DNA from: Escherichia coli | Lineage (GTDB): Bacteria; Pseudomonadota; Gammaproteobacteria; Enterobacterales; Enterobacteriaceae | Length of the DNA stretch: 64,000 nucleotides | Reading direction: 5' to 3' (one strand) | Assembly: GCF_001677475.2 (NCBI RefSeq) | Contig: NZ_CP012497.1 | In this document: positions 1-64,000 of the stretch, one piece after another | How the letters are laid out: every line of letters starts with the position of its first letter | Position numbering within the stretch: position 1 is the first letter of the stretch | Notes under the pieces: generated by a model | The model's input: only the letters and a program-made list of their open reading frames with translations | Databases searched by the model: none | Told to the model about the DNA's origin: nothing | Program-made: the position numbers and the translations under genes

Positions 1-1
1 T

Positions 2-1549
<1,548 letters not shown>

Positions 1550-1580
1550 GAAAAGCCCGGCGATCGGGCTTTTCTTTTAT
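1550..1580. terminator. bidirectional intrinsic terminator between convergent genes
   Basis: GC stem AAAAGCCCG/CGGGCTTTT with flanking A/T runs between the + strand gene ending 1549 and the - strand gene ending 1595. Confidence 0.5.
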
Positions 1581-1594
1581 AATGGGTTCAATTT

Positions 1595-2593
1595 TTATCC
1601 GTTACCGCACGACGGTTTCTGCGTGATAAACGTCTCAAGCATCTTTTCCGCAATTGCCGACCAGGTGTGACACTGGACCTTTTCAGCATTTTTCACGCGA
1701 TCAACGCGAGCAATAACCTCATCCCAATCAATCCGCGACTTGATAACCATATGGTTCACCAAAGCCAGGCGATCTGGCGGAAGGCAATCGGGAGGCGTTA
1801 ATACCAACGCCCCGCACATTGCCGCCTCAAGAACAGTTAATCCAAGGCTTTCGGGATGCGTAACGATAAAAACGTCACTCTTACGCAATTCAGCTGCAAA
1901 TTCGGTTGCTGGCACCGGCGTCCGTCTGTATGGAATTACCGAAATATTCCCCGGATCAATGGTAACCAATCCGTCATCAGTCAACGTTCTGGCCTCATAC
2001 GGAACGGTCAGACGCTGAAGGTTCATAAGGATACTTAAGGAGTGATCAAAACCACTAACATCAAATGCAGCGTGGTCTACAAAAATACGCAGAACATCGT
2101 CTGTTTTGGTTTCCAGATGGAACAGATCCTGATTCGCTGCCCATCCAACATGTTTGTTAAAGCGATTATGACGCTCTAACCTGCCGGGATTATCCAGGTA
2201 CCGCCAGGTATCATCGCGGACAGTAAAAGTAATATCGACTGGTGCCGAATCCAGCATAGAACCGTCGTATACCTGGGCTACCCATCCAGTGAATCGACGA
2301 CGCAGTTGCACGCCTATTTCCCTGGGCACCGTAGTAAAATACCGCAATCCTGGCGCTAAAATGGCTTTCGCAGAACACGAGGTCGCAGCGGTCAACACAG
2401 CTTCAACATAATCCTCCGGGCTTTCGACGCTGGGGGAATATGGACGATGGTATTGCAATGTTACCCCTGCCTCACTAAAGGCGCAGGCCAGGTTATAAGC
2501 CCACATTTCCGTATATGTTTTCACATCACTGATAGCTTCAAATTTTCGCCCAATGATCAGGATGTTCATCGGCTTTTCCTCATTCCATTGCAT
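1595..2593 (-). CDS. hypothetical protein downstream of ban (positional equivalent of P1 dbn)
   Basis: 332-aa ORF immediately downstream of and abutting the DnaB-like gene on the same strand. Confidence 0.45.
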   Translation of the reverse strand: MQWNEEKPMNILIIGRKFEAISDVKTYTEMWAYNLACAFSEAGVTLQYHRPYSPSVESPEDYVEAVLTAATSCSAKAILAPGLRYFTTVPREIGVQLRRRFTGWVAQVYDGSMLDSAPVDITFTVRDDTWRYLDNPGRLERHNRFNKHVGWAANQDLFHLETKTDDVLRIFVDHAAFDVSGFDHSLSILMNLQRLTVPYEARTLTDDGLVTIDPGNISVIPYRRTPVPATEFAAELRKSDVFIVTHPESLGLTVLEAAMCGALVLTPPDCLPPDRLALVNHMVIKSRIDWDEVIARVDRVKNAEKVQCHTWSAIAEKMLETFITQKPSCGNG

Positions 2594-3962
2594 TAATAAT
2601 CCTCTTGCCAGTCAGCACCGGCATAGTTATCAAACCGTGAGTATTGGCCGTTAAAAGCCAATCTCACCGTGCCAATTGGGCCATTTCGTTGCTTACCGAT
2701 AATTACCTCGGCAATGCCCTTCATTTCGCTATCCGGGTGATAAACTTCGTCACGATACAGAAACATGATCAGGTCTGCGTCCTGCTCAATTGCTCCTGAT
2801 TCACGTAAATCTGAATTTACCGGTCGTTTGTCCGCACGCTGTTCAAGCGATCGATTAAGTTGTGACAATGCCACCACCGGTACTTGTAATTCCTTCGCCA
2901 AAGCCTTCAGTGAGCGAGAAATCTCGGCAATTTCCAGCGTTCGGTTATCTTGCAGCTCGGGGACGCGCATAAGTTGCAGGTAGTCGATCATAATCATGCT
3001 CAAACCACCATTTTCTTTATAAACACGACGAGCGCGGGAACGAAGCTCTGTAGGTGTCAGGGCGCTTGAGTCATCAATAAAAATATTCTGCTTGTCCAAC
3101 AGAATCCCCATTGCGCCAGAAACCCGCGCCCAATCCTCGTCGTTAAGTTGCCCTGTTCGAATACGAGTCTGATCAACGCGTGCAAGAGAAGCCAGTGAGC
3201 GCATCATCAGCTGGTGGCTCGGCATCTCAAGGCTAAAAACCAATACGGGCTTATCGTTACGGACTGCGGCATTTTCGACGAGATTCATCGCAAACGTAGT
3301 CTTCCCCATCGATGGGCGGGCGGCGACAATAATGAGATCGGACGCCTGAAGTCCTGCCGTCTTCTTATTGAGATCGGTAAATCCGGTATCAAGCCCGTTA
3401 CACCATCATGCGGTCGCTGAAACAACTCTTCTATGCGAGATACCGTTGCATCGAGAATGCTGGCGATATCTTTTGGACCACTACCGCTCTTTTGTCGTTT
3501 TTCAGCTATTTCAAAAACGCGGCGCTCGGCCATATCCAGCAATTCATTGCTGCCCCTGCCATCCTGCGCATATCCAGCTTCAGCTATTTCATTTGCGACG
3601 GAAATCATTTCACGAACAACCGCGCGTTCACGAACGATATCCGCATAAGCACAAATATTTGCCGCGCTGGGCGTGTTCTTTGACATCTCCGCAAGGTACG
3701 CAAAACCACCGGCGCGTTCTAATTTACCGTTCTGTTCAAGTGCTTCAGCAAGTGTTATCAAATCAATCGGTTTGCCATGACTTAATAACCTCTCCATCTC
3801 ACTGAAAATTTCACGATGAGCACTGGTATAAAAATCATCAGCAACTATACGATCTGCAACTTCATCCCAGCGGCAGTTATCAAGCATTAAGCCACCAAGT
3901 ACAGCTTGTTCTGCACTAAGGGAATTTGGCATGGATTCAAGAGGGGATGCAGACATTAGCAC
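2593..3962 (-). CDS. ban: DnaB-family replicative helicase (P1 Ban-like), frame broken by a 1-nt indel
   Basis: N-terminal ORF 3285-3962 matches the DnaB N-domain up to HDGVTG; C-terminal ORF 2593-3309 starts MGKTTFAMNLVENAA (Walker A) with full RecA-like core; an alternate frame reads DTGFTDLNKKTAGLQASDLIIVAARPS bridging them; break at about 3388-3392. Confidence 0.85.
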
Positions 3963-4241
3963 TCCACCCAGGCGTGCTGAATGTCAGATATAATCGGCAT
4001 ACTCAAATCACTCCTAACGATATGAGTCATCACCAGAAAATCAGGATTAATGCGCCGGACTCTTCCCGGCTGTCACACCGAATCGCCAGGATGGTGAGTC
4101 CCTGTATCCGCTATCCCTCCAACGGTGACTTGCACATTTCGGCTACCTGGTTTGTTGCCTGAGCTAGGGGAAAAGGTAACCCCTTTAACGTTACCAGACC
4201 GCTAACGACGCATGTGCCAGACGCCGTGTTACAACCAAATA

Positions 4242-4317
4242 TGGTGGCCCCTACCGGACTTGAACCGGTGACCGTGCGATTATGAGTCGCCAGCTCTAAC
4301 CACTGAGCTAAAGGGCC
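4242..4317 (-). tRNA. trnI: tRNA with CAU anticodon (Ile2/lysidine-type-like, or Met)
   Basis: Reverse complement folds as a cloverleaf GGCCCTT..GCTCAGTGGTTAGAGC..CTCATAA..GGTTCAAGTCCGG..AGGGGCCACCA; close to the E. coli ileX sequence as recalled; CCA encoded. Confidence 0.8.
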
Positions 4318-4320
4318 GGA

Positions 4321-4428
4321 TTACTGTTTCCTAAGTGCTTCAATGGCGCTAACAATACCGCCTACAACTATGGCAACAATGATAATGAGAACAATTGGAT
4401 ACTTATCTGCAAAATCCCAGAAGCTCAT
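4321..4428 (-). CDS. tiny hydrophobic membrane protein (35 aa)
   Basis: Hand-translated MSFWDFADKYPIVLIIIVAIVVGGIVSAIEALRKQ; start ATG overlaps the upstream stop (TGATG); not in the ORF track because under 60 aa. Confidence 0.35.
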   Translation of the reverse strand: MSFWDFADKYPIVLIIIVAIVVGGIVSAIEALRKQ

Positions 4429-4592
4429 CACTGATCCTTCGAGGCTGGTTTAAATATCGGCCATACCAATGTTACAGCTACTGCTACCAACGCCCCGTCG
4501 GATAAAACCGACAGGATTGTGCTGGTGAAATCCACCAGCACAGATAGCACGAGAAAAACCAAAGCCAGAATTAGACGTGCTTTTATAACCAT
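4428..4592 (-). CDS. small membrane protein (54 aa)
   Basis: Hand-translated MVIKARLILALVFLVLSVLVDFTSTILSVLSDGALVAVAVTLVWPIFKPASKDQ; start overlaps the TerB-like stop (TGATG), suggesting translational coupling. Confidence 0.4.
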   Translation of the reverse strand: MVIKARLILALVFLVLSVLVDFTSTILSVLSDGALVAVAVTLVWPIFKPASKDQ

Positions 4593-5017
4593 CAGATATA
4601 CTGTTCCAGTGGCAATTGAAGAGCCTGGGCAATTTTCTTCAATTGCTCCTGCTCTTCTGCCCCAATGCCATCCTGGTCAGCAATATCAATGCATAGGCAC
4701 AGAACATCTACCGCATCATTAGTTCCAGACACGTCAGCCAGTTCACGTAAAGCCTGGGCATTCGCTCGGCGCGGCGAGGCTTCATATTGAGCGCGAATAT
4801 TGGCGCTCATCTGGGCAATTTCACCGGAGAACGGCGCAAAGGCAGGAAGTGCTGCAATGGTTTTTTCCAATACTGCAATTTCTTTCGCATCGCAGGTGCC
4901 GTCAGAGTATGCAATGGAATATGCGCCCCAGACAGTCGCTTCCACCGCATCACGGTTTTCCATCTTCTTGACTCCGCCAGCCGCTTTGCGGAATTTCTTT
5001 TTGAGAATACCGAGCAT
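4592..5017 (-). CDS. TerB-like protein (P1 Tci-type)
   Basis: 141-aa ORF with TerB-domain character (AYSDGTCDAKEIAVLEKTIAALP, acidic C-terminus); position between the tRNAs and ban matches the P1 tci cluster. Confidence 0.55.
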   Translation of the reverse strand: MLGILKKKFRKAAGGVKKMENRDAVEATVWGAYSIAYSDGTCDAKEIAVLEKTIAALPAFAPFSGEIAQMSANIRAQYEASPRRANAQALRELADVSGTNDAVDVLCLCIDIADQDGIGAEEQEQLKKIAQALQLPLEQYI

Positions 5018-5193
5018 TTATTAACCTCATTACTGGTTGGGAAATAAGGTTGCGGTGCCGGGTGCCTCCCGGTGTCCTTTGGCTGGTTATCCACCGTGGA
5101 CGGGGAAATAAGGAGAAATAATGGACAGATATAACCATTTCCCCGCGTGCGCTTAGCCGCATTCACCGCAACGGAAAGAGCATTCCTGGTGGA

Positions 5194-5944
5194 CCTGTAG
5201 ATTGGGATATGAACCCGTTACAGGAGAATGCTCTTACCTGTTACGTGCTCCGTTTCGTGGAGCTAACGGCGGGTGATCGGGCCGCACCAGACTGGACTTA
5301 TTTCAGCGTTATGCTCATGCCAGAGAATCAAACTGTGATGGTCGGTGCTGAACTCCGACACAGGGTTGTAGCAAGCCCCGCAAAGCGCGCACTACTGTAG
5401 TTGCGGCACATCAGCCTGTGCATTCACCACAATGTTGAGAACACTGGTTGTCACGCTGCAACGCAACATTTATTCGTAGATTGGGATATGACCCCGTTAC
5501 GCCAGTGTTCTCAACGTTGTAGTGCCGGTTACGGTTCCGGCCAGGCCTCTTCCTCAACGGGGTGTTCTCCATACGGACTACCGTTTATTGGTCGTTCCTG
5601 CGGTTTATGTTGTGAAGCCAGATGCTTATCTTCTGGTTGCTTCAAAGAGCTGCACTTCATCACAACGGTAAGAGCACTCGATGCATTTAAGCCAAGCCCC
5701 ATAAGGGAGAATGCCCTTACCTGTTGTGTTGTGATGACCGGTGCTGATCTCCGGCTTGCGGTTATTTCAGACTCTCACGGGCGTTTAATTGCCCCGCCGA
5801 ACAGCTCTTTTCCGCAATAGCTGCAATGTCTTTCGCGCATCAGCCTGCGCATTCATCACAACGGTAAGGGTACTTCGTAGGGATTCGAACCCTCTGCCAA
5901 GCTCGGCGATCTCCGACGTCGCAAAATACCCTTACCTGTTGTGC
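5194..5944. repeat. array of short repeats and tRNA-like remnants
   Basis: Two copies of a 25-bp palindrome-flanked core GTAGATTGGGATATGA(A/C)CCCGTTAC (5194-5224, 5475-5501); motif CCTTACCTGTTGTG/CTTACCTGTTACG at 5225-5250, 5706-5738, 5921-5944 and again at 6365-6390; no convincing ORF. Confidence 0.4.
5868..5931 (-). other. tRNA-like fragment (T-arm and acceptor remnant)
   Basis: Contains GGTTCGAATCC T-loop and a D-arm-like GCGA..TCGC, but does not fold into a complete cloverleaf. Confidence 0.3.
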
Positions 5945-6020
5945 TGGTGCCGATTAACGGACTCGAACCGCTGACATCCTGCTTACAAGGCAGGCGCTCT
6001 ACCAACTGAGCTAAACCGGC
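5945..6020 (-). tRNA. trnT: tRNA-Thr (anticodon UGU)
   Basis: Reverse complement GCCGGTTTAGCTCAGTTGGTAGAGCGCCTGCCTTGTAAGCAGGATGTCAGCGGTTCGAGTCCGTTAATCGGCACCA folds as a canonical cloverleaf, CCA encoded. Confidence 0.85.
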
Positions 6021-6025
6021 ATTGG

Positions 6026-6098
6026 CGATGGTGGATGGATTTGAACCATCGACCCGTTGATTAACAGTCAACCGCTCTAACCGCTGAGCTACACCATC
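6026..6098 (-). tRNA. trnA: tRNA-Asn (anticodon GUU)
   Basis: Reverse complement GATGGTGTAGCTCAGCGGTTAGAGCGGTTGACTGTTAATCAACGGGTCGATGGTTCAAATCCATCCACCATCG folds as a cloverleaf; 5 nt from the tRNA-Thr. Confidence 0.85.
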
Positions 6099-6763
6099 AC
6101 TTGCCGGGTACGTCTCCGGCGAGGGCTTCCACCTCCGTATGCTTTTCGGCGCACCGCGCCCTGGCTGCAATTCGGTAACAGGGGATGCACAACCCTGGCT
6201 TCCAGCGTGATTAGCGCCTTCAGCATGACGGGATATACCCGTAAATTCGTGGAACTGTACCCAAAGTGCTGTTAAGCACCGCTGTTACGCTGAAAAGAAA
6301 ACGCAACAGGAAAGGACGCTGACCAACAGATGGCCCCTTCTCGTTCATCTGGTTAATCACACCAGCGCCCTTACCTGTTGTGCCTCCCCGTTCCCTAATA
6401 CACAGACGGGGACACTCTGCGGTCGATTTTTTGACGGGGGACGACTCATACCCCGTGGCATCTGGCTTCTTAGGCCGCTACCATCATCAGATCATCGTTT
6501 GCATTTACTTTAATGGTCAGTTTCTAAACCGCCGCAAAGTCGCTAACTATGACGAAAACCCTGAAAAAAACGCCCACCCGAAGATGGGCAAACTGGAAGC
6601 TCGTAACGCACTTCGGCGTTGCCACTTAGGCGCATGGTCAACCTGGCAACTCGGTGGTTTGTCTGGGAGGACTAGGCCCAGCCATGCTTACCGCCGCGCC
6701 TGTCGCGGCTAACAGCTAAATCGCTCTATAAATCACGATTCATTGAGGCGATATTACACTAAT

Positions 6764-6780
6764 AAATTTATTAGAGCAAT
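6764..6780. promoter_or_regulatory. P1 C1 repressor operator, perfect consensus match, with overlapping promoter for the tRNA-tci-ban operon
   Basis: Reverse complement is ATTGCTCTAATAAATTT (17/17 to the C1 operator consensus); just downstream of the dmt stop and upstream of the tRNAs on the minus strand. Confidence 0.7.
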
Positions 6781-6799
6781 ATACCCAAAACGTCATGAG

Positions 6800-9700
6800 C
6801 TACACCTCGAGTGTCCCCTTACAAGACACAGAACGTCTGGCAAAAAGAGGTTCCACTCTGAAGCCACTGTCATGATAAAGCTCTCTGATGTTTGGCGCGC
6901 CACTGTTAGTAATGAGAACCTTTGCACCTCGACGATGAGCATCCGTCAACAGAGACACCAGGCGTTTTTGCTCTTCAAACTTAAAGTCATGACCGGAATA
7001 GTTCGTGAATCCCTCTGTATTTGGAAGCGGTTCATACGGCGGATCGCAAAAGATGACATCTCCTTCTCCGGCAGCTTCAATCACCGCTGCAAAATCACCG
7101 CATACAAACTCAGACCGCCCTTCCGCACCGAGGAAGGCTTCCATCTCCTGTAATGGGAAATACGGAGTTTTATACTTCCCGTAACCGACATTGAACTCAC
7201 CGGCCTGGTTGTAACGCGTCAATCCGTTAAAACAATGTCGGTTCAGGAACAAAAACGCCGCTGCGCGATGTAAATCATCATAGACTTGTTTGTTAAACGC
7301 ATTCCGTACTGCCAGGTATCCTTCCTGTGTGTTGTAGTCCTGGAAGAAACGATGTGCCAGAGTGATAAGTGAATGCGCCTCGCGTTGCAGAGTCTTGTAA
7401 AAGTTAATCAGGTCAGCATTCACATCATTTAGCAGATTTTCCTGGTATCCGGCATTCATGAAGACAGCTCCGCCACCAACGAAAGGTTCAATCAGGCGCT
7501 TCCCTTCTGGCAAATAGCGAAAGATTTGTTCCAGAACACCAAATTTTCCACCAGCCCATTTGAATATGGACCGTTCGAATTCTGCCGCTGGTTTAACTTT
7601 TCGCTCTTTTGTTTCACTTCCTTCTTTCTGCCGACATACGGCCTTAGTAATCCGATCGCCAATCCAGCGCATTACTGGTATTGCCATACTATTGCCGATC
7701 GCTTTGTAACGCGGTCCGTCAGCTGCAAGCATCGCGGCCTCTTCTTCGCTTAAATCTGGATAGTGATTGCGAAGATATGCCAGTTCATCTGAATTAACTT
7801 TTTTACGCTTTTCCGTCGGGATCAACGTATGCCCATCAGGAAAACCTTGCAGCCTTTCACATTCGACAGGGGTAAGACGGCGGACAGCTACTTCTGCGTT
7901 TCTTACTTCATAGCAAACAGCTGTTGGATTTTTAGCCATTAGAGATGGTGAAGTATTCTTAGTTGCAGCATGTTGTGTACCGCTCATACGCTCAGGAAAA
8001 GCCAATGTAACAAGATGCTCATGGCTTTCTTGCTCACGTGCCCGCAATGTACCATGCCCTTCTGACCAAAAACCTGCTCCTGTGCTGCTAAAAACGGCAA
8101 GGTCAGTGGCATCTTTAAAATCTCTTGCCTTTACTGTCGATGCGGTTTCATCGTCAATATATTCCCCAAATGCCGCCATCCTGAAAGCGTTTACGGCTTT
8201 CGTCGATTTCATACCGGGTGGCATGTCAGCGTGTAGGCATGGATTTAGGCTTTCGCCACTGATTGCAGCGCCATTTGCAATAATGGCGGAAGCGATTTCC
8301 TTCTTTTTTCGGCTCGGCGCAATATTCCGGCGCACGCCTTCGAACTCAAAAAGTACCGTTGCGGGATCGAGGTCTGTTCGAGCACTTGCGACAACAAACA
8401 CGCGTCGGCGTCGTTGTGCCACTCCGAAGTATTGGGCATCAAGGATTCTCCAGGCCACCTTTCGCTGCGGTCCATAAATACAACCACACTGCGGCCACTT
8501 TGGAGCATGGCAACCGGTTTTGCCATCCCACCGCCAGAACGCGTTACTTTTTCCTGATTCAGGTCGATCACCTGGTTCAAATGGCGCATCTTCTCCAGCC
8601 AATCCGGCAAGGAAACATCCGAAGGCGTTATCTGCCGATGACAGGACTCCTGGGACATTTTCCCAGACGATAACTGTCGGTTTGAGGAAGGACTCAGACC
8701 GTTTGTCGTCAATTGCATTTGCAAGCTCCACATACTTCAAAGTTAGCGCGCCGCGTTCATCATCAAGCCCACCACGTAAGCCCGCGATACTGAATGCCTG
8801 ACAGTTATGGACCACCGCACCATTGAGGATATAGGAATGATCACCTTCGACTTCTATGTTGTATACAGTATCTAGGCCTACCGATTTAAACTCTTTGACT
8901 GTTCGTAAAAGCATTCCATGAGCCAATCTTGATTTACGTGACAATTTCTGCGGGCAGATTGTTACCTGATAATAATTCCGTTGATTTACCACGCGATCCT
9001 CGATCACTTTTTTGGGCTCAACTTCAATAAAGCTGACCGAAGAAACATAACCACAAGTCTGTGACAACCCCGCAACGCCCCAAGCAAGCGCAGGACTAAC
9101 ACTATTAATTCTAAATCCCGCTTTACCACTTGGTGTCCCATCAGTATCAAGATAGCCTTGTAAAAACACATGACGCAATGGATGCGACATCACCCATGCA
9201 GGGATACGCTTAGCATGGCTTAACTCGCCAAAATGTTCATTAAGCCAATTGGCATAACACGTATCATTCAAGGTTACTTTGATGCTCCCTCGGATTTCGC
9301 TTGCCACGGAAAATATGTTTTCTGGTATGCGGCAATGAAACTTTCTCAATTTCTGGCAATTTATGCCAAAAACAACCGCCTTCTTAGATTTACCTCTCCA
9401 TCTCCTAATATATCCATCGCCAACATAAGCGCCCGCAAGATACATAGCCTGTTCTTCAGACAAGAACCGAGAACAAATATCTGGAGATGCAATATTGAAA
9501 TTAGTTAGAGCGCACCATTGATATCCCGGCATATCACATGCTGCTCGCCATTCCGGTTCAGACAACAACTCTCTCTTAAAATATGTGCCATTTTTCCGGG
9601 TGTTTTGGGCTTTCCACCGAACAGCCAGGAAGGGATGGTCATTGGTTGTTCTTATACCTAAAGGCTGCCCAACGGCATTAAGTAACCCCGTATTAGCTAT

Positions 9701-10056
9701 TTTTGAACCAACTCTTTTTACTTGTTGTAACCGCCCGAGATGACTGACTACGTAATCGCCAGGGCAAACATCTTCTATTGGTTTATAACCATTTTTACAA
9801 AGAACCATATGCCCCGCGGTAAAACATGGTGTTCCCCGACGAGCACGTCAGGGGATTCGATTTCCCCAGCCAAGACTTTTTTGGCAAGTTTTGTCATGTC
9901 GCCAAGGTTGGCGACATGGGGCCAGCGGAGCGCAAGAACGGCAGATGGAAAAGGCTCGATTTCAGCAAACCACGCCGGACGCATACCCAACGGTTCCCAG
10001 GCAATACTCGCGGCTTCAATTCCACTGCAAACAGATCCATAGCACAGCTCTTTCAC
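6800..10056 (-). CDS. dmt: bifunctional DNA methyltransferase (C5-cytosine domain plus Dam-like N6-adenine domain), intein-containing, frame broken near 9834-9837
   Basis: C5-MTase motifs [40 protein letters not shown]; Dam motifs FVGGGAV and DPPY at the C-terminus; GTG start overlaps the hrdC stop; the N-terminal 77 codons are in a different frame, joined across a C-run. Confidence 0.85.
8804..9826 (-). mobile_element. intein with LAGLIDADG homing-endonuclease domain, inserted at the catalytic Cys of the C5-MTase
   Basis: 341-aa insertion starting CFTAGHMVL and ending ILNGAVVHN followed by Cys+1 of CQAFSIAG; LAGLIDADG-like motifs [13 protein letters not shown] and [11 protein letters not shown]. 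Confidence 0.75.
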
Positions 10057-10961
10057 TGCTTAGCCTCTCCGCCAAGGGCATTTACCAGAGCATCAACCAG
10101 GCACGAAATTTCACTGGTCAACAGGAAGAAATCTGCGTCCAGTCGCTGCGCAACATCTTCACTATCAATATCAGAGTTCTGCTCAAGCAATTCATCCGCA
10201 AATTTGACGCTGGTAAGGCTGAAGTTATGGTCCAGTGTAAATTTAATGCGGTTCTGCCAGTCGAGTGCCAACTTAGTGACGAGCTTGCCAGCTTCCAGGT
10301 GTGTGGAAATTTCATCGCTTCCCAAATCCTGCTTTTTCACTCGGGCAATACCGCCATCCTCAAGCACTGCCTTAAGTTCTGCCGCATCCCCCATTTGAAA
10401 TCCCTGTGGAGCACTACCATCACGTACCCAGTCGGTCAGCGTTAATTCAATGGGATTTTCAACACTTAGGGGAACAACAGGAAGAGAACCCAGAGACTTA
10501 CGCATAAGTGCGAGCATATCCTCTGCCTGCCGCGCGCTGGCATTGATATAGATACGTTTAGTTGAACCATCGTAGATCGCCTGGATAACAGAAAACTTTG
10601 AAAAAGCCCGTGGCAGAAGAGAATGCAGAACTTCGTCTTTCAGGGAATCCTTCTCTGTTTTCTTCAGTTTACGCGCTTGTTCTTGCTCAAGTTTTTCAAT
10701 TTTTTCTTGAATAGCTCGCTGGATAACCGGCGGGGGAAGAATTTTTGTTTCGCGCTTTGCTTCAACAAGGATAAAACCATTTCCATGCATAGCGATAACT
10801 TCGGAATTATCACCAAATGGCGATACAAAACCGAACTTGGCCATATCCTGACTACCGCATGGCGTGAAAAGGATCATTTTCTTTTTATCTTCTAAGTCGG
10901 TCAGATCCGCCTCACGAGAAAGTTTATAAATAGTAATGTTTTTCCAGTGCTTAAACATGTT
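10053..10961 (-). CDS. hrdC: RdgC-like recombination-associated protein (P1 hrdC)
   Basis: Colinear similarity to E. coli RdgC ([59 protein letters not shown]); start taken at internal Met MFKHWKNI. Confidence 0.85.
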
Positions 10962-11306
10962 GTAACCCTTGAATATCAACCACAGAAAGCTCGTCTTTGT
11001 AGAAAAAGGCCAAGTTGTGGCACCCCCTCGTTTGAGCGTATGAGCTGGGACCAATTTCGTTCTTCCAGACAAATGGCTTCAAATCCGTACGGCGAAGCAT
11101 AAAAACGCGATTTGTTCCGCTCTGATTCCCAATGAGGCAAAAGCCTTCTTTCACCTTGATAGCCTGCAAGTTGTCGAGTTCACCGCTGGTTACACGGCTA
11201 TCGAACTCCTTGCGGCTTATTAGCTCCATCTGCATCTGACGACTCCAAACAAATGCCCATTGAAGGGCGATGGCTGAATGGTACCGAAAATACTACATAA
11301 AAAACA

Positions 11307-11323
11307 ATATTCATTAGAGCAAT
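11307..11323. promoter_or_regulatory. C1 operator-like site upstream of hrdC-dmt
   Basis: Reverse complement ATTGCTCTAATGAATAT, partial match to the C1 consensus, in an AT-rich intergenic region. Confidence 0.4.
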
Positions 11324-11403
11324 TATGCAATAGTGAACGCTATGTAGACCACAAGTAACATAGGTTAAAATAACGAAAACCAGAGCAAATAATTGGTGAT
11401 TAC

Positions 11404-11688
11404 GTGGCAAGTATTGCAACAAAAGACAGCATTTGTTCGGGGCACGGAGGATTCCCATCCAGGCCTCCTGTAGAGAGTGAACCACTACTTAAAGTCAACG
11501 GAGTCGAAGTGTTAGTTGATGGTAAGCAATATGCACAGCATACCGATGGAAACAGTACGCACGGTGGGCAAGCTATATCAACCAGGGCATGGTTTACCGT
11601 CAATGGTAAAGGGATCGTATGCGTTGGTGACCCTGTTTCATGCGGCTCTACCGTAGCGTCAGGTGACGGCCTGGTTCAGGTAAGTTAG
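11404..11688 (+). CDS. PAAR-like small protein
   Basis: GTG start; Gly/Cys pattern KVNGVEVLVDGK and TVNGKGIVCVGDPVSCGSTVASGDGLVQV resembles PAAR repeats. Confidence 0.45.
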   Translation: MASIATKDSICSGHGGFPSRPPVESEPLLKVNGVEVLVDGKQYAQHTDGNSTHGGQAISTRAWFTVNGKGIVCVGDPVSCGSTVASGDGLVQVS

Positions 11689-11696
11689 GAGATATC

Positions 11697-12484
11697 ATGC
11701 TGGAAAAAGACTACCAATTATCCGCATATAAAAAATTGGCCGCAGCCGGTGGGATGAAAACACCAGGTGCCATAACATCGGCACGAAGCAGTGCTAACAC
11801 GGCAAAACAGCTTGCAGAAGAATTGACCGGATTAATTTTGGATACAATTGTCTATCCTGACACTATTACCAGCTATGTTTCAACGATCAGAACAACCACA
11901 ACCGGCTTAACGAACATTGGAGAACTGGCAACTAAGCACGCGGACCTGTTGGCTGGTTATGCAGATCTGTCAATGCTGCTTCAACTCGATATTGGTTGGG
12001 ATGTTTACTGCCGTGCTAATGAGCGAGAAGTTTCAGAACTGCCAATCTCTATTGCCATTGGTGATGTGACTATTACTAAATCGCTTGAGGACGCTGTAAA
12101 CGCGCTTAATACATCAAGTTTAGTCGCTGCTATGGGGAGATTAACCAGACCCTTAACACTGGCTCTGAAAGCTCGTCAGGCACTGGTTCAGGCGGCGGCA
12201 CTGCCATTCCCCCACCAGCACTAACAGAAAAGCAAATTGAAGCTCTGAAAGTAGCAACTGAACAGTTTGGGGGAGTTTTCAACCAAACAACAGCGCCCAC
12301 TGTTGCATTGCAACAGCAGTATGAACGGGCGAAGGAAAGCGCCAGCATAGCCATAACTGCTTATGGCCATGCTATTGGTACCGCGCTTGCGGAAGCATCA
12401 GCAAATAAGACCAGCACAGCCAGCGCAGTCGCCGCTTTGGTTCCTGATTCTGTTCTTGATGAATTAAACAAAGCGGCACAGTAA
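11697..12484 (+). CDS. hypothetical protein, frame broken at a G-run
   Basis: 175-aa ORF 11697-12224 continues in another frame to 12484 (GSGGGTAIPPPALTEKQIEALKVATEQ) if the G4 run at 12134-12137 is G5. Confidence 0.4.
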
Positions 12485-12523
12485 CAAAGGACTTCATTGA
12501 TAATTTTTCTTCAGGAGGAAGAC

Positions 12524-12946
12524 ATGTCATTCTTTTCTACGTTAAAAACAGCTTTGTCTTTGAAGGAGAAACTTGCTGCTACTGGTGTTCTTGTTCTGAT
12601 TTGCGCACTTGTTGGTGCTGGGTTTGCATGGGAACGTCATCAGCTAAAGCAAGCCATGGAGAAAATTGGCAGTCTTGATCAGGCTGTTAAGGAACGTGAT
12701 AAGTCAATAATGGATCTTAACCAGACCATTGAGACGATGAACAAAGCAGAGCAACATTTTCACAGCCAGGAAGTGAAAAATGAATCAGAACAAGCCAAAT
12801 ATGCTGACAGGCAAATGGAACGAAAAGCTGAAGTTCAGAAACAACTGGTTGCGGCGGGTAATGTTCGCCAGCGCATTCCTGCTGACACTCAGCGGTTGCT
12901 CCGGGAGTCGATCAGCGAATTTAACGCCGACGCCGACAAAGGTTAA
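12524..12946 (+). CDS. Rz-like inner-membrane spanin candidate
   Basis: Start MSFFSTLK; N-terminal TM segment (ATGVLVLICALVGAGFAW) followed by a charged coiled-coil region. Confidence 0.45.
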   Translation: MSFFSTLKTALSLKEKLAATGVLVLICALVGAGFAWERHQLKQAMEKIGSLDQAVKERDKSIMDLNQTIETMNKAEQHFHSQEVKNESEQAKYADRQMERKAEVQKQLVAAGNVRQRIPADTQRLLRESISEFNADADKG

Positions 12947-13112
12947 CCACCCTGCCCCCAAAAGTGCATTTATGTGCAGAATGCCAGAGTTTAGCAGTGA
13001 ATATTTTGATGATCTGCCAGCGTATATCCTCGATACAGAAACGATGCTGATGGGGATTAACAGGAAGAATCGCAACGTTAATGATTACAACCGCGCTATC
13101 AGCGGTAACTAA
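12861..13112 (+). CDS. Rz1-like outer-membrane lipoprotein candidate
   Basis: Out-of-frame ORF overlapping the 3' part of the Rz-like gene; lipobox MFASAFLLTLSGCSG; could instead be a P1 Mlp-type lipoprotein. Confidence 0.4.
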   Translation: MFASAFLLTLSGCSGSRSANLTPTPTKVNHPAPKSAFMCRMPEFSSEYFDDLPAYILDTETMLMGINRKNRNVNDYNRAISGN

Positions 13113-13123
13113 AAGGGATTTTT

Positions 13124-13516
13124 ATGTCTGATAAAGTAACAGTAAAGCAAACTATCAACAAAGCGACTTCAATCTACAAAATTGAGCACATCACTGTTGG
13201 CAAGCCAGGATCTGAACAATACCGTCATGCTTTCGAGCTTGCCGATCAGCTTGGTTTAAAACACCCGGATTGCATCGAGCATGTATTTCCGACCTATGCT
13301 GATGAGCAATGTACTCATGTTCTTACCGAAGAGGATTTTTTCAGCACTGAAGAACGAGAAGGCGTTGATCGTTGCATTGGTGTGATTTGCTCTTCAGTGA
13401 GTTATGAGTTATTCCCTAATGTCCATGAAAATGGTGGTATTGGATACCAATTCCTGTACGAAGGCGATGAGCTTAAATGTTATGAACATGGTCTTCTTAT
13501 CGAAAGCGTAGAATAA
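13124..13516 (+). CDS. hypothetical protein
   Basis: 130-aa ORF with a strong context, last gene before oriR. Confidence 0.4.
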   Translation: MSDKVTVKQTINKATSIYKIEHITVGKPGSEQYRHAFELADQLGLKHPDCIEHVFPTYADEQCTHVLTEEDFFSTEEREGVDRCIGVICSSVSYELFPNVHENGGIGYQFLYEGDELKCYEHGLLIESVE

Positions 13517-13549
13517 TACCCTTCCTTCCAACCGGCTATGTTGGCCGGT

Positions 13550-13780
13550 TTTTCACTTATCCACATTATCCACTGGGTAGATCCAATAATTAGGTCCATA
13601 CAGATCCCAATTAGATCCATATAGATCCCTGATCGTTGCAGGCCGCGTCACGTCTGGCTTAGAAGTGTATCGCGATGTGTGCTGGAGGGAAAACGATGTG
13701 TGCTGGAGGGATAAAAATGTGTGCTGACGGGTTGCTAATGTGTGCTGGCGGGATATAGGATGTGTGCTGACGGGAAAGCC
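13550..13780. promoter_or_regulatory. plasmid replication origin oriR (DnaA boxes, GATC cluster, incC iterons)
   Basis: Tandem TTATCCACA/TTATCCACT DnaA boxes at 13557-13576, GATC sites at 13611-13634, then 5 direct 19-bp iterons upstream of repA. Confidence 0.75.
13674..13778 (+). repeat. incC iterons (5 direct repeats, RepA binding sites)
   Basis: Five copies of ATGTGTGCTGGAGGGAAA-like 19-mers at about 21-bp spacing. Confidence 0.85.
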
Positions 13781-13833
13781 TGGGTAGTTATCACCACTAA
13801 TAAAAACTATCCACATAATTCGGAAAAAGTAAT

Positions 13834-14694
13834 ATGAATCAATCATTTATCTCCGATATTCTTTACGCAGACATTGAAAGTAAGGCAAAAGAACTAACAG
13901 TTAATTCAAACAACACTGTGCAGCCTGTAGCGTTGATGCGCTTGGGGGTATTCGTGCCGAAGCCATCAAAGAGCAAAGGAGAAAGTAAAGAGATTGATGC
14001 CACCAAAGCGTTTTCCCAGCTGGAGATAGCTAAAGCCGAGGGTTACGATGATATTAAAATCACTGGTCCTCGACTCGATATGGATACTGATTTCAAAACG
14101 TGGATCGGTGTCATCTACGCGTTCAGCAAATACGGCTTGTCCTCAAACACCATCCAGTTATCGTTTCAGGAATTCGCTAAAGCCTGTGGTTTCCCCTCAA
14201 AACGTCTGGATGCGAAACTGCGTTTAACCATTCATGAATCACTTGGTCGCTTGCGTAACAAGGGTATCGCCTTTAAGCGCGGAAAAGATGCTAAAGGCGG
14301 CTATCAGACTGGTCTGCTGAAGGTCGGGCGTTTTGATGCTGACCTTGATCTGATAGAGCTGGAGGCTGATTCGAAGCTGTGGGAGCTGTTCCAGCTTGAT
14401 TATCGCGTTCTGTTGCAACACCACGCCTTGCGTGCCCTTCCGAAGAAAGAAGCTGCACAAGCCATTTACACTTTCATCGAAAGCCTTCCGCAGAACCCGT
14501 TGCCCCTATCGTTCGCGCGAATCCGTGAGCGCTTGGCTTTGCAGTCAGCTGTTGGCGAGCAAAACCGTATCATTAAGAAAGCGATAGAACAGCTTAAAAC
14601 AATCGGCTATCTCGACTGTTCAATTGAGAAGAAAGGCCGGGAAAGTTTTGTAATCGTCCATTCTCGCAATCCAAAGCTGAAACTTCCCGAATAA
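13834..14694 (+). CDS. repA: plasmid replication initiator RepA (P1 type)
   Basis: 286-aa ORF flanked by iteron arrays on both sides, the classic P1 R-replicon layout. Confidence 0.9.
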   Translation: MNQSFISDILYADIESKAKELTVNSNNTVQPVALMRLGVFVPKPSKSKGESKEIDATKAFSQLEIAKAEGYDDIKITGPRLDMDTDFKTWIGVIYAFSKYGLSSNTIQLSFQEFAKACGFPSKRLDAKLRLTIHESLGRLRNKGIAFKRGKDAKGGYQTGLLKVGRFDADLDLIELEADSKLWELFQLDYRVLLQHHALRALPKKEAAQAIYTFIESLPQNPLPLSFARIRERLALQSAVGEQNRIIKKAIEQLKTIGYLDCSIEKKGRESFVIVHSRNPKLKLPE

Positions 14695-14979
14695 GTGTGT
14701 GCTGGAGGGAAGCTGCATTAAAAAAATGTGTGCTGACGGGAAGGCTTGTCCAATTTCCTGTTTTTGATGTGCGCTGGAGGGGGACGCCCCGCAGTTTGCC
14801 CAGACTTTCCCTCCAGCACACATCTGTCCATCCGTTTTTCCCTCCAGTGCACATGTAATTCTCTGCCTTTCCCTCCAGCACACATATTTGATACCAGCGA
14901 TCCCTCCACAGCACATAATTCAATGCGACTTCCCTCTATCGCACATTCTGGTCCTGCATCATCCCTCCAGCACACATCT
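14693..14979. repeat. incA iterons (9 repeats, 3 direct and 6 inverted)
   Basis: TGTGTGCTGGAGGG-type 19-mers at 14693, 14725, 14765 (direct) and CCCTCCAGCACACAT-type at 14809, 14840, 14871, 14902, 14932, 14962 (inverted). Confidence 0.85.
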
Positions 14980-15087
14980 AATAGCCTCATCGCCATTTCT
15001 TTACGTGCAATAATTGACGCACGAATCAAAAAAAGTTGCACGTAGCAGAATCAAACGTACAATTCACTCATACGAAATGATAAGGAG

Positions 15088-16299
15088 ATGATGATGAAAC
15101 GCGATTACGGCGGTGTTGGCACCATAGCTCTTCGTGCAAGCGCATTACTTAAGGCCATGAGTCAGGATATTGAAGATCAGCGCAAAGAGTTCAATCAGAC
15201 CGAGTATTATCAGACGTTCACTCGTAACGCTGTGGCAAAGTTGCCGAAGCTGAGCCGCCGCATTGTGGAGCAGGCCATCAAAGAGATGGAAGATGATGGG
15301 TACCAGTTCAACAAGAAACAGGTCGGTAACGTTGAACAGTACGCGCTGACCATCCAGAACGTCATTGATATCTATGCCCACCGTAAGATCCCCAAATATC
15401 GCGACATTCACAAATCGCCTTACGTTATTTTTGTCGTAAACCTGAAGGGTGGCGTATCCAAAACGGTTTCCACAGTTACGTTGGCGCACGCTCTGCGTGT
15501 GCATCAGGATTTACTGCGTCACGATCTGCGCATTCTGGTAATTGACCTTGACCCTCAGGCATCCAGCACAATGTTCCTCGACCATACTCACAGTATTGGT
15601 TCCATCCTGGAAACCGCCGCGCAGGCGATGCTGAACGACCTGGACGCGGAGACGCTACGCAAAGAGGTGATTCGTCCGACCATCGTTCCTGGCGTAGACG
15701 TGATTCCAGCCTCTATCGACGATGGCTTTGTTGCCAGCCAATGGAAAGAGCTGGTTGAAGAGCATCTTCCCGGACAAAATCAGTACGAAATCCTTCGACG
15801 CAATATCATTGATCGTGTTGCGGATGATTATGACTTTATCTTTATTGATACCGGTCCACACCTGGATCCGTTCCTGCTCAACGGTCTGGCGGCCAGCGAT
15901 TTGCTGCTTACCCCTACCCCACCAGCCCAGGTTGACTTCCACTCAACACTGAAATATCTCACCCGTCTGCCAGAAATGCTGGAGCAACTGGAGGAGGAAG
16001 GCGTAGAACCGCGTTTGAGCGCCAGCATTGGTTTTATGTCGAAGATGACCGGCAAGCGCGATCACGAGACATCACACAGCCTTGCGCGTGAGGTTTACGC
16101 CAGCAACATTCTGGACTCTTCTCTGCCTCGTCTGGATGGCTTTGAGCGATGCGGCGAGTCTTTCGACACCGTAATCAGTGCCAACCCGCAATCGTATCCA
16201 GGCAGTGCAGAGGCGCTGAAGAAGGCACGAACCGAGGCCGAGCGTTTCACTAAGGCTGTGTTTGATCGAATTGAGTTTGTTAGGGGTGAGGCGGCATGA
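15088..16299 (+). CDS. parA: plasmid partition ATPase ParA (P1 type)
   Basis: Deviant Walker A NLKGGVSKTVSTVTLAHA and long N-terminal DNA-binding extension; colinear with P1 ParA as recalled. Confidence 0.9.
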   Translation: MMMKRDYGGVGTIALRASALLKAMSQDIEDQRKEFNQTEYYQTFTRNAVAKLPKLSRRIVEQAIKEMEDDGYQFNKKQVGNVEQYALTIQNVIDIYAHRKIPKYRDIHKSPYVIFVVNLKGGVSKTVSTVTLAHALRVHQDLLRHDLRILVIDLDPQASSTMFLDHTHSIGSILETAAQAMLNDLDAETLRKEVIRPTIVPGVDVIPASIDDGFVASQWKELVEEHLPGQNQYEILRRNIIDRVADDYDFIFIDTGPHLDPFLLNGLAASDLLLTPTPPAQVDFHSTLKYLTRLPEMLEQLEEEGVEPRLSASIGFMSKMTGKRDHETSHSLAREVYASNILDSSLPRLDGFERCGESFDTVISANPQSYPGSAEALKKARTEAERFTKAVFDRIEFVRGEAA

Positions 16300-17261
16300 A
16301 AAAAATAGTTTCCCGTGGACGAGTGCTGGGCAAGAATAGCTCCGAGTTTGCTCGCATGCTTGAAGGCAGTGAAGGCACCAAAACCTTTACCCTAAAATCT
16401 GGCCGCCAGGCTAAATTTTTGCTTACCGTTGTGCTGAGTGGTGAGATTGAGTCGCGCACGTTCGTTGACCCGGCAGTTAACGGCCGCGATCAGTCTCTGC
16501 TCACCCCTGAGTCGGTAAGCGATATTTCCCGCACCATTAAATTGCAACAGTTCTTCCCGGCTATCGGTCGTATGGTTGGGGAGCGCATTGAGGTATTGGA
16601 CGGATCACGTCGCCGCGCTGCGTGTATCTTCAATGAAACGAAATTTGAGATTCTGGTGACGAAAGATGAGATCAGCCTGGCAGATGCCCGCCAGCTGGCC
16701 ATTGATATCCAGACAGCCCGCGAACACACTCTGCGCGAGCTGGGTAAACGCTTCGAGGTTATGTACGGTAAGAATATGACCAAAGAAGAGATCGCCCGAG
16801 CTGAGAACATCTCAAAGGCTAAAGTGACGCGAGCTTTCCAGGCTGCCGCGGTGCCGGATGAGATGATTGCTGTCTTCCCTGTTGCCAGCGATCTCGCCCT
16901 GCCAGATTACCAGTTACTGCTCCAGATCGCCGAGGATGCTAACGCTAAAAGCGTGCCGATTGAAGAGCTGGTTGATACGGTGCGCGAACGAATTGCAGAG
17001 ACTGAGGGCGCGAAAGAGGATAAATCGAAGATACTGGCTATCTTCAAAGCGGAAAGCAAAAGCCTGAAGCCCGCGCCGGTTAAATCTGTGGTGATTGAGA
17101 AGCTGCGAGACTTCTCTGACCGTCGTCAATACGCCAGAAAGAAGTCCGATCCGAAAAAACGGGTAGTCGCCTACGAGTTCTCCAGACTCCCGTCTGAAGT
17201 GCAAACTGAAATTGACGAAGCAATAAAAAAAATCATTGGGAAAATGTCTGCTGGGGAATAA
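16296..17261 (+). CDS. parB: plasmid partition protein ParB (P1 type)
   Basis: Start overlaps the parA stop; ParB/Spo0J-like core (LDGSRRRAA, HTH region); colinear with P1 ParB as recalled. Confidence 0.9.
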   Translation: MKKIVSRGRVLGKNSSEFARMLEGSEGTKTFTLKSGRQAKFLLTVVLSGEIESRTFVDPAVNGRDQSLLTPESVSDISRTIKLQQFFPAIGRMVGERIEVLDGSRRRAACIFNETKFEILVTKDEISLADARQLAIDIQTAREHTLRELGKRFEVMYGKNMTKEEIARAENISKAKVTRAFQAAAVPDEMIAVFPVASDLALPDYQLLLQIAEDANAKSVPIEELVDTVRERIAETEGAKEDKSKILAIFKAESKSLKPAPVKSVVIEKLRDFSDRRQYARKKSDPKKRVVAYEFSRLPSEVQTEIDEAIKKIIGKMSAGE

Positions 17262-17304
17262 TCCCGCTGGTGGGAGGTGGTTTTAGCCTCCTCCCCTGCC
17301 TAAA

Positions 17305-17410
17305 ATGTCCTGCGCCAATTTCATTGATAACATTATGATTTAAATATATTTTTTAGAAAAATTTCAGACTGAAATTCCCACGATTTAACGCCTGCTTTCA
17401 CCGTCCACTT
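17305..17410. promoter_or_regulatory. candidate parS centromere
   Basis: Downstream of parB: boxB-like GCGCCA next to boxA-like ATTTCAT, an AT-rich possible IHF region, then TTTCACC. Confidence 0.4.
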
Positions 17411-17505
17411 CCCCGCATAAAAAATTTAAAAAATTACTTTTCGCGAGAAAGTCAACAAGTGACTTTCAATAAAATCTCTTCCGAAAAGGGATTCACACAA
17501 GTGCC

Positions 17506-19233
17506 TTGTGTTTAAGGAAGAGTAACTTGAGTAACTTACGCGAATACCAGAATCGTATTGCAGATATCGCAAAACGCTCTAAAGCCGTTCTTGGCTGGGC
17601 AAGTGCAGCACAGTTCGGTACTGATAACCAATTCATCAAAGATGATGCCGCGCGTGCCGCATCTATCCTTGAAGCTGCACGCAAAGACCCGATTTTTGCG
17701 GGTATCTCTGATAATGCCACCGCTCAAATCGCTACAGCGTGGGCAAGTGCACTGGCTGACTACGCCGCAGCACATAAATCTATGCCGCGTCCGGAAATTC
17801 TGGCCTCCTGCCACCAGACGCTGGAAAACTGCCTGATTGAGTCCACCCGCAATAGCATGGATGCCACTAATAAAGCGATGCTGGAATCCGTCGCAGCAGA
17901 GATGATGAGCGTTTCTGACGGTGTTATGCGTCTGCCTTTATTCCTCGCGATGATCCTGCCTGTTCAGTTGGGGGCAGCTACCGCTGATGCGTGTACCTTC
18001 ATTCCGGTTACGCGTGACCAGTCCGACATCTATGAAGTCTTTAACGTGGCAGGTTCCTCTTTTGGTTCTTATGCTGCTGGTGATGTTCTGGACATGCAAT
18101 CCGTCGGTGTGTACAGCCAGTTACGCCGCCGCTATGTGCTGGTGGCAAGCTCCGATGGCACCAGCAAAACCGCAACCTTCAAGATGGAAGACTTCGAAGG
18201 CCAGAATGTACCAATCCGAAAAGGTCGCACTAACATCTACGTTAACCGTATTAAGTCTGTTGTTGATAACGGTTCCGGCAGCCTACTTCACTCGTTTACT
18301 AATGCTGCTGGTGAGCAAATCACTGTTACTTGCTCTCTGAACTACAACATTGGTCAGATTGCCCTGTCGTTCTCCAAAGCGCCGGATAAAGGCACTGAGA
18401 TCGCAATTGAGACGGAAATCAATATTGAAGCCGCTCCTGAGCTGATCCCGCTGATCAACCACGAAATGAAGAAATACACCCTGTTCCCAAGCCAGTTCGT
18501 TATCGCGGCTGAGCACACGGTACAGGCGGCGTATGAAGCACAGCGTGAATTTGGTCTGGACCTGGGTTCCCTACAGTTCCGCACCCTGAAGGAATACCTG
18601 TCTCATGAACAGGATATGCTGCGTCTTCGCATCATGATCTGGCGCACTCTTGCGACCGACACCTTTGACATCGCTCTGCCGGTTAACCAGTCCTTTGATG
18701 TATGGGCAACCATCATTCGTGGCAAATTCCAGACTGTATATCGCGACATTATTGAGCGCGTTAAATCTTCTGGTGCGATGGGGATGTTTGCTGGTGCTGA
18801 TGCAGCATCTTTCTTCAAACAGTTGCCGAAGGATTTCTTCCAGCCAGCCGAAGACTATATCCAGACTCCGTATGTTCACTACATCGGTACCCTGTTCGGT
18901 AACGTGAAAGTGTACGAAGTACCTGCTGGTATTTGTAAGAACTTAACGACAGAGAACATTCAGTTCAGCTCGATGGATGTGCTGTGCTACGTCCGTGATG
19001 AAAATCCGGGTAAAGCAGGCTTCGTGACTGGTGATGCTGTCCCGGCCATCCCGTTCCAGCATCCGACCACTCCGGCGCTGGTCAACCGTACCACGCTGTG
19101 GGGTTCGGCTATCAACGATATGCACCCACGCAACGGCGCTGATTACTTCACTCGTGTAACGCTGACAATGGCCAAAAAAGGCGGGCTTAACTTCATAAGC
19201 GGCGACACGATTGATGCCGGTGACTCTGAGTAA
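17506..19233 (+). CDS. major capsid-like virion protein (position of P1 gene 23)
   Basis: 575-aa ORF directly after parS, as in the P1 parS-23-22-21 order; start may be the TTG at 17527 behind an AAGGAAG RBS. Confidence 0.5.
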   Translation: MCLRKSNLSNLREYQNRIADIAKRSKAVLGWASAAQFGTDNQFIKDDAARAASILEAARKDPIFAGISDNATAQIATAWASALADYAAAHKSMPRPEILASCHQTLENCLIESTRNSMDATNKAMLESVAAEMMSVSDGVMRLPLFLAMILPVQLGAATADACTFIPVTRDQSDIYEVFNVAGSSFGSYAAGDVLDMQSVGVYSQLRRRYVLVASSDGTSKTATFKMEDFEGQNVPIRKGRTNIYVNRIKSVVDNGSGSLLHSFTNAAGEQITVTCSLNYNIGQIALSFSKAPDKGTEIAIETEINIEAAPELIPLINHEMKKYTLFPSQFVIAAEHTVQAAYEAQREFGLDLGSLQFRTLKEYLSHEQDMLRLRIMIWRTLATDTFDIALPVNQSFDVWATIIRGKFQTVYRDIIERVKSSGAMGMFAGADAASFFKQLPKDFFQPAEDYIQTPYVHYIGTLFGNVKVYEVPAGICKNLTTENIQFSSMDVLCYVRDENPGKAGFVTGDAVPAIPFQHPTTPALVNRTTLWGSAINDMHPRNGADYFTRVTLTMAKKGGLNFISGDTIDAGDSE

Positions 19234-19293
19234 TCAGGGGAAGTTCTCCGTTTAACATAGCGCCCCCGTGCGGGGCGCATAACAGGGAAAGTT

Positions 19294-20883
19294 ATGTCTC
19301 AATATTCAATTCAACAGTCATTAGGTAATGCATCCGGCGTCGCGGTTAGCCCGATCAATGCAGATGCGACGTTATCTACCGGTGTTGCATTAAATAGCAG
19401 CTTGTGGGCTGGTATTGGCGTATTTGCGCGTGGCAAGCCGTTTACTGTTCTTGCGGTTACTGAGTCCAATTACGAAGATGTTCTCGGCGAACCGCTGAAG
19501 CCGTCTTCCGGCTCACAGTTCGAACCAATTCGCCATGTATACGAAGCTATTCAGCAAACGTCTGGTTATGTTGTCCGTGCTGTTCCGGATGATGCGAAGT
19601 TCCCGGTTATTATGTTCGATGAATCAGGCGAACCGGCTTACAGTGCGTTGCCATACGGTTCTGAAATTGAACTTGATAGCGGCGAAGCCTTTGCTATCTA
19701 CGTTGATGATGGTGATCCGTGTATTTCACCTACCCGTGAGTTAACCATCGAAACGGCAACAGCGGACAGCGCAGGTAATGAACGCTTCCTCCTGAAACTG
19801 ACCCAGACGACTTCGCTCGGCGTGGTAACGACCCTGGAGACACACACTGTGTCTTTGGCGGAAGAAGCGAAAGATGACATGGGCCGCTTGTGTTATCTGC
19901 CTACGGCTCTGGAAGCCCGTTCTAAATATCTGCGCGCGGTTGTTAATGAAGAGCTGATTTCGACGGCGAAAGTAACAAATAAAAAATCGTTGGCGTTCAC
20001 TGGTGGTACCAACGGTGATCAGTCGAAAATCTCAACCGCTGCGTACCTGCGTGCGGTGAAAGTGCTGAACAATGCGCCGTACATGTACACCGCTGTTCTT
20101 GGCCTGGGCTGCTATGACAATGCGGCTATCACCGCATTAGGTAAAATCTGTGCAGATCGCCTGATTGATGGCTTCTTTGATGTCAAACCGACATTAACGT
20201 ACGCAGAAGCACTACCAGCTGTTGAGGATACCGGTTTACTTGGTACCGATTATGTAAGCTGTTCTGTCTATCACTTCCCGTTCTCCTGCAAAGACAAATG
20301 GACCCAATCCCGTGTGGTCTTCGGTCTGTCTGGCGCGGCGTATGCGGCGAAAGCTCGTGGCGTTAAGAAAAACTCCGATGTCGGCGGTTGGCATTACTCA
20401 CCGGCTGGTGAAGAACGTGCCGTCATTGCTCGTGCATCACTTCAGCCGCTGTATCCTGAAGACACCCCGGACGAAGAAGCTATGGTCAAGGGCCGACTCA
20501 ATAAAGTATCTGTAGGTACTTCGGGCCAGATGATCATCGATGATGCTTTAACTTGTTGCACGCAGGACAACTATCTGCATTTCCAGCACGTACCATCCCT
20601 GATGAACGCAATCAGCCGTTTCTTTGTCCAGTTAGCCCGACAGATGAAGCATAACCCGGACGGCATTACTGAGTCTGGACTGACTAAAGGGATGACCAAA
20701 CTTTTAGATCGCTTTGTCGCCTCCGGCGCTCTGGTGGCTCCTCGTGATCCTGATGCTGACGGTACAGAACCGTATGTGCTGAAAGTTACGCAGGCGGAAT
20801 TCGATAAATGGGAAGTAGTCTGGGCCTGCTGCCCGACTGGCGTAGCCCGTCGTATCCAGGGCGTACCGCTGCTTATTAAGTAA
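19294..20883 (+). CDS. tail sheath-like protein (position of P1 gene 22)
   Basis: 529-aa ORF next to the capsid-like gene; size and position match the P1 sheath gene; no motif verification. Confidence 0.5.
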   Translation: MSQYSIQQSLGNASGVAVSPINADATLSTGVALNSSLWAGIGVFARGKPFTVLAVTESNYEDVLGEPLKPSSGSQFEPIRHVYEAIQQTSGYVVRAVPDDAKFPVIMFDESGEPAYSALPYGSEIELDSGEAFAIYVDDGDPCISPTRELTIETATADSAGNERFLLKLTQTTSLGVVTTLETHTVSLAEEAKDDMGRLCYLPTALEARSKYLRAVVNEELISTAKVTNKKSLAFTGGTNGDQSKISTAAYLRAVKVLNNAPYMYTAVLGLGCYDNAAITALGKICADRLIDGFFDVKPTLTYAEALPAVEDTGLLGTDYVSCSVYHFPFSCKDKWTQSRVVFGLSGAAYAAKARGVKKNSDVGGWHYSPAGEERAVIARASLQPLYPEDTPDEEAMVKGRLNKVSVGTSGQMIIDDALTCCTQDNYLHFQHVPSLMNAISRFFVQLARQMKHNPDGITESGLTKGMTKLLDRFVASGALVAPRDPDADGTEPYVLKVTQAEFDKWEVVWACCPTGVARRIQGVPLLIK

Positions 20884-20892
20884 GGGAATACA

Positions 20893-21708
20893 ATGAGCAA
20901 AAACTTTTTTCAATCCGGGGCATTTTTGGGGAATGGACTGTCCCGTTTCGCTTTGAACTCTGATCCTGTGCAGCTGATGGAGTCTGCCCGAGCAAGCGCC
21001 GAACCGCTAACAGATCCTGTTATTAATAATAATCCGGAACCGGCGGCACAGACTAACGATAACGTTCCATCTGACCCGGCTCCTGAGCAAATTCTGGAAG
21101 GGAAAGACGGTAAAGAATGGACCGTCGAACAGGCGCACCAGATGATTCTGGAAGCTGCAAATCGAAGTGCTATGCAGAATGCGTTGAGTGATGCGGCCGA
21201 CGCCGTTTTCGCCTGGGCTGATAGCGGTGATCTGACTTTCGACTCCCTTGATGGTTTCGTTCAAGCTATCGCTGGTATCTCTGACGACGACGACTCCGAA
21301 GTTACAGAAGAACAGGACGATGCCTATAACGAAGCATGGGCAAATGTTGCTGACTTCCTCGCAGCATGCGGTGTAGATGATGACCTGATCGAAGCACTGG
21401 CTGACGATGAGGACGACGACGCAGCTGCTGATGTTGGTGCCTCTATCGCTGGTTTAGATAGCGACGACCGCGACGAACTGGAAGCGGCGTTTGTTGTTGC
21501 TGGCACTTCTGATGAAATGCTGACTGAAGCATTTAAGAAGGTTGTTCGTAACGGTGAGATCAAACTCATCCGTAAACGCCTGCGTAAAAAACGTCTGACT
21601 GCGGCTCAAAAATCGGCGCTGAAAAAAGCTCGTCGAAAAGCCCAGACCGGCGCGGCAAAACTTGCCCGCAAAAAGTCAATGAAACTGCGCCGTAAGCGCC
21701 TTGGCTAA
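20893..21708 (+). CDS. acidic virion-associated protein with basic C-terminal tail
   Basis: 271-aa ORF, Asp/Glu-rich core and Lys/Arg-rich C-terminus (KRLRKKRLTAAQKSALKKARRKAQ). Confidence 0.35.
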   Translation: MSKNFFQSGAFLGNGLSRFALNSDPVQLMESARASAEPLTDPVINNNPEPAAQTNDNVPSDPAPEQILEGKDGKEWTVEQAHQMILEAANRSAMQNALSDAADAVFAWADSGDLTFDSLDGFVQAIAGISDDDDSEVTEEQDDAYNEAWANVADFLAACGVDDDLIEALADDEDDDAAADVGASIAGLDSDDRDELEAAFVVAGTSDEMLTEAFKKVVRNGEIKLIRKRLRKKRLTAAQKSALKKARRKAQTGAAKLARKKSMKLRRKRLG

Positions 21709-21743
21709 AGGAGGAGGCCGGAGAACTCCGGCCTTTAACTTGA

Positions 21744-22325
21744 ATGGCTCCTATAGCTTATGGGGTTTACAGCCAGGCTGACGGTGTATCGCCATATCTG
21801 AAAGTTACTTTAACGAACTCTCAGTACCAGGTTACCGGATATATCAGCCAGGGAGCGGCAATGAACATGGCCCAGAATTGGGAAGCGCCGTTTACCGGTA
21901 TGTCCATGGGATCTGTTTCTGGTGCTCTGGGTGGTTTTGTGCAAGTAGGTACTGAAACAACGTCGGTTGCCCGTTGGAATAGCTTAATGGTTTGGGAAGG
22001 GGGGACTCCGCCGACGTTCACGCTGCCTGTAACTTTCATTGCTTTGAACAATCCATTCATTGAAGTTTCAGGCGCTATCGCCGCGTTGACAGCCATGATT
22101 AGCCCGGAACTAAAAGCGGCCAATGTTGGTGGTCGAATCCCGGAGCGCGTGACGCTAAACATTGGTCGCCGGATCAACATCACCGATGTCGCCATCCAGG
22201 ACTTAAGTTTTGATCTCGATGCGCCAAGGGACAGTAATGGATATTTCCTGAAAAACACCGTCAACCTCCAGTTGACCGGTTCTTCGATATATAACAGCTC
22301 CGATATTGTTCGGGCGTTCCAGTAA
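21744..22325 (+). CDS. hypothetical tail protein
   Basis: 193-aa ORF in the late structural operon, followed closely by the next gene. Confidence 0.35.
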   Translation: MAPIAYGVYSQADGVSPYLKVTLTNSQYQVTGYISQGAAMNMAQNWEAPFTGMSMGSVSGALGGFVQVGTETTSVARWNSLMVWEGGTPPTFTLPVTFIALNNPFIEVSGAIAALTAMISPELKAANVGGRIPERVTLNIGRRINITDVAIQDLSFDLDAPRDSNGYFLKNTVNLQLTGSSIYNSSDIVRAFQ

Positions 22326-22336
22326 AAGGATTTTAT

Positions 22337-22846
22337 ATGGGGCACAATAACACTAAGGGAAACCGTAAATTTATTAAGGGCCGCTATACTGCCAACGCGG
22401 CCAAAGGCGAACGACTGGTATCTTCTGAATTCCAGCTCACTTTTGCAGGCCATGAAGATATCAGCGTACTGGTTCGCACGTCGCAAATCCCTGAAATGAC
22501 CCGCGAGGATGTGGAGGACTATGGCCCGAATGGTGTGAAGTTCAACCAGCACGGTCCAATCCGTAACTCCGGGGAAATCCAGGTCCAGTGCGTGGAGACT
22601 ATCGAAGGCGATATTCTTCAGTTCATTAAAGATCGCATTGCGGCGAAGGACTATGTTGATATCACGATGGCTGCGACCCCTGAATCCAAATCTTCCGGGG
22701 TTAACGCCGTGACAAAAGCTGCTACAACAATTGAAATGTTGGACTGCAAAATCTACAGTGATGCAATCGACTTTAGTACCGAAGATGTGAATGCTGCTGT
22801 GCGCCCGTCACTTCGTATCGTCTACAACTGGATTGAGTGGGATTAA
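22337..22846 (+). CDS. hypothetical tail protein (possibly tube-like)
   Basis: 169-aa ORF, last gene of the structural operon, followed by a terminator. Confidence 0.35.
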   Translation: MGHNNTKGNRKFIKGRYTANAAKGERLVSSEFQLTFAGHEDISVLVRTSQIPEMTREDVEDYGPNGVKFNQHGPIRNSGEIQVQCVETIEGDILQFIKDRIAAKDYVDITMAATPESKSSGVNAVTKAATTIEMLDCKIYSDAIDFSTEDVNAAVRPSLRIVYNWIEWD

Positions 22847-22865
22847 AAGTCATCCCTTGTATTTT

Positions 22866-22890
22866 AAAGCTCCTACGGGAGCTTTTTTGT
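22866..22890 (+). terminator. intrinsic terminator
   Basis: AGCTCC-TACG-GGAGCT hairpin followed by TTTTTT. Confidence 0.6.
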
Positions 22891-22929
22891 GCTTAAATTA
22901 TGCCGGTATAGATAGATTTTGAGCATGTT

Positions 22930-23226
22930 ATGGAAATTGATTTTTCATACTCTCCTGAGACGATAGAAAGAAGATTCGAAATAATTGGATGCATAACTAT
23001 TTCAGATGAGCATTATTGGATTCTCTATGATGCCAATACATGGTTATGTGCCTTAGCAGAATGTCAGGCATCGTTATGTGTAGGGGAGGGGGCTTTTCGA
23101 CATAAGGTGCTGGCTACACTTGAAGTGAACACGTTACGATATTGGTGTGTAGAAATACTTAGTGATAACAAAGAATTGCATTTATTATTGCTGAATAAGT
23201 GTGCTTCTCTGCGCAGAAAAGCATGA
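22930..23226 (+). CDS. hypothetical small protein (accessory island)
   Basis: 98-aa ORF in a low-GC island with no recognisable motif. Confidence 0.3.
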   Translation: MEIDFSYSPETIERRFEIIGCITISDEHYWILYDANTWLCALAECQASLCVGEGAFRHKVLATLEVNTLRYWCVEILSDNKELHLLLLNKCASLRRKA

Positions 23227-23391
23227 GAAAACCCAACCGCTCTCCCGTAATTATCAGAAGAATATGTGCGGAAAGTTATAGCTAGCTATTGAAAAGCTAA
23301 AGTAGATCGGTTAGATTTGCCTTACTCATCTACCATGTGTAGAAAGAGCGATCGAACCCGATACATAGTAATATGTGTCGGGTTCAGCTTT

Positions 23392-23856
23392 TTATGTCCC
23401 AAGTGCTCTTTTTCTGCTTTGTTTGAGTGTTCTGATTTTACTGTCATAGGTTACAACATAGGCTGTTTTGAGAAGCCAATAGTCTCTACGTGCGGATAGC
23501 ACAACAACGTAGTTTTCATACTCATTCCAGATTACCCACTCTTCAGTTGGTCCTCGTCTTTCAGACCAACATGATATATCGCAATGGTTATAATTCCTTA
23601 TCATATGCGCGATCCAGCGAATTCGTTTGCACCGTTCAAGATCGGGTATACGTTCTTCTTCTATTTTTCCCTCTGATACTAAATGCCAAAATCCGAACTC
23701 TTTCCCATCATATTCCGGTGAATAACGTAATCGAACAGGGAGACCCTTAAACGTTATATTAGAGATTAAAATATCTTCTCTGACAACATCATATACATCG
23801 TCTATATACTCTTGCCAACTTCCATTGAAGTACAATAAATCTGGCATTTGAAGCAT
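23392..23856 (-). CDS. hypothetical protein, downstream partner of the DUF3800-like gene (possible Rx5H HEPN-like motif)
   Basis: About 154 aa starting MLQMPDLLYF; ATG overlaps the upstream stop (TGATG); contains RIRWIAHMIRNYNH; low GC. Confidence 0.4.
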   Translation of the reverse strand: MLQMPDLLYFNGSWQEYIDDVYDVVREDILISNITFKGLPVRLRYSPEYDGKEFGFWHLVSEGKIEEERIPDLERCKRIRWIAHMIRNYNHCDISCWSERRGPTEEWVIWNEYENYVVVLSARRDYWLLKTAYVVTYDSKIRTLKQSRKRALGT

Positions 23857-24560
23857 CAGCGAGCCTCCCACACGAAAATATTAAATTTACTTTCTGTTGG
23901 AAGAGTGCTTTTTAGTAACTCCCTGTTTGTATGTGATTTTATCCTGTTTATGACTTGGATTTTTCCCGCGTTGCTATTCATTCCTCGATGAACGTAGCCT
24001 AACGCACCAATGAAAAGATCCGTTAGCTGCAATTGTTGCACTTCATGAGATCGTATATGTTGAATTCTGTTTATCGACTCATGATTGTAATCATAGCGAT
24101 CATTGTGAAGAACCCCTCTTAATTTCTCAATTTTTTCAATACCTAAAGTATCTTTTATATCTAGGTAGATATTGTATGTGTTGTTACTTTCTATTATGTT
24201 TTTTAAGACATAAAAAAACATCTTATAATAGAAAGTATTATGATCTTGATGGAATCGAGCATGGTCCAGTTGCTCTTTATCAGGAACAACAACACCTCTA
24301 AAGCGCAATGCTGGGTTGCTGAAGAAGTAATCTACGACATCTAAGTAAAATTCAACTTTGGACGCAGATACTTTAGTCCACTTGATTTCGAAATCAGGTT
24401 TTAGATTGTGTTTTAATTTTAATTCCTTGATGTCTCTAGCAATTTTTTTTGTGATAGTGCCTGGACACCAAAGCGCACCCAATACCATGACTTTATTATG
24501 ATCATTTAGTAGGTGACAGGATTCATCGCAGAATACATTAAATGTTCTTCGGTTCAACAT
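23856..24560 (-). CDS. DUF3800-like protein (candidate defence/accessory effector)
   Basis: 234-aa ORF with N-terminus NVFCDESCHL, similar to the xIDESG start recalled for DUF3800 proteins; low GC; sits where P1 rlfA/rlfB would be, downstream of repL. Confidence 0.45.
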   Translation of the reverse strand: MLNRRTFNVFCDESCHLLNDHNKVMVLGALWCPGTITKKIARDIKELKLKHNLKPDFEIKWTKVSASKVEFYLDVVDYFFSNPALRFRGVVVPDKEQLDHARFHQDHNTFYYKMFFYVLKNIIESNNTYNIYLDIKDTLGIEKIEKLRGVLHNDRYDYNHESINRIQHIRSHEVQQLQLTDLFIGALGYVHRGMNSNAGKIQVINRIKSHTNRELLKSTLPTESKFNIFVWEAR

Positions 24561-24710
24561 GTTAACTCCACTTATTGTTAGGTAGAATTGTCCGTTAGTT
24601 GTTTATTAATTGCAATAATGGGACGTCCAGTTTTGGCAACTGTGTCCTCTTACCAAGACGCCTATGAGTTTGCCTCATGGCAAACTAGAAGTGTTGAAAG
24701 TATGTATAGT

Positions 24711-24725
24711 TCTAATTAGAGCAAT
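24711..24725. promoter_or_regulatory. C1 operator-like site between repL and the DUF3800-like operon
   Basis: Reverse complement ATTGCTCTAATTAGA, partial match to the C1 consensus. Confidence 0.35.
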
Positions 24726-24728
24726 TCA

Positions 24729-25574
24729 TTAACCTCTGAATCCTGCCGGTATACCCCATTGTTCGTTATCTTTATTTTTGGCTAAAACCTCATTAAGAGC
24801 TTCGTTTACCGTCATGCAATGCGGCAGATTATCGAAGTTTGATATCCCGCCAATATCAGGAGAACGCTTGTTCTTCAGGTAAGCATATTTCCGCGCTGCC
24901 GCCTCTACTTTCTGCTTGAACTCATGTTTTTGAGCGCGTTTTTTGGATAACCGCAGATTGTCAGCCTTTGCTTTTGCCTCAGCGATCCATGAAGTCAGTT
25001 TTTTGAGGCTGGTCGTTCCGGTACCGCCGGAAACTGATCTTTTTGTTTTTTTAATTTGTGACTTCTTATTCTTTATTGCCACGTCATCCTGACAGGGGGA
25101 GGGGGTATCATTTTGACATGGGGGTGTGGATAAAAAATCAAATAAAGCCAATGTGTTAGCGAGAACAGCTTTAACCTTGGTTGCGGCTGAAGAGATCTTT
25201 AATTTGCTTTCAATTAGCGCATTTTTGGCTTGTTGAGCAAAGGCTAAAAAGGATGGTGTAAACCGGTACAGGTTAGCGCGGCGTTCACGGTGATCGCCGA
25301 TAACAATCTCTACCGACAGGATTCCTTTGTTTACAGCTTCACGGAATGCACGAACGACGGTTGATTGGCTATAACCAGTTTCTGCCGCGATCAGGCGGTG
25401 AGGCTTGTGAATGAAGTATTCACTGGTTGTTGCCGCGAGATTTGCACATTGCGACAGGATATGCCCGGCGCTACGGGATAGACCGGAGTGTGTTACAAAG
25501 CAGGCCAATTCATAGCCAGAAAAAGTAAAATCGCTCATCGTTATACAGCTCAGGAAAGTGACTTTAGCCAGCAT
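24729..25574 (-). CDS. repL: lytic replication protein RepL-like
   Basis: 281-aa ORF immediately downstream of kilA as in P1; HTH-like segment GYSQSTVVRAFREAVNKG. Confidence 0.55.
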   Translation of the reverse strand: MLAKVTFLSCITMSDFTFSGYELACFVTHSGLSRSAGHILSQCANLAATTSEYFIHKPHRLIAAETGYSQSTVVRAFREAVNKGILSVEIVIGDHRERRANLYRFTPSFLAFAQQAKNALIESKLKISSAATKVKAVLANTLALFDFLSTPPCQNDTPSPCQDDVAIKNKKSQIKKTKRSVSGGTGTTSLKKLTSWIAEAKAKADNLRLSKKRAQKHEFKQKVEAAARKYAYLKNKRSPDIGGISNFDNLPHCMTVNEALNEVLAKNKDNEQWGIPAGFRG

Positions 25575-25603
25575 TACAATGCTGGTGGTTCTTACTACGT
25601 CTG

Positions 25604-26404
25604 TTAGCGCGTTGCCGCGACAGGTACCAGCACACCAGCATCAAGCAATCGCTTCATCAGCCACTGCTGACCTTTGCCGGTTATACGAGTCGTGAAAGAA
25701 ATCCTGCTTCCATTGCTTGTATCGATCACGGTTTCTTTAAGGGTGAAATACCCATGGGATATGTATTCTTGTTTGGGGACGTTCCTGCGTTCACCGGTTG
25801 CGATCAGAATTCCGTTATCACGCAACCAGGTGAAGAGATAGTTTTGGCCCAGGCCGAGCACTTTGGCATAGTTGCCGATTAGAACCCCGCTGGCGGTAGC
25901 AACGCGTTCGGCGAATTCGACTTTAGGTGCATCCATAAGCATTTTTTGCTCCAGCCGTTGCTTTTGCTCTGCCAGGTCGGCAGCCAAACGGAGAGCTTCA
26001 GGGAGACTCTGCGGAATAGCAGGTTGTAATCTTCCGGCTCGATAGTCGATAAATGTCTGGTTTACCTTCAGCCGAAACGCGGGAGAAATCCAGCCTGCGT
26101 ACTCCACAGCGAGCAATTCATGGGCAAACGTGCCGCCGCCACGGCCTTCGAACGAAACTATGCAATTCTGCATAGTTTCTTTTTCAAGCTCTTCGATGAG
26201 CTGTTTGGCTGACAGCGTTCTTAGCCATTGAGCTGGCGCTTTATGGGCACCGAGTCCGCTCGCTCTGTGTAGAGCATTAAGGTTGTAACGGCCAGCGCGG
26301 TCGGTCGTAATTTCAACACCACAAATAACGGGCAGAGTGGTTGAAGGATCGACATTTTGATGAAGGTTTGATATATTCATATCCGCATTGAATGTTTGTT
26401 GCAT
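25604..26404 (-). CDS. kilA: KilA (KilA-N domain plus antirepressor-type C-terminal domain)
   Basis: 266-aa ORF; KilA-N-like N-terminus (VICGVEITTDRAGRYNLNALHRASG); C-terminal domain paralogous to the Ant C-terminus. Confidence 0.8.
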   Translation of the reverse strand: MQQTFNADMNISNLHQNVDPSTTLPVICGVEITTDRAGRYNLNALHRASGLGAHKAPAQWLRTLSAKQLIEELEKETMQNCIVSFEGRGGGTFAHELLAVEYAGWISPAFRLKVNQTFIDYRAGRLQPAIPQSLPEALRLAADLAEQKQRLEQKMLMDAPKVEFAERVATASGVLIGNYAKVLGLGQNYLFTWLRDNGILIATGERRNVPKQEYISHGYFTLKETVIDTSNGSRISFTTRITGKGQQWLMKRLLDAGVLVPVAATR

Positions 26405-26473
26405 TTTTTCTCCAAATTTGCATCAACCTTCAATCACCAGCTCGAAATGGTGATTATTTGCACTTATAAAACG

Positions 26474-26490
26474 AAATTTATTAGAGCAAA
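26474..26490. promoter_or_regulatory. C1 operator (P1 Op53-like) upstream of kilA-repL
   Basis: Reverse complement TTTGCTCTAATAAATTT (16/17 to consensus), about 70 nt upstream of the kilA start. Confidence 0.65.
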
Positions 26491-26568
26491 TTTTTCTAAC
26501 TCGATCCAGATCGGGTTGGACGATCTGCTCAGAAACCTGCCAGTTTGCTGGCAGGTTTTTTTCTTTTA

Positions 26569-27612
26569 TTAACCTATTGCTACTGGTTTTAACAAACCAG
26601 CATCAAGTAGCTTGCGAGTTAACCACTGCTGGCCTTTACCCGTTAATTGGGGCGTCAGCCGTATCTGGTAGCCATTTTCATCATCCAGCACCACTTCTTT
26701 CACCGTGAAATACCCGGCATTAATGTATTGCTGGCGCGGTACGTTTTTGCGCTCACCAAAAGCCATGAGAATGCCGCTCTGGCGCAACCATGAGAAAAGG
26801 GCGTTTTGCTTAAGTCCAACGACCTTTGCAAAGTTCCCGATCAGGATTCCATTGGCCACTGATACCCGGTCGGCAAAATCGACTTTAGGGGCTGCGGCCA
26901 CCAGCTGTTGTTCCAACTGCATTTTCTGTTCTGCCAACTCGGCAGCCAGGCGTAGAGCTTCTGGTAATGTTTGGGGGATCGATGGGGCAGGGGAGTTTGC
27001 CTGCTGCAATTCTTCCAGTTTGTCGATCAGCGAACGGCGGACCGCTTTTGACTCGCGCGCGGCAACTCGCAGGGCTTGTTTGTAGGTCATGGTTATGACA
27101 ACCATAGGCGTACCGCCACCTGGCGGCACGGTTGCACTTTTTGTGTAACCGTCCTCACCTTCTAATTCGTCGAGTATTTTTTCGATGAATTTATTGTTTC
27201 TAACCAATGGTTCTCCACATAACTTGCGTGCCTCATTGACCATCTTCAACAATGTTTGGCTGTCGATTGTGTCTCCGGTGTTGGGGATGACATTCACGGC
27301 TGGTGCTGGCGTAGCTGAAGCAACAGGTGCTGGTTTTTCAACATTCAAATTATTACCGGTCATTCTATGTGCCTCCTTTCTCATTTCTGCTGCCACTGTT
27401 GCGTAACGTAGACGTCCTTGTTCAATCAAATAATCCCTGATCTCGGCTATCAGTAGCCTGTTGATCACAGCCTTATCTATCCGGGTATAAAAACGCTTGG
27501 TTATCATGAAATAGTTGGCAATTGCGCCGGGGATCTCCCGTGTCGGCATACAGGCAGTATGCAGGGCGATCGCTTCGGCTATTTCATTCCGGGTGACGAG
27601 AGGTTTTTTCAT
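26569..27612 (-). CDS. ant: antirepressor Ant-like protein
   Basis: 347-aa ORF whose C-terminal domain (LPEALRLAAELAEQK..GILIGNFAKVVGL..) is paralogous to the KilA C-terminus; start overlaps the icd stop. Confidence 0.7.
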   Translation of the reverse strand: MKKPLVTRNEIAEAIALHTACMPTREIPGAIANYFMITKRFYTRIDKAVINRLLIAEIRDYLIEQGRLRYATVAAEMRKEAHRMTGNNLNVEKPAPVASATPAPAVNVIPNTGDTIDSQTLLKMVNEARKLCGEPLVRNNKFIEKILDELEGEDGYTKSATVPPGGGTPMVVITMTYKQALRVAARESKAVRRSLIDKLEELQQANSPAPSIPQTLPEALRLAAELAEQKMQLEQQLVAAAPKVDFADRVSVANGILIGNFAKVVGLKQNALFSWLRQSGILMAFGERKNVPRQQYINAGYFTVKEVVLDDENGYQIRLTPQLTGKGQQWLTRKLLDAGLLKPVAIG

Positions 27613-27830
27613 AAACCCCCCTGAACGTCGGCAGAGAAGGGGAGGTTCCAGTAACTAAGTGAATTGCGCGAGTTAGTTGAAAAACGGGCAGTAAAAATGC
27701 AGGGGCCATCAGGCAATTGAGAGCGTGCTTCGTCTTCTGTTGCTGCGATAACGAAGTGATAGTGGTGTTTTTGGCAGGAGTAAAAGCGCCAGATAAATTC
27801 AGGATGAGTAGGGGTAGGGATAGTAGCCAC
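27609..27830 (-). CDS. icd: Icd-like small protein
   Basis: 73-aa ORF overlapping the ant start (ATGA), same size and position as P1 icd. Confidence 0.5.
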   Translation of the reverse strand: MATIPTPTHPEFIWRFYSCQKHHYHFVIAATEDEARSQLPDGPCIFTARFSTNSRNSLSYWNLPFSADVQGGL

Positions 27831-28163
27831 AATGGCAGCCTCCTTTTGCTAATTTAAGGAGCTACCGCGTGAGGTTCCAATCTCAATGGCGGTAGCACTG
27901 ACTGGGTTGGAACTACCGGCGCAAAAGGGAACCGGCCTGCCTTTCGGCAGCCCAGCCAGCACTACCATTGATCTCGGAGCTATGTGCTACGTATGGCTGT
28001 GCGATGGCATGACACAAAAAAAGACGCTTTTGGCGTCTGTGTCGCCTTTTGCATTATCCGGGGTTCCAATCCCGGCATCCATTTTACTAAGATGCCTGTT
28101 TAGGATAAACCGAAAATGCATTAGCACGCAAGCAAGTTAATGTAGCATATGAAGCTAAAAAAA

Positions 28164-28180
28164 TAAAATAATTAGAGCAA
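28164..28180. promoter_or_regulatory. C1 operator-like site (P1 Op51-like) upstream of the icd-ant leader
   Basis: Reverse complement contains TTGCTCTAATTATT, partial consensus match in an AT-rich region. Confidence 0.4.
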
Positions 28181-28327
28181 CTTGTAACCATGTAAATTAT
28201 TTCCCTGGTAACTAAAATGTATGAGTTTAATTGATATGGGTCAAAGATTTTGACCATTGCATGGTGAAACTTTATGCTACAAAATGTTATTTTAAGGCGT
28301 TTTATCTGTGGCAGGAGATAGTTAATC

Positions 28328-28678
28328 ATGTCATCTGAACATGTTCGTAAAGGTGTAACAAATGCGAAATTCAATGAAGAGCAATCTAATATTCTCTTTA
28401 TTGAAATAGGAATTCTGTCAATACTGATAGGTTTAATGTCTAAATCATGGTGGGCCTTTGGCGGTTCTTTTCTTGGACTGATTTTTAGTTTAAGAATAAA
28501 ATTTCTGGCAATACCATTGATGATTGTATTTAGCTTAGTATGGGGAGCTATTGGCTATAGTATTGGTACTTTGTTTGAATCAACAGCAGCAAGTATTGTT
28601 TTGGGGGTAATTGCTTTCCTGAGTGGTTTGGGTACTCATTTTGCTGCCGTGCAATGGGCAAATGATATTGCAGAATAA
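28328..28678 (+). CDS. small polytopic membrane protein (about 4 TM helices)
   Basis: 116-aa ORF with four hydrophobic segments; low GC; first gene of a 3-gene + strand island. Confidence 0.5.
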   Translation: MSSEHVRKGVTNAKFNEEQSNILFIEIGILSILIGLMSKSWWAFGGSFLGLIFSLRIKFLAIPLMIVFSLVWGAIGYSIGTLFESTAASIVLGVIAFLSGLGTHFAAVQWANDIAE

Positions 28679-28700
28679 TTACAGATAAGAAGCGAAAAGA

Positions 28701-29177
28701 ATGAATATGAGATGGTTTTTATTATTTGTATCGTTAGTTTCAGCAGGAACATTTGCAAAAATTGATCCTCTACAATGGAATGTAATTGAAGAGAGAGGGG
28801 GGAGAGAATATACAATCCATAATCATAATGGTGATAAGATAAGTTTTTTATGTGATATGGGATTCATGTATGGTTCACCAGATAGTGCAGGTAGTTTAGG
28901 CTTGTTGCTAAGTTCGTCGAATAATAAAAAAGAGTATAATGCTGACAAGAATAAAATAGTATTAACTATAGATGGTGAGCAATATCCTTTTAGCAATCTT
29001 GGATCAATGGTTGGAGATTCTTGGTGGTATGCCTTTTGGCAAGATGCAGCAGATTCAAATGCTAATATGATTGATGCTTATGTTGATAATGAAAAAATTG
29101 CTACATTCCCTCTTTCTGGGCTAAGTAAGTTGTATCAACAAGCCAAAATGGATGGATGTATTAAACGAGGCAAATGA
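28701..29177 (+). CDS. secreted periplasmic protein
   Basis: 158-aa ORF with signal peptide MNMRWFLLFVSLVSAGTFA; Trp/Tyr-rich; low GC. Confidence 0.5.
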   Translation: MNMRWFLLFVSLVSAGTFAKIDPLQWNVIEERGGREYTIHNHNGDKISFLCDMGFMYGSPDSAGSLGLLLSSSNNKKEYNADKNKIVLTIDGEQYPFSNLGSMVGDSWWYAFWQDAADSNANMIDAYVDNEKIATFPLSGLSKLYQQAKMDGCIKRGK

Positions 29178-29218
29178 TCTTTCTGTGTTAAAGATTAACG
29201 CAATCAATAAAACATTGG

Positions 29219-30286
29219 TTGCGTAATATTCTATTATATAAATGGAATAATATGACAAAAATTACTAATTCTAATGAGTTGAAGTTACTGTATAAACAGT
29301 CAGTGCTCATTCCATCATACAAAGATCACGTAGCGATCTTGCAAAAACAATTAGGAATAGAAAAACATTCTTTTCAAAATATGACAAGATTGAATAGACA
29401 AGCTGTAATTAGTAACTCTCTTCGAAAACAATTGGCTAGTATGCCGAACTTGGCTGGAATAGGCAGCAAGTATCGTGAACATATCGCGATTTTACAGAAA
29501 CAGACTCAGGCTCTTTTCCCTCATGACGCAAATAGATATATTCAAATGCTAAGGAAACAGGCCGAAATAGCTATGCCATTACGAAAACAGCTTGAGGTGC
29601 TTAATAAGCAAGCTGGTTTAAATAACATGCAAGCGATACTTAAAGAATTACAACAAAGTGCAAGTTATAAAACAGATGTAAGCCAAGACATAAAGAAAGT
29701 ACTAGATCACTATGCTAGAACAAGAAATGCTTCATTACATCAAATAATAGAGCAGGGGATTTCATCTATTGCGCAGGCTTATGCTGAAGGTGCTACTGAA
29801 ACATCACACACCAAAAGTAATGTTCAAAATAAAGGATTAAATAAACCTAGCTCAAAGTTTGTTGATTCATTTAAAGAGCTTCCTTATCCACTGCAATGGT
29901 TACTAATGGTTATATTTTCTCAAGTTGTGTTTGGTGCTTTTATTGATTACGGAAAAGAGAAAACCTTGCTGGGAATACACAAGGCAGAATCATATTTTAT
30001 ATCTCTGTTTGAGGATAAACCAATATCAAAACAACAATTAATTAAAGAAAACAAAGAAATTAGTTGGGAAGATCTCAATGGTTTTCGTTTTATAACTGGT
30101 GAGAACGTAAGATTACACGTCAGTCCTTCTATAAATAGTGAGGTGATTGAATGCATTGGCAAAAATACTATAGTGGCTGTTTTAGATAAAAAAGATCGCC
30201 AATGGCTTTTCGTGCAGGTTAAATCAGGGGACGAGTTTATTACTGGATGGATTACACGAACATACACAAAGCCTCTTAAGGCTTGA
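29219..30286 (+). CDS. membrane-anchored coiled-coil protein with C-terminal SH3b-like domain
   Basis: 355-aa ORF with tandem helical repeats (HVAILQKQ, HIAILQKQ, LRKQ), one TM helix (LQWLLMVIFSQVVFGAFIDYG) and an SH3b-like C-terminus (GENVRLHVSPS..IVAVLDKKDRQWLFVQVKSGDEFITGWI); low GC. Confidence 0.5.
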   Translation: MRNILLYKWNNMTKITNSNELKLLYKQSVLIPSYKDHVAILQKQLGIEKHSFQNMTRLNRQAVISNSLRKQLASMPNLAGIGSKYREHIAILQKQTQALFPHDANRYIQMLRKQAEIAMPLRKQLEVLNKQAGLNNMQAILKELQQSASYKTDVSQDIKKVLDHYARTRNASLHQIIEQGISSIAQAYAEGATETSHTKSNVQNKGLNKPSSKFVDSFKELPYPLQWLLMVIFSQVVFGAFIDYGKEKTLLGIHKAESYFISLFEDKPISKQQLIKENKEISWEDLNGFRFITGENVRLHVSPSINSEVIECIGKNTIVAVLDKKDRQWLFVQVKSGDEFITGWITRTYTKPLKA

Positions 30287-30415
30287 ATTTTATCACCGTA
30301 TCTTGGGGCTGGGTGTTGATGACGATGTGCTACTTGAAGTACTTGGGTTTTTTAACGCAGCATCTGAAATGTGTAGACTGACCGGTAACAAATGACAACT
30401 CGTAGAATCGGGTAA

Positions 30416-30772
<357 letters not shown>

Positions 30773-30807
30773 GTTAGAAGCGCGCATATGGAAGTTATTC
30801 AAGATAA

Positions 30808-30837
30808 AACAGCGGCATTGGCCGCTGCTTTTTTATT
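30808..30837. terminator. bidirectional intrinsic terminator
   Basis: CAGCGGC-ATTG-GCCGCTG hairpin with A-run upstream and T-run downstream, between the + ORF end 30772 and the mom stop 30850. Confidence 0.6.
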
Positions 30838-30849
30838 CATTACGTGGGA

Positions 30850-31587
30850 TCACTTCGGGTATGGCTGAATCCTGAATAGCTTAGTATTTAGTCGCTTTTT
30901 TGCGCGCTTGTTCAGGAATCTGATGTAGCGATACTGATTAAATTTGTGTACCACCGCCCGCTCCTTATTAGCCCGCAAATACTCGCCTCGTTGTCCTCCA
31001 CGCTTAATCGCGTTCATCGTTATCTCGTGATACCACTCGCCGTCCAGCTCGTAGAACGTGCTTTCATGGCTACCAATAAAATCAAAATTAGATGCCTGAT
31101 ACACAACACCTGCACGTCCGCAGCGTTCGTCTGCAAAGGACTGAACCCACTCCACTGATGGATACAGTAACCTGATGGTTTTCAGTGCGTAGCTGATAGC
31201 CCGTGATTCAGAGTTGCGGGGCATGTCGTCGTGTAACCACATGCGGTTCAGTTCCATATAGCCCCGGTTATCCGTTTCCAGCACGACCCGACGCCCTGAG
31301 TTGGGATTAAGGGCGTATCCCCACTGGAGAACGCCAACCAGATCACGTCCGCTGAATACCCCCAGATGCAACCAGGAGTTATTCACAAAACGGCGGGAAT
31401 AGTGCTTTGTCTGAATGATTGTGCGGGCCAGCCAGCAGGATATGGTTTCAACGCGCAGTTCCCTTGAACCATAGCCGACAATACGGCCTTCATACTCAAT
31501 AACGCAGGGTTTTGTAAGGATGCGTGATTTCTTCTCTTTTCCCACAATACAGCTCCGTGGGATGCTCCCGGGCACTCGACATGACAA
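30850..31587 (-). CDS. mom: Mom-like DNA modification protein
   Basis: ORF directly downstream of and overlapping a Com homologue, the Mu com-mom arrangement; true start probably downstream of 31587. Confidence 0.7.
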
Positions 31588-31681
31588 TGTAACGTTTACA
31601 ACGAGGGCATTTGATTTCTATATGCTTAAAACTTCCTTTAAACAGCAATTTATTGCAGTTTTTACAACGAACAGCATCCAT
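31496..31681 (-). CDS. com: Com translational regulator (zinc finger)
   Basis: 61 aa [43 protein letters not shown], colinear with Mu Com as recalled (CxxC..CxxC). Confidence 0.85.
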
Positions 31682-31803
31682 GATCCCACCTGTGTATTAA
31701 CCAGATACGATAGCCCTGAGGGCCAGGGTATTTAATCACAGATGATGCAAACTGACGATCGATACGATTGTATCGATCGTTATAAACTATACAAAATGAT
31801 GAC

Positions 31804-32393
31804 TTAATAACCGGGCGTTAACGCTCTTATATCGCTCAGTGTGGACAGCAGGGAAAGTTGCTCTTTCATCTCGCGCTGGCGTTCGTGGATTTTAAAGCCC
31901 TCCGCCACCATGGCCACCATCATGGCATCGTTCAGCGCAATAAGTTTCTCCCTGGTCAGTACGACGTTGTTATTATCCGCATCAGTCCAGAAAAATCCCT
32001 CCGGAAGCAGTCCGGCCTGCGCTGCTGCAACCACGGGGCAAGGCGTGACTGCGAGGTTTTTCCGCCATCAAAACGACGGCCATCAAACGTGAAAATAAAC
32101 TCAACGTTTTCCTGACTGTCGCGCCATGCCTCAATTTCCCGCCTTTTGGCATCCTTTGCCGCTGCAATAAGTTCCGGCGTGACGGTGAACGGGGCGATTT
32201 CGCCCCATTTCCCGCTTTGCAGCTCCTGCCAGATGTGCTGGCCTGTCGGGGCCATATCATCCTGTATGGCAGTATACAGGGCGAACTCCGTTTCACCTTC
32301 AAATAACACCTCGCAGTCAACCGCACCATTTTCAAGATAATGTGCGTTTCTGATACCTTTCACCGCTCTGATTTTCATGCCTGATTTCCTCAT
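31804..32393 (-). CDS. tail fibre assembly protein, frame broken at a T/A run near 32057-32061
   Basis: ORFs 31956-32393 and 31804-32034 are N- and C-terminal parts of one Tfa-like protein; an alternate frame reads KNLAVTPCPVVAAAQAGLLPEGFFW across the junction. Confidence 0.6.
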
Positions 32394-34684
32394 TACTCAA
32401 TGCGTACAAAAAGACCGATAAAGCCACGCTGAGTACCATAATTGTTACCCAGGCCCGAAAGCGCCGTGTAACGACCGGGGAAGTTGTATTCACCGGCACC
32501 GCCAATCACAACCTGCGGTGAGGATGCGTATGTCCCTGTATCACTAACCTGTGCACTCATGGCCAGAGGACCAAGACGGGAACCCGGCACAGTATCACCG
32601 AGTCCCAGAGAAGCATTTTCACCAAAACTTTCTCCCTGATATACCGCCATAATCGGCACACCGACGGCCGGGTATTGGTAATATGAGAACGGACCATTAC
32701 CGGCGGTTGAGGACATCAGATATGCCAGGGAGTTGCCGTCATACACAATAAGGCTTGATGTTGCATTCCAGCTGTTACCACTGTAGCGATAACGCATACA
32801 ATGTATGCTGTGCTCATCCTCGTAATACTGGTTGTAGTACAGCAGCGTTTTGAATTTACGCGCTGAGTCTGAACCATCGTTATCAGAGGGTGACCACATC
32901 ACATCAATGATACCGTTAAATTTCGTGGTGCCCACCAGCAGCGTGGAGGAGTCCGCAATACTGACCGCATAACGCCCCGGGGTGACTGTCTGCAGCCATA
33001 TAACGAAATCAGCCTGTCCGTTAAATGACAGAGCTTCGGCGCTGGTGAATGCCTGTCCAAACCCATACATCCCGGACAGGGCCAGCCTGCCCGGTGTGCG
33101 GTCACGGATATCACTCTGGGGTTCCATCGTCGCAGCCGTGCTCAGCTCAAGCTCCGTGCGCATGGCTTCAGCCGTGTCATGCGCCAGCAATGCGCGGCCC
33201 TTCTCTGACAGCAGAGACAGTGAGGCATTCCCGTCTGTATTGAAGTACAGAAGATTATCTGCCCGTTGCGTCAGTGCGCTGATTGCCGTTAAGACGTCAT
33301 TAAGCGGTTGTTTGCCTGCCAGCGCGTTTGTGATTGTCGTCGCAAAGTTCGGGTCATTGCCCAGCGCCGCTGCCAGCTCGTTCAGGGTGTCCAGAACTTC
33401 CGGCGATGAGCCAACCAGCGCAGCAAGCAGTTTGCGCACAAACGCTGCGTTCGCTGCTTCCAGACCGGCGGCATCATCCGGTGGGGTTGGGGTGGTTGGG
33501 GTGCCGGTGAAGGCCGGGCTGTCCAGTGGCGCTTTTGTTTTCGTCTCGTCCATGACGGTTTTGACAGCCTTTGGCGTGGCAGCCAGTTCCTCGCTGTCGT
33601 TGTCCGTATCACTACACAGTTGCACCAGACCTTTTTCTGTCGTGGAGGCATTTGTTGCATTCAGGTCATCAACTATCTGCTGCGCCTCATCCCTGTACTG
33701 TTTCGCTTCCTGCGCATTGTCTGCACCTGCATCCTGGCTGGCTTTAGCCTGTCGGGCGTATTCGGCGGCGCTGTTTTCATGCCCGAGTGCAGCATTTGCT
33801 GCATTTTCCGCGCTGGTTGCAGCTGATGATGCGGCATTATGATAAAGGCGGGCGCGTTCGGCGGCATCGACTGATTCGTCCCGCGCTGTGCCTGATGACT
33901 GTGCGCTGTTTTCTGCCTCACCCGCAAAACGTTCCGCATCACTGCGGGCTGTTACCGTTGCCTGCACATCCTGTGCGGTCTGCTGTGCGCTTTGTGCTGC
34001 ATTATCAGCGTGATTTTCCGCATTCTGTTCGCTTTGTGCGGCAGCTTTGGCACTGGCTTTTGCCTCGCCGGTCAGCGTTGCAGCATCAGCAAGTTTATCG
34101 ACCGCTTTCCGGACTATCGTGTCGGCATCCTTAACGGCCTGCTCTGCGCGGGCTGCATTCTGACTGGTTTCAGAGGCAAGCTCTTCAGCTTTCTGCACAT
34201 TGCCTGCAATTTCTTCTGCATCCTGCCGTATTTCCCCGGCGAGGGTTTCTGTATCCTGGCGGGCCTGTTCAGCCGCGTCCGCGTGCTCTCCGGCTTCTTC
34301 CGCGCTTTGCTGCGCCTGTTGCGCCAGTTCTTCGAATTTCTTCAGGGCTTCCGGGCGCAGGTCAATATCGGTTGCACCCAGAAAATCATTCAGTGAACCG
34401 TCCTGTGAATCTTCATAAACACGAATGACACCGATTTCTGAAAGGCGCTGTTCGCTTTGTGTCAGGCGAACGCTGTACACACCCGGCTGAACGGAAAAGT
34501 CGTACTCCCCGCTCTGTGTGGTTACGTGGCTGAAAACACCTTTCAGGATCCCTGCACGGTTGTGCAGGGAGGTCAGAGTAATGGTTGCGCCGCCCAGCGC
34601 TTCTCCCGTGGGCGTTTTAATCACACCTTTAAGCTGCGGCATCGGGACGCTCCGGCCAGTTGATGGCATTAAAGGAGGCTTCAT
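32393..34684 (-). CDS. side tail fibre protein (lambda Stf-like architecture)
   Basis: 763 aa; N-terminus like the Stf N-domain (GVIRVYEDSQDGSLNDFL), Ala/Ser/Glu-rich repeats, conserved blocks LAATPKAVKTVMDETKTKAPLDSPAFTGTPT and LNELAAALGNDPNFATTITNALAGKQP. Confidence 0.8.
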   Translation of the reverse strand: MKPPLMPSTGRSVPMPQLKGVIKTPTGEALGGATITLTSLHNRAGILKGVFSHVTTQSGEYDFSVQPGVYSVRLTQSEQRLSEIGVIRVYEDSQDGSLNDFLGATDIDLRPEALKKFEELAQQAQQSAEEAGEHADAAEQARQDTETLAGEIRQDAEEIAGNVQKAEELASETSQNAARAEQAVKDADTIVRKAVDKLADAATLTGEAKASAKAAAQSEQNAENHADNAAQSAQQTAQDVQATVTARSDAERFAGEAENSAQSSGTARDESVDAAERARLYHNAASSAATSAENAANAALGHENSAAEYARQAKASQDAGADNAQEAKQYRDEAQQIVDDLNATNASTTEKGLVQLCSDTDNDSEELAATPKAVKTVMDETKTKAPLDSPAFTGTPTTPTPPDDAAGLEAANAAFVRKLLAALVGSSPEVLDTLNELAAALGNDPNFATTITNALAGKQPLNDVLTAISALTQRADNLLYFNTDGNASLSLLSEKGRALLAHDTAEAMRTELELSTAATMEPQSDIRDRTPGRLALSGMYGFGQAFTSAEALSFNGQADFVIWLQTVTPGRYAVSIADSSTLLVGTTKFNGIIDVMWSPSDNDGSDSARKFKTLLYYNQYYEDEHSIHCMRYRYSGNSWNATSSLIVYDGNSLAYLMSSTAGNGPFSYYQYPAVGVPIMAVYQGESFGENASLGLGDTVPGSRLGPLAMSAQVSDTGTYASSPQVVIGGAGEYNFPGRYTALSGLGNNYGTQRGFIGLFVRIE

Positions 34685-35159
34685 CAGTAACGGTGCTTAA
34701 ATCCAGCGCCTTCACCGCTTTGATATATGCCATCCACTGCGTAAGACGGGCTTTGTCATCGTCGCTGATGGTGCCCAGATCCAGCTCGGTTCGCCAGTCG
34801 GAGGTGATGTCCCTGGCTTCAGCCAGAAGACGCTGGCGTTGCTTTTCTGCCAGTTGCGAATAATCAACCGGAACCGGCAGCACTTCGCCATCCAGGTAAT
34901 ACCAGCAGGCTTCAATGCCAAAACCCTCCGGCAGTTCGTCCACTTCCACAATAGTGAAACCAGCCGGATAAAGACGGGACACATCTTCCGCCATCGAAAA
35001 AATCACGCCTGTGTCAGGGTGAATACACAATTTGTATTTCTTCGTGAATTTATCCAGTGATTCATAAAAATCCTGTCCGTCTTCACTGCGGAAATACTGA
35101 ATGTTTTCACCATAAGGCATTTCTTCCGGGTAATAACGCGTGACGTTTCTGAGTTCCAT
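34629..35159 (-). CDS. tail fibre assembly protein
   Basis: Tfa-like ORF directly downstream of the first tail-fibre gene; start taken at internal Met MELRNV to avoid an overlap artefact. Confidence 0.65.
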   Translation of the reverse strand: MELRNVTRYYPEEMPYGENIQYFRSEDGQDFYESLDKFTKKYKLCIHPDTGVIFSMAEDVSRLYPAGFTIVEVDELPEGFGIEACWYYLDGEVLPVPVDYSQLAEKQRQRLLAEARDITSDWRTELDLGTISDDDKARLTQWMAYIKAVKALDLSTVTDEASFNAINWPERPDAAA

Positions 35160-35173
35160 TATTTTCTCCTTAA

Positions 35174-36169
35174 TTAACCGGATACGGTGCGCCATGAGCC
35201 ATTGATATAAACCTGAGTTTGTTTGTAATACACGCCGCCGATGTTATCCGAAGAACTTCTTCCCGTTTCCTGAACGTAAATACCTGACAAAACGCAACCT
35301 GAGGGCGCGCGAAACGTCCAGGTGATTTCGTTACCTCCGGGATTGTGAAACACTTCGCTGGTGTATCTGAAATCACGCACAGCACCAGAATCGGTACTGC
35401 TGATGGTGATATCGCTGGTGCCATCAAATGCCACATTATTAATCTTGCGGGCTGTCTGGAGTTTTGTAGCAGTTGCTGCGTTGAAACTGTCTTTTGAGGT
35501 AAAAACCTGTGCCCATTCAGACCATTCCGCCTCGTCATTGTCTCGTCTTGAGCGGATGTAAACCGGGGCATGTGCACCACTTGTGCCACTCCAGCCAATC
35601 AGTAATTCGCCTTCACCTGACGCTGTCCCCCCCTTCAGATGCAGCACATTGCCGTATGGAATGGGATAGCCGTTGTTATACGCTTCGTACATCTGAAGTC
35701 CGGTTGCTCCCTGTGAGCCACCGCTTAATGCTGTTATTCGCCCTGATGATAAAAGGGTGTCCGGTGACAGGCCAATTGCTTTAATAAACTCACTGCCGCT
35801 GTTTTTTCCAAGAATACTGCGCACAAACGCACTGAGCGGCGTTAATGCCATTGTGTCTTCGCCGGTAAAATACGGGAACGTATTATTCTCACCGGTTAAT
35901 CCGGCAATAGCTCCGGCTGAACCACTGTTCGTAATAAACTGTTTTTTCAGGGCTGCCATTATCTGACCGGTATCTGCTTTATCCGGCGTTATTCCGGCTT
36001 CTTCGAGAATTTTCAGTAATTCAGACTGAATAATATTAAACCAGTCTGGTCCTGGATAAGTGGGTGGAATACCGTTCCCGCCTTCGGTGAAATAAAGCGT
36101 TGTTTTGCTTAATTCAGCCGCAACAGGCGGCATAACAGGCACACCCGTATTATTGTCCACGTGAAACAT
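35174..36169 (-). CDS. tail fibre protein (Mu S position)
   Basis: 331-aa ORF after the gp48-like baseplate gene and before a Tfa gene. Confidence 0.65.
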   Translation of the reverse strand: MFHVDNNTGVPVMPPVAAELSKTTLYFTEGGNGIPPTYPGPDWFNIIQSELLKILEEAGITPDKADTGQIMAALKKQFITNSGSAGAIAGLTGENNTFPYFTGEDTMALTPLSAFVRSILGKNSGSEFIKAIGLSPDTLLSSGRITALSGGSQGATGLQMYEAYNNGYPIPYGNVLHLKGGTASGEGELLIGWSGTSGAHAPVYIRSRRDNDEAEWSEWAQVFTSKDSFNAATATKLQTARKINNVAFDGTSDITISSTDSGAVRDFRYTSEVFHNPGGNEITWTFRAPSGCVLSGIYVQETGRSSSDNIGGVYYKQTQVYINGSWRTVSG

Positions 36170-36172
36170 AAA

Positions 36173-36757
36173 TTATTCTCCGGTGTAATAATATTCATAT
36201 TCCGTACCCGCCAGCCGGTAATGCTTCAGCAGGCATTCCAGCTCGCGGGTACGTTCGCTGATTAATGGCGTCATGACGTCATCAATACAGGTAAACCGCC
36301 CGGCATCGTTGTCCGGGACTTCCACTTTCAGCAGCCAGCGATACCGTGCCGGATGCAGCGGGTACATGCAGTCACGCAGGCAGTGGTGCGGCAGAACGGC
36401 CGTCACCTTAATGGTGAAGCCCAGCGCCGCCGCAGCGGCTTCAATCTGCCAGGTTGCCAGCCCGCCTTTGCGGCGGTATTTCTCCACAACGGCCCGGCGG
36501 CGGGCTTCCGTTGTGGTGGCGGCAATTCCGCATTCCGGCAGCGCCAGATATTGCTCCCACTCCGGCAGCAGCTGGAGCGTGGTTTCCGGTCGCATCTCCA
36601 CATGCAGGCGCGAGGCATCGTATTCAACGCGGGTTAAACGCTCTGCCAGTGCCCTTAAAAAGCGGTTTAAATCCGCGTCGTTATCACGAGGCCATGCCTT
36701 ACCCCGTGGCATGACCTGTTGCAGTGCGGTCAGCCATTCCGTCACGCTGTGAGCCAT
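36173..36757 (-). CDS. baseplate protein, Mu gp48-like
   Basis: 194-aa ORF in the Mu-order baseplate cluster. Confidence 0.55.
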   Translation of the reverse strand: MAHSVTEWLTALQQVMPRGKAWPRDNDADLNRFLRALAERLTRVEYDASRLHVEMRPETTLQLLPEWEQYLALPECGIAATTTEARRRAVVEKYRRKGGLATWQIEAAAAALGFTIKVTAVLPHHCLRDCMYPLHPARYRWLLKVEVPDNDAGRFTCIDDVMTPLISERTRELECLLKHYRLAGTEYEYYYTGE

Positions 36758-37851
36758 GTCACCTCCCCGATGGTGATAAGCTCATCCACATCACTGGTGG
36801 TGTCTTCCCCGATGTTAAGAAAGTAATCCGTGATACCGGACGTCATACCGATGGCCGTGCGCAGCGAGGACACCGGCAGCATCTGACCGGGGGCCAGCGT
36901 TTTCTGTAATGCGGTCAGGTTTGCCCGGACGGCGTTCCTGTTCGCCTGGCTGTCCGGTGTCAGACGGATGGACAGGTCGATTTTCTTCAGCCTGACCTGT
37001 ACCGGCCAGACCTCGATGCCGCCCGGTTTGCCCACCATCACGCCGGTGGCCGGGTGTTTGTGGCAGAACAGATACTGCTCCATGGTCTTCAGGTCGTCCC
37101 GTGTGGGGATAATGTCTTCACGGTCATCATAAAGCCATGCCAGCCCGACCGTGCCGGGGCCGTGCCACGCATCCCACGCCCACGCACGGCTGACGCCCGG
37201 CACTTCACGCGCCCATATCACGTAGTCATGCAGCGCACCACCTACCGGGGGATTACGGCGCACATACAGCAGACGGTCCAGCAGCTCTGCGATGGATTCG
37301 ATATCTGCGCCACCGGTGATGCCACTTTCAGTCACCGCGCCTGTGCTGCCCGTTCCGGGCAACGGGGACAGCAGGGTCAGCACGGCACCGGCAGCAAGAT
37401 TGCCCGCAACACCGGCTTCTTCAGCCTGCACGATGACAGTGACCTCGCCGTTCTGTACCTCGCCGGATGTGAGTACCTGATACACCTGATTCGTGTCGTA
37501 CTGCATCCGGGTTTCTGCCGGAATGGGGGACTGACTGGTGAAGGTCACCGGCCCGCTGGCAAAGGTGGCCTGCTTGCGGATAACCCCTTCATACGTTGCT
37601 GTTTTGATAATGGTTTCATCATCAGACGCGGTGGACGGAATTATCTGGTCCTTAATCCAGCTCTGATGGTCGTATAAATCCCGGACCTGACTGCTGAATG
37701 ACACGTTCAGTGCCTGCTCAACACTGACAGGCGGCAGCTTTTGCAGGCCGAGTTCATACGCAATATCTTTTTCGCCGTCGGCAATCAGTTTGCCCAGCGT
37801 GGGGATTTCATACGGCATTAATGGTGGCCTCCCATCGGCGGGTGATTTCAA
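36742..37851 (-). CDS. baseplate J-like protein, Mu gp47-like
   Basis: 369-aa ORF, position and size consistent with the gpJ/gp47 family. Confidence 0.65.
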   Translation of the reverse strand: MKSPADGRPPLMPYEIPTLGKLIADGEKDIAYELGLQKLPPVSVEQALNVSFSSQVRDLYDHQSWIKDQIIPSTASDDETIIKTATYEGVIRKQATFASGPVTFTSQSPIPAETRMQYDTNQVYQVLTSGEVQNGEVTVIVQAEEAGVAGNLAAGAVLTLLSPLPGTGSTGAVTESGITGGADIESIAELLDRLLYVRRNPPVGGALHDYVIWAREVPGVSRAWAWDAWHGPGTVGLAWLYDDREDIIPTRDDLKTMEQYLFCHKHPATGVMVGKPGGIEVWPVQVRLKKIDLSIRLTPDSQANRNAVRANLTALQKTLAPGQMLPVSSLRTAIGMTSGITDYFLNIGEDTTSDVDELITIGEVTWLTA

Positions 37852-38260
37852 TTGTGAGCGTGGTTTTGTCCGGGCGGGTTAACACCACCTGAAAGGCAAT
37901 ACGGTCAGGGACGATGATTCTGGCCGTGACGGTGGCGTTACGGGCGTAACCGGCCCGCAGCAGCGGTTGCATGGACAACCGCGCGTAGTCTTCCACGCGC
38001 AGGCGGACATCTTCCGTCAGTTTTTCGCGCTCAAGCAGCCACAGGCGGGAACCCCACGAAAAATCGCTGTACGTGTCGCCCGGCCATCCGCGCGGGTCGC
38101 CGGAACCATCAGGAATGACATCATCGTCATCAGCACGGGCATCGGTGAAAAGGCAGATAAGAACCTGAGTGACCAGCCCCTCATCCAGTGAGAGGCCGTT
38201 ATGGGTGACGGTGATGTCACCCCGTGAGAGCATGTTATTCCAGCGGATTCCTGTCGTCAT
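37808..38260 (-). CDS. baseplate wedge protein, Mu gp46-like
   Basis: 150-aa ORF between the gp45-like and gp47-like genes. Confidence 0.55.
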   Translation of the reverse strand: MTTGIRWNNMLSRGDITVTHNGLSLDEGLVTQVLICLFTDARADDDDVIPDGSGDPRGWPGDTYSDFSWGSRLWLLEREKLTEDVRLRVEDYARLSMQPLLRAGYARNATVTARIIVPDRIAFQVVLTRPDKTTLTIEITRRWEATINAV

Positions 38261-38793
38261 ACGGGCGGTGATGTATTCTCATTGTCGCCGTCCTTATGAA
38301 TGTGTTCGCTGAAAGATTTGCCGTTGATTCTGACATCTTCAGTAAACTCACAGGGACCGACGAATTTCATATTTCCTGCATTTATAGCCAGTAATTCGTC
38401 GGCGGTGAGATTTACCGTTTTCCCTGAAACGTTTAATTGTTCCCCTGTGATTTCAATAATTCCGCCTTTCCTTAACGTGATATGTGATTTGCCGTCCTGG
38501 TGATACAGCCGGACGTCGCCGGGGGACAGCCCTTTCGGGCGACATCGCTTGTCCTCCACCGCGATGGCAACCAGCCCGTCACGCCGCCCGCTAACGGCCA
38601 GCACTATGGCTTCAGAACCTTCCGGCGGCACGGATGTAAAACCGTAGTTCTGGAAGCGTTCCACGTCGTCGTCGGTGGCATCTGCCAGCGTCTGGATTTG
38701 CAGGTTCTGCCGCTCCAGACTGTCAGACACCATGCGGACAATGGCACGGTCAACCATCAGTCGCAGACGGCGGGCAATGGCGTTTAATCCCAT
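38257..38793 (-). CDS. baseplate spike protein, Mu gp45-like
   Basis: 178-aa ORF with gpV-like features, in the Mu baseplate cluster. Confidence 0.6.
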   Translation of the reverse strand: MGLNAIARRLRLMVDRAIVRMVSDSLERQNLQIQTLADATDDDVERFQNYGFTSVPPEGSEAIVLAVSGRRDGLVAIAVEDKRCRPKGLSPGDVRLYHQDGKSHITLRKGGIIEITGEQLNVSGKTVNLTADELLAINAGNMKFVGPCEFTEDVRINGKSFSEHIHKDGDNENTSPPV

Positions 38794-39854
38794 GTGGCCA
38801 CCGCCTTTGTTTTCTTCGTCTTCGCTTTCATTTCCGGCATATCCAGTGATTCAGGCGGAACCAGCGCCAGAACCGTCATCCGCCCCTGTGCACCATCCGT
38901 CCAGGTCACCCCGGATATCAGCCAGGTGGTTTTCAGGTTCTGAATGCTGTCGTCGATATCGACAAGGCGGTTGGTCTGCCACAGCGGACCGCTGTCGCCC
39001 TGTTCGCGCCAGCCTGCCACCGTGATTTCCGTCGTGCGGGCCTCTCCCAGCATCCGGGCTTTGTACCATTCCCCGCGAATGCTGGCACCGCCCACGGTCA
39101 GACTGTCTTCATTGACCAGAATGCGCGGGCGGTAACGGTTAATTTCCGGGTCTTCGGTGATGTACTGGCGACCGCCCACCATCGGGGCAGGCTGGCTGTC
39201 CCACAGTTTGCCACCGGCACTGGTGGTGCCCTTGATGATGTACTGACTGTTACGCTCCCGCCAGCTGAAGCGCCCACGGGCGGCGAGGATATTTTTTCCC
39301 AGCACCAGTGACACGCCCGCGCGAACGGAAGAAGCGCGGGTGATAATCAGGTTACCCGCTCCGTCAGACGTCAGCAGAACACCGCGCTGTTTTGCCAGCC
39401 GGTCGAGCAGTTCAAAACCCGTTTCACCCTGTTCCAGAACAACGGACGCAAACGCCTCCCCGGTCGGGGTTTCCGTGATGACGGTTATTCCGAACGGGCG
39501 GCAGACATCCGCCGCCACCTGTTCAAGCCGCACGCCTTTCCATTTCCCGGACGAATGCACCACAGAGCAGTCCACCAGGTCGCCGGTTTTGTCGCGCCCC
39601 ATGACACGAATTTCCACATTGTCCGCGTCATAGCTGGGAATAAAATCATCGATATACCCCGTCAGCACGGTATCCGCACCCAGCCTGACCGTACAGGGTT
39701 GCCCCTCACGAATCACGCGCGGTGCCGCCGCTGACCAGCGTGTTGTCACACTGAGATCAAACTCACCGGCAATCGCCTTCAGGGAACGGCTGACGGACAT
39801 TTCCGTCCAGCCTTCCCACAGTTTACCGTCAACGGTAAGAATCACGGATCCCAT
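38784..39854 (-). CDS. tail/baseplate hub protein, Mu P (gp44)-like
   Basis: 356-aa ORF between the N-like and gp45-like genes. Confidence 0.6.
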   Translation of the reverse strand: MGSVILTVDGKLWEGWTEMSVSRSLKAIAGEFDLSVTTRWSAAAPRVIREGQPCTVRLGADTVLTGYIDDFIPSYDADNVEIRVMGRDKTGDLVDCSVVHSSGKWKGVRLEQVAADVCRPFGITVITETPTGEAFASVVLEQGETGFELLDRLAKQRGVLLTSDGAGNLIITRASSVRAGVSLVLGKNILAARGRFSWRERNSQYIIKGTTSAGGKLWDSQPAPMVGGRQYITEDPEINRYRPRILVNEDSLTVGGASIRGEWYKARMLGEARTTEITVAGWREQGDSGPLWQTNRLVDIDDSIQNLKTTWLISGVTWTDGAQGRMTVLALVPPESLDMPEMKAKTKKTKAVATWD

Positions 39855-41128
39855 CAGTCGGTGATCTCCACAGGTTGCGTCGGCAGAATGAATGATGGAT
39901 GGCGCAGGCGGTTACGCTGCACGATTTCATCCCGTCGGCTTGTATCCCCATGCTCGCGCCATGCCAGCAATGCGGCAGATGTGGTTGTGGTCAGCGTCAC
40001 CTGCCGGGTTTCCGGCAGACGGGCGGCACGCTCGCGGGCATCCGTAATCACGGCCTGCCGTAAATCGCGCAGCGTTCGCCACAATGCCCGCTGGTTATTT
40101 TCCACTGCTGCCACCGCCTGCTCATGCAGTTCAGCCGCCAGCACGTCACCGGCAGATAATGCCGCATCACTGGTATCGAACGTCATCGAGGCCACGGCAT
40201 TTGCCTGTCCCAGCAGAGTTTCCAGCACAACCACCAGGCGGAAGTCGTCAATGTTCTTTTGCAGGCTGTCAGATACAGGCTGATAATCCGGTGACAGCCC
40301 GATAGCAAAGCCAGGTTCGCCGTCTGCCACGCTGCCTGGCTTCACTGTGATATCTTCCGGCAGTGCGCCGGTGGCAACCTGTCGGGAGCGTTCTCCGGCC
40401 CACTGGTTGCGTAATGTCGTGTAAACCGCCAGTGCTTCGGGTGCTTCCGTCACCAGATCAACCACGCCGTTAATGAACGAGGACAGCTCACTGACCAGAC
40501 GCCCCGGCGTGGCAATGATGGTTCCGGCCATCTCCTTAAAATGGTTCAGCCTGTCCATCCACTGATTCAGTGCTGCCGGTAACGTGGGCAGGTTAGCCAC
40601 AAGGTTTTCCATATCGGCCAGAAAGCTGTCGGCCATGTCACCCAGCCCGTCAGGTACACCGAACCAGTCGCCAGCATCAATAGCCGCTTTTACCGCATCA
40701 ATACCCGTCAGCACCTCCTGCTGCGTGTTATCCGCCGCAGACGGGAACAGGCGCTCGCCTGCCTCAAACACTTCAAAGGTGACATATGCAATGCCATCTT
40801 CCTCCGTGCTGAGGCGATGGGTGACCTTGCCAACCTGTACGGTCTGTATTCCGAACCACGGGTGGATAAGCTCACCGGGGCCGGGGGTATTGAGTGCATC
40901 TAAAAGGGCGTTTAAATCATCCTGGAAGTTTTTACCCAACAGCTTTGCGTTAATCTGCTGTTGCCCCGGAACGGCCCCGTTATCATCCGTCCAGGCGGTT
41001 TCACGCCGGGGATACGCACGGGGAATGGCACGACGGCCACCGGTGCCTTCCGTATCCACCAGAAAGAAGGGGACGCCACGAAACGAAGCGTCGCGCAGCC
41101 CGTCCCATTTGCCGTTGCTTGTTGTCAT
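39854..41128 (-). CDS. DNA circularisation protein N (gp43)-like
   Basis: 424-aa ORF directly downstream of the tape measure gene, Mu order. Confidence 0.6.
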   Translation of the reverse strand: MTTSNGKWDGLRDASFRGVPFFLVDTEGTGGRRAIPRAYPRRETAWTDDNGAVPGQQQINAKLLGKNFQDDLNALLDALNTPGPGELIHPWFGIQTVQVGKVTHRLSTEEDGIAYVTFEVFEAGERLFPSAADNTQQEVLTGIDAVKAAIDAGDWFGVPDGLGDMADSFLADMENLVANLPTLPAALNQWMDRLNHFKEMAGTIIATPGRLVSELSSFINGVVDLVTEAPEALAVYTTLRNQWAGERSRQVATGALPEDITVKPGSVADGEPGFAIGLSPDYQPVSDSLQKNIDDFRLVVVLETLLGQANAVASMTFDTSDAALSAGDVLAAELHEQAVAAVENNQRALWRTLRDLRQAVITDARERAARLPETRQVTLTTTTSAALLAWREHGDTSRRDEIVQRNRLRHPSFILPTQPVEITD

Positions 41129-42975
41129 TACCCTTGCTCCACGCTGGTGACGCCAGCCTGCGCACTGAGTCTGACGCCGGGTTGATCCACTCTGACACTT
41201 TTCACGCGGGCGTCACCTTCCACCACCACACGGATTTCCCCCTGCAACTGCTGCGGAAGGAAAGGATAATTCTGTGTGCCCTGCATACCTGCCCACGGTC
41301 GCGGGTCAGCAATGTTCTTGTCACCCAGCGAACTGAACCAGTCCGTTACCTTACGCCAGACGGACTCGAGCGCTTTCTGGTTGTCCTGACTTTGTTGCGC
41401 GAACTCGCGCTCCCACGGGCTGGCGCTGGGGTCAGCAGCCACAGATTTCGTGAGTGAGTCTGTTTCATCCGGCAGGGCGTATAGTGTTTCCAGACGCTCT
41501 TTTACAGCCATTGCCCCCAGCACAGGACCGAGGATTTTCCCTATAAAACGTCCCCGACCGTTACCTGAACCGCCGGAGTTTTCCGGTAACTCCGGGAGGT
41601 CAGGGAGATCCGGCAGACCACCGTCCTTACCCGGACCAAAGCTGCCCATATTGACCACATAAACAGGTATCACGCCGGAACCAAAAACGTCAGTAATGGC
41701 ACCGGGTATTCCTTTGCCTTTCCCTTTGGGATTCATGATGTCGTGGAGGGTTTTACCTAACTGGTACGTTTTTCTGATGGCGATAATGCCGCCCACAGCA
41801 ATCGCCATATATTTACCGACCTGCAACCAGTTCTGGACGGTATGCTGGTCCACGCTGTTGAGCGCATCCGCCAGCTCCTGAACGGGTTTTGCCAGTTGTC
41901 CTTCAGCAAAACGTTGCCATTCGTTATTCAGTGACTGTATTGCGGCATTAAAGCCTTCGGCATTGGTCTGTGCGGCCTTTTGCGTGGAACCCAGCTCAAT
42001 CGTGCCGTAAATCATTTGTTCCATCAGTTGCCGGTTTTCAGGGTTAAGCAGCGCCTTAATCCCCTGCATTCCGGTCAGATCAAACACATCCTGAAGTTTC
42101 AGCGGATCGTATTTGGCCCGTTTAAGGATTTCCATCATCAGCTCATAGGGCTTTTTGATGTCTTTTGTGCCTTTGACAAAAACGTCAATGCCGTTTTTTT
42201 TCAGGAACTCGATGTTCTTTTTGTCCGACAGGGAAGCATACATGGCCTGAATACTGGTTACCGTCTCATCAATGCTGCCTTTGTTTTTGGCGAACACCTG
42301 AGCAAATGCCCCCATCTGGGCAATGGCTTCCGGTCCCTGATCCTGAATGATGGAAAACAGTTTCGGGGCAGCGCGGGCAACATCGGCAACGCTAACAGAC
42401 CCCACTGCGAACTGCGAATACAGCCTGTCCATCATGTTATTGACCGCCTCAGCACCCCGGACGTTTTTTTCCCAGAACTGGGCCATCAGCCCGGCTGCAA
42501 CCTGTCCGTCAACACCGAACGCCTGCATCATCAACCCCATGTTGCGGAGGTTGTCCACCACATACTGATAATCACCGGTTTTCCCCAGAAGTTCGCTGGC
42601 CCCCTGACCAAGCGCAGAAGCATCAATACGAATATCTTTCTGGTTCGATACATCCCTGATTTTGTCGTGAAGCGTCTTTACCTGTTCAGTGGTTAACTGG
42701 GCATCCGTACCCATCCGGCGCATCTGCGCATCAAAATCGGCAACCTGTTTGATGGTAAGACTACTGCCAAGCCCGGCTATCATTGCCGTGTAGCGGTTAC
42801 CAAGCGTATCAAGGCCGCGTCCTGCGGCCTCCGTTGTGGCTTTGACAAGGCTCATAGCCTTCTGATGGTTCCGGGCGAACTGCGACATATTTGCGCCGTA
42901 CTGCCGGGCTTTGGCGGTCAGGTTCCCGGCAAGGTTGATCATGATTTCCGTGCTGAGACGGTTACCTGTTGCCAT
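41128..42975 (-). CDS. tail tape measure protein
   Basis: 615 aa; helical N-half, Gly-rich segment, downstream of the chaperone frameshift pair. Confidence 0.75.
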   Translation of the reverse strand: MATGNRLSTEIMINLAGNLTAKARQYGANMSQFARNHQKAMSLVKATTEAAGRGLDTLGNRYTAMIAGLGSSLTIKQVADFDAQMRRMGTDAQLTTEQVKTLHDKIRDVSNQKDIRIDASALGQGASELLGKTGDYQYVVDNLRNMGLMMQAFGVDGQVAAGLMAQFWEKNVRGAEAVNNMMDRLYSQFAVGSVSVADVARAAPKLFSIIQDQGPEAIAQMGAFAQVFAKNKGSIDETVTSIQAMYASLSDKKNIEFLKKNGIDVFVKGTKDIKKPYELMMEILKRAKYDPLKLQDVFDLTGMQGIKALLNPENRQLMEQMIYGTIELGSTQKAAQTNAEGFNAAIQSLNNEWQRFAEGQLAKPVQELADALNSVDQHTVQNWLQVGKYMAIAVGGIIAIRKTYQLGKTLHDIMNPKGKGKGIPGAITDVFGSGVIPVYVVNMGSFGPGKDGGLPDLPDLPELPENSGGSGNGRGRFIGKILGPVLGAMAVKERLETLYALPDETDSLTKSVAADPSASPWEREFAQQSQDNQKALESVWRKVTDWFSSLGDKNIADPRPWAGMQGTQNYPFLPQQLQGEIRVVVEGDARVKSVRVDQPGVRLSAQAGVTSVEQG

Positions 42976-43457
42976 GCTGTTTCTCCAGTTGCTTTATCAG
43001 GCGGAACAGCTGCCGCAGGGGCAGCTGTTCCAGGTACTGAATGCTGAATCTCGAAGACAGGTTAACCAGCAGGTTCATCAGTGCCGCCGCCAGCGGCATC
43101 AGTTCGCCCCCGCGTTGCCACCTCCTCAAGCATGTCATCCAGCGCAGCAGCTTTCGTGCTGATAAGCTCAAGGTCTGCGGGGTGGAGCATTCGCAACTGT
43201 TTCATGTCCAGCGGGCCGGGAATACTGCCGATGGCCGCAACCTGACGGCGCATCATCTCCAGCCCCATCAGCACTTCAGAGCAGTAGGCCACCGCCTTTC
43301 CGTTCCCGCCCATGACGACGCGTTCTGCGGCCAGTTGCGCATCAATCACATCACTGGCAGTCAGTTCGCGCAGCTTCACGGTTTTATGCAGGGTTTCATC
43401 TGCCGTGCCTTTGCCGGTCAGAAGCCCGTGTTTCAGTTCAAATTCCATCGCGGCCAT
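42962..43457 (-). CDS. tail assembly chaperone with overlapping frameshift extension
   Basis: 131-aa ORF 43062-43457 plus overlapping out-of-frame ORF 42962-43171, located between tail tube and tape measure genes. Confidence 0.5.
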
Positions 43458-43458
43458 G

Positions 43459-43815
43459 TCACACCTTCACGCATTTTTCACCGATAAAGTTTGCACTGAT
43501 GGTGCCGGAATCCTCGTCCAGCTCCGCCGGGTTATCCGTGGCGGACCCCGTCATCATGTAGTTCAGGCCGTTGTCGCCGTAGAACATCACCGTGACGTCT
43601 TCCCAGCTGCTGATTTCAATCACGTCCATATCCGCAGCCGCCGCAATGGTCACTTTGATGGACGGCGAGGCCATCTTGCTGGAGATGCCCCAGACCTTGC
43701 CGCCGCCCATATGCTGGGTGCGACTGAAGCCGCCTGGATTCAGCGTGGATTTCCCCTCGGTTTTAATTTCGCGGCCATTCACGCGAATGGTCGCCATGCC
43801 AAGAATTTTTGCCAT
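43459..43815 (-). CDS. tail tube protein (Mu M-like)
   Basis: 118-aa ORF directly downstream of the sheath gene. Confidence 0.6.
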   Translation of the reverse strand: MAKILGMATIRVNGREIKTEGKSTLNPGGFSRTQHMGGGKVWGISSKMASPSIKVTIAAAADMDVIEISSWEDVTVMFYGDNGLNYMMTGSATDNPAELDEDSGTISANFIGEKCVKV

Positions 43816-43823
43816 GCGGCCCC

Positions 43824-45368
43824 TTAAACTCTGAACTGAATCAGGCCTGCCAGCACACGCAGCTGGTTCACCAGATTCGGGTGGCAGATAAAGTTCAGGC
43901 GGTTTTTATCGCTGCTGTCGCGTGTCACCTGAAGCGTGTCCCTGTAATCGCTGAAGTTCTCCACAAGGCCTGCCGGGATAAGTTCGGTCTGGCAGATATC
44001 CAGCAGCTCTGCGGTGCACAGCTTCGGCGTCATCACCGGCTGCCCCGCATCCAGCGAGTCCAGCACGTCATCATCCGCCAGCTTGTGGCGCGGATAACGG
44101 TTCGAGAAACGGTTTTTGATGATGTAACGGATACGGCCCAGCGTGGCGGGCGACTGCACATCCAGGTACGACACATCCGCATCACCGTACTGATTAACCC
44201 GGTACATGGTGATTTCACGCTCTATGCAGACGTTATCCCCGGCGTCCACCATGTGCGTGGCAATGCCGTCATGCAGCAGCAGGTTACGTTCCGGCATATC
44301 CCAGCGAACATTACGCGCAGGCGGCAGAATGCCGGTCAGGACCAGCGTCTGAAGCGGACGCGCCGGGTCAATGGCAAGGTGATACGCTGCCGTTGCGCCG
44401 TATGACGCGGCCCACATCCACGCCGGATGCGGTGACAGGTTGGTGCCGATACAGCTAATCAGCCAGTCATTGCGGGTTTCACCAAACGTGCCTGTCTCGC
44501 CGTGCGTGCCACGAAACGCCGTCCATAGCTGCGCTTCCATCATCCTGAGCGGCCCCCAGCGGTTCAGCAGTTCATCACGCAGGGTGTTCAGGCTTTGCGT
44601 GTCGGTGAACGGGGCGATGATATCGGTAAACCACTCCGGGCCGATGGCCGCAACGGCGTCTGCCATTTCCGGTGTCCCGGTGCCGCCGGTAAACGCGGTT
44701 GCGGTCACCTTCACACCTGCCGGGAAGGCTTCACCGGTGTAGTAGTTCAGGCGAACGTCGGCACCGTTGCCGGTGACGCCGTGCCAGTTCACGGTCAGCT
44801 CCACGGTATCCGTGGCATCATCCTTCACCGCAGCGGCCACCTGCGTGGCAGGCTTTTTCGTCACCGCATCAGCAATGGCTTTTGCAATGTTTTCTTTGGT
44901 ATCCCCGGCGCTCACGCCCACCTGAACGGAGACACCGTTAATCAGTAGTGCCACCGTTCCGGCCTCTGTTGCTGTCCCCAGCACGGTCAGCGTGGCTTTT
45001 GCGGCAGCGCCAACAGGTGCGGCAACCGGCATTGCCCAGGTTTCCGTGTACGTGTTGGCACGACGCAGTATTTTGAGCATTTCAGCCAGCATAGACCCTT
45101 TGCCATAAAGCTGCTCTGCCTGGCTGTCACTGGTGATGCGGGTCAGTGACAGGGCGTCTGCGCTGCCGGACGATACCGCATGGCCCATGACCAGAATTTT
45201 TCGGCTTTGCGCGGATGCACTGTCCAGCGCCTGTGAATTGTCAATATCGATCACGACGAGCGGGACGCGGATATCATCAGGAATTGAACCCAGCGACATA
45301 GATTTACTTCCTCTTTCGTTTCTGATTTTTGGTTTCAGGGAGGGATGTTTCTGCCGGAACATCAGCAA
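43824..45368 (-). CDS. tail sheath protein (Mu L-like)
   Basis: About 490-514 aa; true start probably MSLGSIPDD near 45299. Confidence 0.75.
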   Translation of the reverse strand: MLMFRQKHPSLKPKIRNERGSKSMSLGSIPDDIRVPLVVIDIDNSQALDSASAQSRKILVMGHAVSSGSADALSLTRITSDSQAEQLYGKGSMLAEMLKILRRANTYTETWAMPVAAPVGAAAKATLTVLGTATEAGTVALLINGVSVQVGVSAGDTKENIAKAIADAVTKKPATQVAAAVKDDATDTVELTVNWHGVTGNGADVRLNYYTGEAFPAGVKVTATAFTGGTGTPEMADAVAAIGPEWFTDIIAPFTDTQSLNTLRDELLNRWGPLRMMEAQLWTAFRGTHGETGTFGETRNDWLISCIGTNLSPHPAWMWAASYGATAAYHLAIDPARPLQTLVLTGILPPARNVRWDMPERNLLLHDGIATHMVDAGDNVCIEREITMYRVNQYGDADVSYLDVQSPATLGRIRYIIKNRFSNRYPRHKLADDDVLDSLDAGQPVMTPKLCTAELLDICQTELIPAGLVENFSDYRDTLQVTRDSSDKNRLNFICHPNLVNQLRVLAGLIQFRV

Positions 45369-45487
45369 TCACCACATCCCCCTCGGCTTCACGACGTCGC
45401 CAGTACGCCCCGACGTCGAGACGTTCCCCTTCCGGGGATAAATGCGCGCCATCCGGTTTACGGACACGGACGTTTTCCCGCGCTGGC

Positions 45488-46099
45488 TTAATCAGTTTCT
45501 GTTCCATCGTCACCCCGTACATGGATCACGTCGTTAATCTCAGTATGTTCACCGCTGCGCAGCGTCGCTCCGAGGCGCAGGAAGTCCGGGAGCGCGGCGA
45601 GATCAATCTCTTCATCCAGCTGAAATTCCTGCTCCCACGTCACCGCCCACATGGTGACACCCAGCCCGTCGAGGCTGGCGGAGTAAATGTTGTCTGCCCG
45701 CACATCAGCGGCCATGCGTTCAGCCCCCATGCCCGCTGTGGCATCCGACGACAGCAGGCGTTTGATCACCTTTTCGGCCAGCACTTCACAGCGCACGTCG
45801 CGGGAATACCCCCACGAATCCGTTGCCATGATGTAAGCCACCCAGGTGACCAGACCGGACAGCCCGCCGCGCGGGTTGATATCCCGGACACGCAGGGCAG
45901 CTACCCGGATACAGCCGGTACGACCGGACAGATAGCGCTTCACTTCTTCCGGGCTGTTGAACTGGCCGATGTGACGCTCCACCACGTCGGCCCGGTCAGG
46001 GGTTTTCCCCTGAAGTGCTGTTTTCAGCCAGGCCACAATGCGCTCTGCGGCCGCAACGGTGCTCCCCGGTGTGCGCAGTTCAGGGCGTTGTTCTGTCAT
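45488..46099 (-). CDS. Mu gp37-like protein
   Basis: 203-aa ORF between G-like and sheath genes. Confidence 0.5.
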   Translation of the reverse strand: MTEQRPELRTPGSTVAAAERIVAWLKTALQGKTPDRADVVERHIGQFNSPEEVKRYLSGRTGCIRVAALRVRDINPRGGLSGLVTWVAYIMATDSWGYSRDVRCEVLAEKVIKRLLSSDATAGMGAERMAADVRADNIYSASLDGLGVTMWAVTWEQEFQLDEEIDLAALPDFLRLGATLRSGEHTEINDVIHVRGDDGTETD

Positions 46100-46641
46100 G
46101 GCAGAACCTCCTTCCAGAAATGACTGATAACCTGTTGCAGCTCCTGCTGGTTGGCAGAAGACAGCCCCAGAAATTCACGTTGTGGAATGTTCATCATGCG
46201 GTTATGTGCGCCGACGGTCTGCCAGACCGGATATTTCAGCGCCCGCCCGAAACACTGCGAGATAAGCCGTTTGTGGGCGCTGACCGGCACACTGCCGGAA
46301 AAGCCGTCATTCATGATGCGGGCATAATCCAGCGGTGAACCGATACGCACCACACGGTTTTCCACGATGTACTGGATACTCTCCAGCAGATGGCCTTCAC
46401 CGCGCAGCAGACTCTGGTTGCCGTGGCGGGTCTTTTTGTACCCGTCAGACCAGTCCGGCCAGCGTTCGCCACCCGGACTGGTTTTCTCATCGATGATGCG
46501 GCGGCGGGTCTGTGATTCCACCACCGCACCGATGCTTTCCAGCAGCTCTGCCTGCAATGAACCATCTGCCAGCTTTTCAACGGCGCGGCGGATATCCTCC
46601 AGACGCTGGTCACCGCTGACCTGTACAGAAATCCCCATCAC
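46096..46641 (-). CDS. virion morphogenesis protein (Mu G-like)
   Basis: 181-aa ORF, translationally coupled to neighbours, Mu order. Confidence 0.6.
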   Translation of the reverse strand: MMGISVQVSGDQRLEDIRRAVEKLADGSLQAELLESIGAVVESQTRRRIIDEKTSPGGERWPDWSDGYKKTRHGNQSLLRGEGHLLESIQYIVENRVVRIGSPLDYARIMNDGFSGSVPVSAHKRLISQCFGRALKYPVWQTVGAHNRMMNIPQREFLGLSSANQQELQQVISHFWKEVLP

Positions 46642-47075
46642 AGCACCCCTTTCAGGTTGTTACGGGTGAACAGCCGGGCATTGGCACCCACTACAATGAT
46701 CTTCCCGTGGTCGGTTTCTGCCGGGGTGGCATACGTCGGCAGACCCAGGTCACGGGTGCCGTTCGCCATCTCACGCAGGGTTTTAATGGCGTCGTCGTAG
46801 CGTTTCTGGATCAGCTCAGTGATTTGATTGTCACGCTCTGACAACCAGTAAAACGCCAGCGATACTGCCACGCGTTGCAGCGGGCGCGGGATTTCCGTCA
46901 CTCCCAGCGGCAGCTGGTAGCGGCGGGACAGAAACGAATCAATTTCCGCTTCGGCATCACTGATGGCCTGACGGATTTTGTCCTCGTCCAGCCCGTTGGT
47001 TTCCCGGTTAATCGCCATGTTCCAGACAAGATTGCCGTCCGCGCGTAACAGGTCTTCCTGCGTGATGTACCCCAT
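46638..47075 (-). CDS. Mu gp36-like protein
   Basis: 145-aa ORF downstream of the major head region. Confidence 0.5.
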   Translation of the reverse strand: MGYITQEDLLRADGNLVWNMAINRETNGLDEDKIRQAISDAEAEIDSFLSRRYQLPLGVTEIPRPLQRVAVSLAFYWLSERDNQITELIQKRYDDAIKTLREMANGTRDLGLPTYATPAETDHGKIIVVGANARLFTRNNLKGVL

Positions 47076-47386
47076 CAGCCTTTCTCCGCTTCCCGGACAA
47101 TCAGATTCGGCTCTGCCATCAGGCGGGTGGCAACCGCAGCGATCACCGCCACATTCTCACCGGCATGTGACCAGAAACGGCCACAGCGCCAGAACCCGTT
47201 TTCAGACACGGCCCGGACGTTCAGCCGGACAGGGGCGTCACCCTGTACAGCAACCGGGTCTTCAGCCGGACGTGGTTCATTCGCCTGACCGTCAGCCACA
47301 ATAACGTCTGCCAGCGGTGCCGGGTTTTCCTGTGCAGCGCTGTTCTTTGCGGCTTTCGCGCCTTTGGTTCCTGCTTTTTCACTCAT
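47075..47386 (-). CDS. Mu gp35-like small protein
   Basis: 103-aa ORF directly downstream of the major head gene. Confidence 0.4.
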   Translation of the reverse strand: MSEKAGTKGAKAAKNSAAQENPAPLADVIVADGQANEPRPAEDPVAVQGDAPVRLNVRAVSENGFWRCGRFWSHAGENVAVIAAVATRLMAEPNLIVREAEKG

Positions 47387-47464
47387 GACTCTGCCTTTTA
47401 AAAGGCAGTTAAAAGGGCATTCGCAGCGCCTTTTAACTGCGGGTTACAGATTACGGATGACGGG

Positions 47465-48370
47465 TTATGCCGGGGTGGTGATGTACGGGCTGTCCACGAT
47501 CTCCACATCCTTGTACCAGATGTTGGAATCGCCGCCGTTAACCAGCATGGCGTCAATAATGAGCTTCGCGTCCGCACGGTTTTTCGGCCCCACCACAAGG
47601 GTGGTCGGGCGGATGCCCAGCGGCTCACCGTTGGTGCCCTTCATGCCCCGCAGCAACTCATTGGCTTTTTTGTAGTTCTCCACCGTCAGTGCTGCACGGG
47701 AACCGACGGCGGTCTGCCAGAAGCCGAAGCCCGCATTACAGCGACCGTCCACGCCGTACAGGAACTCGTGGTTCTTGAAGGTGTGCTCGCTGTTCAGATC
47801 GTCCAGGGCTTCAAATTTAAAGGCGCGTCGCGTCTGCCAGATGATGGGTTTCAGCACCTGCGACTCATCAATCAGAAACCACGGTTCGCCCTGGTCCGTT
47901 CCTGGTGTACCGACAACGTTGCTGTAGGTGCCGTCGCCCAGCGGGTGGTCTTCATCAAAGAAGTTCTGGCCGTCAAAGCACAGGGTGTTAAACCCGGCAC
48001 ACAACAGGGCGTAACACAGCTTGTCCGGGAACACAGCAGTCATACGGCCATAGCGTTCGGCGGTAATGCTGTACTGACCTATCTGGTCATCTTCAATGTG
48101 TTCGCGCTTAACGCGAATGGAACTTTCCCAGAGTTTGTTGGTGATGGTGTAACCATAACCGTCCAGCGTTGCCAGCTGACGCTCACCGACCCATTCTTTG
48201 ATGTCCGGTAAATCTTTCATCCAGCCGTAGGTGTTGGAGGCGGACGAACTCGGCACCTCAGAAGCAATACGATTCCACTGCGGTTCGACACCACTCAGTC
48301 CACGGGTAAAGGCGGCGCTCAGGCAGGTGGTCAGTGCATGAAGGATTTCAGAACTGATAGTCTGTGACAT
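47465..48370 (-). CDS. major head subunit (Mu T-like)
   Basis: 301-aa ORF following the protease/scaffold gene. Confidence 0.75.
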   Translation of the reverse strand: MSQTISSEILHALTTCLSAAFTRGLSGVEPQWNRIASEVPSSSASNTYGWMKDLPDIKEWVGERQLATLDGYGYTITNKLWESSIRVKREHIEDDQIGQYSITAERYGRMTAVFPDKLCYALLCAGFNTLCFDGQNFFDEDHPLGDGTYSNVVGTPGTDQGEPWFLIDESQVLKPIIWQTRRAFKFEALDDLNSEHTFKNHEFLYGVDGRCNAGFGFWQTAVGSRAALTVENYKKANELLRGMKGTNGEPLGIRPTTLVVGPKNRADAKLIIDAMLVNGGDSNIWYKDVEIVDSPYITTPA

Positions 48371-48377
48371 GTGTTAC

Positions 48378-49334
48378 TTACTCCTGTTTCGGTTTAGCGG
48401 CGAGGAACTCTTCCCCGGTAATACCCATGCTGCGGCACATCGCCAGTTCGGTGTCGGTCAGTGTCTGCGCGGGTTTATCCTTGCCCTGGCTGGGCTTGTC
48501 GTTGTTCACCAGCGGCTGTGCGCCTCTGGTGTACTCCGCAAACTGTTTGCGGCCTTCTTCCGTGCGGCAGGTGGCAAGGAACATGTCACGGTTTGCCGGG
48601 GCCACTTTTCCGGCTTCGATGGCCGCATCCACAAGCGCTTCTGCTTCCTTCTCTTCAAGTTGCTGAAGGCGTTGTTCTGCGGTTTCGGCACGGTTCAGGG
48701 CCAGATTGTGGGTTTCCACCGGCACAAACTTCGTCAGATCAGGTGTCTGTGCGCGGTTCAGCGCCACCTGTTCGTTCTCCTGAAGTTGTTTAATGGCGGC
48801 CACGGTATCGTCCACCGTGGCAGATTCAGCCAGCCCAAGCAGGCCGGTGATTTGCACAGGTACTGTCATCAGGTTTTTCTCCGTATTCAGTGCAGGAAAA
48901 TCCAGGTTAGGTTTGTTGGTCAGCCCGACGCTGGACAGGCGCGTCACTACGCCTTCCGCGTCAAAGAAAAACGCCGGGCTGTAATAGCGGTAGCGGCGCT
49001 CGCTCAGCATCCAGCGGGCGGACTCGCTCCAGACAACACGCCCTTCAATGGTGCTGCTGTCCGTCACCCGCAGTTCTTCCACCCAGCCATACGCCGGAGC
49101 ATCTTCACCACGCGGGCCTTTAATTTCGGTGGCGTGTTCAATATCCACCGGAATTTTGATGCCGGACGAACGGGCAACCACCTCATGCGGATTGCGGTTA
49201 ATCCACGTCCGGCCATCGCGCCCGGTGAACTCACCCGCAGGGACAAGTTCGAGCCATTCCGGCAGTTGAGCAGGTGTCAGCTCAGGGATGGGTTCTGGCA
49301 GGGAAAAACACAGCGCCAGCAGTTCCGGTTGCAT
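48378..49334 (-). CDS. head protease/scaffold protein (Mu I-like)
   Basis: 318-aa ORF; N-terminal protease-like region, C-terminal coiled coil (LQQLEEKEAEALVDAAIEAG). Confidence 0.65.
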   Translation of the reverse strand: MQPELLALCFSLPEPIPELTPAQLPEWLELVPAGEFTGRDGRTWINRNPHEVVARSSGIKIPVDIEHATEIKGPRGEDAPAYGWVEELRVTDSSTIEGRVVWSESARWMLSERRYRYYSPAFFFDAEGVVTRLSSVGLTNKPNLDFPALNTEKNLMTVPVQITGLLGLAESATVDDTVAAIKQLQENEQVALNRAQTPDLTKFVPVETHNLALNRAETAEQRLQQLEEKEAEALVDAAIEAGKVAPANRDMFLATCRTEEGRKQFAEYTRGAQPLVNNDKPSQGKDKPAQTLTDTELAMCRSMGITGEEFLAAKPKQE

Positions 49335-49380
49335 GTCAGTCTCCGTCGTCTGGGGTTACCGACGGTCAGTATGCGGAAGG

Positions 49381-49410
49381 CAGAAAAAAAGCCGGATTTA
49401 CCGGCTTCAC
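49381..49410 (-). terminator. intrinsic terminator between F and I
   Basis: On the minus strand TGAAGCCGGTAAATCCGGC followed by T7; identical copy at 57113-57140. Confidence 0.55.
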
Positions 49411-49547
49411 TGAAAACGGGGAAATACCCCCTTCAAAACCCCTTCAAAAACGCCACAGCATCTTCAAAAACGTCAGAATGCACATTCACGCCATCAGAAT
49501 AAAAAACGCGTTTCTGATGCGTTTCAGGGGGATTTACGGCGGGAGGG

Positions 49548-50276
49548 TTACTCACTGTCAAAACGGGCCTGTTTTGTCGCCAGCTGGCGCGCCAGCTCCT
49601 GCTCACGGTTTATACCGGGATTGTAGTTCCAGCCCGGATCAATCCCTTCCGGCACCTCTTCCTCTTCGCCCGTACGTTTGTTCACCCAGCGGACAGTCCT
49701 GATTTCCGGCGCTTCGGTGTGAATGGTGCCCTGTGCCGCCAGTTGCGCATACTCACCACGGCTGACCTGACGGATGGTGCATTTGCAGCCCCAGCCGTTA
49801 GGGGCGAAATGCGTCTGCCAGAACGGGTGGTCTACAGGCAGACACAGACGCGCCCATTTCACATGCTCCGCCCGGTGCTCGCGGGATGGCCCCAGCTCAT
49901 AAATCAGATACGGCATGGCCCGCTTTGTCCGCTGAATGCGTTCCCACTGGCCCGCCGCGCGGGCGGTGCGCATGTTGGTGTCAAAAATCGTGCGGAGGCG
50001 GCGGTCGCTGCCCAGTTGCACGGTGCGCCTTTCGCCCGTCAGCGGATCATCCATCTCCTGTACGCCCCACCATCCGCGTTTTATCAGCAGCGGTTGCAGC
50101 ATCTCCCGGAACTCGCTGAACGTCTGCCCGCTTTGCAGGGCGTCTTCCACAAGGGATTTCACATCCGACAACAAATCCAGTTGCAGCATTTTTGCCACGG
50201 TGAAGCTGTTCCGGTGTTCTTCCCGCCACACATCCCGGTAATCAAAACCGGGCGCAGCTTCTTCGCCTTCAGCCAC
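49548..50276 (-). CDS. head morphogenesis protein (Mu F-like)
   Basis: 242-aa ORF directly downstream of the portal gene. Confidence 0.65.
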   Translation of the reverse strand: MAEGEEAAPGFDYRDVWREEHRNSFTVAKMLQLDLLSDVKSLVEDALQSGQTFSEFREMLQPLLIKRGWWGVQEMDDPLTGERRTVQLGSDRRLRTIFDTNMRTARAAGQWERIQRTKRAMPYLIYELGPSREHRAEHVKWARLCLPVDHPFWQTHFAPNGWGCKCTIRQVSRGEYAQLAAQGTIHTEAPEIRTVRWVNKRTGEEEEVPEGIDPGWNYNPGINREQELARQLATKQARFDSE

Positions 50277-50303
50277 GCCAGCGCCTCTTTCGGGATGAGG
50301 GTT

Positions 50304-51875
50304 TCACGCATGACCAGTGTCTCCCAGCGCACGGGCCTTAAAGCACACCTCCGCCAGTTGCAGGGCAAAGTCGTCCGCGTTCAGCGTTTCCTGAAGCTCA
50401 GGCAGGCGTTTCAGAAAGTCATCAAAACTGTCGCATTCCTGCGCCAGTGTCAGCACCGGGTTTGTGAACGCCTCGCCGGTTTTCTGCCAGTCACGCAGGG
50501 CATCATCCACCATCTGTGCCAGTTCGTCGGGGTGTTCCCGGTTCAGGGCGACGCGCTCGTGGTTCATCGCCATATCACCTGACATTCCGGCAGACACCGG
50601 ATGCAGAACATCAGCCCCTTCGTCCGGTTCCGCCAGGCCGAACCGATCCCGCAGCTCCGATTCCTGAACCCGCATCCCCCGGTCAATCAGTGGCACCAGA
50701 GCATCAGTCAGCGCCTTCAGATCTTCGGCTTCACTGATACGCAGAACAACACGGGGATAGTGCGCCTGTGGCCCGTAGTTGGCCTCGATGTAGGGACGCA
50801 CCAGATATTCATTCAGCGTGTTAGCCAGCTGTCGCGCGTCCCAGCGCACAATGTCCATGCGCACCTGATTGTGCACGTCCGCCTGTGAACGCGAACTGCC
50901 ATTATCTGTGGTCATGGTCTGCCCCAGTACGGCTTTACTGATTTGCGCATCGCACCATTCAGCCATTTCACGGAACAGCGCGCCGCCGTTATTCCGGCTG
51001 GCGGTTTCCTGCATCTCCAGTTGCATGGACTGCGGAATGGCACACCCGGCATCTGAGGCAATGGAGGCAATCGCATCAATCAGCACGCGGATTTGCTCCT
51101 CCGTGGCGTTGGGACCGTATTTCCCCACCGTAACCGGAATGCCGAATTTTTCCGCAAATGCCCACCAGTCACGCACGGTAAAGGATTTCAGCATATACAT
51201 CACAGCCACCAGACGGGCCAGACCGTTACGCAGCGGCAGACCGGATTTCAGACGCGGCTGGTGAACAATGAATTTTCCCGGTGTCAGCGGTACGCCATCC
51301 ACCGGTTCATCGTCAGTCAGCAGGCGGAACCGGCGCAGAGTGGGCTTTTCGGCTTTCAGAAAACGGGGATCAACCCACTCATAATCACGGGGCACCCAGT
51401 GGTTGTTGCGGGTGTTCCACAAAATTTCACAGACCGCCACGCCTTTTCCCAGCCCGTCGAGCAAATCAAACATCAGCTCGGGGATTTGCGGGGCTTCCAT
51501 CAGCGCACGTATGGCATCCGCCAGCTGTACGTCGGCATCGTCATCACTGGCAGCCACCACCACCGGTTCAATACCCGCCACCGTCAGCTTGCGGGTGCGC
51601 AGCACCGAGGCGTAATGCAAATCGCGTTCTTCCATCTCTTCGGCAAGGATAAAAAAATCACGCGTGATACCGTTGGCGGCATTGCGCAGAATGCCTGCCA
51701 GCCTGCCGGGATTCAGCCCGGAGGCGATGCTGATGCCCGGCGAGGCCGGACGCACGCCAGCCTGACGCGGACGGGCCTGTGCTTCGTTGAGCGCCTCTTT
51801 TTTCAGCGTGTCTTCCTCACCGGTTGCCGGGTTCAGCAGACGGCGTGCGGCCCCGGCCTGTTGTTTCTGGTTCAC
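50304..51875 (-). CDS. portal protein (Mu gp29/H-like)
   Basis: 523-aa ORF; GTG start overlaps the terminase stop (GTGA). Confidence 0.8.
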   Translation of the reverse strand: MNQKQQAGAARRLLNPATGEEDTLKKEALNEAQARPRQAGVRPASPGISIASGLNPGRLAGILRNAANGITRDFFILAEEMEERDLHYASVLRTRKLTVAGIEPVVVAASDDDADVQLADAIRALMEAPQIPELMFDLLDGLGKGVAVCEILWNTRNNHWVPRDYEWVDPRFLKAEKPTLRRFRLLTDDEPVDGVPLTPGKFIVHQPRLKSGLPLRNGLARLVAVMYMLKSFTVRDWWAFAEKFGIPVTVGKYGPNATEEQIRVLIDAIASIASDAGCAIPQSMQLEMQETASRNNGGALFREMAEWCDAQISKAVLGQTMTTDNGSSRSQADVHNQVRMDIVRWDARQLANTLNEYLVRPYIEANYGPQAHYPRVVLRISEAEDLKALTDALVPLIDRGMRVQESELRDRFGLAEPDEGADVLHPVSAGMSGDMAMNHERVALNREHPDELAQMVDDALRDWQKTGEAFTNPVLTLAQECDSFDDFLKRLPELQETLNADDFALQLAEVCFKARALGDTGHA

Positions 51876-53406
51876 AGTAAACCTCCCTCATTTTTCAGGC
51901 CGCGCGTCAGCTTCAGCTGGCGGCGCGCGTTGCGTTCTTCCGGTTTCGCCGGGCGGTTCAGACGGTGCAGTTCGTAACGGTGGCAGTCATCTTTACTGGC
52001 AAGGAAGCCCAGGAAAATGGCCACAGCGGCGTCGCCGTGACGTTTGTGACCGTCGCTGCCTCTGGTTCGTGAATCATCAATGCCGGGAACGCCACGCAGT
52101 AACTGAATGGCCCGAGGTCATTGATCACGTCTTCATGCTTCGGAAGGATCAGCTCATCATCTTCAAACGCCGCACGGAAACGGGGCATGTTTTCACGGTA
52201 AAACGCCACGGACAGCATCACCTGTTCCACCTCGTCGCCGTACCGCTCCGCCGCCTGTTCTGCCAGATACTGACCATTCCCCCGCGCATCCATTTTGATG
52301 CCGTCACGACGGGGCAGACGATCGCAAAGCCAGAACAGTACCTGCTCCTGCTGTTTAAACGGCACATTGGCAAGCTCAACCAGGAACGGCACCTCGCGGG
52401 TGGTGTCGTCGTTCACCGTCACCGGGGCCAGCACAGTCAGGTCACCCGAACGCGCAAAGTCTTCCCCCAGACAGTGGCGCAGGTTCTGTGGGAGTTTTTC
52501 CAGTTCAGGGCGCACCACCGTTTCCAGCCATTCCCGGATATCTGCCCGGCGCTGGCTTTCCGTCAGTGCGTTAAATTCCGGTGTGCCGGTAAAGCGCAAC
52601 ACTTTTCCGGTGCCACGGGCTGCACGTTCACGCATTGAGCGGGGGATATACGTGCCGCCGCCGTTTTTCGGGACGCAGTAATATTCCTCCAGGGCGTCTT
52701 CGCGGGTGGCGGTATTTCGCAGCAGGCCTTCTTTCCATTCCGCCTCGGCCTCCGGTGACCACTCCATGCCGCGTACCTGACAGATACGCCGGTACAGCCC
52801 GTCACTGCAGGCGTCATCCAGCGTGATGGTGTGAATACGGTAATCTTTTTTGCCTGCGCGGCTCTCCTGAATCAGCTGGTTAAACGGGTTGTCCACGCCG
52901 TCATGGGTGGAGATAAGGCGAACCTTACCGCCCCACGTGGTCAGTGGTGTGACCGCCTTGAGTACCTCATCCAGTTTTTCATGAAACGCCGCTTCGTCGA
53001 TGGTGACATTCCCCTGCATCCCGCGAATGTTGCCCGGATTGCTGGACAGCGCCTTGACCTTAAAACCGCTGGCGAAGTACACGACGAACGTCAGAATGTC
53101 CATGTCTTCGTCGGTGATCACTTCCTCGCGGATTTCTTCCGCTGCCGCATTAAACGCTTTCGCCCACATCGCTACGGCGTCGATAAATTCGCGGGCCATC
53201 TCCTTATTCGAACCGATATAAAAGTGATCGCGCCCGCCGTTTTCCTTCTTCAGTGATGCGGTCAGTGCTGCATCTGCCGCTTCCGCCCAGGTTAACCCGG
53301 TACGGCGTGATTTCTCGGCGATTTTCAGTTTTGAATCATCCGCCACCCAGCGTTTCTGATACGGCAGCAGAACATCGGATTCACTGAACGTGTTCATCTG
53401 TGTCAT
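51872..53406 (-). CDS. terminase large subunit (Mu gp28-like), frame broken near 52111-52113
   Basis: ATPase N-domain; the ORF-track C-terminus is out of frame, and the corrected frame gives ..GVPGIDDSRTRGSDGHKRHGDAAVAIF.. ending at a stop that overlaps the portal start. Confidence 0.8.
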
Positions 53407-54005
53407 GCGCTAATCCCCAGAATGTCTCGTTTGATGGTGTCAGCCGCACCGCCTGACAGACCACCCGTTCTGACCAGCTCTTCGGTTTTCTCAGCCATCT
53501 CCTGTGCAAACGCATCGCGGATCGCTTTCTCGCGTTTATGGCTGGTCATGGCTGCCGCTTCCAGACGCTGGGCAACCAGCGCCAGTTGCCCCAGCGCCTT
53601 TGGTGCTACAGGTTTGTCGTCTTCTGCCATCGACATGGACGTTTCAAAGGCCAGCGTTTTTACAAACTCCATCAGCAGCCTGCCGACGTCTGATGTTGGC
53701 GCGGAACCCAGCTTTGCCGCCCAGACTTCGGCCATTTCGCGGGAGGCGCGGATTTTGGCCCCGACTTTTTCCATGCGGCTGGCATAACGGTTTAAACCCG
53801 TCCGGCTTAACTGCATCTCTTCCGGCAGGTTGTGTTCGTCAATCAGGGCGTTGATGGCTTCGCGGATTTCTTCCTGCGTGTGCCGCTTTTCCCGCAGCAT
53901 CTGATGCAACTGCTCCCGGATGCTGTCCGGGAGTAAATCCACTTTGGAAAGACGGCCACGGGTGGGGCGTTGTTCATTTTCCATGTTTGCCCTCCTGTTG
54001 CTCAC
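53403..54005 (-). CDS. terminase small subunit (Mu gp27-like)
   Basis: 200-aa ORF immediately upstream of and overlapping the large-subunit start. Confidence 0.6.
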   Translation of the reverse strand: MSNRRANMENEQRPTRGRLSKVDLLPDSIREQLHQMLREKRHTQEEIREAINALIDEHNLPEEMQLSRTGLNRYASRMEKVGAKIRASREMAEVWAAKLGSAPTSDVGRLLMEFVKTLAFETSMSMAEDDKPVAPKALGQLALVAQRLEAAAMTSHKREKAIRDAFAQEMAEKTEELVRTGGLSGGAADTIKRDILGISA

Positions 54006-54121
54006 TACGCTGTAAACTTTCGTATGCAGATTTCAGCGCGCCGCTCTGGATTTCCCGCCATGTCAGGTTGTGCGCCAGACGGCGGAGTTCATCACGGGAC
54101 GCTTTACTTATCGGATTCTTT

Positions 54122-54421
54122 TTACGGTTCACGACGGCCCCCGTCTTCAGTTCCCGGTGTTTTCAGACCGGCGTATATTTCTTCGCGAACGGACCGGATA
54201 TCCTTACCCAGCAGCTTCCACAGCCGCGCACATGCCGGTGATGACCGCAGAAAGCGTTTCATGGGGCTGTCCGGTGCATCCGGGCTCCAGGGCTTTCCGG
54301 TCTGTTGTTCGTATGCACGGACAATGGCGTTTTGCTCAATATCTGCCAGCACAAGGCAGTACGCCAGTTGCCGCACGACGGCCCGTTCTCCGCGACTTAA
54401 CGGCTTCAGTTTTCGGGCCAT
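54122..54421 (-). CDS. hypothetical protein
   Basis: 99-aa ORF between the lysis region and terminase genes. Confidence 0.35.
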   Translation of the reverse strand: MARKLKPLSRGERAVVRQLAYCLVLADIEQNAIVRAYEQQTGKPWSPDAPDSPMKRFLRSSPACARLWKLLGKDIRSVREEIYAGLKTPGTEDGGRREP

Positions 54422-54423
54422 GC

Positions 54424-54717
54424 TCAGCCCCTCGCACGGGGTTTTTTAACGCCCGGAACGCTGGACAGGCCGTTTGCCACATCCTCGCCGCTGCCGGTGA
54501 TTTCAGCCACGTAACAGCCGCCCACATCAGACAGACGAACCAACCCCTGCTCGCGAAGCCATGCAAGCTGGGTGCGCACCACATCACGGGATACCTTATG
54601 ACCATAAGCCTGAAGGCAGGTCTGCAACACGGATTCATTCGCGCTGTCGCCACAGTCCAGCAGGGAACGCAGCAACACCAGACGACGGTCTTCAGTGAGG
54701 ATCTCTTTCATCGCCAT
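54424..54717 (-). CDS. hypothetical protein
   Basis: 97-aa ORF, tightly packed. Confidence 0.35.
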   Translation of the reverse strand: MAMKEILTEDRRLVLLRSLLDCGDSANESVLQTCLQAYGHKVSRDVVRTQLAWLREQGLVRLSDVGGCYVAEITGSGEDVANGLSSVPGVKKPRARG

Positions 54718-55022
54718 TAATTTTTTACCTTTAACTCGTTCTCTAATAACAAATCACTGATGCGGGAAACCTGGCGTATGGATGGCCCCAGTTCCCGGAT
54801 TTCGCCCCGCAGGTTGCTGATATCCAGTTGCAGGCGGTGAAATTCATTGCGGTCGGGGAGCTGATTCACCAGACCTTCCATCACCGACACACGGGAACGC
54901 AGCGAATCAAACTCTTCGCGTTTGACGTAAGTCTTTGCCAGAATCAGCTGAAGCAAATTTATCGCTGTCATCAACAGCGCCCATAAAATGGGCCAGTTGG
55001 CCCGGATCACTTCCCAGGACAT
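54717..55022 (-). CDS. membrane protein, lysis-associated candidate
   Basis: 101 aa; N-terminal TM (NWPILWALLMTAINLLQLILA) followed by a coiled coil. Confidence 0.4.
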   Translation of the reverse strand: MSWEVIRANWPILWALLMTAINLLQLILAKTYVKREEFDSLRSRVSVMEGLVNQLPDRNEFHRLQLDISNLRGEIRELGPSIRQVSRISDLLLENELKVKN

Positions 55023-55234
55023 GTCTTCCTCCTGCGCTCACGCATCTGCTGGCAGTCAATACAGGTCACCACATCCGGCAGCGCCGCAAGGCGCTGTGCC
55101 GGAATAACGTTCCCGCAGTCATTGCAGAAGCCCCGACTGTGGGGCGCTTCTTTTGTCCGCGTCTGCCAGGCTTTAACGACGCACTGACGCTCGTTCAGAA
55201 CCACTTCACTGATGCGGTCGATTTCATCGGTCAT
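55007..55234 (-). CDS. TraR/DksA-family C4 zinc-finger protein
   Basis: 75 aa with CNDCGNVIPAQRLAALPDVVTCIDCQ. Confidence 0.6.
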   Translation of the reverse strand: MTDEIDRISEVVLNERQCVVKAWQTRTKEAPHSRGFCNDCGNVIPAQRLAALPDVVTCIDCQQMRERRRKTCPGK

Positions 55235-56237
55235 TTCAGCCCCGCAGACATTTTGTGACGGCTTGATTTGCTGTAACGGGCAAAGCCGTCAAGGGTTCGC
55301 ACGCCGAGATAGCCCAGCGCAGGGGTAAGCAACATCAGCGTGATATCCCAGTCCGGTGTTGGCATATGCAGCGTGATACCTCTGGCACCGGCAACGGCTC
55401 CGGCAATCTGGCCGCAGGAGAGCAACAGCACATAGGCCAGACCGCTGTAACAGGAAAGGCGGGCCAGCAGCGGGCGCGTCTGGCGCACATAGCTGTCCGT
55501 GGCGTTGTCACCATTGCGGATGGTTTCCTGCTGTTCGTGGTGTGCGGCCTGCTGGTCAGCCAGCACCAGCTTCTGCCGCTCCACCTCCAGTTGTTGCAGC
55601 TGAATTTTCAGGGTTTCCAGTTGTATCTGTTGTTCCGGTGGTAACATCGCCATCTTCTGTTCCAGAACGCGCTGCTGTTCAGCCACCGGCAGGCTTTCCC
55701 GGACGCTTTCCACCATACCGGCCACCGAGTCAGCGGCGGCAGATGTACCGCCACCAAACCAGCGCCCGACGGAACGAATCAGCCCCGGCCCGGCTTTCAG
55801 CAGAACGGAGGCGATGCCTGAAAGGGTTAACGGATCCACGGGAAACCTCCATACAGATAACGCTGAAGACAGAGCAGAGCGCCGCAACCGCCACCACACA
55901 GCCAGAACACCGGGTGTGCCGGTGACATCATCATCAGCGTGCTGAAGACGCAGCAGAAATATCCCAGCGCCCAGACCACCCATGACCACACGATGATGTG
56001 GCGACCAAAAGCCCGGTAACGGACCTCAGGCAGCAGGCGAAATGGCACATTCCCGAGGCTTGCGCTGTATGAAAACAACACCACCCCGGCAAAGGACAAC
56101 AACATCAACACGAACGATCGCCAGCCACATAACATGCTGATGATGAACATACAGAGCGTCAGTCCGGCCAGCGGCCATGGGGTTCTCATCAGTCGGGAAC
56201 AAATCAGCCAGTCACACAGTTTTAAAATTTTGTTCAT
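55231..56237 (-). CDS. polytopic membrane protein (lysis cassette), probably one gene split by an indel near 55840-55845
   Basis: ATG at 56237; multi-TM N-part in ORF 55827-56462; the frame of ORF 55231-55989 continues with coiled coil and C-terminal TM segments. Confidence 0.35.
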
Positions 56238-56462
56238 AACCTTTTTCCACATTGAATTTTTCCCTGTACTTCTGGCACTGCCAGAAAATGTCCCGTGTAT
56301 CCACGGAGTTCCAGCCACGCATGTAGTAGCTGGCGTGTGTGCCGTCATGGCCGGTATAGTCCAGCGGTTTCGGGGCGGACCTCCGGCCATGCGGTGCAGA
56401 ACCTCCTGACGCAGGCGGTCGCGCCGCCCGGCTTTCAGAGAGGCATCCCAGCCTTTGCCCAT
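56212..56462 (-). CDS. small protein downstream of the endolysin, frame broken at a G-run (56372-56375)
   Basis: MGKGWDASLKAGRRDRLRQEVLHRMAGGPP continues in another frame as KPLDYTGHDGTHASYYMRGWNSVDTRDIFWQCQKYREKFNVEKGYEQNFKTV. Confidence 0.3.
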
Positions 56463-56463
56463 A

Positions 56464-57060
56464 TCACCCCCGCGTGGCGGACATGATGCCTGGAGGGGTA
56501 TCGATGATTTCCAGACAGGCGTCGGTCAGCTTTTCCATGCGGTTAAACCAGCCGTTCAGGTATTTGCCCTGGGCGGGTTTGGACTTGATGATGTCGGCAT
56601 AAAAGCGGGAACGACGGACAATGCAGCGGGCCAGCAGCCAGTCCGGGGTGGACAGGCTCACGGCCTTACGGGTACGGGGGCCGATGATGCCGTCAGCATC
56701 CACATCCGCGGCTTCCTGCAAAATCCTGATAGCTTTTTTAACGCCATGCTGAACCGCCGCATCGAACACAAACATCGCCACGCCATCAGGCCACTGGTCA
56801 CATCCGGCAGGCAGCCAGTAATCGCGCCAGTAAATCTGAGCAACCTGTTCGCGGGTTAAATCCCTGATGCGGGTATCCGGTTTGCCGTCGCCGTTGACAT
56901 CGGTTTTGCCGTCAGTCACACCGTCGCGGCGGTCAGAAATGCCGTATTTGGTTTCACCGCCACGGTCAGTGGGGTCATTGGCATAGACGCCTTCGATATC
57001 GGGACGCAGAATGAAATTCAGCGCATGTTCAAAGGCCGGGGAGAATTTTTGATTTTCCAT
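56464..57060 (-). CDS. lys: endolysin (GH108-like catalytic domain with peptidoglycan-binding C-terminus)
   Basis: 198 aa with GVYANDPTDRGGETKYGIS and ADGIIGPRTRKAV motifs. Confidence 0.8.
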   Translation of the reverse strand: MENQKFSPAFEHALNFILRPDIEGVYANDPTDRGGETKYGISDRRDGVTDGKTDVNGDGKPDTRIRDLTREQVAQIYWRDYWLPAGCDQWPDGVAMFVFDAAVQHGVKKAIRILQEAADVDADGIIGPRTRKAVSLSTPDWLLARCIVRRSRFYADIIKSKPAQGKYLNGWFNRMEKLTDACLEIIDTPPGIMSATRG

Positions 57061-57112
57061 AAAAGCACCTGTGAAGCAGATTTAAACGTGGTCTGCTTCA
57101 TGGTGCCGGAGG

Positions 57113-57140
57113 CATAAAAAAAGCCGGATTTACCGGCTTC
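57113..57140 (-). terminator. intrinsic terminator between mor and lys
   Basis: Same 25-nt sequence as at 49381-49410: hairpin GCCGGATTTACCGGC with a T-run on the minus strand. Confidence 0.55.
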
Positions 57141-57145
57141 ATTGA

Positions 57146-57595
57146 TTAAGGGCGTCGTGGTGGACGACGAACGGGGTGAGGCAGGTTCGGGGAGGGGTAA
57201 AACAAATCCGGCTGGTATTTATTGCGCTCCAGACGTCGCATCCGTTTGATGGCCTTGTAGACGGTTTTATACGTCACCCCGTAACGCTGAACCAGTTCAG
57301 GAATATTATGACCGTTAAAATCACGCCAGATACGCATATCCCGGACAAGATTCTCCAGAATATTCCCCCTCGGAACATAAACCTGCATCCCGCCGATATG
57401 GCGACAAATCGCCACAACCAGCTCAAGGGAATGAGCAGGGTCTGCGCCAATCCGGGCCAGCTCTTTACGCAGCAGTGCGTTCAGTTCAGAAAGTAACGCC
57501 GGATAAGCGGTGTTTTCCTGGTAATCATGAAGATATTCCAGAACGCTGTCGTCCCGAAGGTCTTCGAATAAATCCTGCTCTTTCATCTGTTTCAT
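57146..57595 (-). CDS. mor: middle operon regulator Mor (Mor/C family transcription activator)
   Basis: 149 aa, colinear with Mu Mor as recalled (DPAHSLELVVAICRHIGGMQVYVPRG, VTYKTVYKAIKRMRRL). Confidence 0.8.
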   Translation of the reverse strand: MKQMKEQDLFEDLRDDSVLEYLHDYQENTAYPALLSELNALLRKELARIGADPAHSLELVVAICRHIGGMQVYVPRGNILENLVRDMRIWRDFNGHNIPELVQRYGVTYKTVYKAIKRMRRLERNKYQPDLFYPSPNLPHPVRRPPRRP

Positions 57596-58143
57596 ACAGC
57601 AATTCTCCCGCTGTTTCGTGCGCGGGCATATGCACTGGTCAGTGCATCATATCCGCGTAGTTCCCGCCCGGATGGGCTTGCAGGTAACGGCACACCATGT
57701 CGGGCAAAGGCTTCCCGGATGCAGCGCATGTGCCACTGCTTGAGCGTTTCGAGCACAACCTGCAACGATTCCCCGTGACACCAGACCAGCGTGGAAACAC
57801 CCTGACCGCCATTACGTCTGGCCGTCAGGCGTTCAACGTATTTGTCCAGCGCGGCGTCGCTGATATCGGAGACGAAACCATCAAGAAACATCTGCTGCCA
57901 GATTTTGTAAATCTTCTCGCGTGGTGTGACATGCCCCTTAAAGCGACGGCGGGGATGTTTTTTCTGCTTCTTAAAACCGCGCTCTTTCATGGCATCGAGC
58001 ACCAGTTCCAGTTGTGCGAAGGTCAGCTCGCGGCAACTGGTCTTGCCTGTGCACTGCACCAGAAAGGCGCGGTAAGTGTCATCGTCGAGTTGCAACTCCC
58101 GACGGGCAACATGAATTAATTTAATCAGGGATGTGCGGCTCAT
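57592..58143 (-). CDS. gemA: GemA-like protein (Mu gp16 family)
   Basis: 183-aa ORF immediately upstream of mor, translationally coupled. Confidence 0.65.
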   Translation of the reverse strand: MSRTSLIKLIHVARRELQLDDDTYRAFLVQCTGKTSCRELTFAQLELVLDAMKERGFKKQKKHPRRRFKGHVTPREKIYKIWQQMFLDGFVSDISDAALDKYVERLTARRNGGQGVSTLVWCHGESLQVVLETLKQWHMRCIREAFARHGVPLPASPSGRELRGYDALTSAYARARNSGRIAV

Positions 58144-58456
58144 TATGTCCCCCGGATTTAAAAATTAATTCAGTGTTGAATAGCTCTTTACTCATTCGCT
58201 GTAGCACATCGAGGGCGGCAACTGCCGCCACTTTATCATGGCTGGCAATGATTCCCCGCAACTCTTCGATAATCCATGCAGGGCTTAATGATTCAGCAAT
58301 CATCGTGAGCTTTTCCGAAATTAAATTTTCTCTGGCCTGCTCATAGTGTTGGTATACGACATTATCCAGAAAATCATTTACCTTTTGTTCTGACATGCCA
58401 CTGGAAACTAAGGTTGCAGCCATTAAATCAGCATCAGTAATCATCTGTATTTTCAT
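58121..58456 (-). CDS. hypothetical early protein
   Basis: 111-aa ORF in the Mu semi-essential early region. Confidence 0.35.
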   Translation of the reverse strand: MKIQMITDADLMAATLVSSGMSEQKVNDFLDNVVYQHYEQARENLISEKLTMIAESLSPAWIIEELRGIIASHDKVAAVAALDVLQRMSKELFNTELIFKSGGHNEPHIPD

Positions 58457-58829
58457 CTCTTAATACCTTTTCAGGATTCAGGAAAACTGCGCCGGTAACC
58501 TCCAGCAGATTCACCAGAGCATGGGTCGCAATTGCTGCGGCCAGACAATCACCGCTATAACAAGCATTGTCGACAACGCTTTTTATTATTCTGATCAGCG
58601 ATGGAAGTGTGGTATTTTCCATAATTTCCAGCTTGTACCGCTTCAGCCAGTATTCATATTCAGCTTCATCAAATGGAAGCTGTCCCATCAGTTCTGTCAT
58701 AGTTGTATCGGCCTGCTCCGGTGTATATCCACTGACAACCAGTTGCGCCCGCATTTCAGCCCGATATTTAGGGTCGTCATAAATATGCTTACTCATTTCG
58801 TAATACCTCTTCGCAATAAAAAACTTCAC
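58434..58829 (-). CDS. hypothetical early protein
   Basis: 131-aa ORF. Confidence 0.35.
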   Translation of the reverse strand: MKFFIAKRYYEMSKHIYDDPKYRAEMRAQLVVSGYTPEQADTTMTELMGQLPFDEAEYEYWLKRYKLEIMENTTLPSLIRIIKSVVDNACYSGDCLAAAIATHALVNLLEVTGAVFLNPEKVLRDENTDDY

Positions 58830-59067
58830 CGGGATAGCGTTTTTGTAAGCGTTCCTGCACCTGCATACATGTCTGCTCTGTGGGCCAGATTTTTTCCGTT
58901 ACCGGAATGGCATCACAGGCATCATTCCCGCAGGTGCCAACCAGCAGGACAAAGCCAGTTGACTTAACCATGCTCGCTGATTTCCTGTGTTTCTGCCGGA
59001 ACCGGTGAATAATCAAGAATGAGATAGCGCAGGATGTGGTCGGTGATATTCCAGCCACTGGAGCCAC
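58789..59067 (-). CDS. hypothetical early protein (Cys-rich)
   Basis: 92-aa ORF. Confidence 0.3.
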   Translation of the reverse strand: MAPVAGISPTTSCAISFLIIHRFRQKHRKSASMVKSTGFVLLVGTCGNDACDAIPVTEKIWPTEQTCMQVQERLQKRYPGEVFYCEEVLRNE

Positions 59068-59506
59068 AAATAAAACGACCCAGCCGGATATCGATATAAG
59101 CCATCACAAAACGGGGCATTCCCTGTTTGCACATCTCGTCATCCACTTCAGCAACGATGTAAACCGACTCGCAGGTCAGTACGCCTGTCGCGAATTCTTT
59201 TGCCAGTGCCGGAATGGCATTGCCTTCCAGCCAGGGCAAAGAGCGGCGGAACGCGCACCATTGAGCATCATCAACATCGGGGTGTTCAGTTGTTGCGTTT
59301 CGTCTTACTGGCGGCGTTGGACGAGGGCGCGGAACGTCATAAAATCCGTTGCATTCAGTGAGAACTCCGGCATCAACCGCATCACGCAGGAAATACACCA
59401 TTGAGGAAGGTGGCATCTTCATTTTTTCAGCCAGAACGCCGCAGGTCAGACGCCCGTAAACCTGTAATAATGTGCTGACGCCGCTCAGAACTTTTGTATT
59501 AATCAT
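58964..59506 (-). CDS. hypothetical early protein
   Basis: 180-aa ORF. Confidence 0.35.
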   Translation of the reverse strand: MINTKVLSGVSTLLQVYGRLTCGVLAEKMKMPPSSMVYFLRDAVDAGVLTECNGFYDVPRPRPTPPVRRNATTEHPDVDDAQWCAFRRSLPWLEGNAIPALAKEFATGVLTCESVYIVAEVDDEMCKQGMPRFVMAYIDIRLGRFICGSSGWNITDHILRYLILDYSPVPAETQEISEHG

Positions 59507-59604
59507 TTTTTATATCCCGTATATCAGATTCAGGCGCGAGCAATCCCCTGACGCATCGCGCCATAATTAAAAGAAAGTGAACTAATTAAATATTTGTGGT
59601 GGTA

Positions 59605-60129
59605 TTAAATACCGGCTTCCTGTTCAAACGGAATAATAGAAAAATCTTCAATGCCCGATTTAACTGTAATTCCGGCAACACCTGCGACCGCTTTCGGTTC
59701 CAGTAAAATCGCTTCCTTGTTGATTTCCTGTTTCGTGCGAATAAAGCGTTGCAGGCCAAGACGCTCCAGCGTTTCCATCACCGCATCCACACCGCGAATA
59801 CTTACCGATGGTGGGCGCTGACGCCATGACACATCGCCGGTTACCAGGTTGGCCGTCTTCACCTTGCCGCCGTTCGTCAGTTCGTCACGGTTCGCTTCAC
59901 ACCACCCCTGAACGCCTTTTGAAAGGGTTTCAATACGGGTTTTAAGCGGCGCAATCCGTGAGGCGTATTTCTCCGTAATTTCAGCAATAGCGTCATTCAT
60001 TTCCGTTTCAAGTCGTACCGCTTCGCGTTGCAGGTCACCAATCCAGCGAATATCACACACCACGGCATCCCGGGATTGAGGAACATAAGCTGCTGCGGCA
60101 TTCCTGATTCGTTTTGCTGGTTTAGCCAT
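59605..60129 (-). CDS. gam: host-nuclease inhibitor Gam (Mu Gam, Ku-like)
   Basis: 174 aa, near-identical to Mu Gam as recalled (MAKPAKRI..DLQREA.RLETEMNDAIAEITEK..GITVKSGIEDFSIIPFEQEAGI). Confidence 0.9.
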   Translation of the reverse strand: MAKPAKRIRNAAAAYVPQSRDAVVCDIRWIGDLQREAVRLETEMNDAIAEITEKYASRIAPLKTRIETLSKGVQGWCEANRDELTNGGKVKTANLVTGDVSWRQRPPSVSIRGVDAVMETLERLGLQRFIRTKQEINKEAILLEPKAVAGVAGITVKSGIEDFSIIPFEQEAGI

Positions 60130-60149
60130 ATAAATAAAGCTCCTGTTAA

Positions 60150-60437
60150 TTAATATTCTCTGTATACAATGCTGGATACAGCCCGATTGCTTAATTCCAT
60201 CTTTTGGGCAATGACATGAATAGCCACCCCTTCTTTATAAAGTTCACGACACAAATATTTGTCGTGCTCACTGATTTTGTATACACACAACGATATTCCG
60301 TACCTTCTGGCATGTGCCCGCAGGGCGCTTGTGGCAACGTTCAGTTTTTTCGCCATTTCTTCAACAGTCATTTTCCCGACACTGGCTTCGATAAATTCCC
60401 GGTCTTCACGTGACCATCTTTTGCGAGGGATTATCAT
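60150..60437 (-). CDS. small HTH-like early protein
   Basis: 95-aa ORF with HTH-like segment MTVEEMAKKLNVATSALRAHARRYG. Confidence 0.4.
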   Translation of the reverse strand: MIIPRKRWSREDREFIEASVGKMTVEEMAKKLNVATSALRAHARRYGISLCVYKISEHDKYLCRELYKEGVAIHVIAQKMELSNRAVSSIVYREY

Positions 60438-60453
60438 GATGATGCCCTCCTTA

Positions 60454-60873
60454 TCAGTGCACCGGGAGTTCGAATCGTGCCGACAGCATATGCCGCACAG
60501 ATAGCTGAACCGCTTTCAGGGCAAGGGAAGAATACGTCCCCTGCGTCCAGCCTTTCGCCATTTGCCGGTAATCGCGCCAGATGTTCTTCCACTGCTCCCG
60601 TGCGTCCGGGTCTGACGCGCTGATGTATTCGCGGTCCATGACGTATTCCCATAAATCCACATTGAAGGCATTGCCAAACGTAATGGCGCGGAATACCGCC
60701 TCCCCGCAATAACGCGCACAAATGCTGTAATGGTCAAATGCAATCAGGTAAGTCTTTTCGCCATACCCCTCAACTTCGCGCGCGCAAATAAACTCGCGTA
60801 AGTCTCTGCCATTGTTATTACGCATTTTAATTCGAATTAATGCCTGAATTTCGTTTCTGATTTTGGCTTTCAT
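60454..60873 (-). CDS. hypothetical early protein
   Basis: 139-aa ORF. Confidence 0.4.
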   Translation of the reverse strand: MKAKIRNEIQALIRIKMRNNNGRDLREFICAREVEGYGEKTYLIAFDHYSICARYCGEAVFRAITFGNAFNVDLWEYVMDREYISASDPDAREQWKNIWRDYRQMAKGWTQGTYSSLALKAVQLSVRHMLSARFELPVH

Positions 60874-60893
60874 TGTCAGAGTTCCTTTATGAA

Positions 60894-61163
60894 TTAATGT
60901 TTGGCTGCATCCGGTTTATACCGGAATAACTCGCCTTCGGCTTCCAGTCCAAGTTGTCTGGCTGACTTCAACAACTCCTGGGTTGCTTTTTCAATAATTT
61001 CAGGAGCCATGCTCTTGATAATGCCTGCCATTACGTCATGTGGTCCGATTTGCTCCTTAGGAGACCGTTCTTCCAGTTGCACACTCATTCCTACAAAGAA
61101 ACCTCCTTTTTTCTGAAACTCAACATCTTCCATGCGGTTAAATTCAAAGATTACTTTTGCCAT
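60894..61163 (-). CDS. hypothetical early protein
   Basis: 89-aa ORF. Confidence 0.35.
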   Translation of the reverse strand: MAKVIFEFNRMEDVEFQKKGGFFVGMSVQLEERSPKEQIGPHDVMAGIIKSMAPEIIEKATQELLKSARQLGLEAEGELFRYKPDAAKH

Positions 61164-61174
61164 TTTGTTTCTCC

Positions 61175-61429
61175 TTATTGATTCTGAATAACTGCGCTGA
61201 CCTTTATTTTCGCGCCTTCTACCTGTTTAAAGAAAACACCACTACACCACGGACAACATGTGAAGGAGTCCCATACTTCATTTTCGGGGGAACTTTGCGT
61301 CATAAGTTGTTTGCCACATCCTGGGCATTTATATGTCGTCAAAGGCACTCCGTGGCGCTGACAATGTTTAACCCACTCAATATATTTTCCAGACCTGATA
61401 CTCATCGTTATCTCCAGATAATCTGACAA
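61175..61429 (-). CDS. zinc-finger small protein (Mu kil-region)
   Basis: 84 aa with CPGCG and CCPWC motifs. Confidence 0.4.
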
Positions 61430-61635
61430 CCATTAAGACGGGCCGTCCATACTGAACGGGCAACCCCGGATTTATGCTCCATAATCCTGACAGCGTTTCT
61501 GACCAGCTCTGGTGGCGGGCAGGTGATTTCAAGCACCGGGCGGGCCACGCCCAGCCAGGATTCGTTGACGTGGCTGCCGCGCTCCTGTAACCAGGTCTTT
61601 ACTTCCGTTGCCATTTTGATATTCCGTGACATCAT
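61408..61635 (-). CDS. hypothetical small protein downstream of B
   Basis: 75-aa ORF. Confidence 0.3.
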
Positions 61636-61647
61636 GGTTTATGCCCC

Positions 61648-62601
61648 TTACTGCCAGTTCAGCAACTTAGGGTTGCTGTAAGCCTCCTTAAAAGCCGCTT
61701 TTATGTGACTTTTATTCAGGGATGAACCAGCACCTTTCGCCGCCAGCCACGCATGATTCAGTGTGTGAGTTAATACACGCAATCCCCCGGGCTTTTCGGC
61801 AACCCTCATCAGCAGATCCAGCTCATCTTCCTGTGTTACTCCCCATGCTTTGGCTACAGCCATCACATCAGTCTTTTTCACTTTGCGCAGTTGTTTTGTC
61901 ATGGCAAAACGGCTGAACAAACGAGCCAGTTCATCAGTCCCACGACGGGTGGCATCCGCCATCTGTTTCGGGTTGCCAATTAAAACCATCCCCACGCCAG
62001 TAGCATCCTGAATGGCGCGTAATTGCTCCAGACCATCCACACTTAAGTGATCAGCTTCATCAATAATCAGCAGGGGGTTAACACGGCCACTGGTTTCTTT
62101 ACCACCGCCCAGTTTTCTGCGAATGGCGCGGGTTATATTCCCCTTATTTCTTCCCGGATTATTAATTTCCAGCGCATATGCTATTTCAAGGAGGCATTCC
62201 GTTACGCTCGAATGTGCCGGTGCAAGCGTCACCATCCAGGCATTAGCTGTCTTGCGGCAATATTCCCGTGCAGCAAAAGTTTTGCCGACACCCGGTACGC
62301 CAACAACAACACTGATAATCCCGAGTGAGCGCACTGTTTTAAACAGCTCATGCAAATCACAAAATGTCTGGGTCTTCACAACGCCGGGGGCACCTGACAA
62401 ATTCTGCCCTTTTTGCCAGACCCGATACCATTCCTGTAATTTGTCATGCATACCTTCGACATTGCCTTTGTATTCTCCTTTACGCAGAGCCGAGAGTGTT
62501 GCCGGAGACATTCCGGCCTCATCAGCAATATCTTCCTGGGGCTTGTCGCCCTCGTTGATCAACGTATTAATAGTGTTGAAAACATCATCAATATCAGTCA
62601 T
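61648..62601 (-). CDS. B: transposition ATPase B (Mu B-like)
   Basis: 317 aa, colinear with Mu B as recalled (Walker A GVPGVGKT, IIDEADHL, ARLFSR). Confidence 0.85.
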   Translation of the reverse strand: MTDIDDVFNTINTLINEGDKPQEDIADEAGMSPATLSALRKGEYKGNVEGMHDKLQEWYRVWQKGQNLSGAPGVVKTQTFCDLHELFKTVRSLGIISVVVGVPGVGKTFAAREYCRKTANAWMVTLAPAHSSVTECLLEIAYALEINNPGRNKGNITRAIRRKLGGGKETSGRVNPLLIIDEADHLSVDGLEQLRAIQDATGVGMVLIGNPKQMADATRRGTDELARLFSRFAMTKQLRKVKKTDVMAVAKAWGVTQEDELDLLMRVAEKPGGLRVLTHTLNHAWLAAKGAGSSLNKSHIKAAFKEAYSNPKLLNWQ

Positions 62602-62676
62602 AGTATTTCCTCCATCATTACAGATTCACTTTGTTTTCCTTGTTTAACAGTCCGTTCCCGCGGACTGTTTTTTTAT

Positions 62677-64000
62677 TCAGGCCAGCGGATCATCTTCTTC
62701 CTGCATGGCAAAAAGTTTTTGCATCCCCAGTCTGAAATCGCGTTCAAATTCTTCGTCATGCTCTTCTTCATATTCCGGTTGCTGAACGGCCACCACATTA
62801 CCAACCGGGCGATAAACATTATCCAGCCAGGGTTCAGCCTGTTTGTGTTCCAGAATCTGAATACCTTCATCTTCAGCATCGCGAATTTTTTCCTCAGCGC
62901 GTTTGCGCATCCCTTTAATACGCTGCTGTTGTTTGTGATATTCCGCACTGACAGGGAAGGCTGCGCGTTTATTGCCGTTCCATATCGCCTCACAGATAAA
63001 GCTGCCGTCCTTGCGACGTACCGTAATTCGCTCGGCGTCATGAATGTCATAACTGATAAGCACTTTGCGACCGTGTTCGTCACGCAGCTCCGGCGCGTAA
63101 TAAATATTGCCAAGCCATTTGATTTCACAGCGTTTTACCGGACGCTCCACCATCGGGCGGAACATGTCGCGCAGCTCAAGATCACTCAGCCACTCAATTT
63201 CGGTGTCTTCTTCTGCCAGGCGTTTTTTTCTGAACTCTGCCGGGCTGTAATGCCGCCCGTTCGGTTTCATAGGCAGCTCAGAATGCGGGCGGTTGTTGTA
63301 CCATTCCACGCCTTCACGAATAGCCTCAATAAGCTCCGCCCACGATGGTAGCTCGCGCATTGCAGCTTTCTGGCGGTCGTTCAGAGGCTTGTCCTGTTGC
63401 AGGGCGTTAAACGCTGAACGCAGATCACGGTTAAGTACACGCAACGATTCCCGGTCAGCACCCTTGCCAAAATAGGTGCGATACCTCCTGGCTATACGCA
63501 TCGGCAGTGTCCGGTTCAGGCGTTCAATAATGCCGCGCCCCTGTGGATTACCGGCAATACCTGTTGGGTGTTTAATCCCCAGGCGGGCAGAATACCCACG
63601 ACCTCTTTGTCAAGCATGTCAGCCGTTTCACCAGAACCGTTATCCGAGTAATACAGGAACGGTTTTCCGTGGTTGCGAATGCCGTGCTGTATCGCTCCGG
63701 CAACGGCGAAAACGTTCTCGGCAAGATCAAGACTCCAGCCAACAACAAACCGGGTTCCACCGTCGATCACAAACGTGACTTCTGGTGAGAATGGACGCCC
63801 GTGGATCGGATGCGCACATTTCAGCTTCATACCGTGACCGTCACCAATCCAGACATAATTCACCGGCATAGCTGTCCAGTCGCGGCGGGTGAATCCTTCA
63901 AGCTGACGGTATTCACTGCCGGTAACACGGCCTTTTTGTTTCACCACTTCCGGCAATTTCTTCATGGCATAACGAACCACATCGTAAGAGGGCATCACCT
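62677..64000 (-). CDS. A: transposase A (Mu A-like), 5' end beyond the window, frame broken at a C-run (63577-63580)
   Basis: ORF 63516-63998 carries the DDE catalytic core (YYSDNGSGETAD) and ORF 62677-63501 the C-terminal domain; an alternate frame reads GIKHPTGIAGNPQGRGIIERLNRTLPMRIARRY across the junction. Confidence 0.85.

Follow-up and report, generated by a model that had tools for sequence, protein, structure and literature searches.

The 333-nt interval at positions 27831-28163 lies between an Op51-like operator and the gene icd in the window, by which we mean the whole 64,000-nt stretch of Escherichia coli DNA that was analysed. It raises the question what a stretch with several strong hairpins does directly in front of an anti-repressor operon. 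We read it as the regulatory leader of an immI-type operon (c4-icd-ant, then kilA-repL) of a P1-like plasmid prophage, encoded on the minus strand, and give this reading a probability of about 0.9. RNA control of an anti-repressor operon by a c4 antisense RNA which is flanked by its own target sites is a well-known kind of element. The one described here is an ordinary, uncharacterised allele of the c4 family with an a box of its own, and as such it will not surprise a specialist. The features are collected in Table 1.

Table 1. Features of the c4-icd-ant region in the window; positions count from the first letter of the window.
Feature	Position	Strand	Basis or remark
Op51-like C1 operator GTTGCTCTAATTATTTT, putative	28165..28181	minus	3 mismatches to the 17-bp P1 C1 consensus
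Candidate extended -10 TGCTACATT	28139..28147	minus	aligned to the annotated -10 of P1 P2c4/P51a (ATGCTATCTT)
Candidate promoter TTGCGT-18 nt-TATCCT	28102..28131	minus	P1c4/P51b position, alignment with P1
isrK-type leader RNA	28017..28095	minus	Rfam isrK RF01394
Leader hairpin 1	28095..28075	minus	
a1 hairpin, stem CCGGG/CCCGG	28074..28057	minus	
a1 box UUGGAAC, in loop	28063..28069	minus	exact complement of c4 a'
b1 box GCAAAAGG	28045..28052	minus	exact complement of c4 b'
Intrinsic terminator AGACGC-CAAAA-GCGUCU then U7	28015..28038	minus	terminator scan
c4 antisense RNA, Rfam match	27885..27972	minus	RF01695 76.7 bits; fold z = -5.5; compensatory pairs
Predicted mature c4, 79 nt	27966..27888	minus	homology with the annotated 77-nt c4 of P1
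b' box CCUUUUGC	27921..27928	minus	12-nt loop of second inner c4 hairpin
a' box GUUCCAA	27907..27913	minus	unpaired joiner of c4
39-codon open reading frame coincident with c4	27849..27968	minus	PGAP 'ash family protein' in 99.5% identical plasmid
84-codon open reading frame	27886-28140	plus	open reading frame
Alternative hairpin GCUACCGC/GCGGUAGC	27861..27896	minus	z = -3.2
a2 box UUGGAAC, in loop of alternative hairpin	27880..27874	minus	exact complement of c4 a'
b2 box GCAAAAGG	27849..27842	minus	exact complement of b'
icd Shine-Dalgarno AAGGAGG	27846..27840	minus	overlaps b2
icd, GUG start at 27830, 73 aa	27609..27830	minus	NCBIfam phage_ICD_like 53.2 bits; 96% identical to P1/P7
ant, 347 aa anti-repressor, KilAC domain	26569..27612	minus	Pfam ANT PF03374 105 bits; 96% to P1 ant1

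Genomic setting and relation to P1 and P7

All regulatory parts and the operon itself are located on the minus strand. The genes downstream on this strand represent the immI/lytic-replicon block of P1, namely icd, ant, a gene for a second KilAC protein and a RepL-like open reading frame. The icd stop overlaps the ant start (AUGA), and together with the icd-ant order this gives, as far as the layout goes, the arrangement for control of an anti-repressor via a coupled upstream gene.

The same 401 bases are present in 340 plasmid records and in 303 out of 5426 complete E. coli genomes, in the latter nearly always on plasmids; the best matches to this stretch are 99.5% identical, such as p08_3342-2 (NZ_CP077553.1) and CP099272.1. 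In megablast comparisons icd and ant share 96% identity with P1 and P7 as far as about position 27803, where the similarity to P1 ends. The leader resembles those of the plasmid prophages D6 (88%), JL22 (84%) and RCS47 (82%), and for the RNA part alone the identity to these three is 91-94%. The combination of P1-like icd/ant genes with a D6/RCS47-like leader means that the window represents a mosaic P1-like phage-plasmid.

The immI regions of P1 and P7 show the same order of operator, a1, b1, c4, a2, b2/ribosome-binding site, icd, ant, kilA and repL, and in the P1 annotation c4, a1, b1, a2, b2, Op51 and two promoters follow each other as in the window. The c4 fold, the overlap of b2 with the icd ribosome-binding site and the icd/ant overlap are likewise common to P1, P7 and the window, and the annotated b2 of P1 has the same layout as b2 here. 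In contrast, the leader from about 27803 onwards is not P1-like at the megablast level, and neither the a nor the b box is that of P1 or P7. Compared with P1 the window has a stronger, canonical terminator, a c4 which is about 2 nt longer and an icd which starts with GUG. PMC8198154 gives a summary of what C4, Icd and Ant do in P1 and also cites the original work on c4/immI of P1/P7 (Citron and Schuster 1990).

The c4 RNA and its target boxes

The sequence-only reading had called a c4-like regulatory RNA plausible at this place and had named a covariance-model search as a check. An Rfam scan of the whole window gave a full-length match (1-87) to the C4 antisense RNA (RF01695) at 27972..27885 on the minus strand, with 76.7 bits against a gathering score of 45 and an E value of 3e-13. 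Inside the interval two matches exceed their gathering scores, C4 and isrK, and both lie on the minus strand. The C4 match, the exact target boxes and the co-variation of these boxes with c4 across phages, both described below, all bear the suggestion out. What we observed directly comprises the family membership, the structure, the exact boxes with their co-variation and the gene order.

Three hairpins had been described from the letters, and all are present within a few bases of the positions given for them. The 8-bp stem consists of GCTACCGC and GCGGTAGC at 27861-27868 and 27889-27896 and had been placed at about 27863-27900, while CTGCC-TTTC-GGCAG is found at 27937-27950, some 5-8 nt away from the position assigned to it (about 27942-27958). 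An A-run (28016-28022) is followed by GACGC-TTTT-GGCGTC (28023-28037), and the intrinsic terminator claimed here for the minus strand was also flagged by a terminator scan. These three hairpins are, in the same order, the a2 hairpin, the first inner hairpin of c4 and the terminator of the leader. Reading the region as c4-like was therefore right for the c4 RNA itself, but the 8-bp hairpin lies outside mature c4, and the terminator hairpin closes a separate isrK-type leader.

As minus-strand RNA the 88-nt c4 stretch folds with -46.4 kcal/mol (z = -5.5, 0 of 200 shuffles equally good), and its minimum-free-energy structure reproduces the defining fold of c4 with a long outer stem, two hairpins and an unpaired joiner. 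An RNA encoded on the plus strand can be excluded by the fold of the complementary stretch (only -32.0 kcal/mol, z = -1.4), the absence of an Rfam match on that strand and the U run, which stands on the wrong side. An alignment of 60 c4 sequences including the one from the window (MAFFT/RNAalifold), which was made independently of the Rfam model, contains 27 pairs, and compensatory changes occur in 16 of them; the second hairpin adds nothing in this respect, as its stem was prescribed by our search pattern. The predicted mature c4 has a G at its 5' end, and its 3' end lies just inside GCCA. With this G and a stem that is followed by GCCA, the sequence would be compatible with maturation by RNase P.

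Complementarity to the target region, which had been named as a further check and could not be found by eye, is present and exact at a1, b1, a2 and b2. The a' box GUUCCAA of c4 matches UUGGAAC over 7 nt both upstream (a1) and downstream (a2), and the b' box CCUUUUGC matches GCAAAAGG over 8 nt, again upstream (b1) and downstream (b2). We compared predicted duplex energies at the level of the boxes and discarded a full-length duplexfold of c4 against the leaders, which ignores intramolecular structure. The cognate b duplex is predicted at -9.5 kcal/mol; values for the a duplexes are given below. Extra a and b words in the window (26916..26910 and 41983..41976) are not adjacent and were rejected as a third c4 target. 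Relaxed tandem a/b matches elsewhere in the window contain mismatches and look like chance.

The 8-bp hairpin, which carries a2 in its loop, folds as minus-strand RNA with -18.9 kcal/mol (z = -3.2), and 2 of 200 shuffles were equally good. Its 5' arm is at the same time the 3' strand of the c4 outer stem, so that it represents an alternative to this stem. An equivalent complement of at least 6 nt to the 3' strand of the c4 stem was found just downstream in 70 of 92 c4 loci, compared with 4 of 92 in a control region.

Across phages the a and b boxes change together as triplets, which could be followed in P1, P7, D6, JL22, RCS47, Gifsy-1 and about 90 viral contigs. In the window a1/a2 read UUGGAAC with a' GUUCCAA, and b1/b2 read GCAAAAGG with b' CCUUUUGC. 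D6 and JL22 have the same b triplet (GCAAAAGG with CCUUUUGC) together with UUGAGAC at a1/a2 and GUCUCAA at a'. RCS47 shares this a triplet (UUGAGAC/GUCUCAA) and carries GUCAAAGG at b1/b2 with CCUUUGAC at b'. In P1 the boxes are UUGACAG (a1/a2), CUGUCAA (a'), GUUAGUG (b1/b2) and CACUAAC (b'), in P7 UUAGCAG, CUGCUAA, GAUUGUG and CACAAUC, respectively. D6, JL22 and RCS47 thus resemble the window in their c4 leader (88-94% identical), in the isrK-type leader, the terminator and the a2 hairpin, and D6 and JL22 also in the b box. They differ from it in the a triplet at all three sites, RCS47 additionally in the b triplet, and their downstream anti-repressor genes are not of the P1 ant type.

To cover more loci, c4-like sequences were gathered from viral contigs with a search pattern which leaves both boxes free, and 98 unique matches were obtained. 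An exact 7-nt complement of a' was found 55-121 nt upstream in 69 of these 98 and 3-9 nt downstream in 72, while in the reverse-complemented flanks, which served as control, only one was found upstream and none downstream. Complements of the loop of at least 7 nt (b1/b2) occur upstream in 58 of 98 and downstream in 65 of 98 (controls 8 and 2).

The a box of the window is unlike those of P1, P7, D6, JL22 and RCS47. Because of this difference, and because a' is predicted to pair with its own site at -7.3 kcal/mol but with the a site of D6 at only -0.8 kcal/mol, the element likely has, judged from its sequence, a distinct immI specificity. The heteroimmunity of P1 and P7 is known to arise from small differences in immI (PMC6906374).

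The isrK-type leader and its possible role

The second Rfam match is to isrK (RF01394), a family of Hfq-binding RNAs. It is full-length (1-77), extends over 28095..28017 on the minus strand and reaches 58.9 bits, with a gathering score of 50. This leader ends in the intrinsic terminator mentioned above, the hairpin of which has -7.3 kcal/mol. A terminator-like hairpin with a U run between a1 and c4 is present in 80 of 92 c4 loci, compared with 16 in the control. A permissive scan also places the c4-a1b1 model (RF03163) on the two hairpins at the 5' side of the isrK match, but its 18.3 bits stay below the threshold of 46.7; the leader is classed as isrK-type and not as a scored RF03163 member, though the functional boxes are present. 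In P1 the relation is different, with only 35.1 bits for isrK and 51.0 bits for c4-a1b1. Leaders of the isrK type are also found in D6, JL22 and Gifsy-1, and in 13 of 16 diverse viral loci isrK is located directly upstream of C4.

Upstream of the leader, GTTGCTCTAATTATTTT aligns with the annotated Op51/Oc4 of P1 and P7, and six C1-operator-like sites were found in the window where 0.17 would be expected. Both candidate promoters are weak consensus matches that came to light only through alignment, and the one at 28102..28131 was not listed by the promoter scan. Because the terminator stands between these promoters and c4, and the promoter scan detected no minus-strand promoter between terminator and c4, we take c4 to need read-through.

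For the processing of c4, for repression and for the role of the a1b1 leader we infer the following course from the genetics of P1/P7 and from the experiments on Gifsy-1. Transcription would start downstream of the Op51-like operator, at which C1 would act. The transcript would first hold the isrK-type leader with a1 in a hairpin loop, b1 beside it and a moderate intrinsic terminator at the end. Transcripts reading through this terminator would contain the tRNA-like c4 RNA, which is presumably excised by RNase P as in P1. With its unpaired a' and b', c4 could then bind to a2 and b2 in the mRNA of the same operon, which would block the icd ribosome-binding site and leave the anti-repressor Ant switched off in the lysogen. 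This effect on Ant is to be expected from the overlap between b2 and the ribosome-binding site of icd and from the translational coupling of ant to icd (AUGA).

In this scheme the leader could be no more than a passive extra target. It is also conceivable that it is an active regulator, in that a terminated IsrK-like RNA of about 80 nt pairs via a1/b1 with c4 or the c4 precursor and so switches icd/ant on; we hold this to be possible, with the odds somewhat against it. The same caution applies to how it might work: c4 may be titrated or the long transcript refolded, and c4 bound at b1 may shift the balance towards termination and so hold down its own production, in the manner of the P4 CI RNA. 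In the immunity system of the satellite phage P4 the CI RNA is likewise a small RNA which is cut from the leader of the very operon under its control, with complementary sites upstream and downstream, but it works by ending transcription prematurely and without any anti-repressor.

Most of what speaks for an active leader comes from Gifsy-1 (NC_010392), where isrK (79.3 bits), c4-a1b1 (48.1 bits, above threshold) and C4 (69.0 bits) stand in tandem directly before the anti-repressor gene anrP. Gifsy-1 differs from the window in being a lambdoid chromosomal prophage without icd and in its boxes (UUGGCG/CGCCAA). Its terminator gives short and long isoforms, an RNA of about 80 nt (STnc1160) is processed from the read-through transcript, and translation of anrP increases more than 100-fold when short IsrK is provided in trans (PMC4825925). 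If +1 of IsrK is set at L007 34316, the mutant bases of that study (C18, G28, G31, A107, U120/G121, C159, C162 and G173) all fit, and the pairs G28-C162 and G31-C159, which are supported by the mutations, turn out to be a1:a' pairs. The authors likened the IsrK system to the P4 CI RNA, and P1, c4 and RNase P do not occur in their paper (PMC4825925). In the papers we searched we did not find a link between isrK and P1 c4 stated; one on APSE phages lists both as separate ncRNA families. A blastn search of the leader against phages does not match Gifsy-1, and the link becomes visible with covariance models only.

An active leader is further favoured by the frequent position of isrK in front of C4 and the common terminator, and by the sequence around b1. 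In 41 of 44 unique loci the 4-5 nt straddling the b1 3' end (GGCG, GCGC, GGCGG) find their complement in the terminator, either in its 5' strand or in its loop, and in 23 of the 44 the predicted terminator probability falls within the lowest 10% of shuffles. When b1 of the window is masked, the predicted probability of its terminator rises from 0.50 to 0.81. On the other side, the case for the window is one of analogy or of thermodynamic prediction on short segments, and as the loci are related these counts are not independent. Moreover, the a1 and b1 sites of P1 are annotated only as 'putative', and in Gifsy-1 constitutive expression of orf45/STnc1160 failed to counteract IsrK toxicity. By analogy with Gifsy-1, our data suggest that some of the transcripts of the window stop at 28017 and give an RNA of about 80 nt with a1 and b1, which would be able to pair with c4 and to oppose it. 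According to the folding model, binding of c4 at b1 might favour termination.

Open reading frames, 'Ash' proteins and wider relationships

The interval had been described as free of open reading frames, which is not the case, since it contains a 39-codon frame on the minus strand and an 84-codon frame on the plus strand. Neither of them shows evidence of coding constraint. The 84-codon frame was rejected as a gene, having no Pfam or NCBIfam match, and it is conserved because it runs antisense to two conserved RNAs.

The 39-codon frame needs a closer look. In the PGAP annotation of a 99.5% identical plasmid a CDS is drawn here and no RNA gene, and the translation matches the Pfam family Phage_ASH (PF10554) with 33 bits (cut-off 26). 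The c4 stretch could therefore be, alone or in addition, a small protein gene or upstream open reading frame of the Ash/orf45 kind (27968..27849). Translation of unprocessed read-through transcripts would then open the a2 hairpin and bring ribosomes to the icd start, and the UAG stop of the frame does indeed abut b2. Among 83 loci the frame which begins at the conserved AUG stays open for at least 35 codons in 75, compared with 46 and 13 for the other frames, and it often continues in frame into the downstream Rha/Ant gene. In Gifsy-1, orf45 begins at the AUG at the c4 5' end and continues through a2/b2. There its frame overlaps anrP (AUGA), which is a difference from the window, and it has been interpreted as a coding upstream frame: it was detected as tagged protein and reported to be translated, and its first AUG is needed for full anrP activation (PMC4825925).

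Against this stands the pattern of variation. In 59 c4 sequences no codon periodicity can be seen (mean column entropy 0.887, 0.861 and 0.899), while 16 of the 27 RNA pairs show compensatory change, and orf45 was itself reported to be conserved in nucleotides and not in amino acids (PMC4825925). In the experimentally characterised P1 and P7 the frame runs into a stop after 14 and 31 codons, respectively. The AUG lies across the place that corresponds to the 5' end of mature P1 c4, and processing would therefore destroy the start codon; the effect of the AUG mutation in Gifsy-1 may thus be exerted through processing. In the window the AUG is not preceded by a clear Shine-Dalgarno sequence. Positions 49-106 of the Phage_ASH profile correspond in other loci to c4 plus downstream leader, sometimes in frame with a gene for a Rha-domain protein, and we conclude that the Pfam family 'Ash' is partly a translation of c4. 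The 39-codon frame is probably not a protein gene. A part played as upstream frame on unprocessed transcripts is unlikely, with a small chance left for it.

That the hairpins are unrelated local features, either chance stems or the terminator of a neighbouring gene, is extremely improbable: single hairpins are short, and UUGGAAC and GCAAAAGG each recur once elsewhere in the window, but two Rfam matches exceed their gathering scores, compensatory co-variation is strong, the boxes co-vary at position-specific spacing in about 90 loci with near-zero controls, and it is only on the minus strand, that of c4-icd-ant, that the terminator stem has a U run behind it.

For the window itself the c4 leader is of little importance, as it represents the secondary-immunity control one expects in a P1-like plasmid prophage. 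The joint change of the a box at all three sites predicts a separate immI specificity and shows the mix-and-match exchange of boxes among phage-plasmids. Where the RNA gene sits, the public records of near-identical plasmids carry a protein under the name 'ash family protein'.

What is new is confined to the wider link, in which IsrK corresponds to the a1b1 leader, orf45/STnc1160 and 'Ash' correspond to c4, and the terminator may respond to c4. More tentatively still than for the leader of the window, we propose that the upstream a1/b1 sites of c4 systems may belong to a separate terminated small RNA, the IsrK of Salmonella, which would act as an anti-antisense RNA against c4 by sponging or refolding and would end in a terminator responsive to c4 at b1. 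If this is true, immI of the P1 type would be a switch of three RNAs (leader sRNA, c4 and mRNA) that is widespread in temperate phages, and both the published IsrK-orf45 mechanism and the 'Ash family protein' of Pfam and PGAP would be readings of a c4 gene. Through the comparison three entries that are curated apart from each other, namely isrK in Rfam, c4-a1b1 together with C4 in Rfam, and Phage_ASH in Pfam together with the 'orf45' of Gifsy-1, are tied to one RNA module, and this may give reason to look again at how IsrK works and at what a1/b1 do in P1.

The Gifsy-1 IsrK locus and paired c4 modules

When the Rfam models are applied to the Salmonella prophage Gifsy-1 (NC_010392, 34329..34073, minus strand), the isrK and c4-a1b1 leader models score 79.3 and 48.1 bits and the C4 model scores 69.0 bits. 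By Rfam, isrK-orf45-anrP as published forms a c4 module with all its parts, in which c4 occupies the same place as 'orf45' and STnc1160. The pairs G28-C162 and G31-C159, for which mutational support has been reported (PMC4825925), are pairs between the upstream target box a1 and the c4 box a'. Neither P1 c4 nor RNase P appears in that paper.

In several viral contigs (L049, L080, L093, L095 and L123) there is a pair of c4 modules, separated by 0.5-0.9 kb, and the a'/b' boxes of the two differ. In D6 a weak second c4-like match (2263-2342; 40.2 bits, below threshold) lies about 470 nt upstream of the main c4.

Open frames and the Ash protein family

Conceptual translation of c4 together with its a2/b2 leader matches positions 49-106 of the Pfam profile PF10554 (Ash protein family), and in near-identical plasmids PGAP labels the ORF spanning c4 'ash family protein', without any c4 RNA feature there. 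Since codon periodicity is absent from the c4 sequences, the part of PF10554 covering c4 may be a translated RNA gene. The frame starting at the AUG of the c4 5' end stays open for at least 35 codons in 75 of 83 c4 loci among the comparison sequences L001-L127 (46 and 13 for the other frames), a count in which selection is not separable from shared ancestry and G+C-rich stems. This frame often runs on into the downstream Rha/Ant gene, reaching lengths of 110-443 codons.

P1-like surroundings

Whereas in P1 the sim superimmunity genes adjoin Op51, the window has three other ORFs instead, annotated in plasmid p08_3342-2 (NZ_CP077553.1) as two hypothetical proteins (116 and 158 aa) and an SH3 domain-containing protein (355 aa); Pfam gave no match for the first two. 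The P1 C1-operator consensus is matched six times in the window against 0.17 expected, and one of these sites, with a single mismatch, precedes a kilA-like gene at the position of Op53. These sites and the tRNA genes are consistent with a P1-like genome.

Coordinates of features in the window and in comparison sequences (L numbers)
Feature	Position	Strand	Remark
ORFs in place of sim	28328-30286	plus	116 aa, membrane-like; 158 aa; 355 aa
Three tRNA genes	4245-4317, 5948-6020, 6026-6098	minus	
Six operator-like sites	6753, 6764, 11307, 26474, 28165, 35775		P1 C1-operator consensus match
b1 3' end/terminator complementarity	28040-28052 with 28022-28038	minus	
PF10554-matching c4 translation	27849-27968	minus	Pfam
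PF10554-matching c4 translations elsewhere	L006 2733-2852; L012 522-1202; L011 7275-7772; L014 5163-5492		Pfam

Predicted terminators in the c4 leader

Like the window, P1 has a terminator-like hairpin between b1 and c4 (2171..2090, minus strand), consisting of ACCGCAG...UGCGGU followed by AUUUUUGUGUC; the isrK model scores 35.1 bits here, below threshold, and the P1 GenBank annotation lists no terminator between b1 and c4. In 41 of 44 unique viral loci a short GGCG/GCGC sequence astride the b1 3' end has its complement in the 5' strand or the loop of the leader terminator. Possibly this sequence is an anti-terminator, which pairing with c4 would disrupt.

Follow-up and report, generated by a model that had tools for sequence, protein, structure and literature searches.

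A low-GC cassette of predicted envelope genes in the sim slot of a P1-like phage-plasmid, with a possible role in superinfection exclusion

Three co-oriented open reading frames, genes A, B and C, form a low-GC cassette at positions 28328-30286 on the + strand of the window, a 64,000-nucleotide stretch of an Escherichia coli contig (NZ_CP012497.1). GC content is 0.32-0.38 across the cassette (0.343 as a whole) against about 0.47-0.52 in the flanks. The cassette occupies the very place that simA-simB-simC take in P1, between the Op51 operator of the immI/c4 leader and LPsit/pmgC, and it is transcribed away from C4 RNA, icd and ant. Our analysis thus bears out a preliminary description of the locus as three co-oriented genes of low GC content at the sim position, divergent from the icd-ant leader. 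The description erred in having the cluster directly abut a Mu-like insertion: LPsit and the first 95 codons of pmgC intervene, and the Mu-like element, with a mom/com about 89% identical to that of Mu, begins inside pmgC at 30724, 437 bp from the cassette. We rejected a link between this insertion and the cassette as incidental, because 25 other plasmids carry the cassette with an intact pmgC. In plasmid pP136-6 the cassette is 100% identical and pmgC is likewise intact.

Table 1. Genes and sequence features of the cassette and its edges (positions in the window)
Feature	Position	Strand	Basis or remark
C4 RNA	27885-27972	-	Rfam, 76.7 bits
C1-repressor operator-like site (GTTGCTCTAATTATTTT)	28165..28181	-	3 mismatches to consensus ATTGCTCTAATAAATTT
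Palindrome GGTCAAAGATTTTGACC	28239..28255	.	Read in the sequence; both TTGACC -35 boxes chosen by promoter scan
Sigma-70-like promoter candidate for the cassette, TTGACC-17-TATGCT	28250..28278	+	Consensus match only
Gene A, 116 aa, integral inner-membrane protein, 3-4 TM	28328..28678	+	Hydropathy
Gene B, 158 aa, predicted Sec-exported periplasmic protein, YfjT/YkfB family (PF27224)	28701..29177	+	
Hairpin between B and C, 11-bp stem, ACGCAATCAAT-AAAAC-ATTGGTTGCGT	29198..29224	+	T-tract poor
Gene C, 344 aa from ATG (or 355 aa from TTG 29219)	29252..30286	+	
Weak terminator-like hairpin over the gene C stop codon	30269..30284	+	
P1 late promoter LPsit (-22 box AAATGACAA, -10 TAGAAT), right edge	30390..30408	+	
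pmgC, first 95 codons, cut by the Mu-like insertion	30440-30723		

Regulatory sequences delimit the cassette on both sides. The window holds six C1-operator-like sites where 0.17 are expected. The site next to the cassette keeps the ATTAGAGCA core in alignment with P1; judged by its sequence and by the position of P1 Op51, it is the equivalent of P1 Op51/Oc4 and the left edge of the variable cassette. We infer that the palindrome beyond it comprises back-to-back -35 hexamers of divergent promoters, one driving the cassette on the + strand and the other the immI leader on the - strand. The candidate cassette promoter lies about 70 bp past the C1 operator without overlapping it, in a region whose promoter-like sites are no more numerous than the shuffled expectation. 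The ATG of gene A follows an AGGAG Shine-Dalgarno sequence at a distance of 9 nt. Plasmid NZ_CP033848.1 is arranged differently, with A-B-C fused downstream of a 'long simA' gene and homology starting at about 28282. The hairpin between B and C is possibly a weak attenuator. On the right, homology to P1, P7 and Ro157c2 resumes at LPsit. We propose that the cassette is a transcription unit separate from the late operon, positioned just past a C1-operator-like site.

Gene A encodes a glycine-zipper-rich membrane protein. Its length and membrane character agree with the preliminary description, but the four helices proposed there become three to four by hydropathy. The product falls in PHROG 15014, a family of unknown function, and has no match in Pfam, NCBIfam or PADLOC. 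Homologues are 58-72% identical, and one of them lies in a Salmonella P1-like element, where a YfjT-like gene follows it. Others stand alone in Vibrio and metagenome contigs.

Gene B belongs to a family of small exported proteins with members in E. coli K-12. The N-terminal signal peptide previously noted in its product is predicted here too and is conserved across the whole family alignment. Among the 49 aligned sequences W26, G33 and C153 are invariant, and C51, W109 and F136 are conserved in at least 90%; gene B matches the family pattern of about 145-165 aa, a signal peptide and Trp/Gly/Cys...Cys. The product is 26% identical to K-12 YfjT over the same length (BLASTP E=4e-7), PGAP names it a 'YfjT/YkfB family phage-associated protein', and precomputed annotation places PF27224 on it and its relatives. 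The copy of Pfam that we searched, which does not contain PF27224, returned no match for A or B. A confident AF2 model shows a beta-rich fold with one long helix, and Cys51 and Cys153 are probably disulfide-bonded. No close solved relative emerged, and a sequence search of solved structures gave no significant match. The fold remotely resembles IalB (PF06776; PDB 3dtd), at 9% identity with borderline scores and without a link at the sequence level.

The K-12 members of the family, YfjT in CP4-57 and YkfB in CP4-6, sit in cryptic prophage islands and adjoin an inner-membrane lipoprotein. Small membrane or lipoprotein genes lie upstream of YfjT-like genes in K-12 (ypjK-yfjS-yfjT) and in two other loci (L023 and L025). 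Gene B shares with YfjT/YkfB its length, signal peptide, Cys pair and position downstream of such a gene in a mobile element; its sequence, however, is divergent, and YpjK and YfjS are unrelated to A and C. Neither YpjK/YfjS, nor the 116-aa protein of L023, nor the small proteins of L025 showed homology to A; the parallel is by analogy only. Strictly lytic jumbo phages have members of the family too, and there all neighbours are hypothetical proteins. We found no functional study in literature searches on yfjT, ykfB, variants of the sim slot or exclusion proteins of the SH3 type.

Gene C joins a variable helical region to a conserved SH3 tail. The 355 aa first given for it hold only for the TTG start; PGAP places the start at ATG 29252 in 26 near-identical plasmids, yielding 344 aa, and neither start has a good Shine-Dalgarno sequence. 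The remaining features stood: in the 344-aa form an N-terminal helical region of about 210 aa with [LM]xKQ repeats precedes one TM helix (213-231) and a fixed tail of 113 aa. The repeats HVAILQKQ and HIAILQKQ are present, together with four further [LM]xKQ copies. In the 355-aa form, residues 296-349 match Pfam SH3_3 (PF08239; E=2.3e-5), and precomputed annotation carries PF08239 on nearly all homologues. A weak match links the SH3 part to an endolysin amidase PHROG (E=0.008), the whole protein falls in PHROG 7086, and the single NCBIfam match, TIGR04533, is below threshold (E=0.015, 14.5 bits against a cutoff of 65). Searches of solved structures by sequence gave nothing significant for gene C or its family profile, and the AF2 model is poor (pLDDT 45). 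Because the protein lacks a signal peptide and has a long N-terminal region, we predict that the repeats are cytoplasmic and the SH3 tail periplasmic; the positive-inside count was uninformative. The SH3b domain is predicted to bind peptidoglycan, as in the endolysins and NlpC/P60 hydrolases to which the SH3_3 and amidase PHROG matches liken it. Unlike those enzymes, gene C has no catalytic domain, its SH3 would be tethered to the inner membrane by the TM helix, and it carries a large predicted cytoplasmic repeat region. Family members are 61-99% identical in the SH3 part, against 10-84% in an N-terminal region that ranges from 212 to 353 aa.

A hypervariable N-terminal region opposite a conserved end is a pattern of sensor domains, and it raises the prospect of abortive infection or defence, with the C repeats sensing a phage component and A depolarising the membrane. 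Lambda RexB has four TM helices and is encoded next to an immunity region, and A resembles it in size and placement. A Vibrio homologue of A also adjoins an AAA_15/AAA_21 ATPase, though that contig is just 3.4 kb long and 309 bp separate the two genes. We regard such a system as very unlikely: the cassette matches nothing in PADLOC and carries neither an enzymatic nor an NTPase domain, many slot variants retain B and C but lack A, and the variation in C consists of tandem-repeat expansion in low-complexity helices, more like a spacer or coiled coil.

All three genes are real, functional and under purifying selection, since dN/dS is 0.12 for A, 0.21 for B and 0.39-0.46 for C. Low GC content favours long chance reading frames, and the start signals of gene C are weak, so the genes might be decaying or untranscribed remnants, or ORFs that arose by chance in AT-rich DNA; we give that reading almost no credence. 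Selection and conservation effectively refute it: every dN/dS value is below 0.5, homologues keep their length and motifs across genera, the B fold is confident, and 36 complete genomes carry an intact cassette. Nor are these ordinary P1 structural or lysis genes, the PHROG families matched being all of unknown function. Hydropathy, the signal peptide and the SH3_3 match predict that all three products are envelope proteins, as the preliminary description had proposed.

The cassette is carried by plasmids and is not a known P1 gene set. Of 5,426 complete E. coli genomes, 36 have it in full, in every case on a plasmid, whereas a search of 50,697 phage records at the DNA level found it in none. 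P1, P7 and D6 match only the flanks at the DNA level. The cassette proteins showed no homology to SimA, SimB or SimC by BLASTP (all E>0.7), and the YfjT-family profile aligned to SimC, SimB and long SimA with hhalign probabilities of at most 2%. The sim region is already published as a low-GC variable hot-spot (PMC9603915; PMC6906374); its variability is thus known, and the A-B-C cassette itself has not been described before.

Comparison of slot contents revealed that its genes recombine independently. Four slot types contain gene A (A+B+C; A+B+DUF4760; longSimA+A+B+C; longSimA+A+YfjT) and two do not (longSimA+YfjT+SH3; longSimA+YfjT). Each of these six non-P1 types examined includes a YfjT-like gene, and in PLSDB such a gene occurs in 181 plasmids against 141 for SimC. 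The 52-aa simA of P1 is a stub of the longer gene, long SimA. In the Salmonella pairing of A with a YfjT-like gene, A is 72% and B 27% identical; in a pairing of YfjT-like and SH3 genes with overlapping reading frames, B is 28% and C 69% identical. These identities indicate that both pairings recur across deep divergence. Every slot occupant (SimA/long SimA, SimB, SimC, YfjT-like, A, SH3 protein and DUF4760) is predicted to be exported or membrane-embedded, and we read the slot as a combinatorial mosaic of otherwise non-homologous, putative envelope cassettes. The three genes do co-occur, as the preliminary description had it, but 'three-gene module' is too strong a term because they recombine independently and homologues of A and C also stand alone elsewhere. 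Since those single homologues lie in unrelated contexts, A, B and C need not act together.

Cargo of this kind may serve the host rather than the phage. The genes could be lysogenic-conversion factors, or 'morons', that act in the envelope to aid stress tolerance, cell-wall homeostasis or host interaction independently of phage. The low-GC cassette lies in a hot-spot that also receives unrelated cargo; the remote fold likeness of B is to IalB, a family named for host-cell invasion; YfjT and YkfB reside in K-12 prophage islands beside an inner-membrane lipoprotein; and homologues of C follow umuDC in Yersinia or stand alone in other elements of about 90 kb. We nevertheless consider a role independent of phage unlikely.

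A C1-operator-like site directly precedes the slot in all variants, including Cronobacter phage JK004, which has a like site upstream of its slot genes although it lacks the immI region: its slot pair is flanked by bplB and the bplB terminator on one side and by the late pmgC promoter on the other, and no divergent immI operon is present. Retention of the operator there could mean that the slot genes are repressed in lysogens. They might then be produced soon after infection or induction and act in the envelope of the producing cell, for example in lysis timing (antiholin-like), protection from lysis from without, or masking of receptors or debris, and be off in the lysogen. The JK004 operator, with no immI operon to serve, favours such a lytic function, as does the presence of the YfjT-like family in strictly lytic jumbo phages; the P1 Sim phenotype, moreover, was reportedly seen with multicopy clones and not in ordinary lysogens. 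The jumbo-phage members accord with exclusion too, as exclusion genes such as T4 imm/sp occur in lytic phages as well. Against a lytic function stand the roughly 70 bp between operator and candidate promoter, and P1 encodes its holin, antiholin and endolysin in dedicated genes at other loci. P1 can also grow without simABC, and knocking simABC down leaves its plating unchanged (PMC10695390). We judge a lytic-cycle function quite unlikely. It partly overlaps with exclusion, insofar as exclusion could operate during lytic growth.

P1 Sim is the sole characterised occupant of the slot, and the only one for which an exclusion phenotype has been shown. According to two accounts, Sim is exported and processed, brings about superinfection exclusion and is thought to act by preventing the injection of DNA (PMC8546580; PMC2409434). 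The cassette resembles simABC in its identical slot, orientation and boundaries (Op51 to LPsit), its low GC content (0.343 against 0.336 for simABC) and its nature as a small operon of dispensable accessory cargo for predicted exported envelope proteins. Signal-peptide export is predicted for B as for SimA, SimB and SimC; the Sim proteins, however, all have signal peptides, whereas in the cassette one protein is multi-TM and another is a bitopic SH3 protein. Secondary infection is also blocked by small phage membrane or periplasmic proteins in T4 (Imm/Sp) and lambda (RexAB). Their likeness to the cassette is by analogy only: PADLOC gave no match, and no solved exclusion protein appeared among the fold matches listed. 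PADLOC-DB v2 contained no family matching A, B or C at E<=1, and none matching the alternative slot proteins either.

The cassette is a horizontally exchanged alternative allele of the accessory sim slot in P1-like phage-plasmids, and we favour, with a probability of roughly 0.4, the reading that it confers Sim-like superinfection exclusion at the envelope. Position and localisation alone make an exclusion or envelope role the best guess. Like P1 Sim, A, B and C would work at the level of the inner membrane, the periplasm or the peptidoglycan, so that a superinfecting phage could adsorb but its DNA would not reach the cytoplasm. At the core would be the YfjT-like protein, with A and C as optional partners anchored in the membrane or cell wall; C would hold a strongly conserved periplasmic SH3b on peptidoglycan and extend fast-evolving helical repeats into the cytoplasm. 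Several observations speak against exclusion: the large predicted cytoplasmic repeat domain of gene C is atypical of known exclusion proteins, the cassette lacks both a PADLOC match and sequence or profile similarity to Sim, A and C have homologues that stand singly, and the conserved C1 operator could mean repression in lysogens.

A broader proposal, possible if somewhat doubtful, extends exclusion to the whole YfjT/YkfB family. These periplasmic proteins would form the core of a widespread, hitherto unrecognised class of phage-entry blockers with interchangeable envelope partners (A, long SimA, C, YpjK/YfjS), for example by obstructing the tail tube or the Sit transglycosylase at the interface of peptidoglycan and inner membrane. 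They would be the majority, natural occupant of the sim slot, and P1 simBC a secondary replacement that left the simA stub.

P1 serves as a reference phage, and resistance genes are commonly found on P1-like phage-plasmids. The factors that govern phage entry into their hosts bear on phage therapy and on gene spread. The textbook sim operon is one allele of its slot, slightly rarer in plasmids than YfjT-like cassettes. Without a phage phenotype, the cassette would be plain hot-spot cargo. An exclusion phenotype, if found, would provide a function for the YfjT/YkfB family, including two E. coli K-12 y-genes, and a peptidoglycan-anchored exclusion component could come to light.

On sequence comparison, the cassette at 28328-30286 is an alternative allele at a known accessory hot-spot, not homologous to that of P1. 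The replicon is a P1-like (IncY-type) phage-plasmid, and comparison with the annotated P1 genome places the cassette exactly at the simA-simB-simC site, where the preliminary description had located it. Two comparative papers count the sim region as one of the hot-spots of P1-like elements that combine low GC with high variability (PMC9603915; PMC6906374), and simABC is dispensable in P1 (PMC10695390). GC content, described earlier as below the backbone, is 0.343 for the whole cassette and 0.32-0.38 across the cluster versus ~0.47-0.52 on both flanks. P1, P7 and D6 match the flanks only, in keeping with the view that this is no known P1 gene set. At the DNA level the cassette occurs in 0 of 50,697 phage records, and tblastn of C against phages gave no match. 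BLASTP of A, B and C against SimA, SimB and SimC was negative, as were profile alignments of the B family to SimB, SimC and long SimA. P1 simABC and the cassette share a slot and a predicted export or membrane destination for their products, but not sequence homology.

The feature is real and correctly placed. ORF listing bears out three co-oriented + strand genes, and pairwise dN/dS (A, 0.12; B, 0.21; C, 0.39-0.46) marks them as genes under selection. The entire cassette recurs at ≥97.8% identity in 26 PLSDB plasmids. Among 5,426 complete E. coli genomes it is found in 36, plasmid-borne in every case and chromosomal in none. Neither candidate start of C has a strong ribosome-binding site. GC is low (0.34-0.41) at 22900-24700 too, also a known variable slot; it holds P1-type rlfA (DUF3800) and rlfB, and in CP099272, the closest plasmid, hokD and one further gene take their place.

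Features of the window and sim-slot genes of comparison loci (L-numbers; rows naming a locus use its coordinates)
Feature	Location	Strand	Remarks
rlfB	23392-23871	-	P1-type
rlfA	23856-24560	-	P1-type, DUF3800
C4 antisense RNA	27885-27972	-	Rfam; followed by icd, ant; immI leader runs opposite to cassette
isrK-like RNA	28017-28095	-	Rfam 58.9 bits, above gathering score; immediately upstream of C4 RNA
C1-operator-like site	28165-28181		P1 Op51 equivalent; left edge, cassette begins just beyond
Sigma-70-like promoter candidate	28250-28278		TTGACC-17-TATGCT, consensus match only; 5' of gene A
Gene A	28328-28678	+	116 aa (ORF listing)
Gene B	28701-29177	+	158 aa (ORF listing)
Gene C	29219-30286	+	355 aa from TTG (ORF listing); PGAP start in near-identical plasmids ATG 29252, 344 aa
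Late promoter LPsit	30390-30408		right edge, just upstream of pmgC; abrupt return of homology to P1, P7 and Ro157c2
mom	30850-31587	-	Mu-like prophage, from 30724 onward
com	31496-31681	-	Mu-like prophage
Tail-fibre genes	31804-34684	-	Mu-like prophage
simA, L001 (P1)	4560-4718
Long SimA, L003	4302-4949
Long SimA, L004	4401-4970
Long SimA, L011	3928-4419
Long SimA, L016 (NZ_CP033848)	844-1482
Long SimA, L017 (Salmonella)	3234-3902

The slot retains a C1-operator-like sequence even where its surroundings change. In Cronobacter phage JK004, a long SimA and YfjT-like pair lies between bplB (with terminator) and an LPsit-like pmgC promoter; the immI region is absent, yet a C1-operator-like sequence still stands directly upstream of the pair, so the operator may regulate the slot genes themselves. 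Such regulation would fit expression in the lysogenic state as well as expression early in the lytic cycle, and a C1-controlled lytic-cycle role is a less probable alternative for the cassette. Gene A is preceded by an AGGAG Shine-Dalgarno sequence. A perfect palindrome at 28239-28255 (GGTCAAA-GAT-TTTGACC) supplies the -35 hexamers, set back to back, of two candidate promoters that point away from each other, and could be a regulator binding site. The immI leader type differs from that of P1 and shows short stretches of similarity to D6 and JL22; in related plasmids with the same leader, the PGAP annotation places an ORF for a 39-aa 'ash family protein' immediately before icd.

All three products look envelope-directed. 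The proposed four-helix protein A is a membrane protein, though hydropathy gives three to four TM segments. NCBIfam and Pfam gave it no family. Homologues of 58-72% identity exist, some solitary in unrelated settings (in Vibrio beside an AAA ATPase, on a chromosome, beside an integrase); in a diverged Salmonella P1-like element, one (72% identical) lies directly 5' of a YfjT-like gene whose product is 27% identical to B. In the Vibrio metschnikovii contig (L005, 950-3060), a 482-aa AAA_15/AAA_21 ATPase gene is followed, after 309 bp, by a 62% identical homologue of A, a layout that recalls small defence systems on a contig too short to judge.

Protein B was rightly read as having a signal peptide (MNMRWFLLFVSLVSAGTFA/K), which is kept in all full-length family members aligned. 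B belongs to PF27224 'YfjT', a recent Pfam family, is named 'YfjT/YkfB family phage-associated protein' in newer PGAP records, and shares 26% identity with YfjT of K-12 (E=4e-7). An exhaustive profile search returned just 56 cluster representatives, most of 145-165 aa. W26, G33 and C153 never vary in the alignment, and C51, W109 and F136 are almost as strictly kept; the conserved C51/C153 suggest a periplasmic disulfide. The confident AlphaFold model (pLDDT 88.7, pTM 0.80) is beta-rich with one long helix. Foldseek found no PDB match; in AFDB50 the model's neighbours lack characterisation, and proteins annotated as IalB appear at E 2e-4 to 2e-3. We found no functional literature on yfjT or ykfB.

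The features ascribed to C also held: hydropathy supports a single TM helix, Pfam SH3_3 matches the C-terminus (E=2.3e-5), and HVAILQKQ/HIAILQKQ are among six [LM]xKQ copies. Its homologues are almost confined to ~90-100 kb contigs of Escherichia, Citrobacter, Salmonella and Yersinia, and the family is sharply bipartite. The post-TM tail is 113 aa in most members, with SH3 domains 61-99% identical, whereas the pre-TM region (212-353 aa, 10-84% identical) bears different tandem repeats in different members, making the SH3 end the constrained part. Because C has a long N-terminal region without a signal peptide, an N-in/C-out topology with periplasmic SH3 is likely; the positive-inside count is uninformative here, and the AF2 model is poor. 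By PHROG match, the SH3 part bears a weak resemblance to the domains with which endolysin amidases bind the wall. Solitary SH3-protein homologues occur on Salmonella and Citrobacter contigs of ~84-98 kb (L008, 5001-6350; L009, 5001-6446), in a different large element, which has a gene for an Eco57I/SNF2-helicase-like protein of 2,262 aa as well; in the Citrobacter homologue, the N-terminal region contains a 19-aa unit (GSTIADSVSLSERITKLAQ) repeated in tandem about eight times.

Across P1-like elements the slot is a combinatorial mosaic. P1 has simA (52 aa)-simB-simC; Ro157c2 and JK004, long SimA (189-215 aa, secreted) and a YfjT-like gene; L011 and L014, these two plus an SH3 protein; Salmonella L017, long SimA, A and YfjT-like; NZ_CP033848, long SimA, A, B and C; and the window, with its 26 plasmids, A, B and C. 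In NZ_CP124510.1 (L013), whose B-allele class occurs in 28 plasmids, A and B are joined by an oppositely oriented 297-aa DUF4760 membrane protein (3529-4422, - strand; two N-terminal TM segments; PHROG 21275, function unknown; no PADLOC match) that replaces the SH3 gene. The YfjT-like gene is the sole constant of all non-P1 types, and PLSDB counts are 181 plasmids for YfjT-like, 141 for SimC and 63 for the SH3 protein. For all slot proteins encountered, the prediction is either export or insertion into the membrane. Long SimA, a 163-222-aa secreted protein, is the first slot gene in many P1-like elements. P1 SimA matches only its N-terminus (92-94% identity to the first 40-50 residues), so P1 simA is a truncated stub, left when simB-simC replaced the rest, which implies that simB-simC of laboratory P1 is a secondary replacement. 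We found no literature describing the cassette, its YfjT-like core or simA as a stub. Comparable pairings are met again outside P1-like elements: a long-SimA-like domain in a DUF4431 protein lies 13 bp upstream of an A homologue, and small non-homologous membrane or lipoprotein genes precede YfjT-like genes (K-12 ypjK-yfjS-yfjT; comparison loci L023/L025).

The cassette does not abut the Mu-like insertion, as had been stated; 437 bp separate them, and the Mu-like element lies inside pmgC. Intact in P1 and the best-matching plasmids (188 aa), pmgC here diverges after codon 95; identity to CP099272 ends at 30723, and the Mu-like end begins at 30724, with three ATTCAAGATA-like repeats at 30740-30830 and mom/com ~89% identical to Mu, SfMu and D108. 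A Mu-like transposable prophage thus transposed into pmgC; its other end would lie late in the window or past it. The cassette is unrelated to it, because plasmids with intact pmgC carry the same cassette. Since pmgC is essential in P1 (PMC10695390), the P1-like element has probably lost its function as a phage.

The envelope character originally proposed is confirmed; the accompanying exclusion role is the most likely function by inference. PADLOC matched none of A, B and C, NCBIfam gave one sub-threshold match (to C), and all three fall in PHROGs of unknown function. Sim is described as acting in superinfection exclusion, possibly by preventing the injection of DNA (PMC8546580; PMC2409434). 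Slot position, the envelope targeting that alleles share despite their lack of homology, and partner pairings that recur, rather than homology or experiment, tentatively favor Sim-like exclusion at the inner membrane, periplasm or peptidoglycan (probability about 0.4). Abortive infection and a moron serving host fitness are less probable alternatives. Through the cassette, both the YfjT/YkfB family and the variety that the P1 sim slot shows in nature become accessible to direct tests.

Follow-up and report, generated by a model that had tools for sequence, protein, structure and literature searches.

A com–mom cassette of the phage Mu type in a Mu-like prophage inserted into a P1-like phage-plasmid of Escherichia coli

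Do the two overlapping reading frames at positions 30850..31681 of a 64,000-nucleotide stretch of Escherichia coli DNA (GCF_001677475.2 NZ_CP012497.1; hereafter the window) form a working DNA-modification operon of the Mu type, and to which of the mobile elements around them do they belong? Both ORFs found in the ORF scan lie on the minus strand and overlap each other (Table 1). By megablast, the 847 bp from 30825 to 31671 show 88–89% DNA identity to the com–mom region of Mu, SfMu, D108, and several Mu-like phages of Yersinia, whose annotations name the two genes Com and Mom. This similarity is far beyond chance. Judging from its sequence, the region is very probably a functional Mu-type operon. 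It is the transcription unit closest to the right end of a Mu-like prophage. The biochemical activities, the timing, and the transcriptional control ascribed to the pair in the following paragraphs are all carried over from Mu and would apply here by analogy. The com–mom pair represents an already known system in its ordinary, intact form. ORFs on the plus strand within 30850..31681 were rejected as genes, because they run opposite to coding sequence that is strongly conserved.

Table 1. Coordinates of the features in the window, ordered by position
Feature	Position	Strand	Description
Dmt	6800..9808	-	C5-cytosine methyltransferase domain interrupted by an intein, plus Dam-family N6-adenine methyltransferase domain
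pmgC 5' half	30440..30723	+	truncated by prophage insertion; P1 nt 46576..46293
Prophage right end (attR)	30724..30849	-	ends ...TTTTGCGCGCTTTA-3' at 30724
TCTTGAA-core direct repeats	30741-47, 30763-69, 30798-804		probable transposase sites
Intrinsic terminator of the com–mom operon	30804..30828	-	bidirectional: T-run on the plus strand too
mom	30850..31545	-	predicted 231-aa GNAT-fold adenine-N6 glycyl (carbamoylmethyl) transferase, GUG start
com	31496..31681	-	predicted 61-aa zinc-ribbon translational activator of mom
TIS	31540..31562	-	UCCCACGG-AGCUGUA-UUGUGGGA, 8 bp
Upstream extension of the 245-aa ORF	31546..31587	-	TTG 31587, GUG 31575; com coding sequence and Com hairpin
Com-binding hairpin (predicted)	31562..31575	-	5'-GUGC CCGGGA GCAU-3', 4-bp stem, 6-nt loop, motif CC-CGG-GAG
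mom-start RNA segment			candidate Com target, 5'-GAGUGCCCGGGAGCAUC-3'
com–mom regulatory region	31682..31803	-	putative promoter region; replaces the Mu gin–Pmom region
Dyad GCCCTCAGGGC	31713..31723	-	preceded by conserved GATTAAATACCC; candidate late-activator site
OxyR-like site	31754..31790	-	14/20 OxyR consensus positions; overlaps the palindrome
Palindrome CGATCGATAC-N4-GTATCGATCG	31756..31779	-	carries two GATC (Dam) sites
Mor/C-family activator	57146..57595	-	Pfam Mor E 3.6e-30; flanked by gemA and the lysis gene

The larger of the two ORFs reaches, at its maximum, from an upstream TTG at 31587 to 30850 and comprises 245 codons. It matches the Pfam Mom profile (PF25680) over positions 1–202 of 202, with an E-value of 1.3e-75 and a score of 254 bits against a cut-off of 27.1; no NCBIfam model matched either this protein or the Mor-like protein of the same prophage. 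The alignment with Mu Mom, which the first-pass annotation had proposed as a check, gives 97% identity over 231 residues with zero gaps, and the solved Mom structure (PDB 8BV8) is matched with an E-value of 1.2e-154. Residues W48, H58, Y59, R111, S124, D149, R151, Y159, and W181 have been reported as essential or important for Mom in a 241-residue numbering (PMC13219725). They correspond to W38, H48, Y49, R101, S114, D139, R141, Y149, and W171 in the 231-residue numbering used in PMC7261163, the offset of 10 being confirmed by the position of the S-to-A exchange in 8BV8 and by PMC7261163, and all nine are invariant between the window and Mu. The helix-turn-helix (HTH)-like insertion at residues ~175–209, which is needed for activity (PMC13219725), is present as well, since the alignment is free of gaps; its sole substitution is V to E at position 188 (231-residue numbering). 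Comparison of the window and Mu genes gives a dS of 0.38 and a dN of 0.024, and the resulting dN/dS of 0.06 indicates that mom is under strong purifying selection.

As for the length of the protein, the first-pass annotation had described an ORF of 245 residues in the mom position. The ORF exists and is Mom, but 245 residues is only its maximal extent; translation most likely starts at GUG 31545, which gives 231 residues. The annotated GTG start of Mu mom and its upstream GGAG ribosome-binding site are conserved at this position in the alignment to AF083977. Counted from GUG 31545, com overlaps mom by 50 nt, exactly the value of Mu.

The smaller ORF, previously likened to Mu Com as a 61-residue zinc-finger protein, can be assigned to that family. 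It matches the Pfam model Zn_ribbon_Com (PF10122) with 30.6 bits (cut-off 22.9), and shares 70% identity with Mu Com, from which it differs in length by a one-residue deletion. Its cysteines C6, C9, C25, and C28 align with C6, C9, C26, and C29, the zinc ligands of Mu Com (PMC3299994). A PDB sequence search with Com returned only insignificant matches to S27e zinc ribbons. RefSeq labels Com as a 'DNA-binding transcriptional regulator', which conflicts with the RNA-binding role described in the literature.

The target of Com has been described as a hairpin located immediately 5' of the translation-inhibition hairpin (TIS), with a C-G closing pair and a hexaloop holding the sequence 5'-CC(N)2-3GAG-3', which is also the SELEX motif for Com, while the TIS stem holds the GUG start of mom (PMC6483171). 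The first-pass annotation had suggested looking for such a hairpin at the mom start, and a hairpin of this design is present there, beside the predicted TIS. Neither of the two results named beforehand as refuting the com–mom interpretation, a downstream ORF unlike Mom or a missing Com target, was thus obtained. The TIS pairs half of the mom Shine-Dalgarno sequence GGAG (31556..31553) and the GUG start codon (31545..31543), and the isolated TIS hairpin has the same predicted energy (-8.5 kcal/mol) and the same 8 bp in the window and in Mu. The two hairpins adjoin each other and have one nucleotide in common, the final U of the Com hairpin.

For comparison, 43 related loci were gathered from IMG/VR, and the hairpin segment was tabulated for 45 loci. 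In the Com hairpin, the stem is kept throughout, opening with either A-U or G-U, and variation is confined to the three N positions in the loop (UGC, CGG, AAA, CAG, ACA, UUC, and UCA). The TIS stem is constant except for a single C-G to U-G change, and its loop varies. The 45 loci comprise nine distinct variants, in which the 11 stem pairs are paired in 100% of cells, against 27–58% for slid partners. Covariation within these nine variants is nearly nil (two one-sided changes and no two-sided change), so the counts express compatibility with the two structures rather than proof of them, and the conservation of the stems could partly reflect overlapping coding constraints. Minimum-free-energy folding of the window RNA in 81-nt and 38-nt contexts did not recover the Mu-type hairpins (z-scores of +1.6 and -0.2), and the CCCGGG of the loop is able to pair elsewhere. 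Due to the lack of two-sided changes and to the different fold in the larger context, the Com hairpin and the TIS are supported by comparison with relatives and not by thermodynamics. Against Rfam, positions 30600..32000 yielded nothing beyond chance matches below the threshold (STnc430 and Prion_pknot), and no curated family covers the Com target. The window holds a natural variant of the Com/target pair, with the loop CCGGGA and a Com that is 70% identical to that of Mu, and this variant supports the published CC(N)2-3GAG rule.

The similarity to Mu ends at ~31671, about 10 nt inside com. Neither a gin ORF, nor an invertible segment, nor the Mu C-binding sequence was found upstream of com by the ORF scan and the Mu alignment; this region holds a DUF4376 gene, separated from com by 122 bp, and a tail-fibre gene. 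When the 135 nt upstream of com are compared over all loci, two classes emerge, a Mu-type class and a window-type class, the second with ~20 loci. Both have in common a TATAG followed by two CGATCG motifs ~10 bp apart, to which the Mu-type class adds a third GATC. The two GATC sites of the 122 bp upstream of com compare with about 0.34 expected by chance. The OxyR-like site that overlaps them ties for the best match in the 64 kb (one other site reaches 14 of 20) by a consensus count only, and the experimentally known OxyR site of Mu scores 13/20 by the same count. Mu mom is under Dam/OxyR control (PMC2909390), and we infer that this gating is retained in the window.

The dyad GCCCTCAGGGC occupies the position of the Mu C site, to which its sequence is unrelated, and is conserved in the window-type relatives as GCCCTCCGGGC, with the general form GCCCTC(A/C)GGGC. 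A similar sequence, GCCTCCGGC, is found upstream of the lysis gene, where the dyad GCC(C)TCCGG(G)C lies at a different spacing from the likely -10 element than the dyad upstream of com. A late-promoter motif search of the window with TGTGATTAAATACCC gave five matches with three mismatches or fewer, against 1.5 expected, none of them convincingly placed. The dyad may be the binding site of a phage late activator, but this assignment remains a guess. The sigma-70 scan upstream of com detected no consensus promoter, in line with a late promoter that needs an activator. The prophage encodes a single protein of the Mor/C family, with GemA upstream and a GH108 lysozyme downstream, which by analogy with Mu is likely to activate the com–mom promoter; the activator site would then have changed together with its activator. 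At the other end of the operon, the intrinsic terminator was found on both strands by the terminator scan, and it is also present in the relatives.

Both the extent of Mom and its transcriptional control admit other readings. Mom could be longer, starting at TTG 31587 (245 residues) or at GUG 31575 (241 residues) instead of at GUG 31545. The reading frame is open up to 31587, and the codon 10 positions 5' of the mom GUG (AUG in Mu, GUG in the window) is one of these two in 45/45 loci; it is the origin of the 241-residue numbering, and PMC13219725, like UniProt, counts from this codon. Its conservation is explained, however, by its role as the 5' stem of the Com hairpin, and neither GUG 31575 nor TTG 31587 is preceded by a Shine-Dalgarno sequence. 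Moreover, the 14 extra codons of the 245-residue ORF show no conservation, and in the mom frame of Mu they include a TGA stop, placed between the TTG-equivalent position and the start codon of the 241-residue form. Published work on Com sets the start at the GUG within the TIS stem (PMC6483171), GenBank and RefSeq annotate 231 residues, and the Δ10 truncation of the 241-residue protein is fully active (PMC13219725). A longer protein appears very unlikely in view of these data, and the extension is probably not part of Mom. The second alternative concerns transcription, which might be unlike that of Mu, proceeding by read-through from the tail-fibre operon or from a constitutive promoter, with no Dam/OxyR gating; the GATC palindrome would then have another purpose, such as the binding of a phage protein. 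The loss of both gin and the Mu C-binding sequence speaks for this reading, as do the short distance from the DUF4376 gene to com, which is free of any intervening terminator, and the fact that the OxyR match consists of a consensus count. Nevertheless, the TATAG...CGATCG-N-CGATCG arrangement is common to the proven OxyR/Dam region of Mu and is conserved across the ~20 window-type loci, the OxyR-like site is unsurpassed in the 64 kb, and tight control is expected for Mom, which is toxic (PMC7261163). We regard control of a different kind as unlikely, although it deserves serious consideration, and retain for the next paragraphs a 231-residue Mom under Mu-like control.

Regarding the element that carries the cassette, Pfam searches identified a MuA C-terminal domain, MuB, Gam, GemA, the Mor-family protein, a GH108 lysin, a terminase, a Mu portal protein, and a gpT major head protein. 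The host of com–mom is a Mu-like transposable phage, which outside of com–mom reaches at most 72–75% similarity within the phage and plasmid collections. The cassette ends 126 bp from the true end of the prophage. This end, which the first-pass annotation had correctly taken for a Mu-like right end, could be placed at 30724 from the flanks of 12 independent insertions and from the P1 breakpoint: the 12 insertions have a common sequence through ...TTTTGCGCGCTTTA (...CTTTA) and diverge immediately after it. In E. coli chromosomes, the same right end adjoins unrelated genes such as vgrG, alr, fliH, and opp. It terminates in ...TTTA, compared to ...TTCA in Mu, and the left end lies beyond the window.

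The DNA on the other side of this junction belongs to a different element. Window positions 20000..30723, covering ant1, repL, kilA, and simC, show 97% identity to P1 46293..56300 and likewise to hundreds of P1-like plasmids. In the backbone before 20000, a domain search identified RepA, ParA, ParB, the DnaB-type Ban, and Dmt. The backbone is a P1-like phage-plasmid (Punavirus). The similarity to P1 stops at 30723, equivalent to P1 nt 46293, inside pmgC; the Mu-like prophage has jumped into this gene of the P1-like plasmid and disrupted it. The insertion also lies between the P1 late promoter LPsit and the genes tub, pmgB, and sit. Since pmgC is split and these three genes are cut off from LPsit, the P1-like phage is probably defective.

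Dmt is carried by the P1-like backbone, as had been stated. Its methyltransferase domains are recognised by Pfam (MethyltransfD12, E 1.8e-56; DNA_methylase, E 8e-22), together with LAGLIDADG_3, and by the NCBIfam models dam (245.6 bits, cut-off 114.85) and intein_Cterm; the matches to Intein_splicing and Hint are weak and sub-threshold. The earlier view of a composite element with two independent DNA-modification systems needs to be modified in two respects. Dmt and Mom are both encoded in the window, but they belong to two nested elements and not to a single unit. Full independence of Dmt and Mom may not be given either, since transcription of mom in Mu needs GATC methylation and Dmt has a Dam-family domain. 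It is conceivable, albeit with a small chance, that this domain could methylate the GATC sites of the operator, licensing mom also in hosts with too little Dam or none, and that Mom, whose substrate is any dsDNA of the cell, could in turn momylate the plasmid. If such a coupling were true, the plasmid would carry Dmt and Mom along as an anti-restriction package sufficient in itself.

Two further readings bear on the elements and not on the genes themselves. The cassette could be intact but inert, the prophage being a decaying remnant with no lytic cycle in which mom is never usefully expressed. Relative to the nearly identical prophage of RM9088, 1-nt deletions break the tail-fibre-associated DUF4376 gene (at 32035) and the MuA transposase gene (at 63585), which, if real, would make the prophage defective; in addition, RM9088 is the closest relative and its own mom is truncated by IS elements, and the left end of the prophage falls outside the window. 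However, each of the two frameshifts comes from the loss of one base in a G/C homopolymer, surrounded by DNA that is 99–100% identical, and the ban gene of the P1 backbone is likewise split into two ORFs. This homopolymer pattern is the signature of assembly error and not of decay. Besides, no damage is seen in com, mom, the hairpins, the terminator, or the end repeats, and purifying selection on mom is strong, so that an inert cassette seems clearly improbable to us. The remaining possibility, that P1 and Mu form a true hybrid phage in the window and that the phage-plasmid has recruited com–mom as its second system against restriction, would agree with the contiguity of the two elements in one sequence and with the joint presence of Dmt and Mom. 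It conflicts with the junction itself, which is a precise Mu-type end identical at many chromosomal sites and is followed by a complete Mu-like gene set; with the damage that the insertion causes to P1, through the splitting of pmgC and the separation from LPsit, instead of serving it; and with the distribution of the junction in pmgC, which was found in no record of the plasmid and E. coli genome collections searched. We consider a hybrid of this kind extremely unlikely, and the preferred reading is that of a Mu-like prophage, with its own com–mom operon, nested in a P1-like plasmid.

According to the mechanism proposed for this operon, transcription would take place late in lytic growth from a promoter within the regulatory region. 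This promoter probably needs the Mor/C-family activator. A second level of control, known from Mu, is probable too: Dam methylation of the two GATC sites within the OxyR-like operator would gate transcription. Translation of com would precede that of mom, which would be blocked by the pairing of its GGAG Shine-Dalgarno sequence and its GUG within the 8-bp TIS. Zinc-bound Com is predicted to bind the adjacent 14-nt hairpin through the CC-NNN-GAG motif of the loop, and this binding would open the TIS and allow the entry of the ribosome at mom. Mom, acting as a dimeric enzyme of the GNAT fold, would then transfer glycine from Gly-tRNA(Gly) to the N6 of adenine in double-stranded DNA, and the adduct would rearrange to N6-carbamoylmethyl-adenine (6-NcmdA), following the chemistry described for Mom (PMC13219725). 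In a new host, 6-NcmdA in the incoming packaged phage DNA would block many restriction enzymes.

Cassettes with at least 80% identity are found in 96 of 5426 complete E. coli genomes. Among the 111 places where mom occurs in complete E. coli genomes, 109 are chromosomal and two plasmid-borne, and a plasmid-borne context of mom is rare. The closest relative, RM9088, shows 99.6% identity to the window over 31123..32998 and is identical from 31126 to 32971 save for one indel, while the best full-length matches are only 94–95% identical. In the relatives, mom bears the name 'protein mom' or 'tRNA(Gly)-dependent adenine aminoacyltransferase Mom', and its partner is labelled 'Com family'. Annotation pipelines already recognise this copy, a close homologue, and its value for discovery is small; regulation and anti-restriction by com–mom are textbook knowledge, and the chemistry was resolved in 2026. 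The value of the locus lies elsewhere. It is a clean example of a temperate Mu-like phage transposing into, and probably crippling, a P1-like plasmid, and such nesting matters for the cataloguing of phage-plasmids and for assigning accessory genes to the right element. The locus also shows that the cassette moves among Mu-like lineages with differing ends and promoter regions, keeping the GATC/OxyR-like block.

Among the known systems, the closest is com–mom of Mu itself (AF083977, Mu_52/Mu_53; also D108 and SfMu), with 89% identity at the DNA level, 97% for Mom, and 70% for Com. The window has in common with Mu the 50-nt overlap, the GUG start, the GGAG Shine-Dalgarno sequence, the terminator, and the predicted Com hairpin and TIS, and in both cases com and mom are the last genes before attR. 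Unlike Mu, the region upstream of com is homologous only in the GATC/OxyR-like block, with two clustered GATC sites compared to three in Mu, and lacks gin, the G segment, and the C site. The Com hairpin of Mu is AUGC-CUGCGA-GCAU, whereas that predicted for the window holds CCGGGA in the loop and G-U instead of A-U as the first pair; the TIS loop is AGCUGUA in the window and AGAAACA in Mu. At the right end, the repeats differ from those of Mu, and the terminal dinucleotide is TA instead of CA.

The Mu-like prophages of E. coli exemplified by RM9088, STEC388, and VL40, a group that includes the Sp18-type prophages mentioned in PMC3299994, resemble the window in the cassette, the window-type regulatory region, the DUF4376 and tail-fibre genes, and the right end. 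They are nearly all chromosomal, in contrast to the window copy, which is inserted in P1 pmgC. The operator region can be compared with other Dam/OxyR promoters, such as Mu Pmom, agn43, and P22 gtr, which hold GATC inside an OxyR-like operator upstream of the promoter, the window resembling them by sequence only. PMC3299994 describes, in addition, that in FluMu, Pnm1, and Hia a com homologue precedes a DNA-modification gene (Hin1523, Nma1821, and Hia5, respectively) at the Mu-like right end. Contrary to the enzyme of the window, which is a bona fide Mom, these three proteins are Com-controlled, AdoMet-dependent non-specific m6A methyltransferases unrelated to Mom.

On sequence comparison with related loci from IMG/VR (L004-L046), the com–mom cassette, the Mu-type DNA-modification gene pair close to the Mu-like prophage's right end, is a mosaic. 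Among these loci and the window, the right end and the region upstream come in a Mu-type, a window-type, and one further type, and the Mom proteins are still 95-98% identical across them. Com and the loop of the Com-binding RNA hairpin at the mom start fall into discrete variants, where the loops UGC, CGG, AAA, and CAG encode C, R, K, and Q, respectively, in Com.

The transposable prophage interrupts pmgC in the LPsit late operon of the P1-like plasmid, at a point upstream of tub, pmgB, and sit, and the same junction was found in no database record. P1 late transcription would meet the bidirectional mom terminator (30804..30828), so that the P1-like phage is probably tail-defective. In addition, with about 37 kb added, this phage would exceed the P1 headful with terminal redundancy.

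Three genes appear split (see the table). Compared to the near-identical prophage of E. coli strain RM9088, the window lacks single bases in G/C homopolymers at 32035 and 63585, and the pattern of splits, including these losses, suggests assembly or homopolymer sequencing errors instead of decay.

Features of the P1-like plasmid and the Mu-like prophage in the window
Feature	Position	Strand	Details
Glycosyltransferase-like ORF	1595-2593	-	Adjoins ban in the P1-like backbone
P1 ban (DnaB-like)	3285..3962 + 2593..3309		Split in two; overlap 3285-3309
Dmt ORF	6800-9808	-	1002 aa
Plasmid/prophage junction	30723/30724, within 30440-30849		Insertion in pmgC
Prophage right end	30724-30737		Terminus ...GCGCGCTTTA-3', last dinucleotide TA
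DUF4376 gene	31804..32393		Split by deletion at 32035 (vs RM9088)
Mor/C-family activator gene	57146-57595	-	Flanked immediately by gemA and the lysis gene
MuA transposase	62677..63998		Split by deletion at 63585 (vs RM9088)

In the P1-like backbone, Dmt holds an intein-like insertion within its C5-cytosine methyltransferase domain, before the Dam-family domain, comprising a LAGLIDADG_3 domain (aa 215-278) and an intein C-terminal splicing motif (aa 315-336). The Hint/Intein_splicing matches are weak and sub-threshold; since the Hint match begins at residue 2, an upstream stretch in a different frame may hold the N-extein. Besides the OxyR-like site upstream of com (31754..31790), only one site in the window (7910-7946) matches the OxyR consensus 14/20; it falls within the coding sequence of dmt, and the match is probably due to chance. 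The glycosyltransferase-like ORF has a weak Glycos_transf_1 match (25.0 bits, below the cut-off of 26.4).

For Mu-type transposition, a terminus other than CA is unusual. Whereas Mu-type ends finish in ...CGCTTCA-3', this prophage family finishes in TA, and this end is shared by the prophage in the window and loci L003, L006, L012, L016, L017, L019, L022, L024-L027, and L036. The TA end is common to two lineages with unlike subterminal repeats, of the TCTTGAA and GGTATCAAA types. Finally, Mor and C are separate genes in Mu, while the prophage holds a single Mor/C-family gene, which implies a simpler middle/late transcription cascade.

Follow-up and report, generated by a model that had tools for sequence, protein, structure and literature searches.

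Two tandem tail fibre modules and no detectable inversion switch in a lineage of Mu-like prophages of Escherichia coli

A Mu-like transposable prophage with a contractile tail, found in a 64,000-nucleotide stretch of Escherichia coli DNA (the window), encodes two tail fibre-chaperone modules in tandem and no inversion system. We consider it probable (at roughly 60%) that two constitutive modules in the late tail operon of this lineage replace the invertible G segment of Mu and that both fibres are displayed. Virions would then most likely show the two fibres simultaneously, from separate attachment sites, and thus offer two receptor specificities at once, and host range would change through recombinational swapping of distal fibre parts instead of DNA inversion. 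The two-fibre layout is standard across the lineage and is made entirely of known parts.

Layout of the fibre region

The fibre region is on the minus strand, where a gp48-like gene is followed by fibre 1, a Tfa gene, fibre 2, a DUF4376 gene, a spacer, com, and mom (Table 1). The genes follow one another closely, with ribosome-binding sites and one overlap of 14 nt, and a search for intergenic terminators between gp48 and the DUF4376 stop found none. We infer that the modules are cotranscribed and that their products are coassembled in one virion. Outside the fibre region, the virion module shows only about 30 to 40% protein identity to Mu, the sheath of which is the closest solved relative of the sheath of this prophage (E = 5e-111). 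The element runs past the window end at 64000, with its early region partly outside view.

Table 1. Features of the fibre region and adjoining genes (window coordinates)
Feature	Position	Strand	Evidence
Baseplate wedge protein, Mu gp48 homologue (BW3, YmfQ family)	36173..36757	-	PF10076, 111 bits
Fibre 1, short Mu S-type baseplate fibre, 331 aa	35174..36169	-	phrog_1833 "tail fiber", E = 2.6e-107
Tfa-family chaperone, 176 aa, cognate to fibre 1	34629..35159	-	PF02413, 77 bits (cutoff 22)
Fibre 2, λ Stf-like, probably 749 aa	32393..34642	-	PF08400, 92.5 bits; PF03406, 59 bits
Collar (anchor) domain of fibre 2, residues about 1-90	34373..34642	-	phmmer
Phage_fiber_2 repeat in fibre 2 shaft	33527..33646	-	PF03406, residues 347-386 of the 763-aa ORF
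DUF4376 fibre chaperone gene, cognate to fibre 2	31804..32378	-	PF14301, phrog_1141
C4 run, site of the 1-nt deletion splitting the DUF4376 gene	32035..32038	-	C5 in E. coli RM9088 (alignment)
Pmom-like spacer between DUF4376 gene and com, 122 nt	31682..31803	-	Clustered GATC, Mu-like
com, translational activator of mom	31496..31681	-	PF10122; phrog_13819, E = 6e-39
mom, DNA modification, last prophage gene	30850..31587	-	PF25680, 254 bits

The products of com and mom are 69% and 95% identical to Mu Com and Mom, respectively. The preliminary description had placed nothing between the second chaperone and com; there is indeed no gene there, but the interval is a Pmom-like spacer, which aligns with the gin-com spacer of Mu and retains a conserved ACGATCGA...ATCGATCG motif.

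Absence of an inversion switch

The place of gin in Mu is between the fibre genes and com, an interval whose counterpart is fully covered here. Searches of the 64-kb window for a Gin/Cin-type invertase (tblastn with Mu Gin, E ≤ 1; phmmer --max over all ORFs, E ≤ 10) recovered nothing significant, the best match scoring 8 bits and falling in the P1-like part of the window. The full gix site has no matches in the window at up to three mismatches, and its core motif occurs at chance level. Inverted repeats in the window reach at most 28 nt (71 to 94% complementary), none bracketing a fibre or chaperone cassette in the manner of gix sites, and no extra or silent fibre cassette was found anywhere in the 64 kb. 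The earlier claim that invertase and invertible segment are both missing is thus well supported. Likewise, no inversion system was detected in 29 related loci, namely, 6 E. coli chromosomal loci of this lineage, 1 from a second Mu-like lineage, and those 22 viral contigs whose sequence continues past the fibre 2 start. Another Mu-like lineage of E. coli, integrated in an Stx2c phage, carries a Gin homologue (75% identical) together with an inverted S' cassette; therefore, the absence of such a system here is a real lineage trait.

Two fibres with unrelated anchors

Fibre 1 combines a constant N-terminal anchor, a middle resembling P1 Sv, and a C-terminal tip. Its residues 1 to 124 are 39.5% identical to Mu S, with residues 1 to 78 matching Mu S structure 5yvq (E = 1.7e-22); residues 124 to 248 are about 64% identical to the variable part (Sv) of P1 S, C(+), and residues 271 to 331 match the C terminus of the phiTE short tail fibre (E = 1.3e-14). 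Among 50,697 phage records, the closest match to fibre 1 is in another Mu-like lineage. The maximal ORF of the Tfa protein, which is 31% identical to Mu U', spans 34629 to 35195; its probable start is the ATG at 35159, preceded at a distance of 7 nt by an AGGAG ribosome-binding site. These matches bear out the 331-aa fibre with a Tfa chaperone proposed earlier. In Mu, loop 133-155 of gp48 holds the N terminus of S (PMC11915804), and fibre 1 would be expected to dock on the gp48 homologue of this prophage (30% identical to Mu gp48). Because the N terminus of fibre 1 is a homologue of the Mu S segment inserted in this loop, the first module, a short S-like fibre with its Tfa chaperone, should form the six baseplate fibres.

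The maximal ORF of fibre 2 (32393 to 34684) encodes 763 aa, and the probable start at 34642, preceded by a GGAG site, gives the overlap of 14 nt with the Tfa stop. Its earlier identification as a λ Stf-like fibre holds, as judged by PF08400 and the collar match, with the protein probably shortened to 749 aa; it also matches phrog_2636 (E = 1e-174). The N-terminal ~90 residues are homologous to an Ig-like "collar" domain: in phmmer searches, residues 3 to 90 align with residues 4 to 92 of the Ur-λ Stf collar domain (9e7m; E = 3.2e-10) and residues 3 to 186 with residues 4 to 187 of gp40, the "collar spike" of the XM1 neck (7kjk; E = 1.6e-10). The anchors of the two fibres are thus unrelated, that of fibre 1 belonging with Mu S and that of fibre 2 with Ur-λ StfN and XM1 gp40. 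The Phage_fiber_2 repeat in the shaft of fibre 2 is 57% identical to Mu S residues 105 to 146.

The collar domain forms a 12-copy ring around the tail ring junction in Ur-λ (PMC12617516), and in XM1 it attaches six trimeric spikes to the neck through 18 copies (PMC10457771). Given the homology to these ring- and neck-binding domains, the second module, the Stf-like fibre with its DUF4376 chaperone, would be expected to have a second, independent attachment site, for which, by analogy with XM1, the exposed neck or terminator ring is the most plausible candidate. Sequence comparison of the gp36-like and P2 S/Mu gp37-like neck proteins of this prophage with those of XM1 found no match, so that this docking site is argued purely by analogy. 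The display of two fibre types in one virion has a precedent on a simple Mu-like baseplate, that of Sf14 (PMC11821841). Weighing against joint display are the lack of such a fibre in Mu, the closest solved relative by sheath, the loss of fibre 2 in one sub-clade, and the frameshift of the DUF4376 gene in the window.

Conservation, selection, and covariation across the lineage

The lineage was found in 48 of 5,426 complete genomes, the carriers being E. coli. The order gp48, fibre 1, Tfa, PF08400 fibre, DUF4376, com, and mom is kept, with minor variations, in annotated E. coli prophages and in each of the 23 IMG/VR loci as far as the contig extends; the fibre/chaperone arrangement also recurs, without com-mom, in a second Mu-like lineage. 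Both fibres have constant N termini and mosaic distal parts, with C-terminal identity down to 14 to 15%. For fibre 1, conservation across the lineage is at least 80% over the N-terminal 80 aa and falls to 14% over the C-terminal 100 aa; for fibre 2, which is intact in relatives at lengths of 443 to 1,040 aa, the first 100 aa show at least 90% identity in 15 complete loci. The exception is one sub-clade in which fibre 2 has shrunk to a stub of 113 to 156 aa and the DUF4376 gene is missing; fibre 2 is therefore dispensable for prophage persistence.

The dN/dS values are similar, at 0.05 to 0.21 for the fibre 1 anchor, 0.07 to 0.28 for the fibre 2 anchor (first 150 codons), and 0.08 to 0.24 for Tfa (0.41 in one low-divergence pair), and by this sequence measure both anchor domains are under purifying selection. 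Each fibre tip covaries with its own chaperone, the fibre 1 C terminus with Tfa (Mantel r = 0.65, P = 0.0005) and the fibre 2 C terminus with DUF4376 (r = 0.47, P = 0.016); covariation across the pairs was not significant in Mantel tests (r = 0.00 for Tfa versus the fibre 2 C terminus). Synteny, selection, unrelated anchors, and covariation within pairs are thus in line with the earlier suggestion of fibres fixed in tandem, through dual-fibre virions or recombinational replacement; the presence of both in one virion is the part that is predicted.

The split DUF4376 gene

That two fibre-chaperone pairs lie in tandem on one strand, as the preliminary description had it, is correct, except that the second chaperone is not a Tfa protein and that its gene is frameshifted in the window. 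Membership in the Tfa family (PF02413) was rejected for it, the matching profiles being DUF4376 (PF14301) and phrog_1141; DUF4376 proteins have been described as tail fibre chaperones in Alteromonas phages (PMC10579305). The gene is split into a 145-aa ORF (31956 to 32393; start at 32378 or 32393) and a 76-aa ORF (31804 to 32034), which both profiles match in register (profile positions 2 to 121 and 117 to 188 of 194). The 191-aa protein of E. coli RM9088 maps onto both frames, with identities of 100% and 98.7%, and the gene is otherwise identical to the intact RM9088 gene.

We regard the deletion in the C run as a probable assembly artefact, since the other four uncompensated 1-nt indels in G/C runs belong to the same class: against a close relative, all four are window deletions in G5/C5 runs (6815, 9834, 12134, and 17411). 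In total, 5 of 25 G5/C5 runs in the window are shortened versus 0 of 85 G/C 4-runs and 0 of ~104 A/T runs of at least 5, a pattern resembling systematic base-calling error.

Alternative explanations

The rival that deserves most attention, though we regard it as a good deal less probable than joint display, is that the second module is dead in this copy, i.e., that the DUF4376 deletion is real, fibre 2 is unfoldable, and only baseplate fibres are made. Laboratory λ, which lost its side fibres via a frameshift in stf (PMC12617516), sets a precedent, and the C4 run that breaks the frame here, against C5 in RM9088, is the only uncompensated indel across 9.7 kb versus that strain. However, the window-wide shortening of G5/C5 runs points to base calling, and in all other loci where this region is complete, the DUF4376 ORF is unbroken, at about 190 aa. 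A dead copy here is compatible with dual fibres in the lineage as a whole. It is unlikely that the Stf-like fibre and DUF4376 gene are passengers acquired from a lambdoid prophage by recombination, with no working part in the virion. Lambdoid and Stx phages typically carry PF08400 fibres, the distal parts of fibre 2 are 84 to 86% identical in nucleotides to lambdoid stf (Rac-SA53 and SerU-LTIIb), and one sub-clade has lost most of the gene. Against this, the collar is specific to the lineage, no deposited phage (50,697 cultured-phage records) having a version above about 43% identity; the junction of fibre 2 with the Tfa gene, where it overlaps the stop, is fixed; its anchor is under purifying selection; its ORFs are intact at very different lengths, with DUF4376 tracking the tip; and the second Mu-like lineage shares the arrangement.

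Branched fibres are an established architecture, LtfB docking on LtfA in the T5-like phage DT57C. Fibre 2 might similarly dock on fibre 1 or its retained Tfa and not on the tail, which would fit the adjacency of the two fibre genes and the unusual shortness of fibre 1 (259 to 366 aa across relatives versus 504 aa for Mu S). We also hold this to be improbable, since the anchor of fibre 2 has homologues that bind tail or neck rings in two solved virions, stays constant while the middle and C-terminal parts of fibre 1 are swapped, and does not track the fibre 1 N terminus (r = 0.09) or Tfa (r = -0.01) in N-terminal identity. Slightly more doubtful still is alternate use without inversion, whereby the fibres compete for one site or differ in expression so that each virion bears one type. 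Mu and P1 do achieve host range breadth by alternation, but unrelated anchors make competition for one docking site unlikely, and between the two pairs, no promoter or terminator signals rise above shuffled expectation, and the genes are translationally coupled.

Comparison with known systems

As in the Mu/P1 type of tail fibre region, the fibre genes directly follow the gp48 homologue and precede com-mom, which is 89% identical in nucleotides to that of Mu, with mom about 89% identical to Mu, SfMu, and D108; the N terminus of fibre 1 is homologous to Mu S, its middle to P1 Sv, and its Tfa to U/U'. Unlike in those phages, gin/cin, gix/cix, and the inverted S'U' cassette are lacking, and the interval that in Mu holds U'-S'v-gin is occupied by the Stf-like fibre, in direct orientation, and the DUF4376 gene. 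With Ur-λ Stf, fibre 2 shares the PF08400 N-terminal collar (E = 3e-10 to the solved domain), a long coiled-coil shaft rich in Ala, Gln, and Glu, a Phage_fiber_2 repeat, a mosaic distal tip, and a downstream chaperone gene. However, Ur-λ is a siphovirus, and the gpV/gpM ring junction that its Stf wraps has no exposed equivalent in a contractile Mu-type tail; furthermore, its chaperone is Tfa/PF02413 instead of DUF4376, and the collar here is only about 41 to 43% identical to lambdoid versions. The Vibrio phage XM1 is, like this prophage, a myovirus with a simple baseplate, and its gp40 likewise has the Ig-like N-terminal domain followed by a trimeric coiled coil and a receptor-binding part. 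The distal part of gp40 is a tailspike rather than a fibre, and its gene number is far from those of the numbered baseplate genes, whereas fibre 2 is encoded in the fibre operon. The Shigella phage Sf14 has tandem fibre genes of comparable size (391 and 792 aa versus 331 and 749 aa), and both of its long tail fibres are present on a single virion, which has a simple Mu-like baseplate. Sf14 differs in being a virulent FelixO1-like phage whose fibres share a similar baseplate-binding N-terminal motif and have no chaperone genes, in contrast to the unrelated anchors and the one chaperone per fibre of the Mu-like lineage.

Two fixed fiber modules in a lineage of Mu-like prophages

Host-range switching via DNA inversion has its classic example in Mu, and both tandem receptor-binding genes and mosaic fiber evolution are familiar themes. 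The prophage considered here belongs to a sizeable group of Mu's Escherichia coli relatives (~1% of complete genomes) with two fixed fibers that have separate anchors and separate chaperones. This Mu-like transposable element lies on the minus strand from ~30723 to the window end and is inserted in the P1 pmgC gene, which it truncates (remnant at 30440-30772). Window bases 1 to about 30723 are 97 to 98% identical in nucleotide sequence to phage P1/P7 and hold repA, parAB, capsid and sheath genes, repL, and ant1. Gene starts in the fiber region were chosen by ribosome-binding sites and are consistent with the RefSeq annotation of relatives. From the gp48 homolog to the DUF4376 gene, the gaps are, in order, 3 nt (from the gp48 homolog stop to fiber 1), 14 nt, a 14-nt overlap, and 14 nt (from the fiber 2 stop to the DUF4376 gene), and no terminator-like site was found in the intergenic gaps upstream of the hairpin after mom. 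Four of five statements in the preliminary description of this region are borne out by the gene order, which comprises two fibers, a first Tfa, a single coding strand, and only a short spacer before com.

Genes of the fiber region and right end of the Mu-like prophage
Feature	Coordinates	Strand	Family or basis
gp48/YmfQ homolog, last of the baseplate genes homologous to Mu gp44-gp48	36173-36757	-	protein homology
Fiber 1, 331 aa	35174-36169	-	
Tfa-family chaperone	34629-35159	-	PF02413
Fiber 2, 749 aa (maximal ORF 763 aa)	32393-34642	-	PF08400/PF03406
DUF4376 gene	31804-32378	-	PF14301
Spacer, 122 nt, DUF4376 gene to com		-	
com	31496-31681	-	
mom	30850-31587	-	

Each fiber has its own anchor and chaperone

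Residues 1 to 78 of fiber 1 match the solved N terminus of Mu S (5yvq/9ki1; E = 1.7e-22), which in the Mu virion is gripped by the gp48 docking loop (PMC11915804). This gp48-docking homology and the position of the gene after the gp48 homolog identify fiber 1 as a baseplate fiber of the Mu S type; its middle shares about 64% identity with P1 Sv. The chaperone encoded next scores 77.2 bits against PF02413 (cutoff, 22.1) and is the only one of the two helpers that belongs to the Tfa family.

Fiber 2 scores 92.5 bits against PF08400 (cutoff, 26.6) and begins with a λ Stf-type collar domain, its residues 3 to 90 matching Ur-λ StfN (9e7m; E = 3.2e-10). The similarity to gp40, the neck collar spike of the Vibrio myophage XM1, extends through the N-terminal domain and the coiled coil (residues 3 to 186 against 4 to 187 of 7kjk; E = 1.6e-10). 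Segments of the gene are 84 to 86% identical in nucleotide sequence to lambdoid stf genes, and the distal fiber parts are common to other phage types. No deposited phage genome has this collar domain above about 43% identity, so that the lineage appears to be represented by prophages alone.

The helper of fiber 2 had been taken for a second Tfa. Neither of its two ORF pieces (31804-32393) matches PF02413; they score 41.7 and 22.7 bits against PF14301 (DUF4376; cutoff, 25), and phrog_1141 also matches the gene. The DUF4376 family is reported to comprise tail fiber chaperones (PMC10579305), and the domain match, the position after the fiber, and covariation with the fiber tip all agree with that role.

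Among 15 complete loci, the N-terminal 80 to 100 residues are at least 80% conserved in fiber 1 and at least 90% conserved in fiber 2, and identity falls to 14 to 15% in the last 100 to 150 residues of the fibers. The dN/dS ratios are 0.05 to 0.21 for the fiber 1 anchor, 0.07 to 0.28 for the fiber 2 anchor (first 150 codons), and 0.08 to 0.24 for Tfa, with one low-divergence pair at 0.41. In Mantel tests, the C terminus of fiber 1 correlates with Tfa (r = 0.65, p = 0.0005) and that of fiber 2 correlates with the DUF4376 protein (r = 0.47, p = 0.016); the crossed pairings give r = 0.20 (p = 0.12) for fiber 1 with the DUF4376 protein and r = 0.00 (p = 0.47) for fiber 2 with Tfa. The chaperones track the tip of their own fiber. 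Judged from these sequence patterns, both modules look functional and built on the same plan.

Absence of an inversion switch

The claim that these modules lack an invertase and an invertible segment was upheld, with no significant Gin match in the window and nothing beyond chance in the searches for gix/cix sites and inverted repeats. Mu Gin had no match in the 64 kb by tblastn at E ≤ 1, and the best unfiltered phmmer (--max) hit (E = 0.07, 8 bits) falls in the P1-like part. No gix site was found when up to 3 mismatches were allowed, occurrences of the AAACCNNGGTTT core stay at chance level, and a general scan of 30000-37500 recovered short imperfect inverted repeats that bracket no cassette. 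Neither strand of the window holds a second (silent) copy of either fiber or chaperone.

Gin was likewise unmatched in 29 related loci, and another Mu-like lineage served as a positive control, in which the same query recovered a Gin of 75% identity. That lineage is represented by Stx2c_JNE082796 (locus L004, 6001-8515), where a different Mu-like prophage nested in an Stx2c-converting phage carries a switch of the G-segment type: an S gene is accompanied by a Tfa and an S' tip in the opposite orientation (an inverted S' cassette) and by a Gin homolog 75% identical to Mu Gin. Since the query works there and finds nothing in the present lineage, the method is valid and the absence of the switch is a lineage trait; both strategies thus coexist among Mu-like prophages of E. 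coli.

Distribution and variants of the arrangement

Of 5426 complete E. coli genomes, 48 carry the lineage, judged by its baseplate genes. Annotated relatives preserve the order YmfQ, fiber 1 (259 to 331 aa), Tfa (176 aa), PF08400 fiber (301 to 1037 aa), DUF4376, com, and mom, and the synteny is the same in all IMG/VR contigs selected by the fiber 2 N terminus (23/23), over the stretch that each one covers. The arrangement recurs in a second Mu-like lineage that has a different baseplate and lacks com-mom.

Two variants alter the second module. In E. coli STEC719 (L007, 3430-6156), the PF08400 protein is an anchor and coiled coil of 301 aa, and the place of the long fiber and DUF4376 is taken by an ORF of 100 aa, an SGNH/GDSL hydrolase of 456 aa, and an ORF of 50 aa. 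Such a layout suggests a collar protein able to act as platform for an enzymatic receptor-binding protein encoded separately. In a subclade typified by E. coli O166:H15 JNE21-009 (L009, 4299-8077; also L025, L028, and L029), fiber 2 is a stub of 113 to 156 aa directly before com, there is no DUF4376 gene, the gp48 homolog is lengthened to 324 aa, and an additional 352-aa ORF that lacks a Pfam match precedes fiber 1.

Insertion site and right end of the prophage

The copies of the lineage in the 48 E. coli genomes are all chromosomal; the one described here resides in a P1-like phage-plasmid. The junction in the pmgC region at ~30723 is spanned by none of 72,556 PLSDB plasmids. We infer that the P1-like genome with the Mu-like insert should be too large for normal headful packaging. 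In place of the P1 simB/simC region is a low-GC block (about 34%; about 27800-30387) with ORFs of 116 aa and 158 aa and a 355-aa SH3 domain protein (phrog_7086). About 500 P1-like PLSDB plasmids share this block, at least in its right half, which was queried from 29500.

The right end of the prophage has three direct repeats of ~15 nt, AAnTTATTCAAGATA, at 30735, 30757, and 30792 (within 30735-30827), which are candidate transposase-binding sites (attR), and a GC-rich hairpin (30808-30827) directly follows mom. The com-mom module (30825-31803) is about 89% identical in nucleotide sequence to those of Mu, SfMu, and D108, its Mom protein is 95% identical, and the spacer 5' of com retains the clustered GATC motif of Mu, whereas identity to Mu is only about 30 to 40% for the tail and baseplate proteins. 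This disparity marks the right-end module as a recent mosaic exchange with Mu proper.

The interrupted DUF4376 gene

The second helper gene of the preliminary description is not a single ORF in this sequence: a C5 run (32035-32038) is short by 1 nt, a deletion that splits the gene into ORFs of 145 aa and 76 aa, and the otherwise identical gene of the E. coli relative RM9088 encodes 191 aa. Wherever else in the lineage the DUF4376 region is complete, the ORF is intact and about 190 aa long. Public assemblies have on record no exact-sequence match of the shortened product or of fiber 2. Comparison of the window with the closest relatives of both its P1-like and Mu-like parts revealed five uncompensated 1-nt indels in G/C runs, all of them deletions in the window and all in G5/C5 runs, namely, at 6815, 9834, 12134, and 17411 in the P1-like part and at 32035 in the DUF4376 gene. 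Shortening affects 5/25 G5/C5 runs, 0/85 G/C runs of 4, and 0/~104 A/T runs of at least 5.

The simplest reading of these deletions is a systematic base-calling error of sequencing or assembly, and the pattern across the window makes the split in the DUF4376 gene probably an artifact; the same error has probably also put false frameshifts into genes of the P1-like part, dmt and upfB among them. A real and very recent inactivation of the DUF4376 gene, as the frameshift taken at face value would indicate, is the less likely reading. A mutator is a further possible source of the five deletions. Programmed frameshifting was rejected: GCC CCG UGG contains no slippery heptamer, the gene is a single ORF in all relatives, and the deletion fits the G5/C5 artifact pattern.

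Proposed display of both fibers and relation to known systems

The anchors of fibers 1 and 2 are unrelated, and this, along with their respective matches, suggests that fiber 2 would not compete with fiber 1 for gp48. In Ur-λ, 12 collar domains ring the gpV/gpM junction (PMC12617516), and in the XM1 myovirus, 18 collar domains bind the head completion and tail terminator rings, and so fasten six spikes, each a trimer, to the neck (PMC10457771). Two fiber types occur together on Sf14, a phage with a Mu-like baseplate (PMC11821841). Fiber 2 would assemble at a second site separate from gp48, and both fibers would be shown together. By analogy only, the neck collar would be the favored site because in a sheathed tail the neck is the exposed ring nearest the λ/XM1 sites. 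The prophage sheath matches that of Mu, its closest solved relative, at E = 5e-111, indicating a Mu-type contractile virion. In PDB sequence searches, the gp36-like neck protein encoded at 46638-47075 matched Mu gp36 (gene product J) and the gp37-like neck protein encoded at 46096-46641 retrieved nothing significant; neither matched the XM1 7kjk chains at the sequence level.

We tentatively propose, at a probability of about 0.4, that this E. coli Mu-type lineage swapped G-segment inversion for permanent dual display, in which six baseplate S-type fibers would be combined with collar-fastened Stf-type fibers at a site that Mu leaves unused, probably the neck, as in XM1. If so, the PF08400 collar would be a "universal plug" across morphotypes, and E. 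coli prophages could trade whole side fiber modules irrespective of whether they are of siphovirus, podovirus, or myovirus type. The layout points to a likely second attachment site on the Mu-type tail and offers a concrete, testable case of lambdoid side fiber modules entering contractile-tailed phages; for host-range prediction or the engineering of these prophages and Mu-type particles, both fibers and both chaperones count.

Literature searches returned no description of the lineage or its fixed dual-module layout replacing the G segment, of a Mu-type phage with a λ/XM1-type collar anchor, or of a PF08400 fiber paired with a DUF4376 chaperone, and all three appear to be undescribed in the searchable literature. 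All parts come from known families already named in RefSeq annotation, and the system involves neither a new protein family nor a new mechanism. The λ Stf collar assembles around the tail tube/tip ring of a noncontractile tail, whereas the tail of this prophage, known here from its genes, is of the contractile Mu type; Mu, with the closest solved sheath, is in turn without an Stf-type fiber such as fiber 2. The system joins multifiber myophages and collar-anchored side fibers, both of kinds that are already known.
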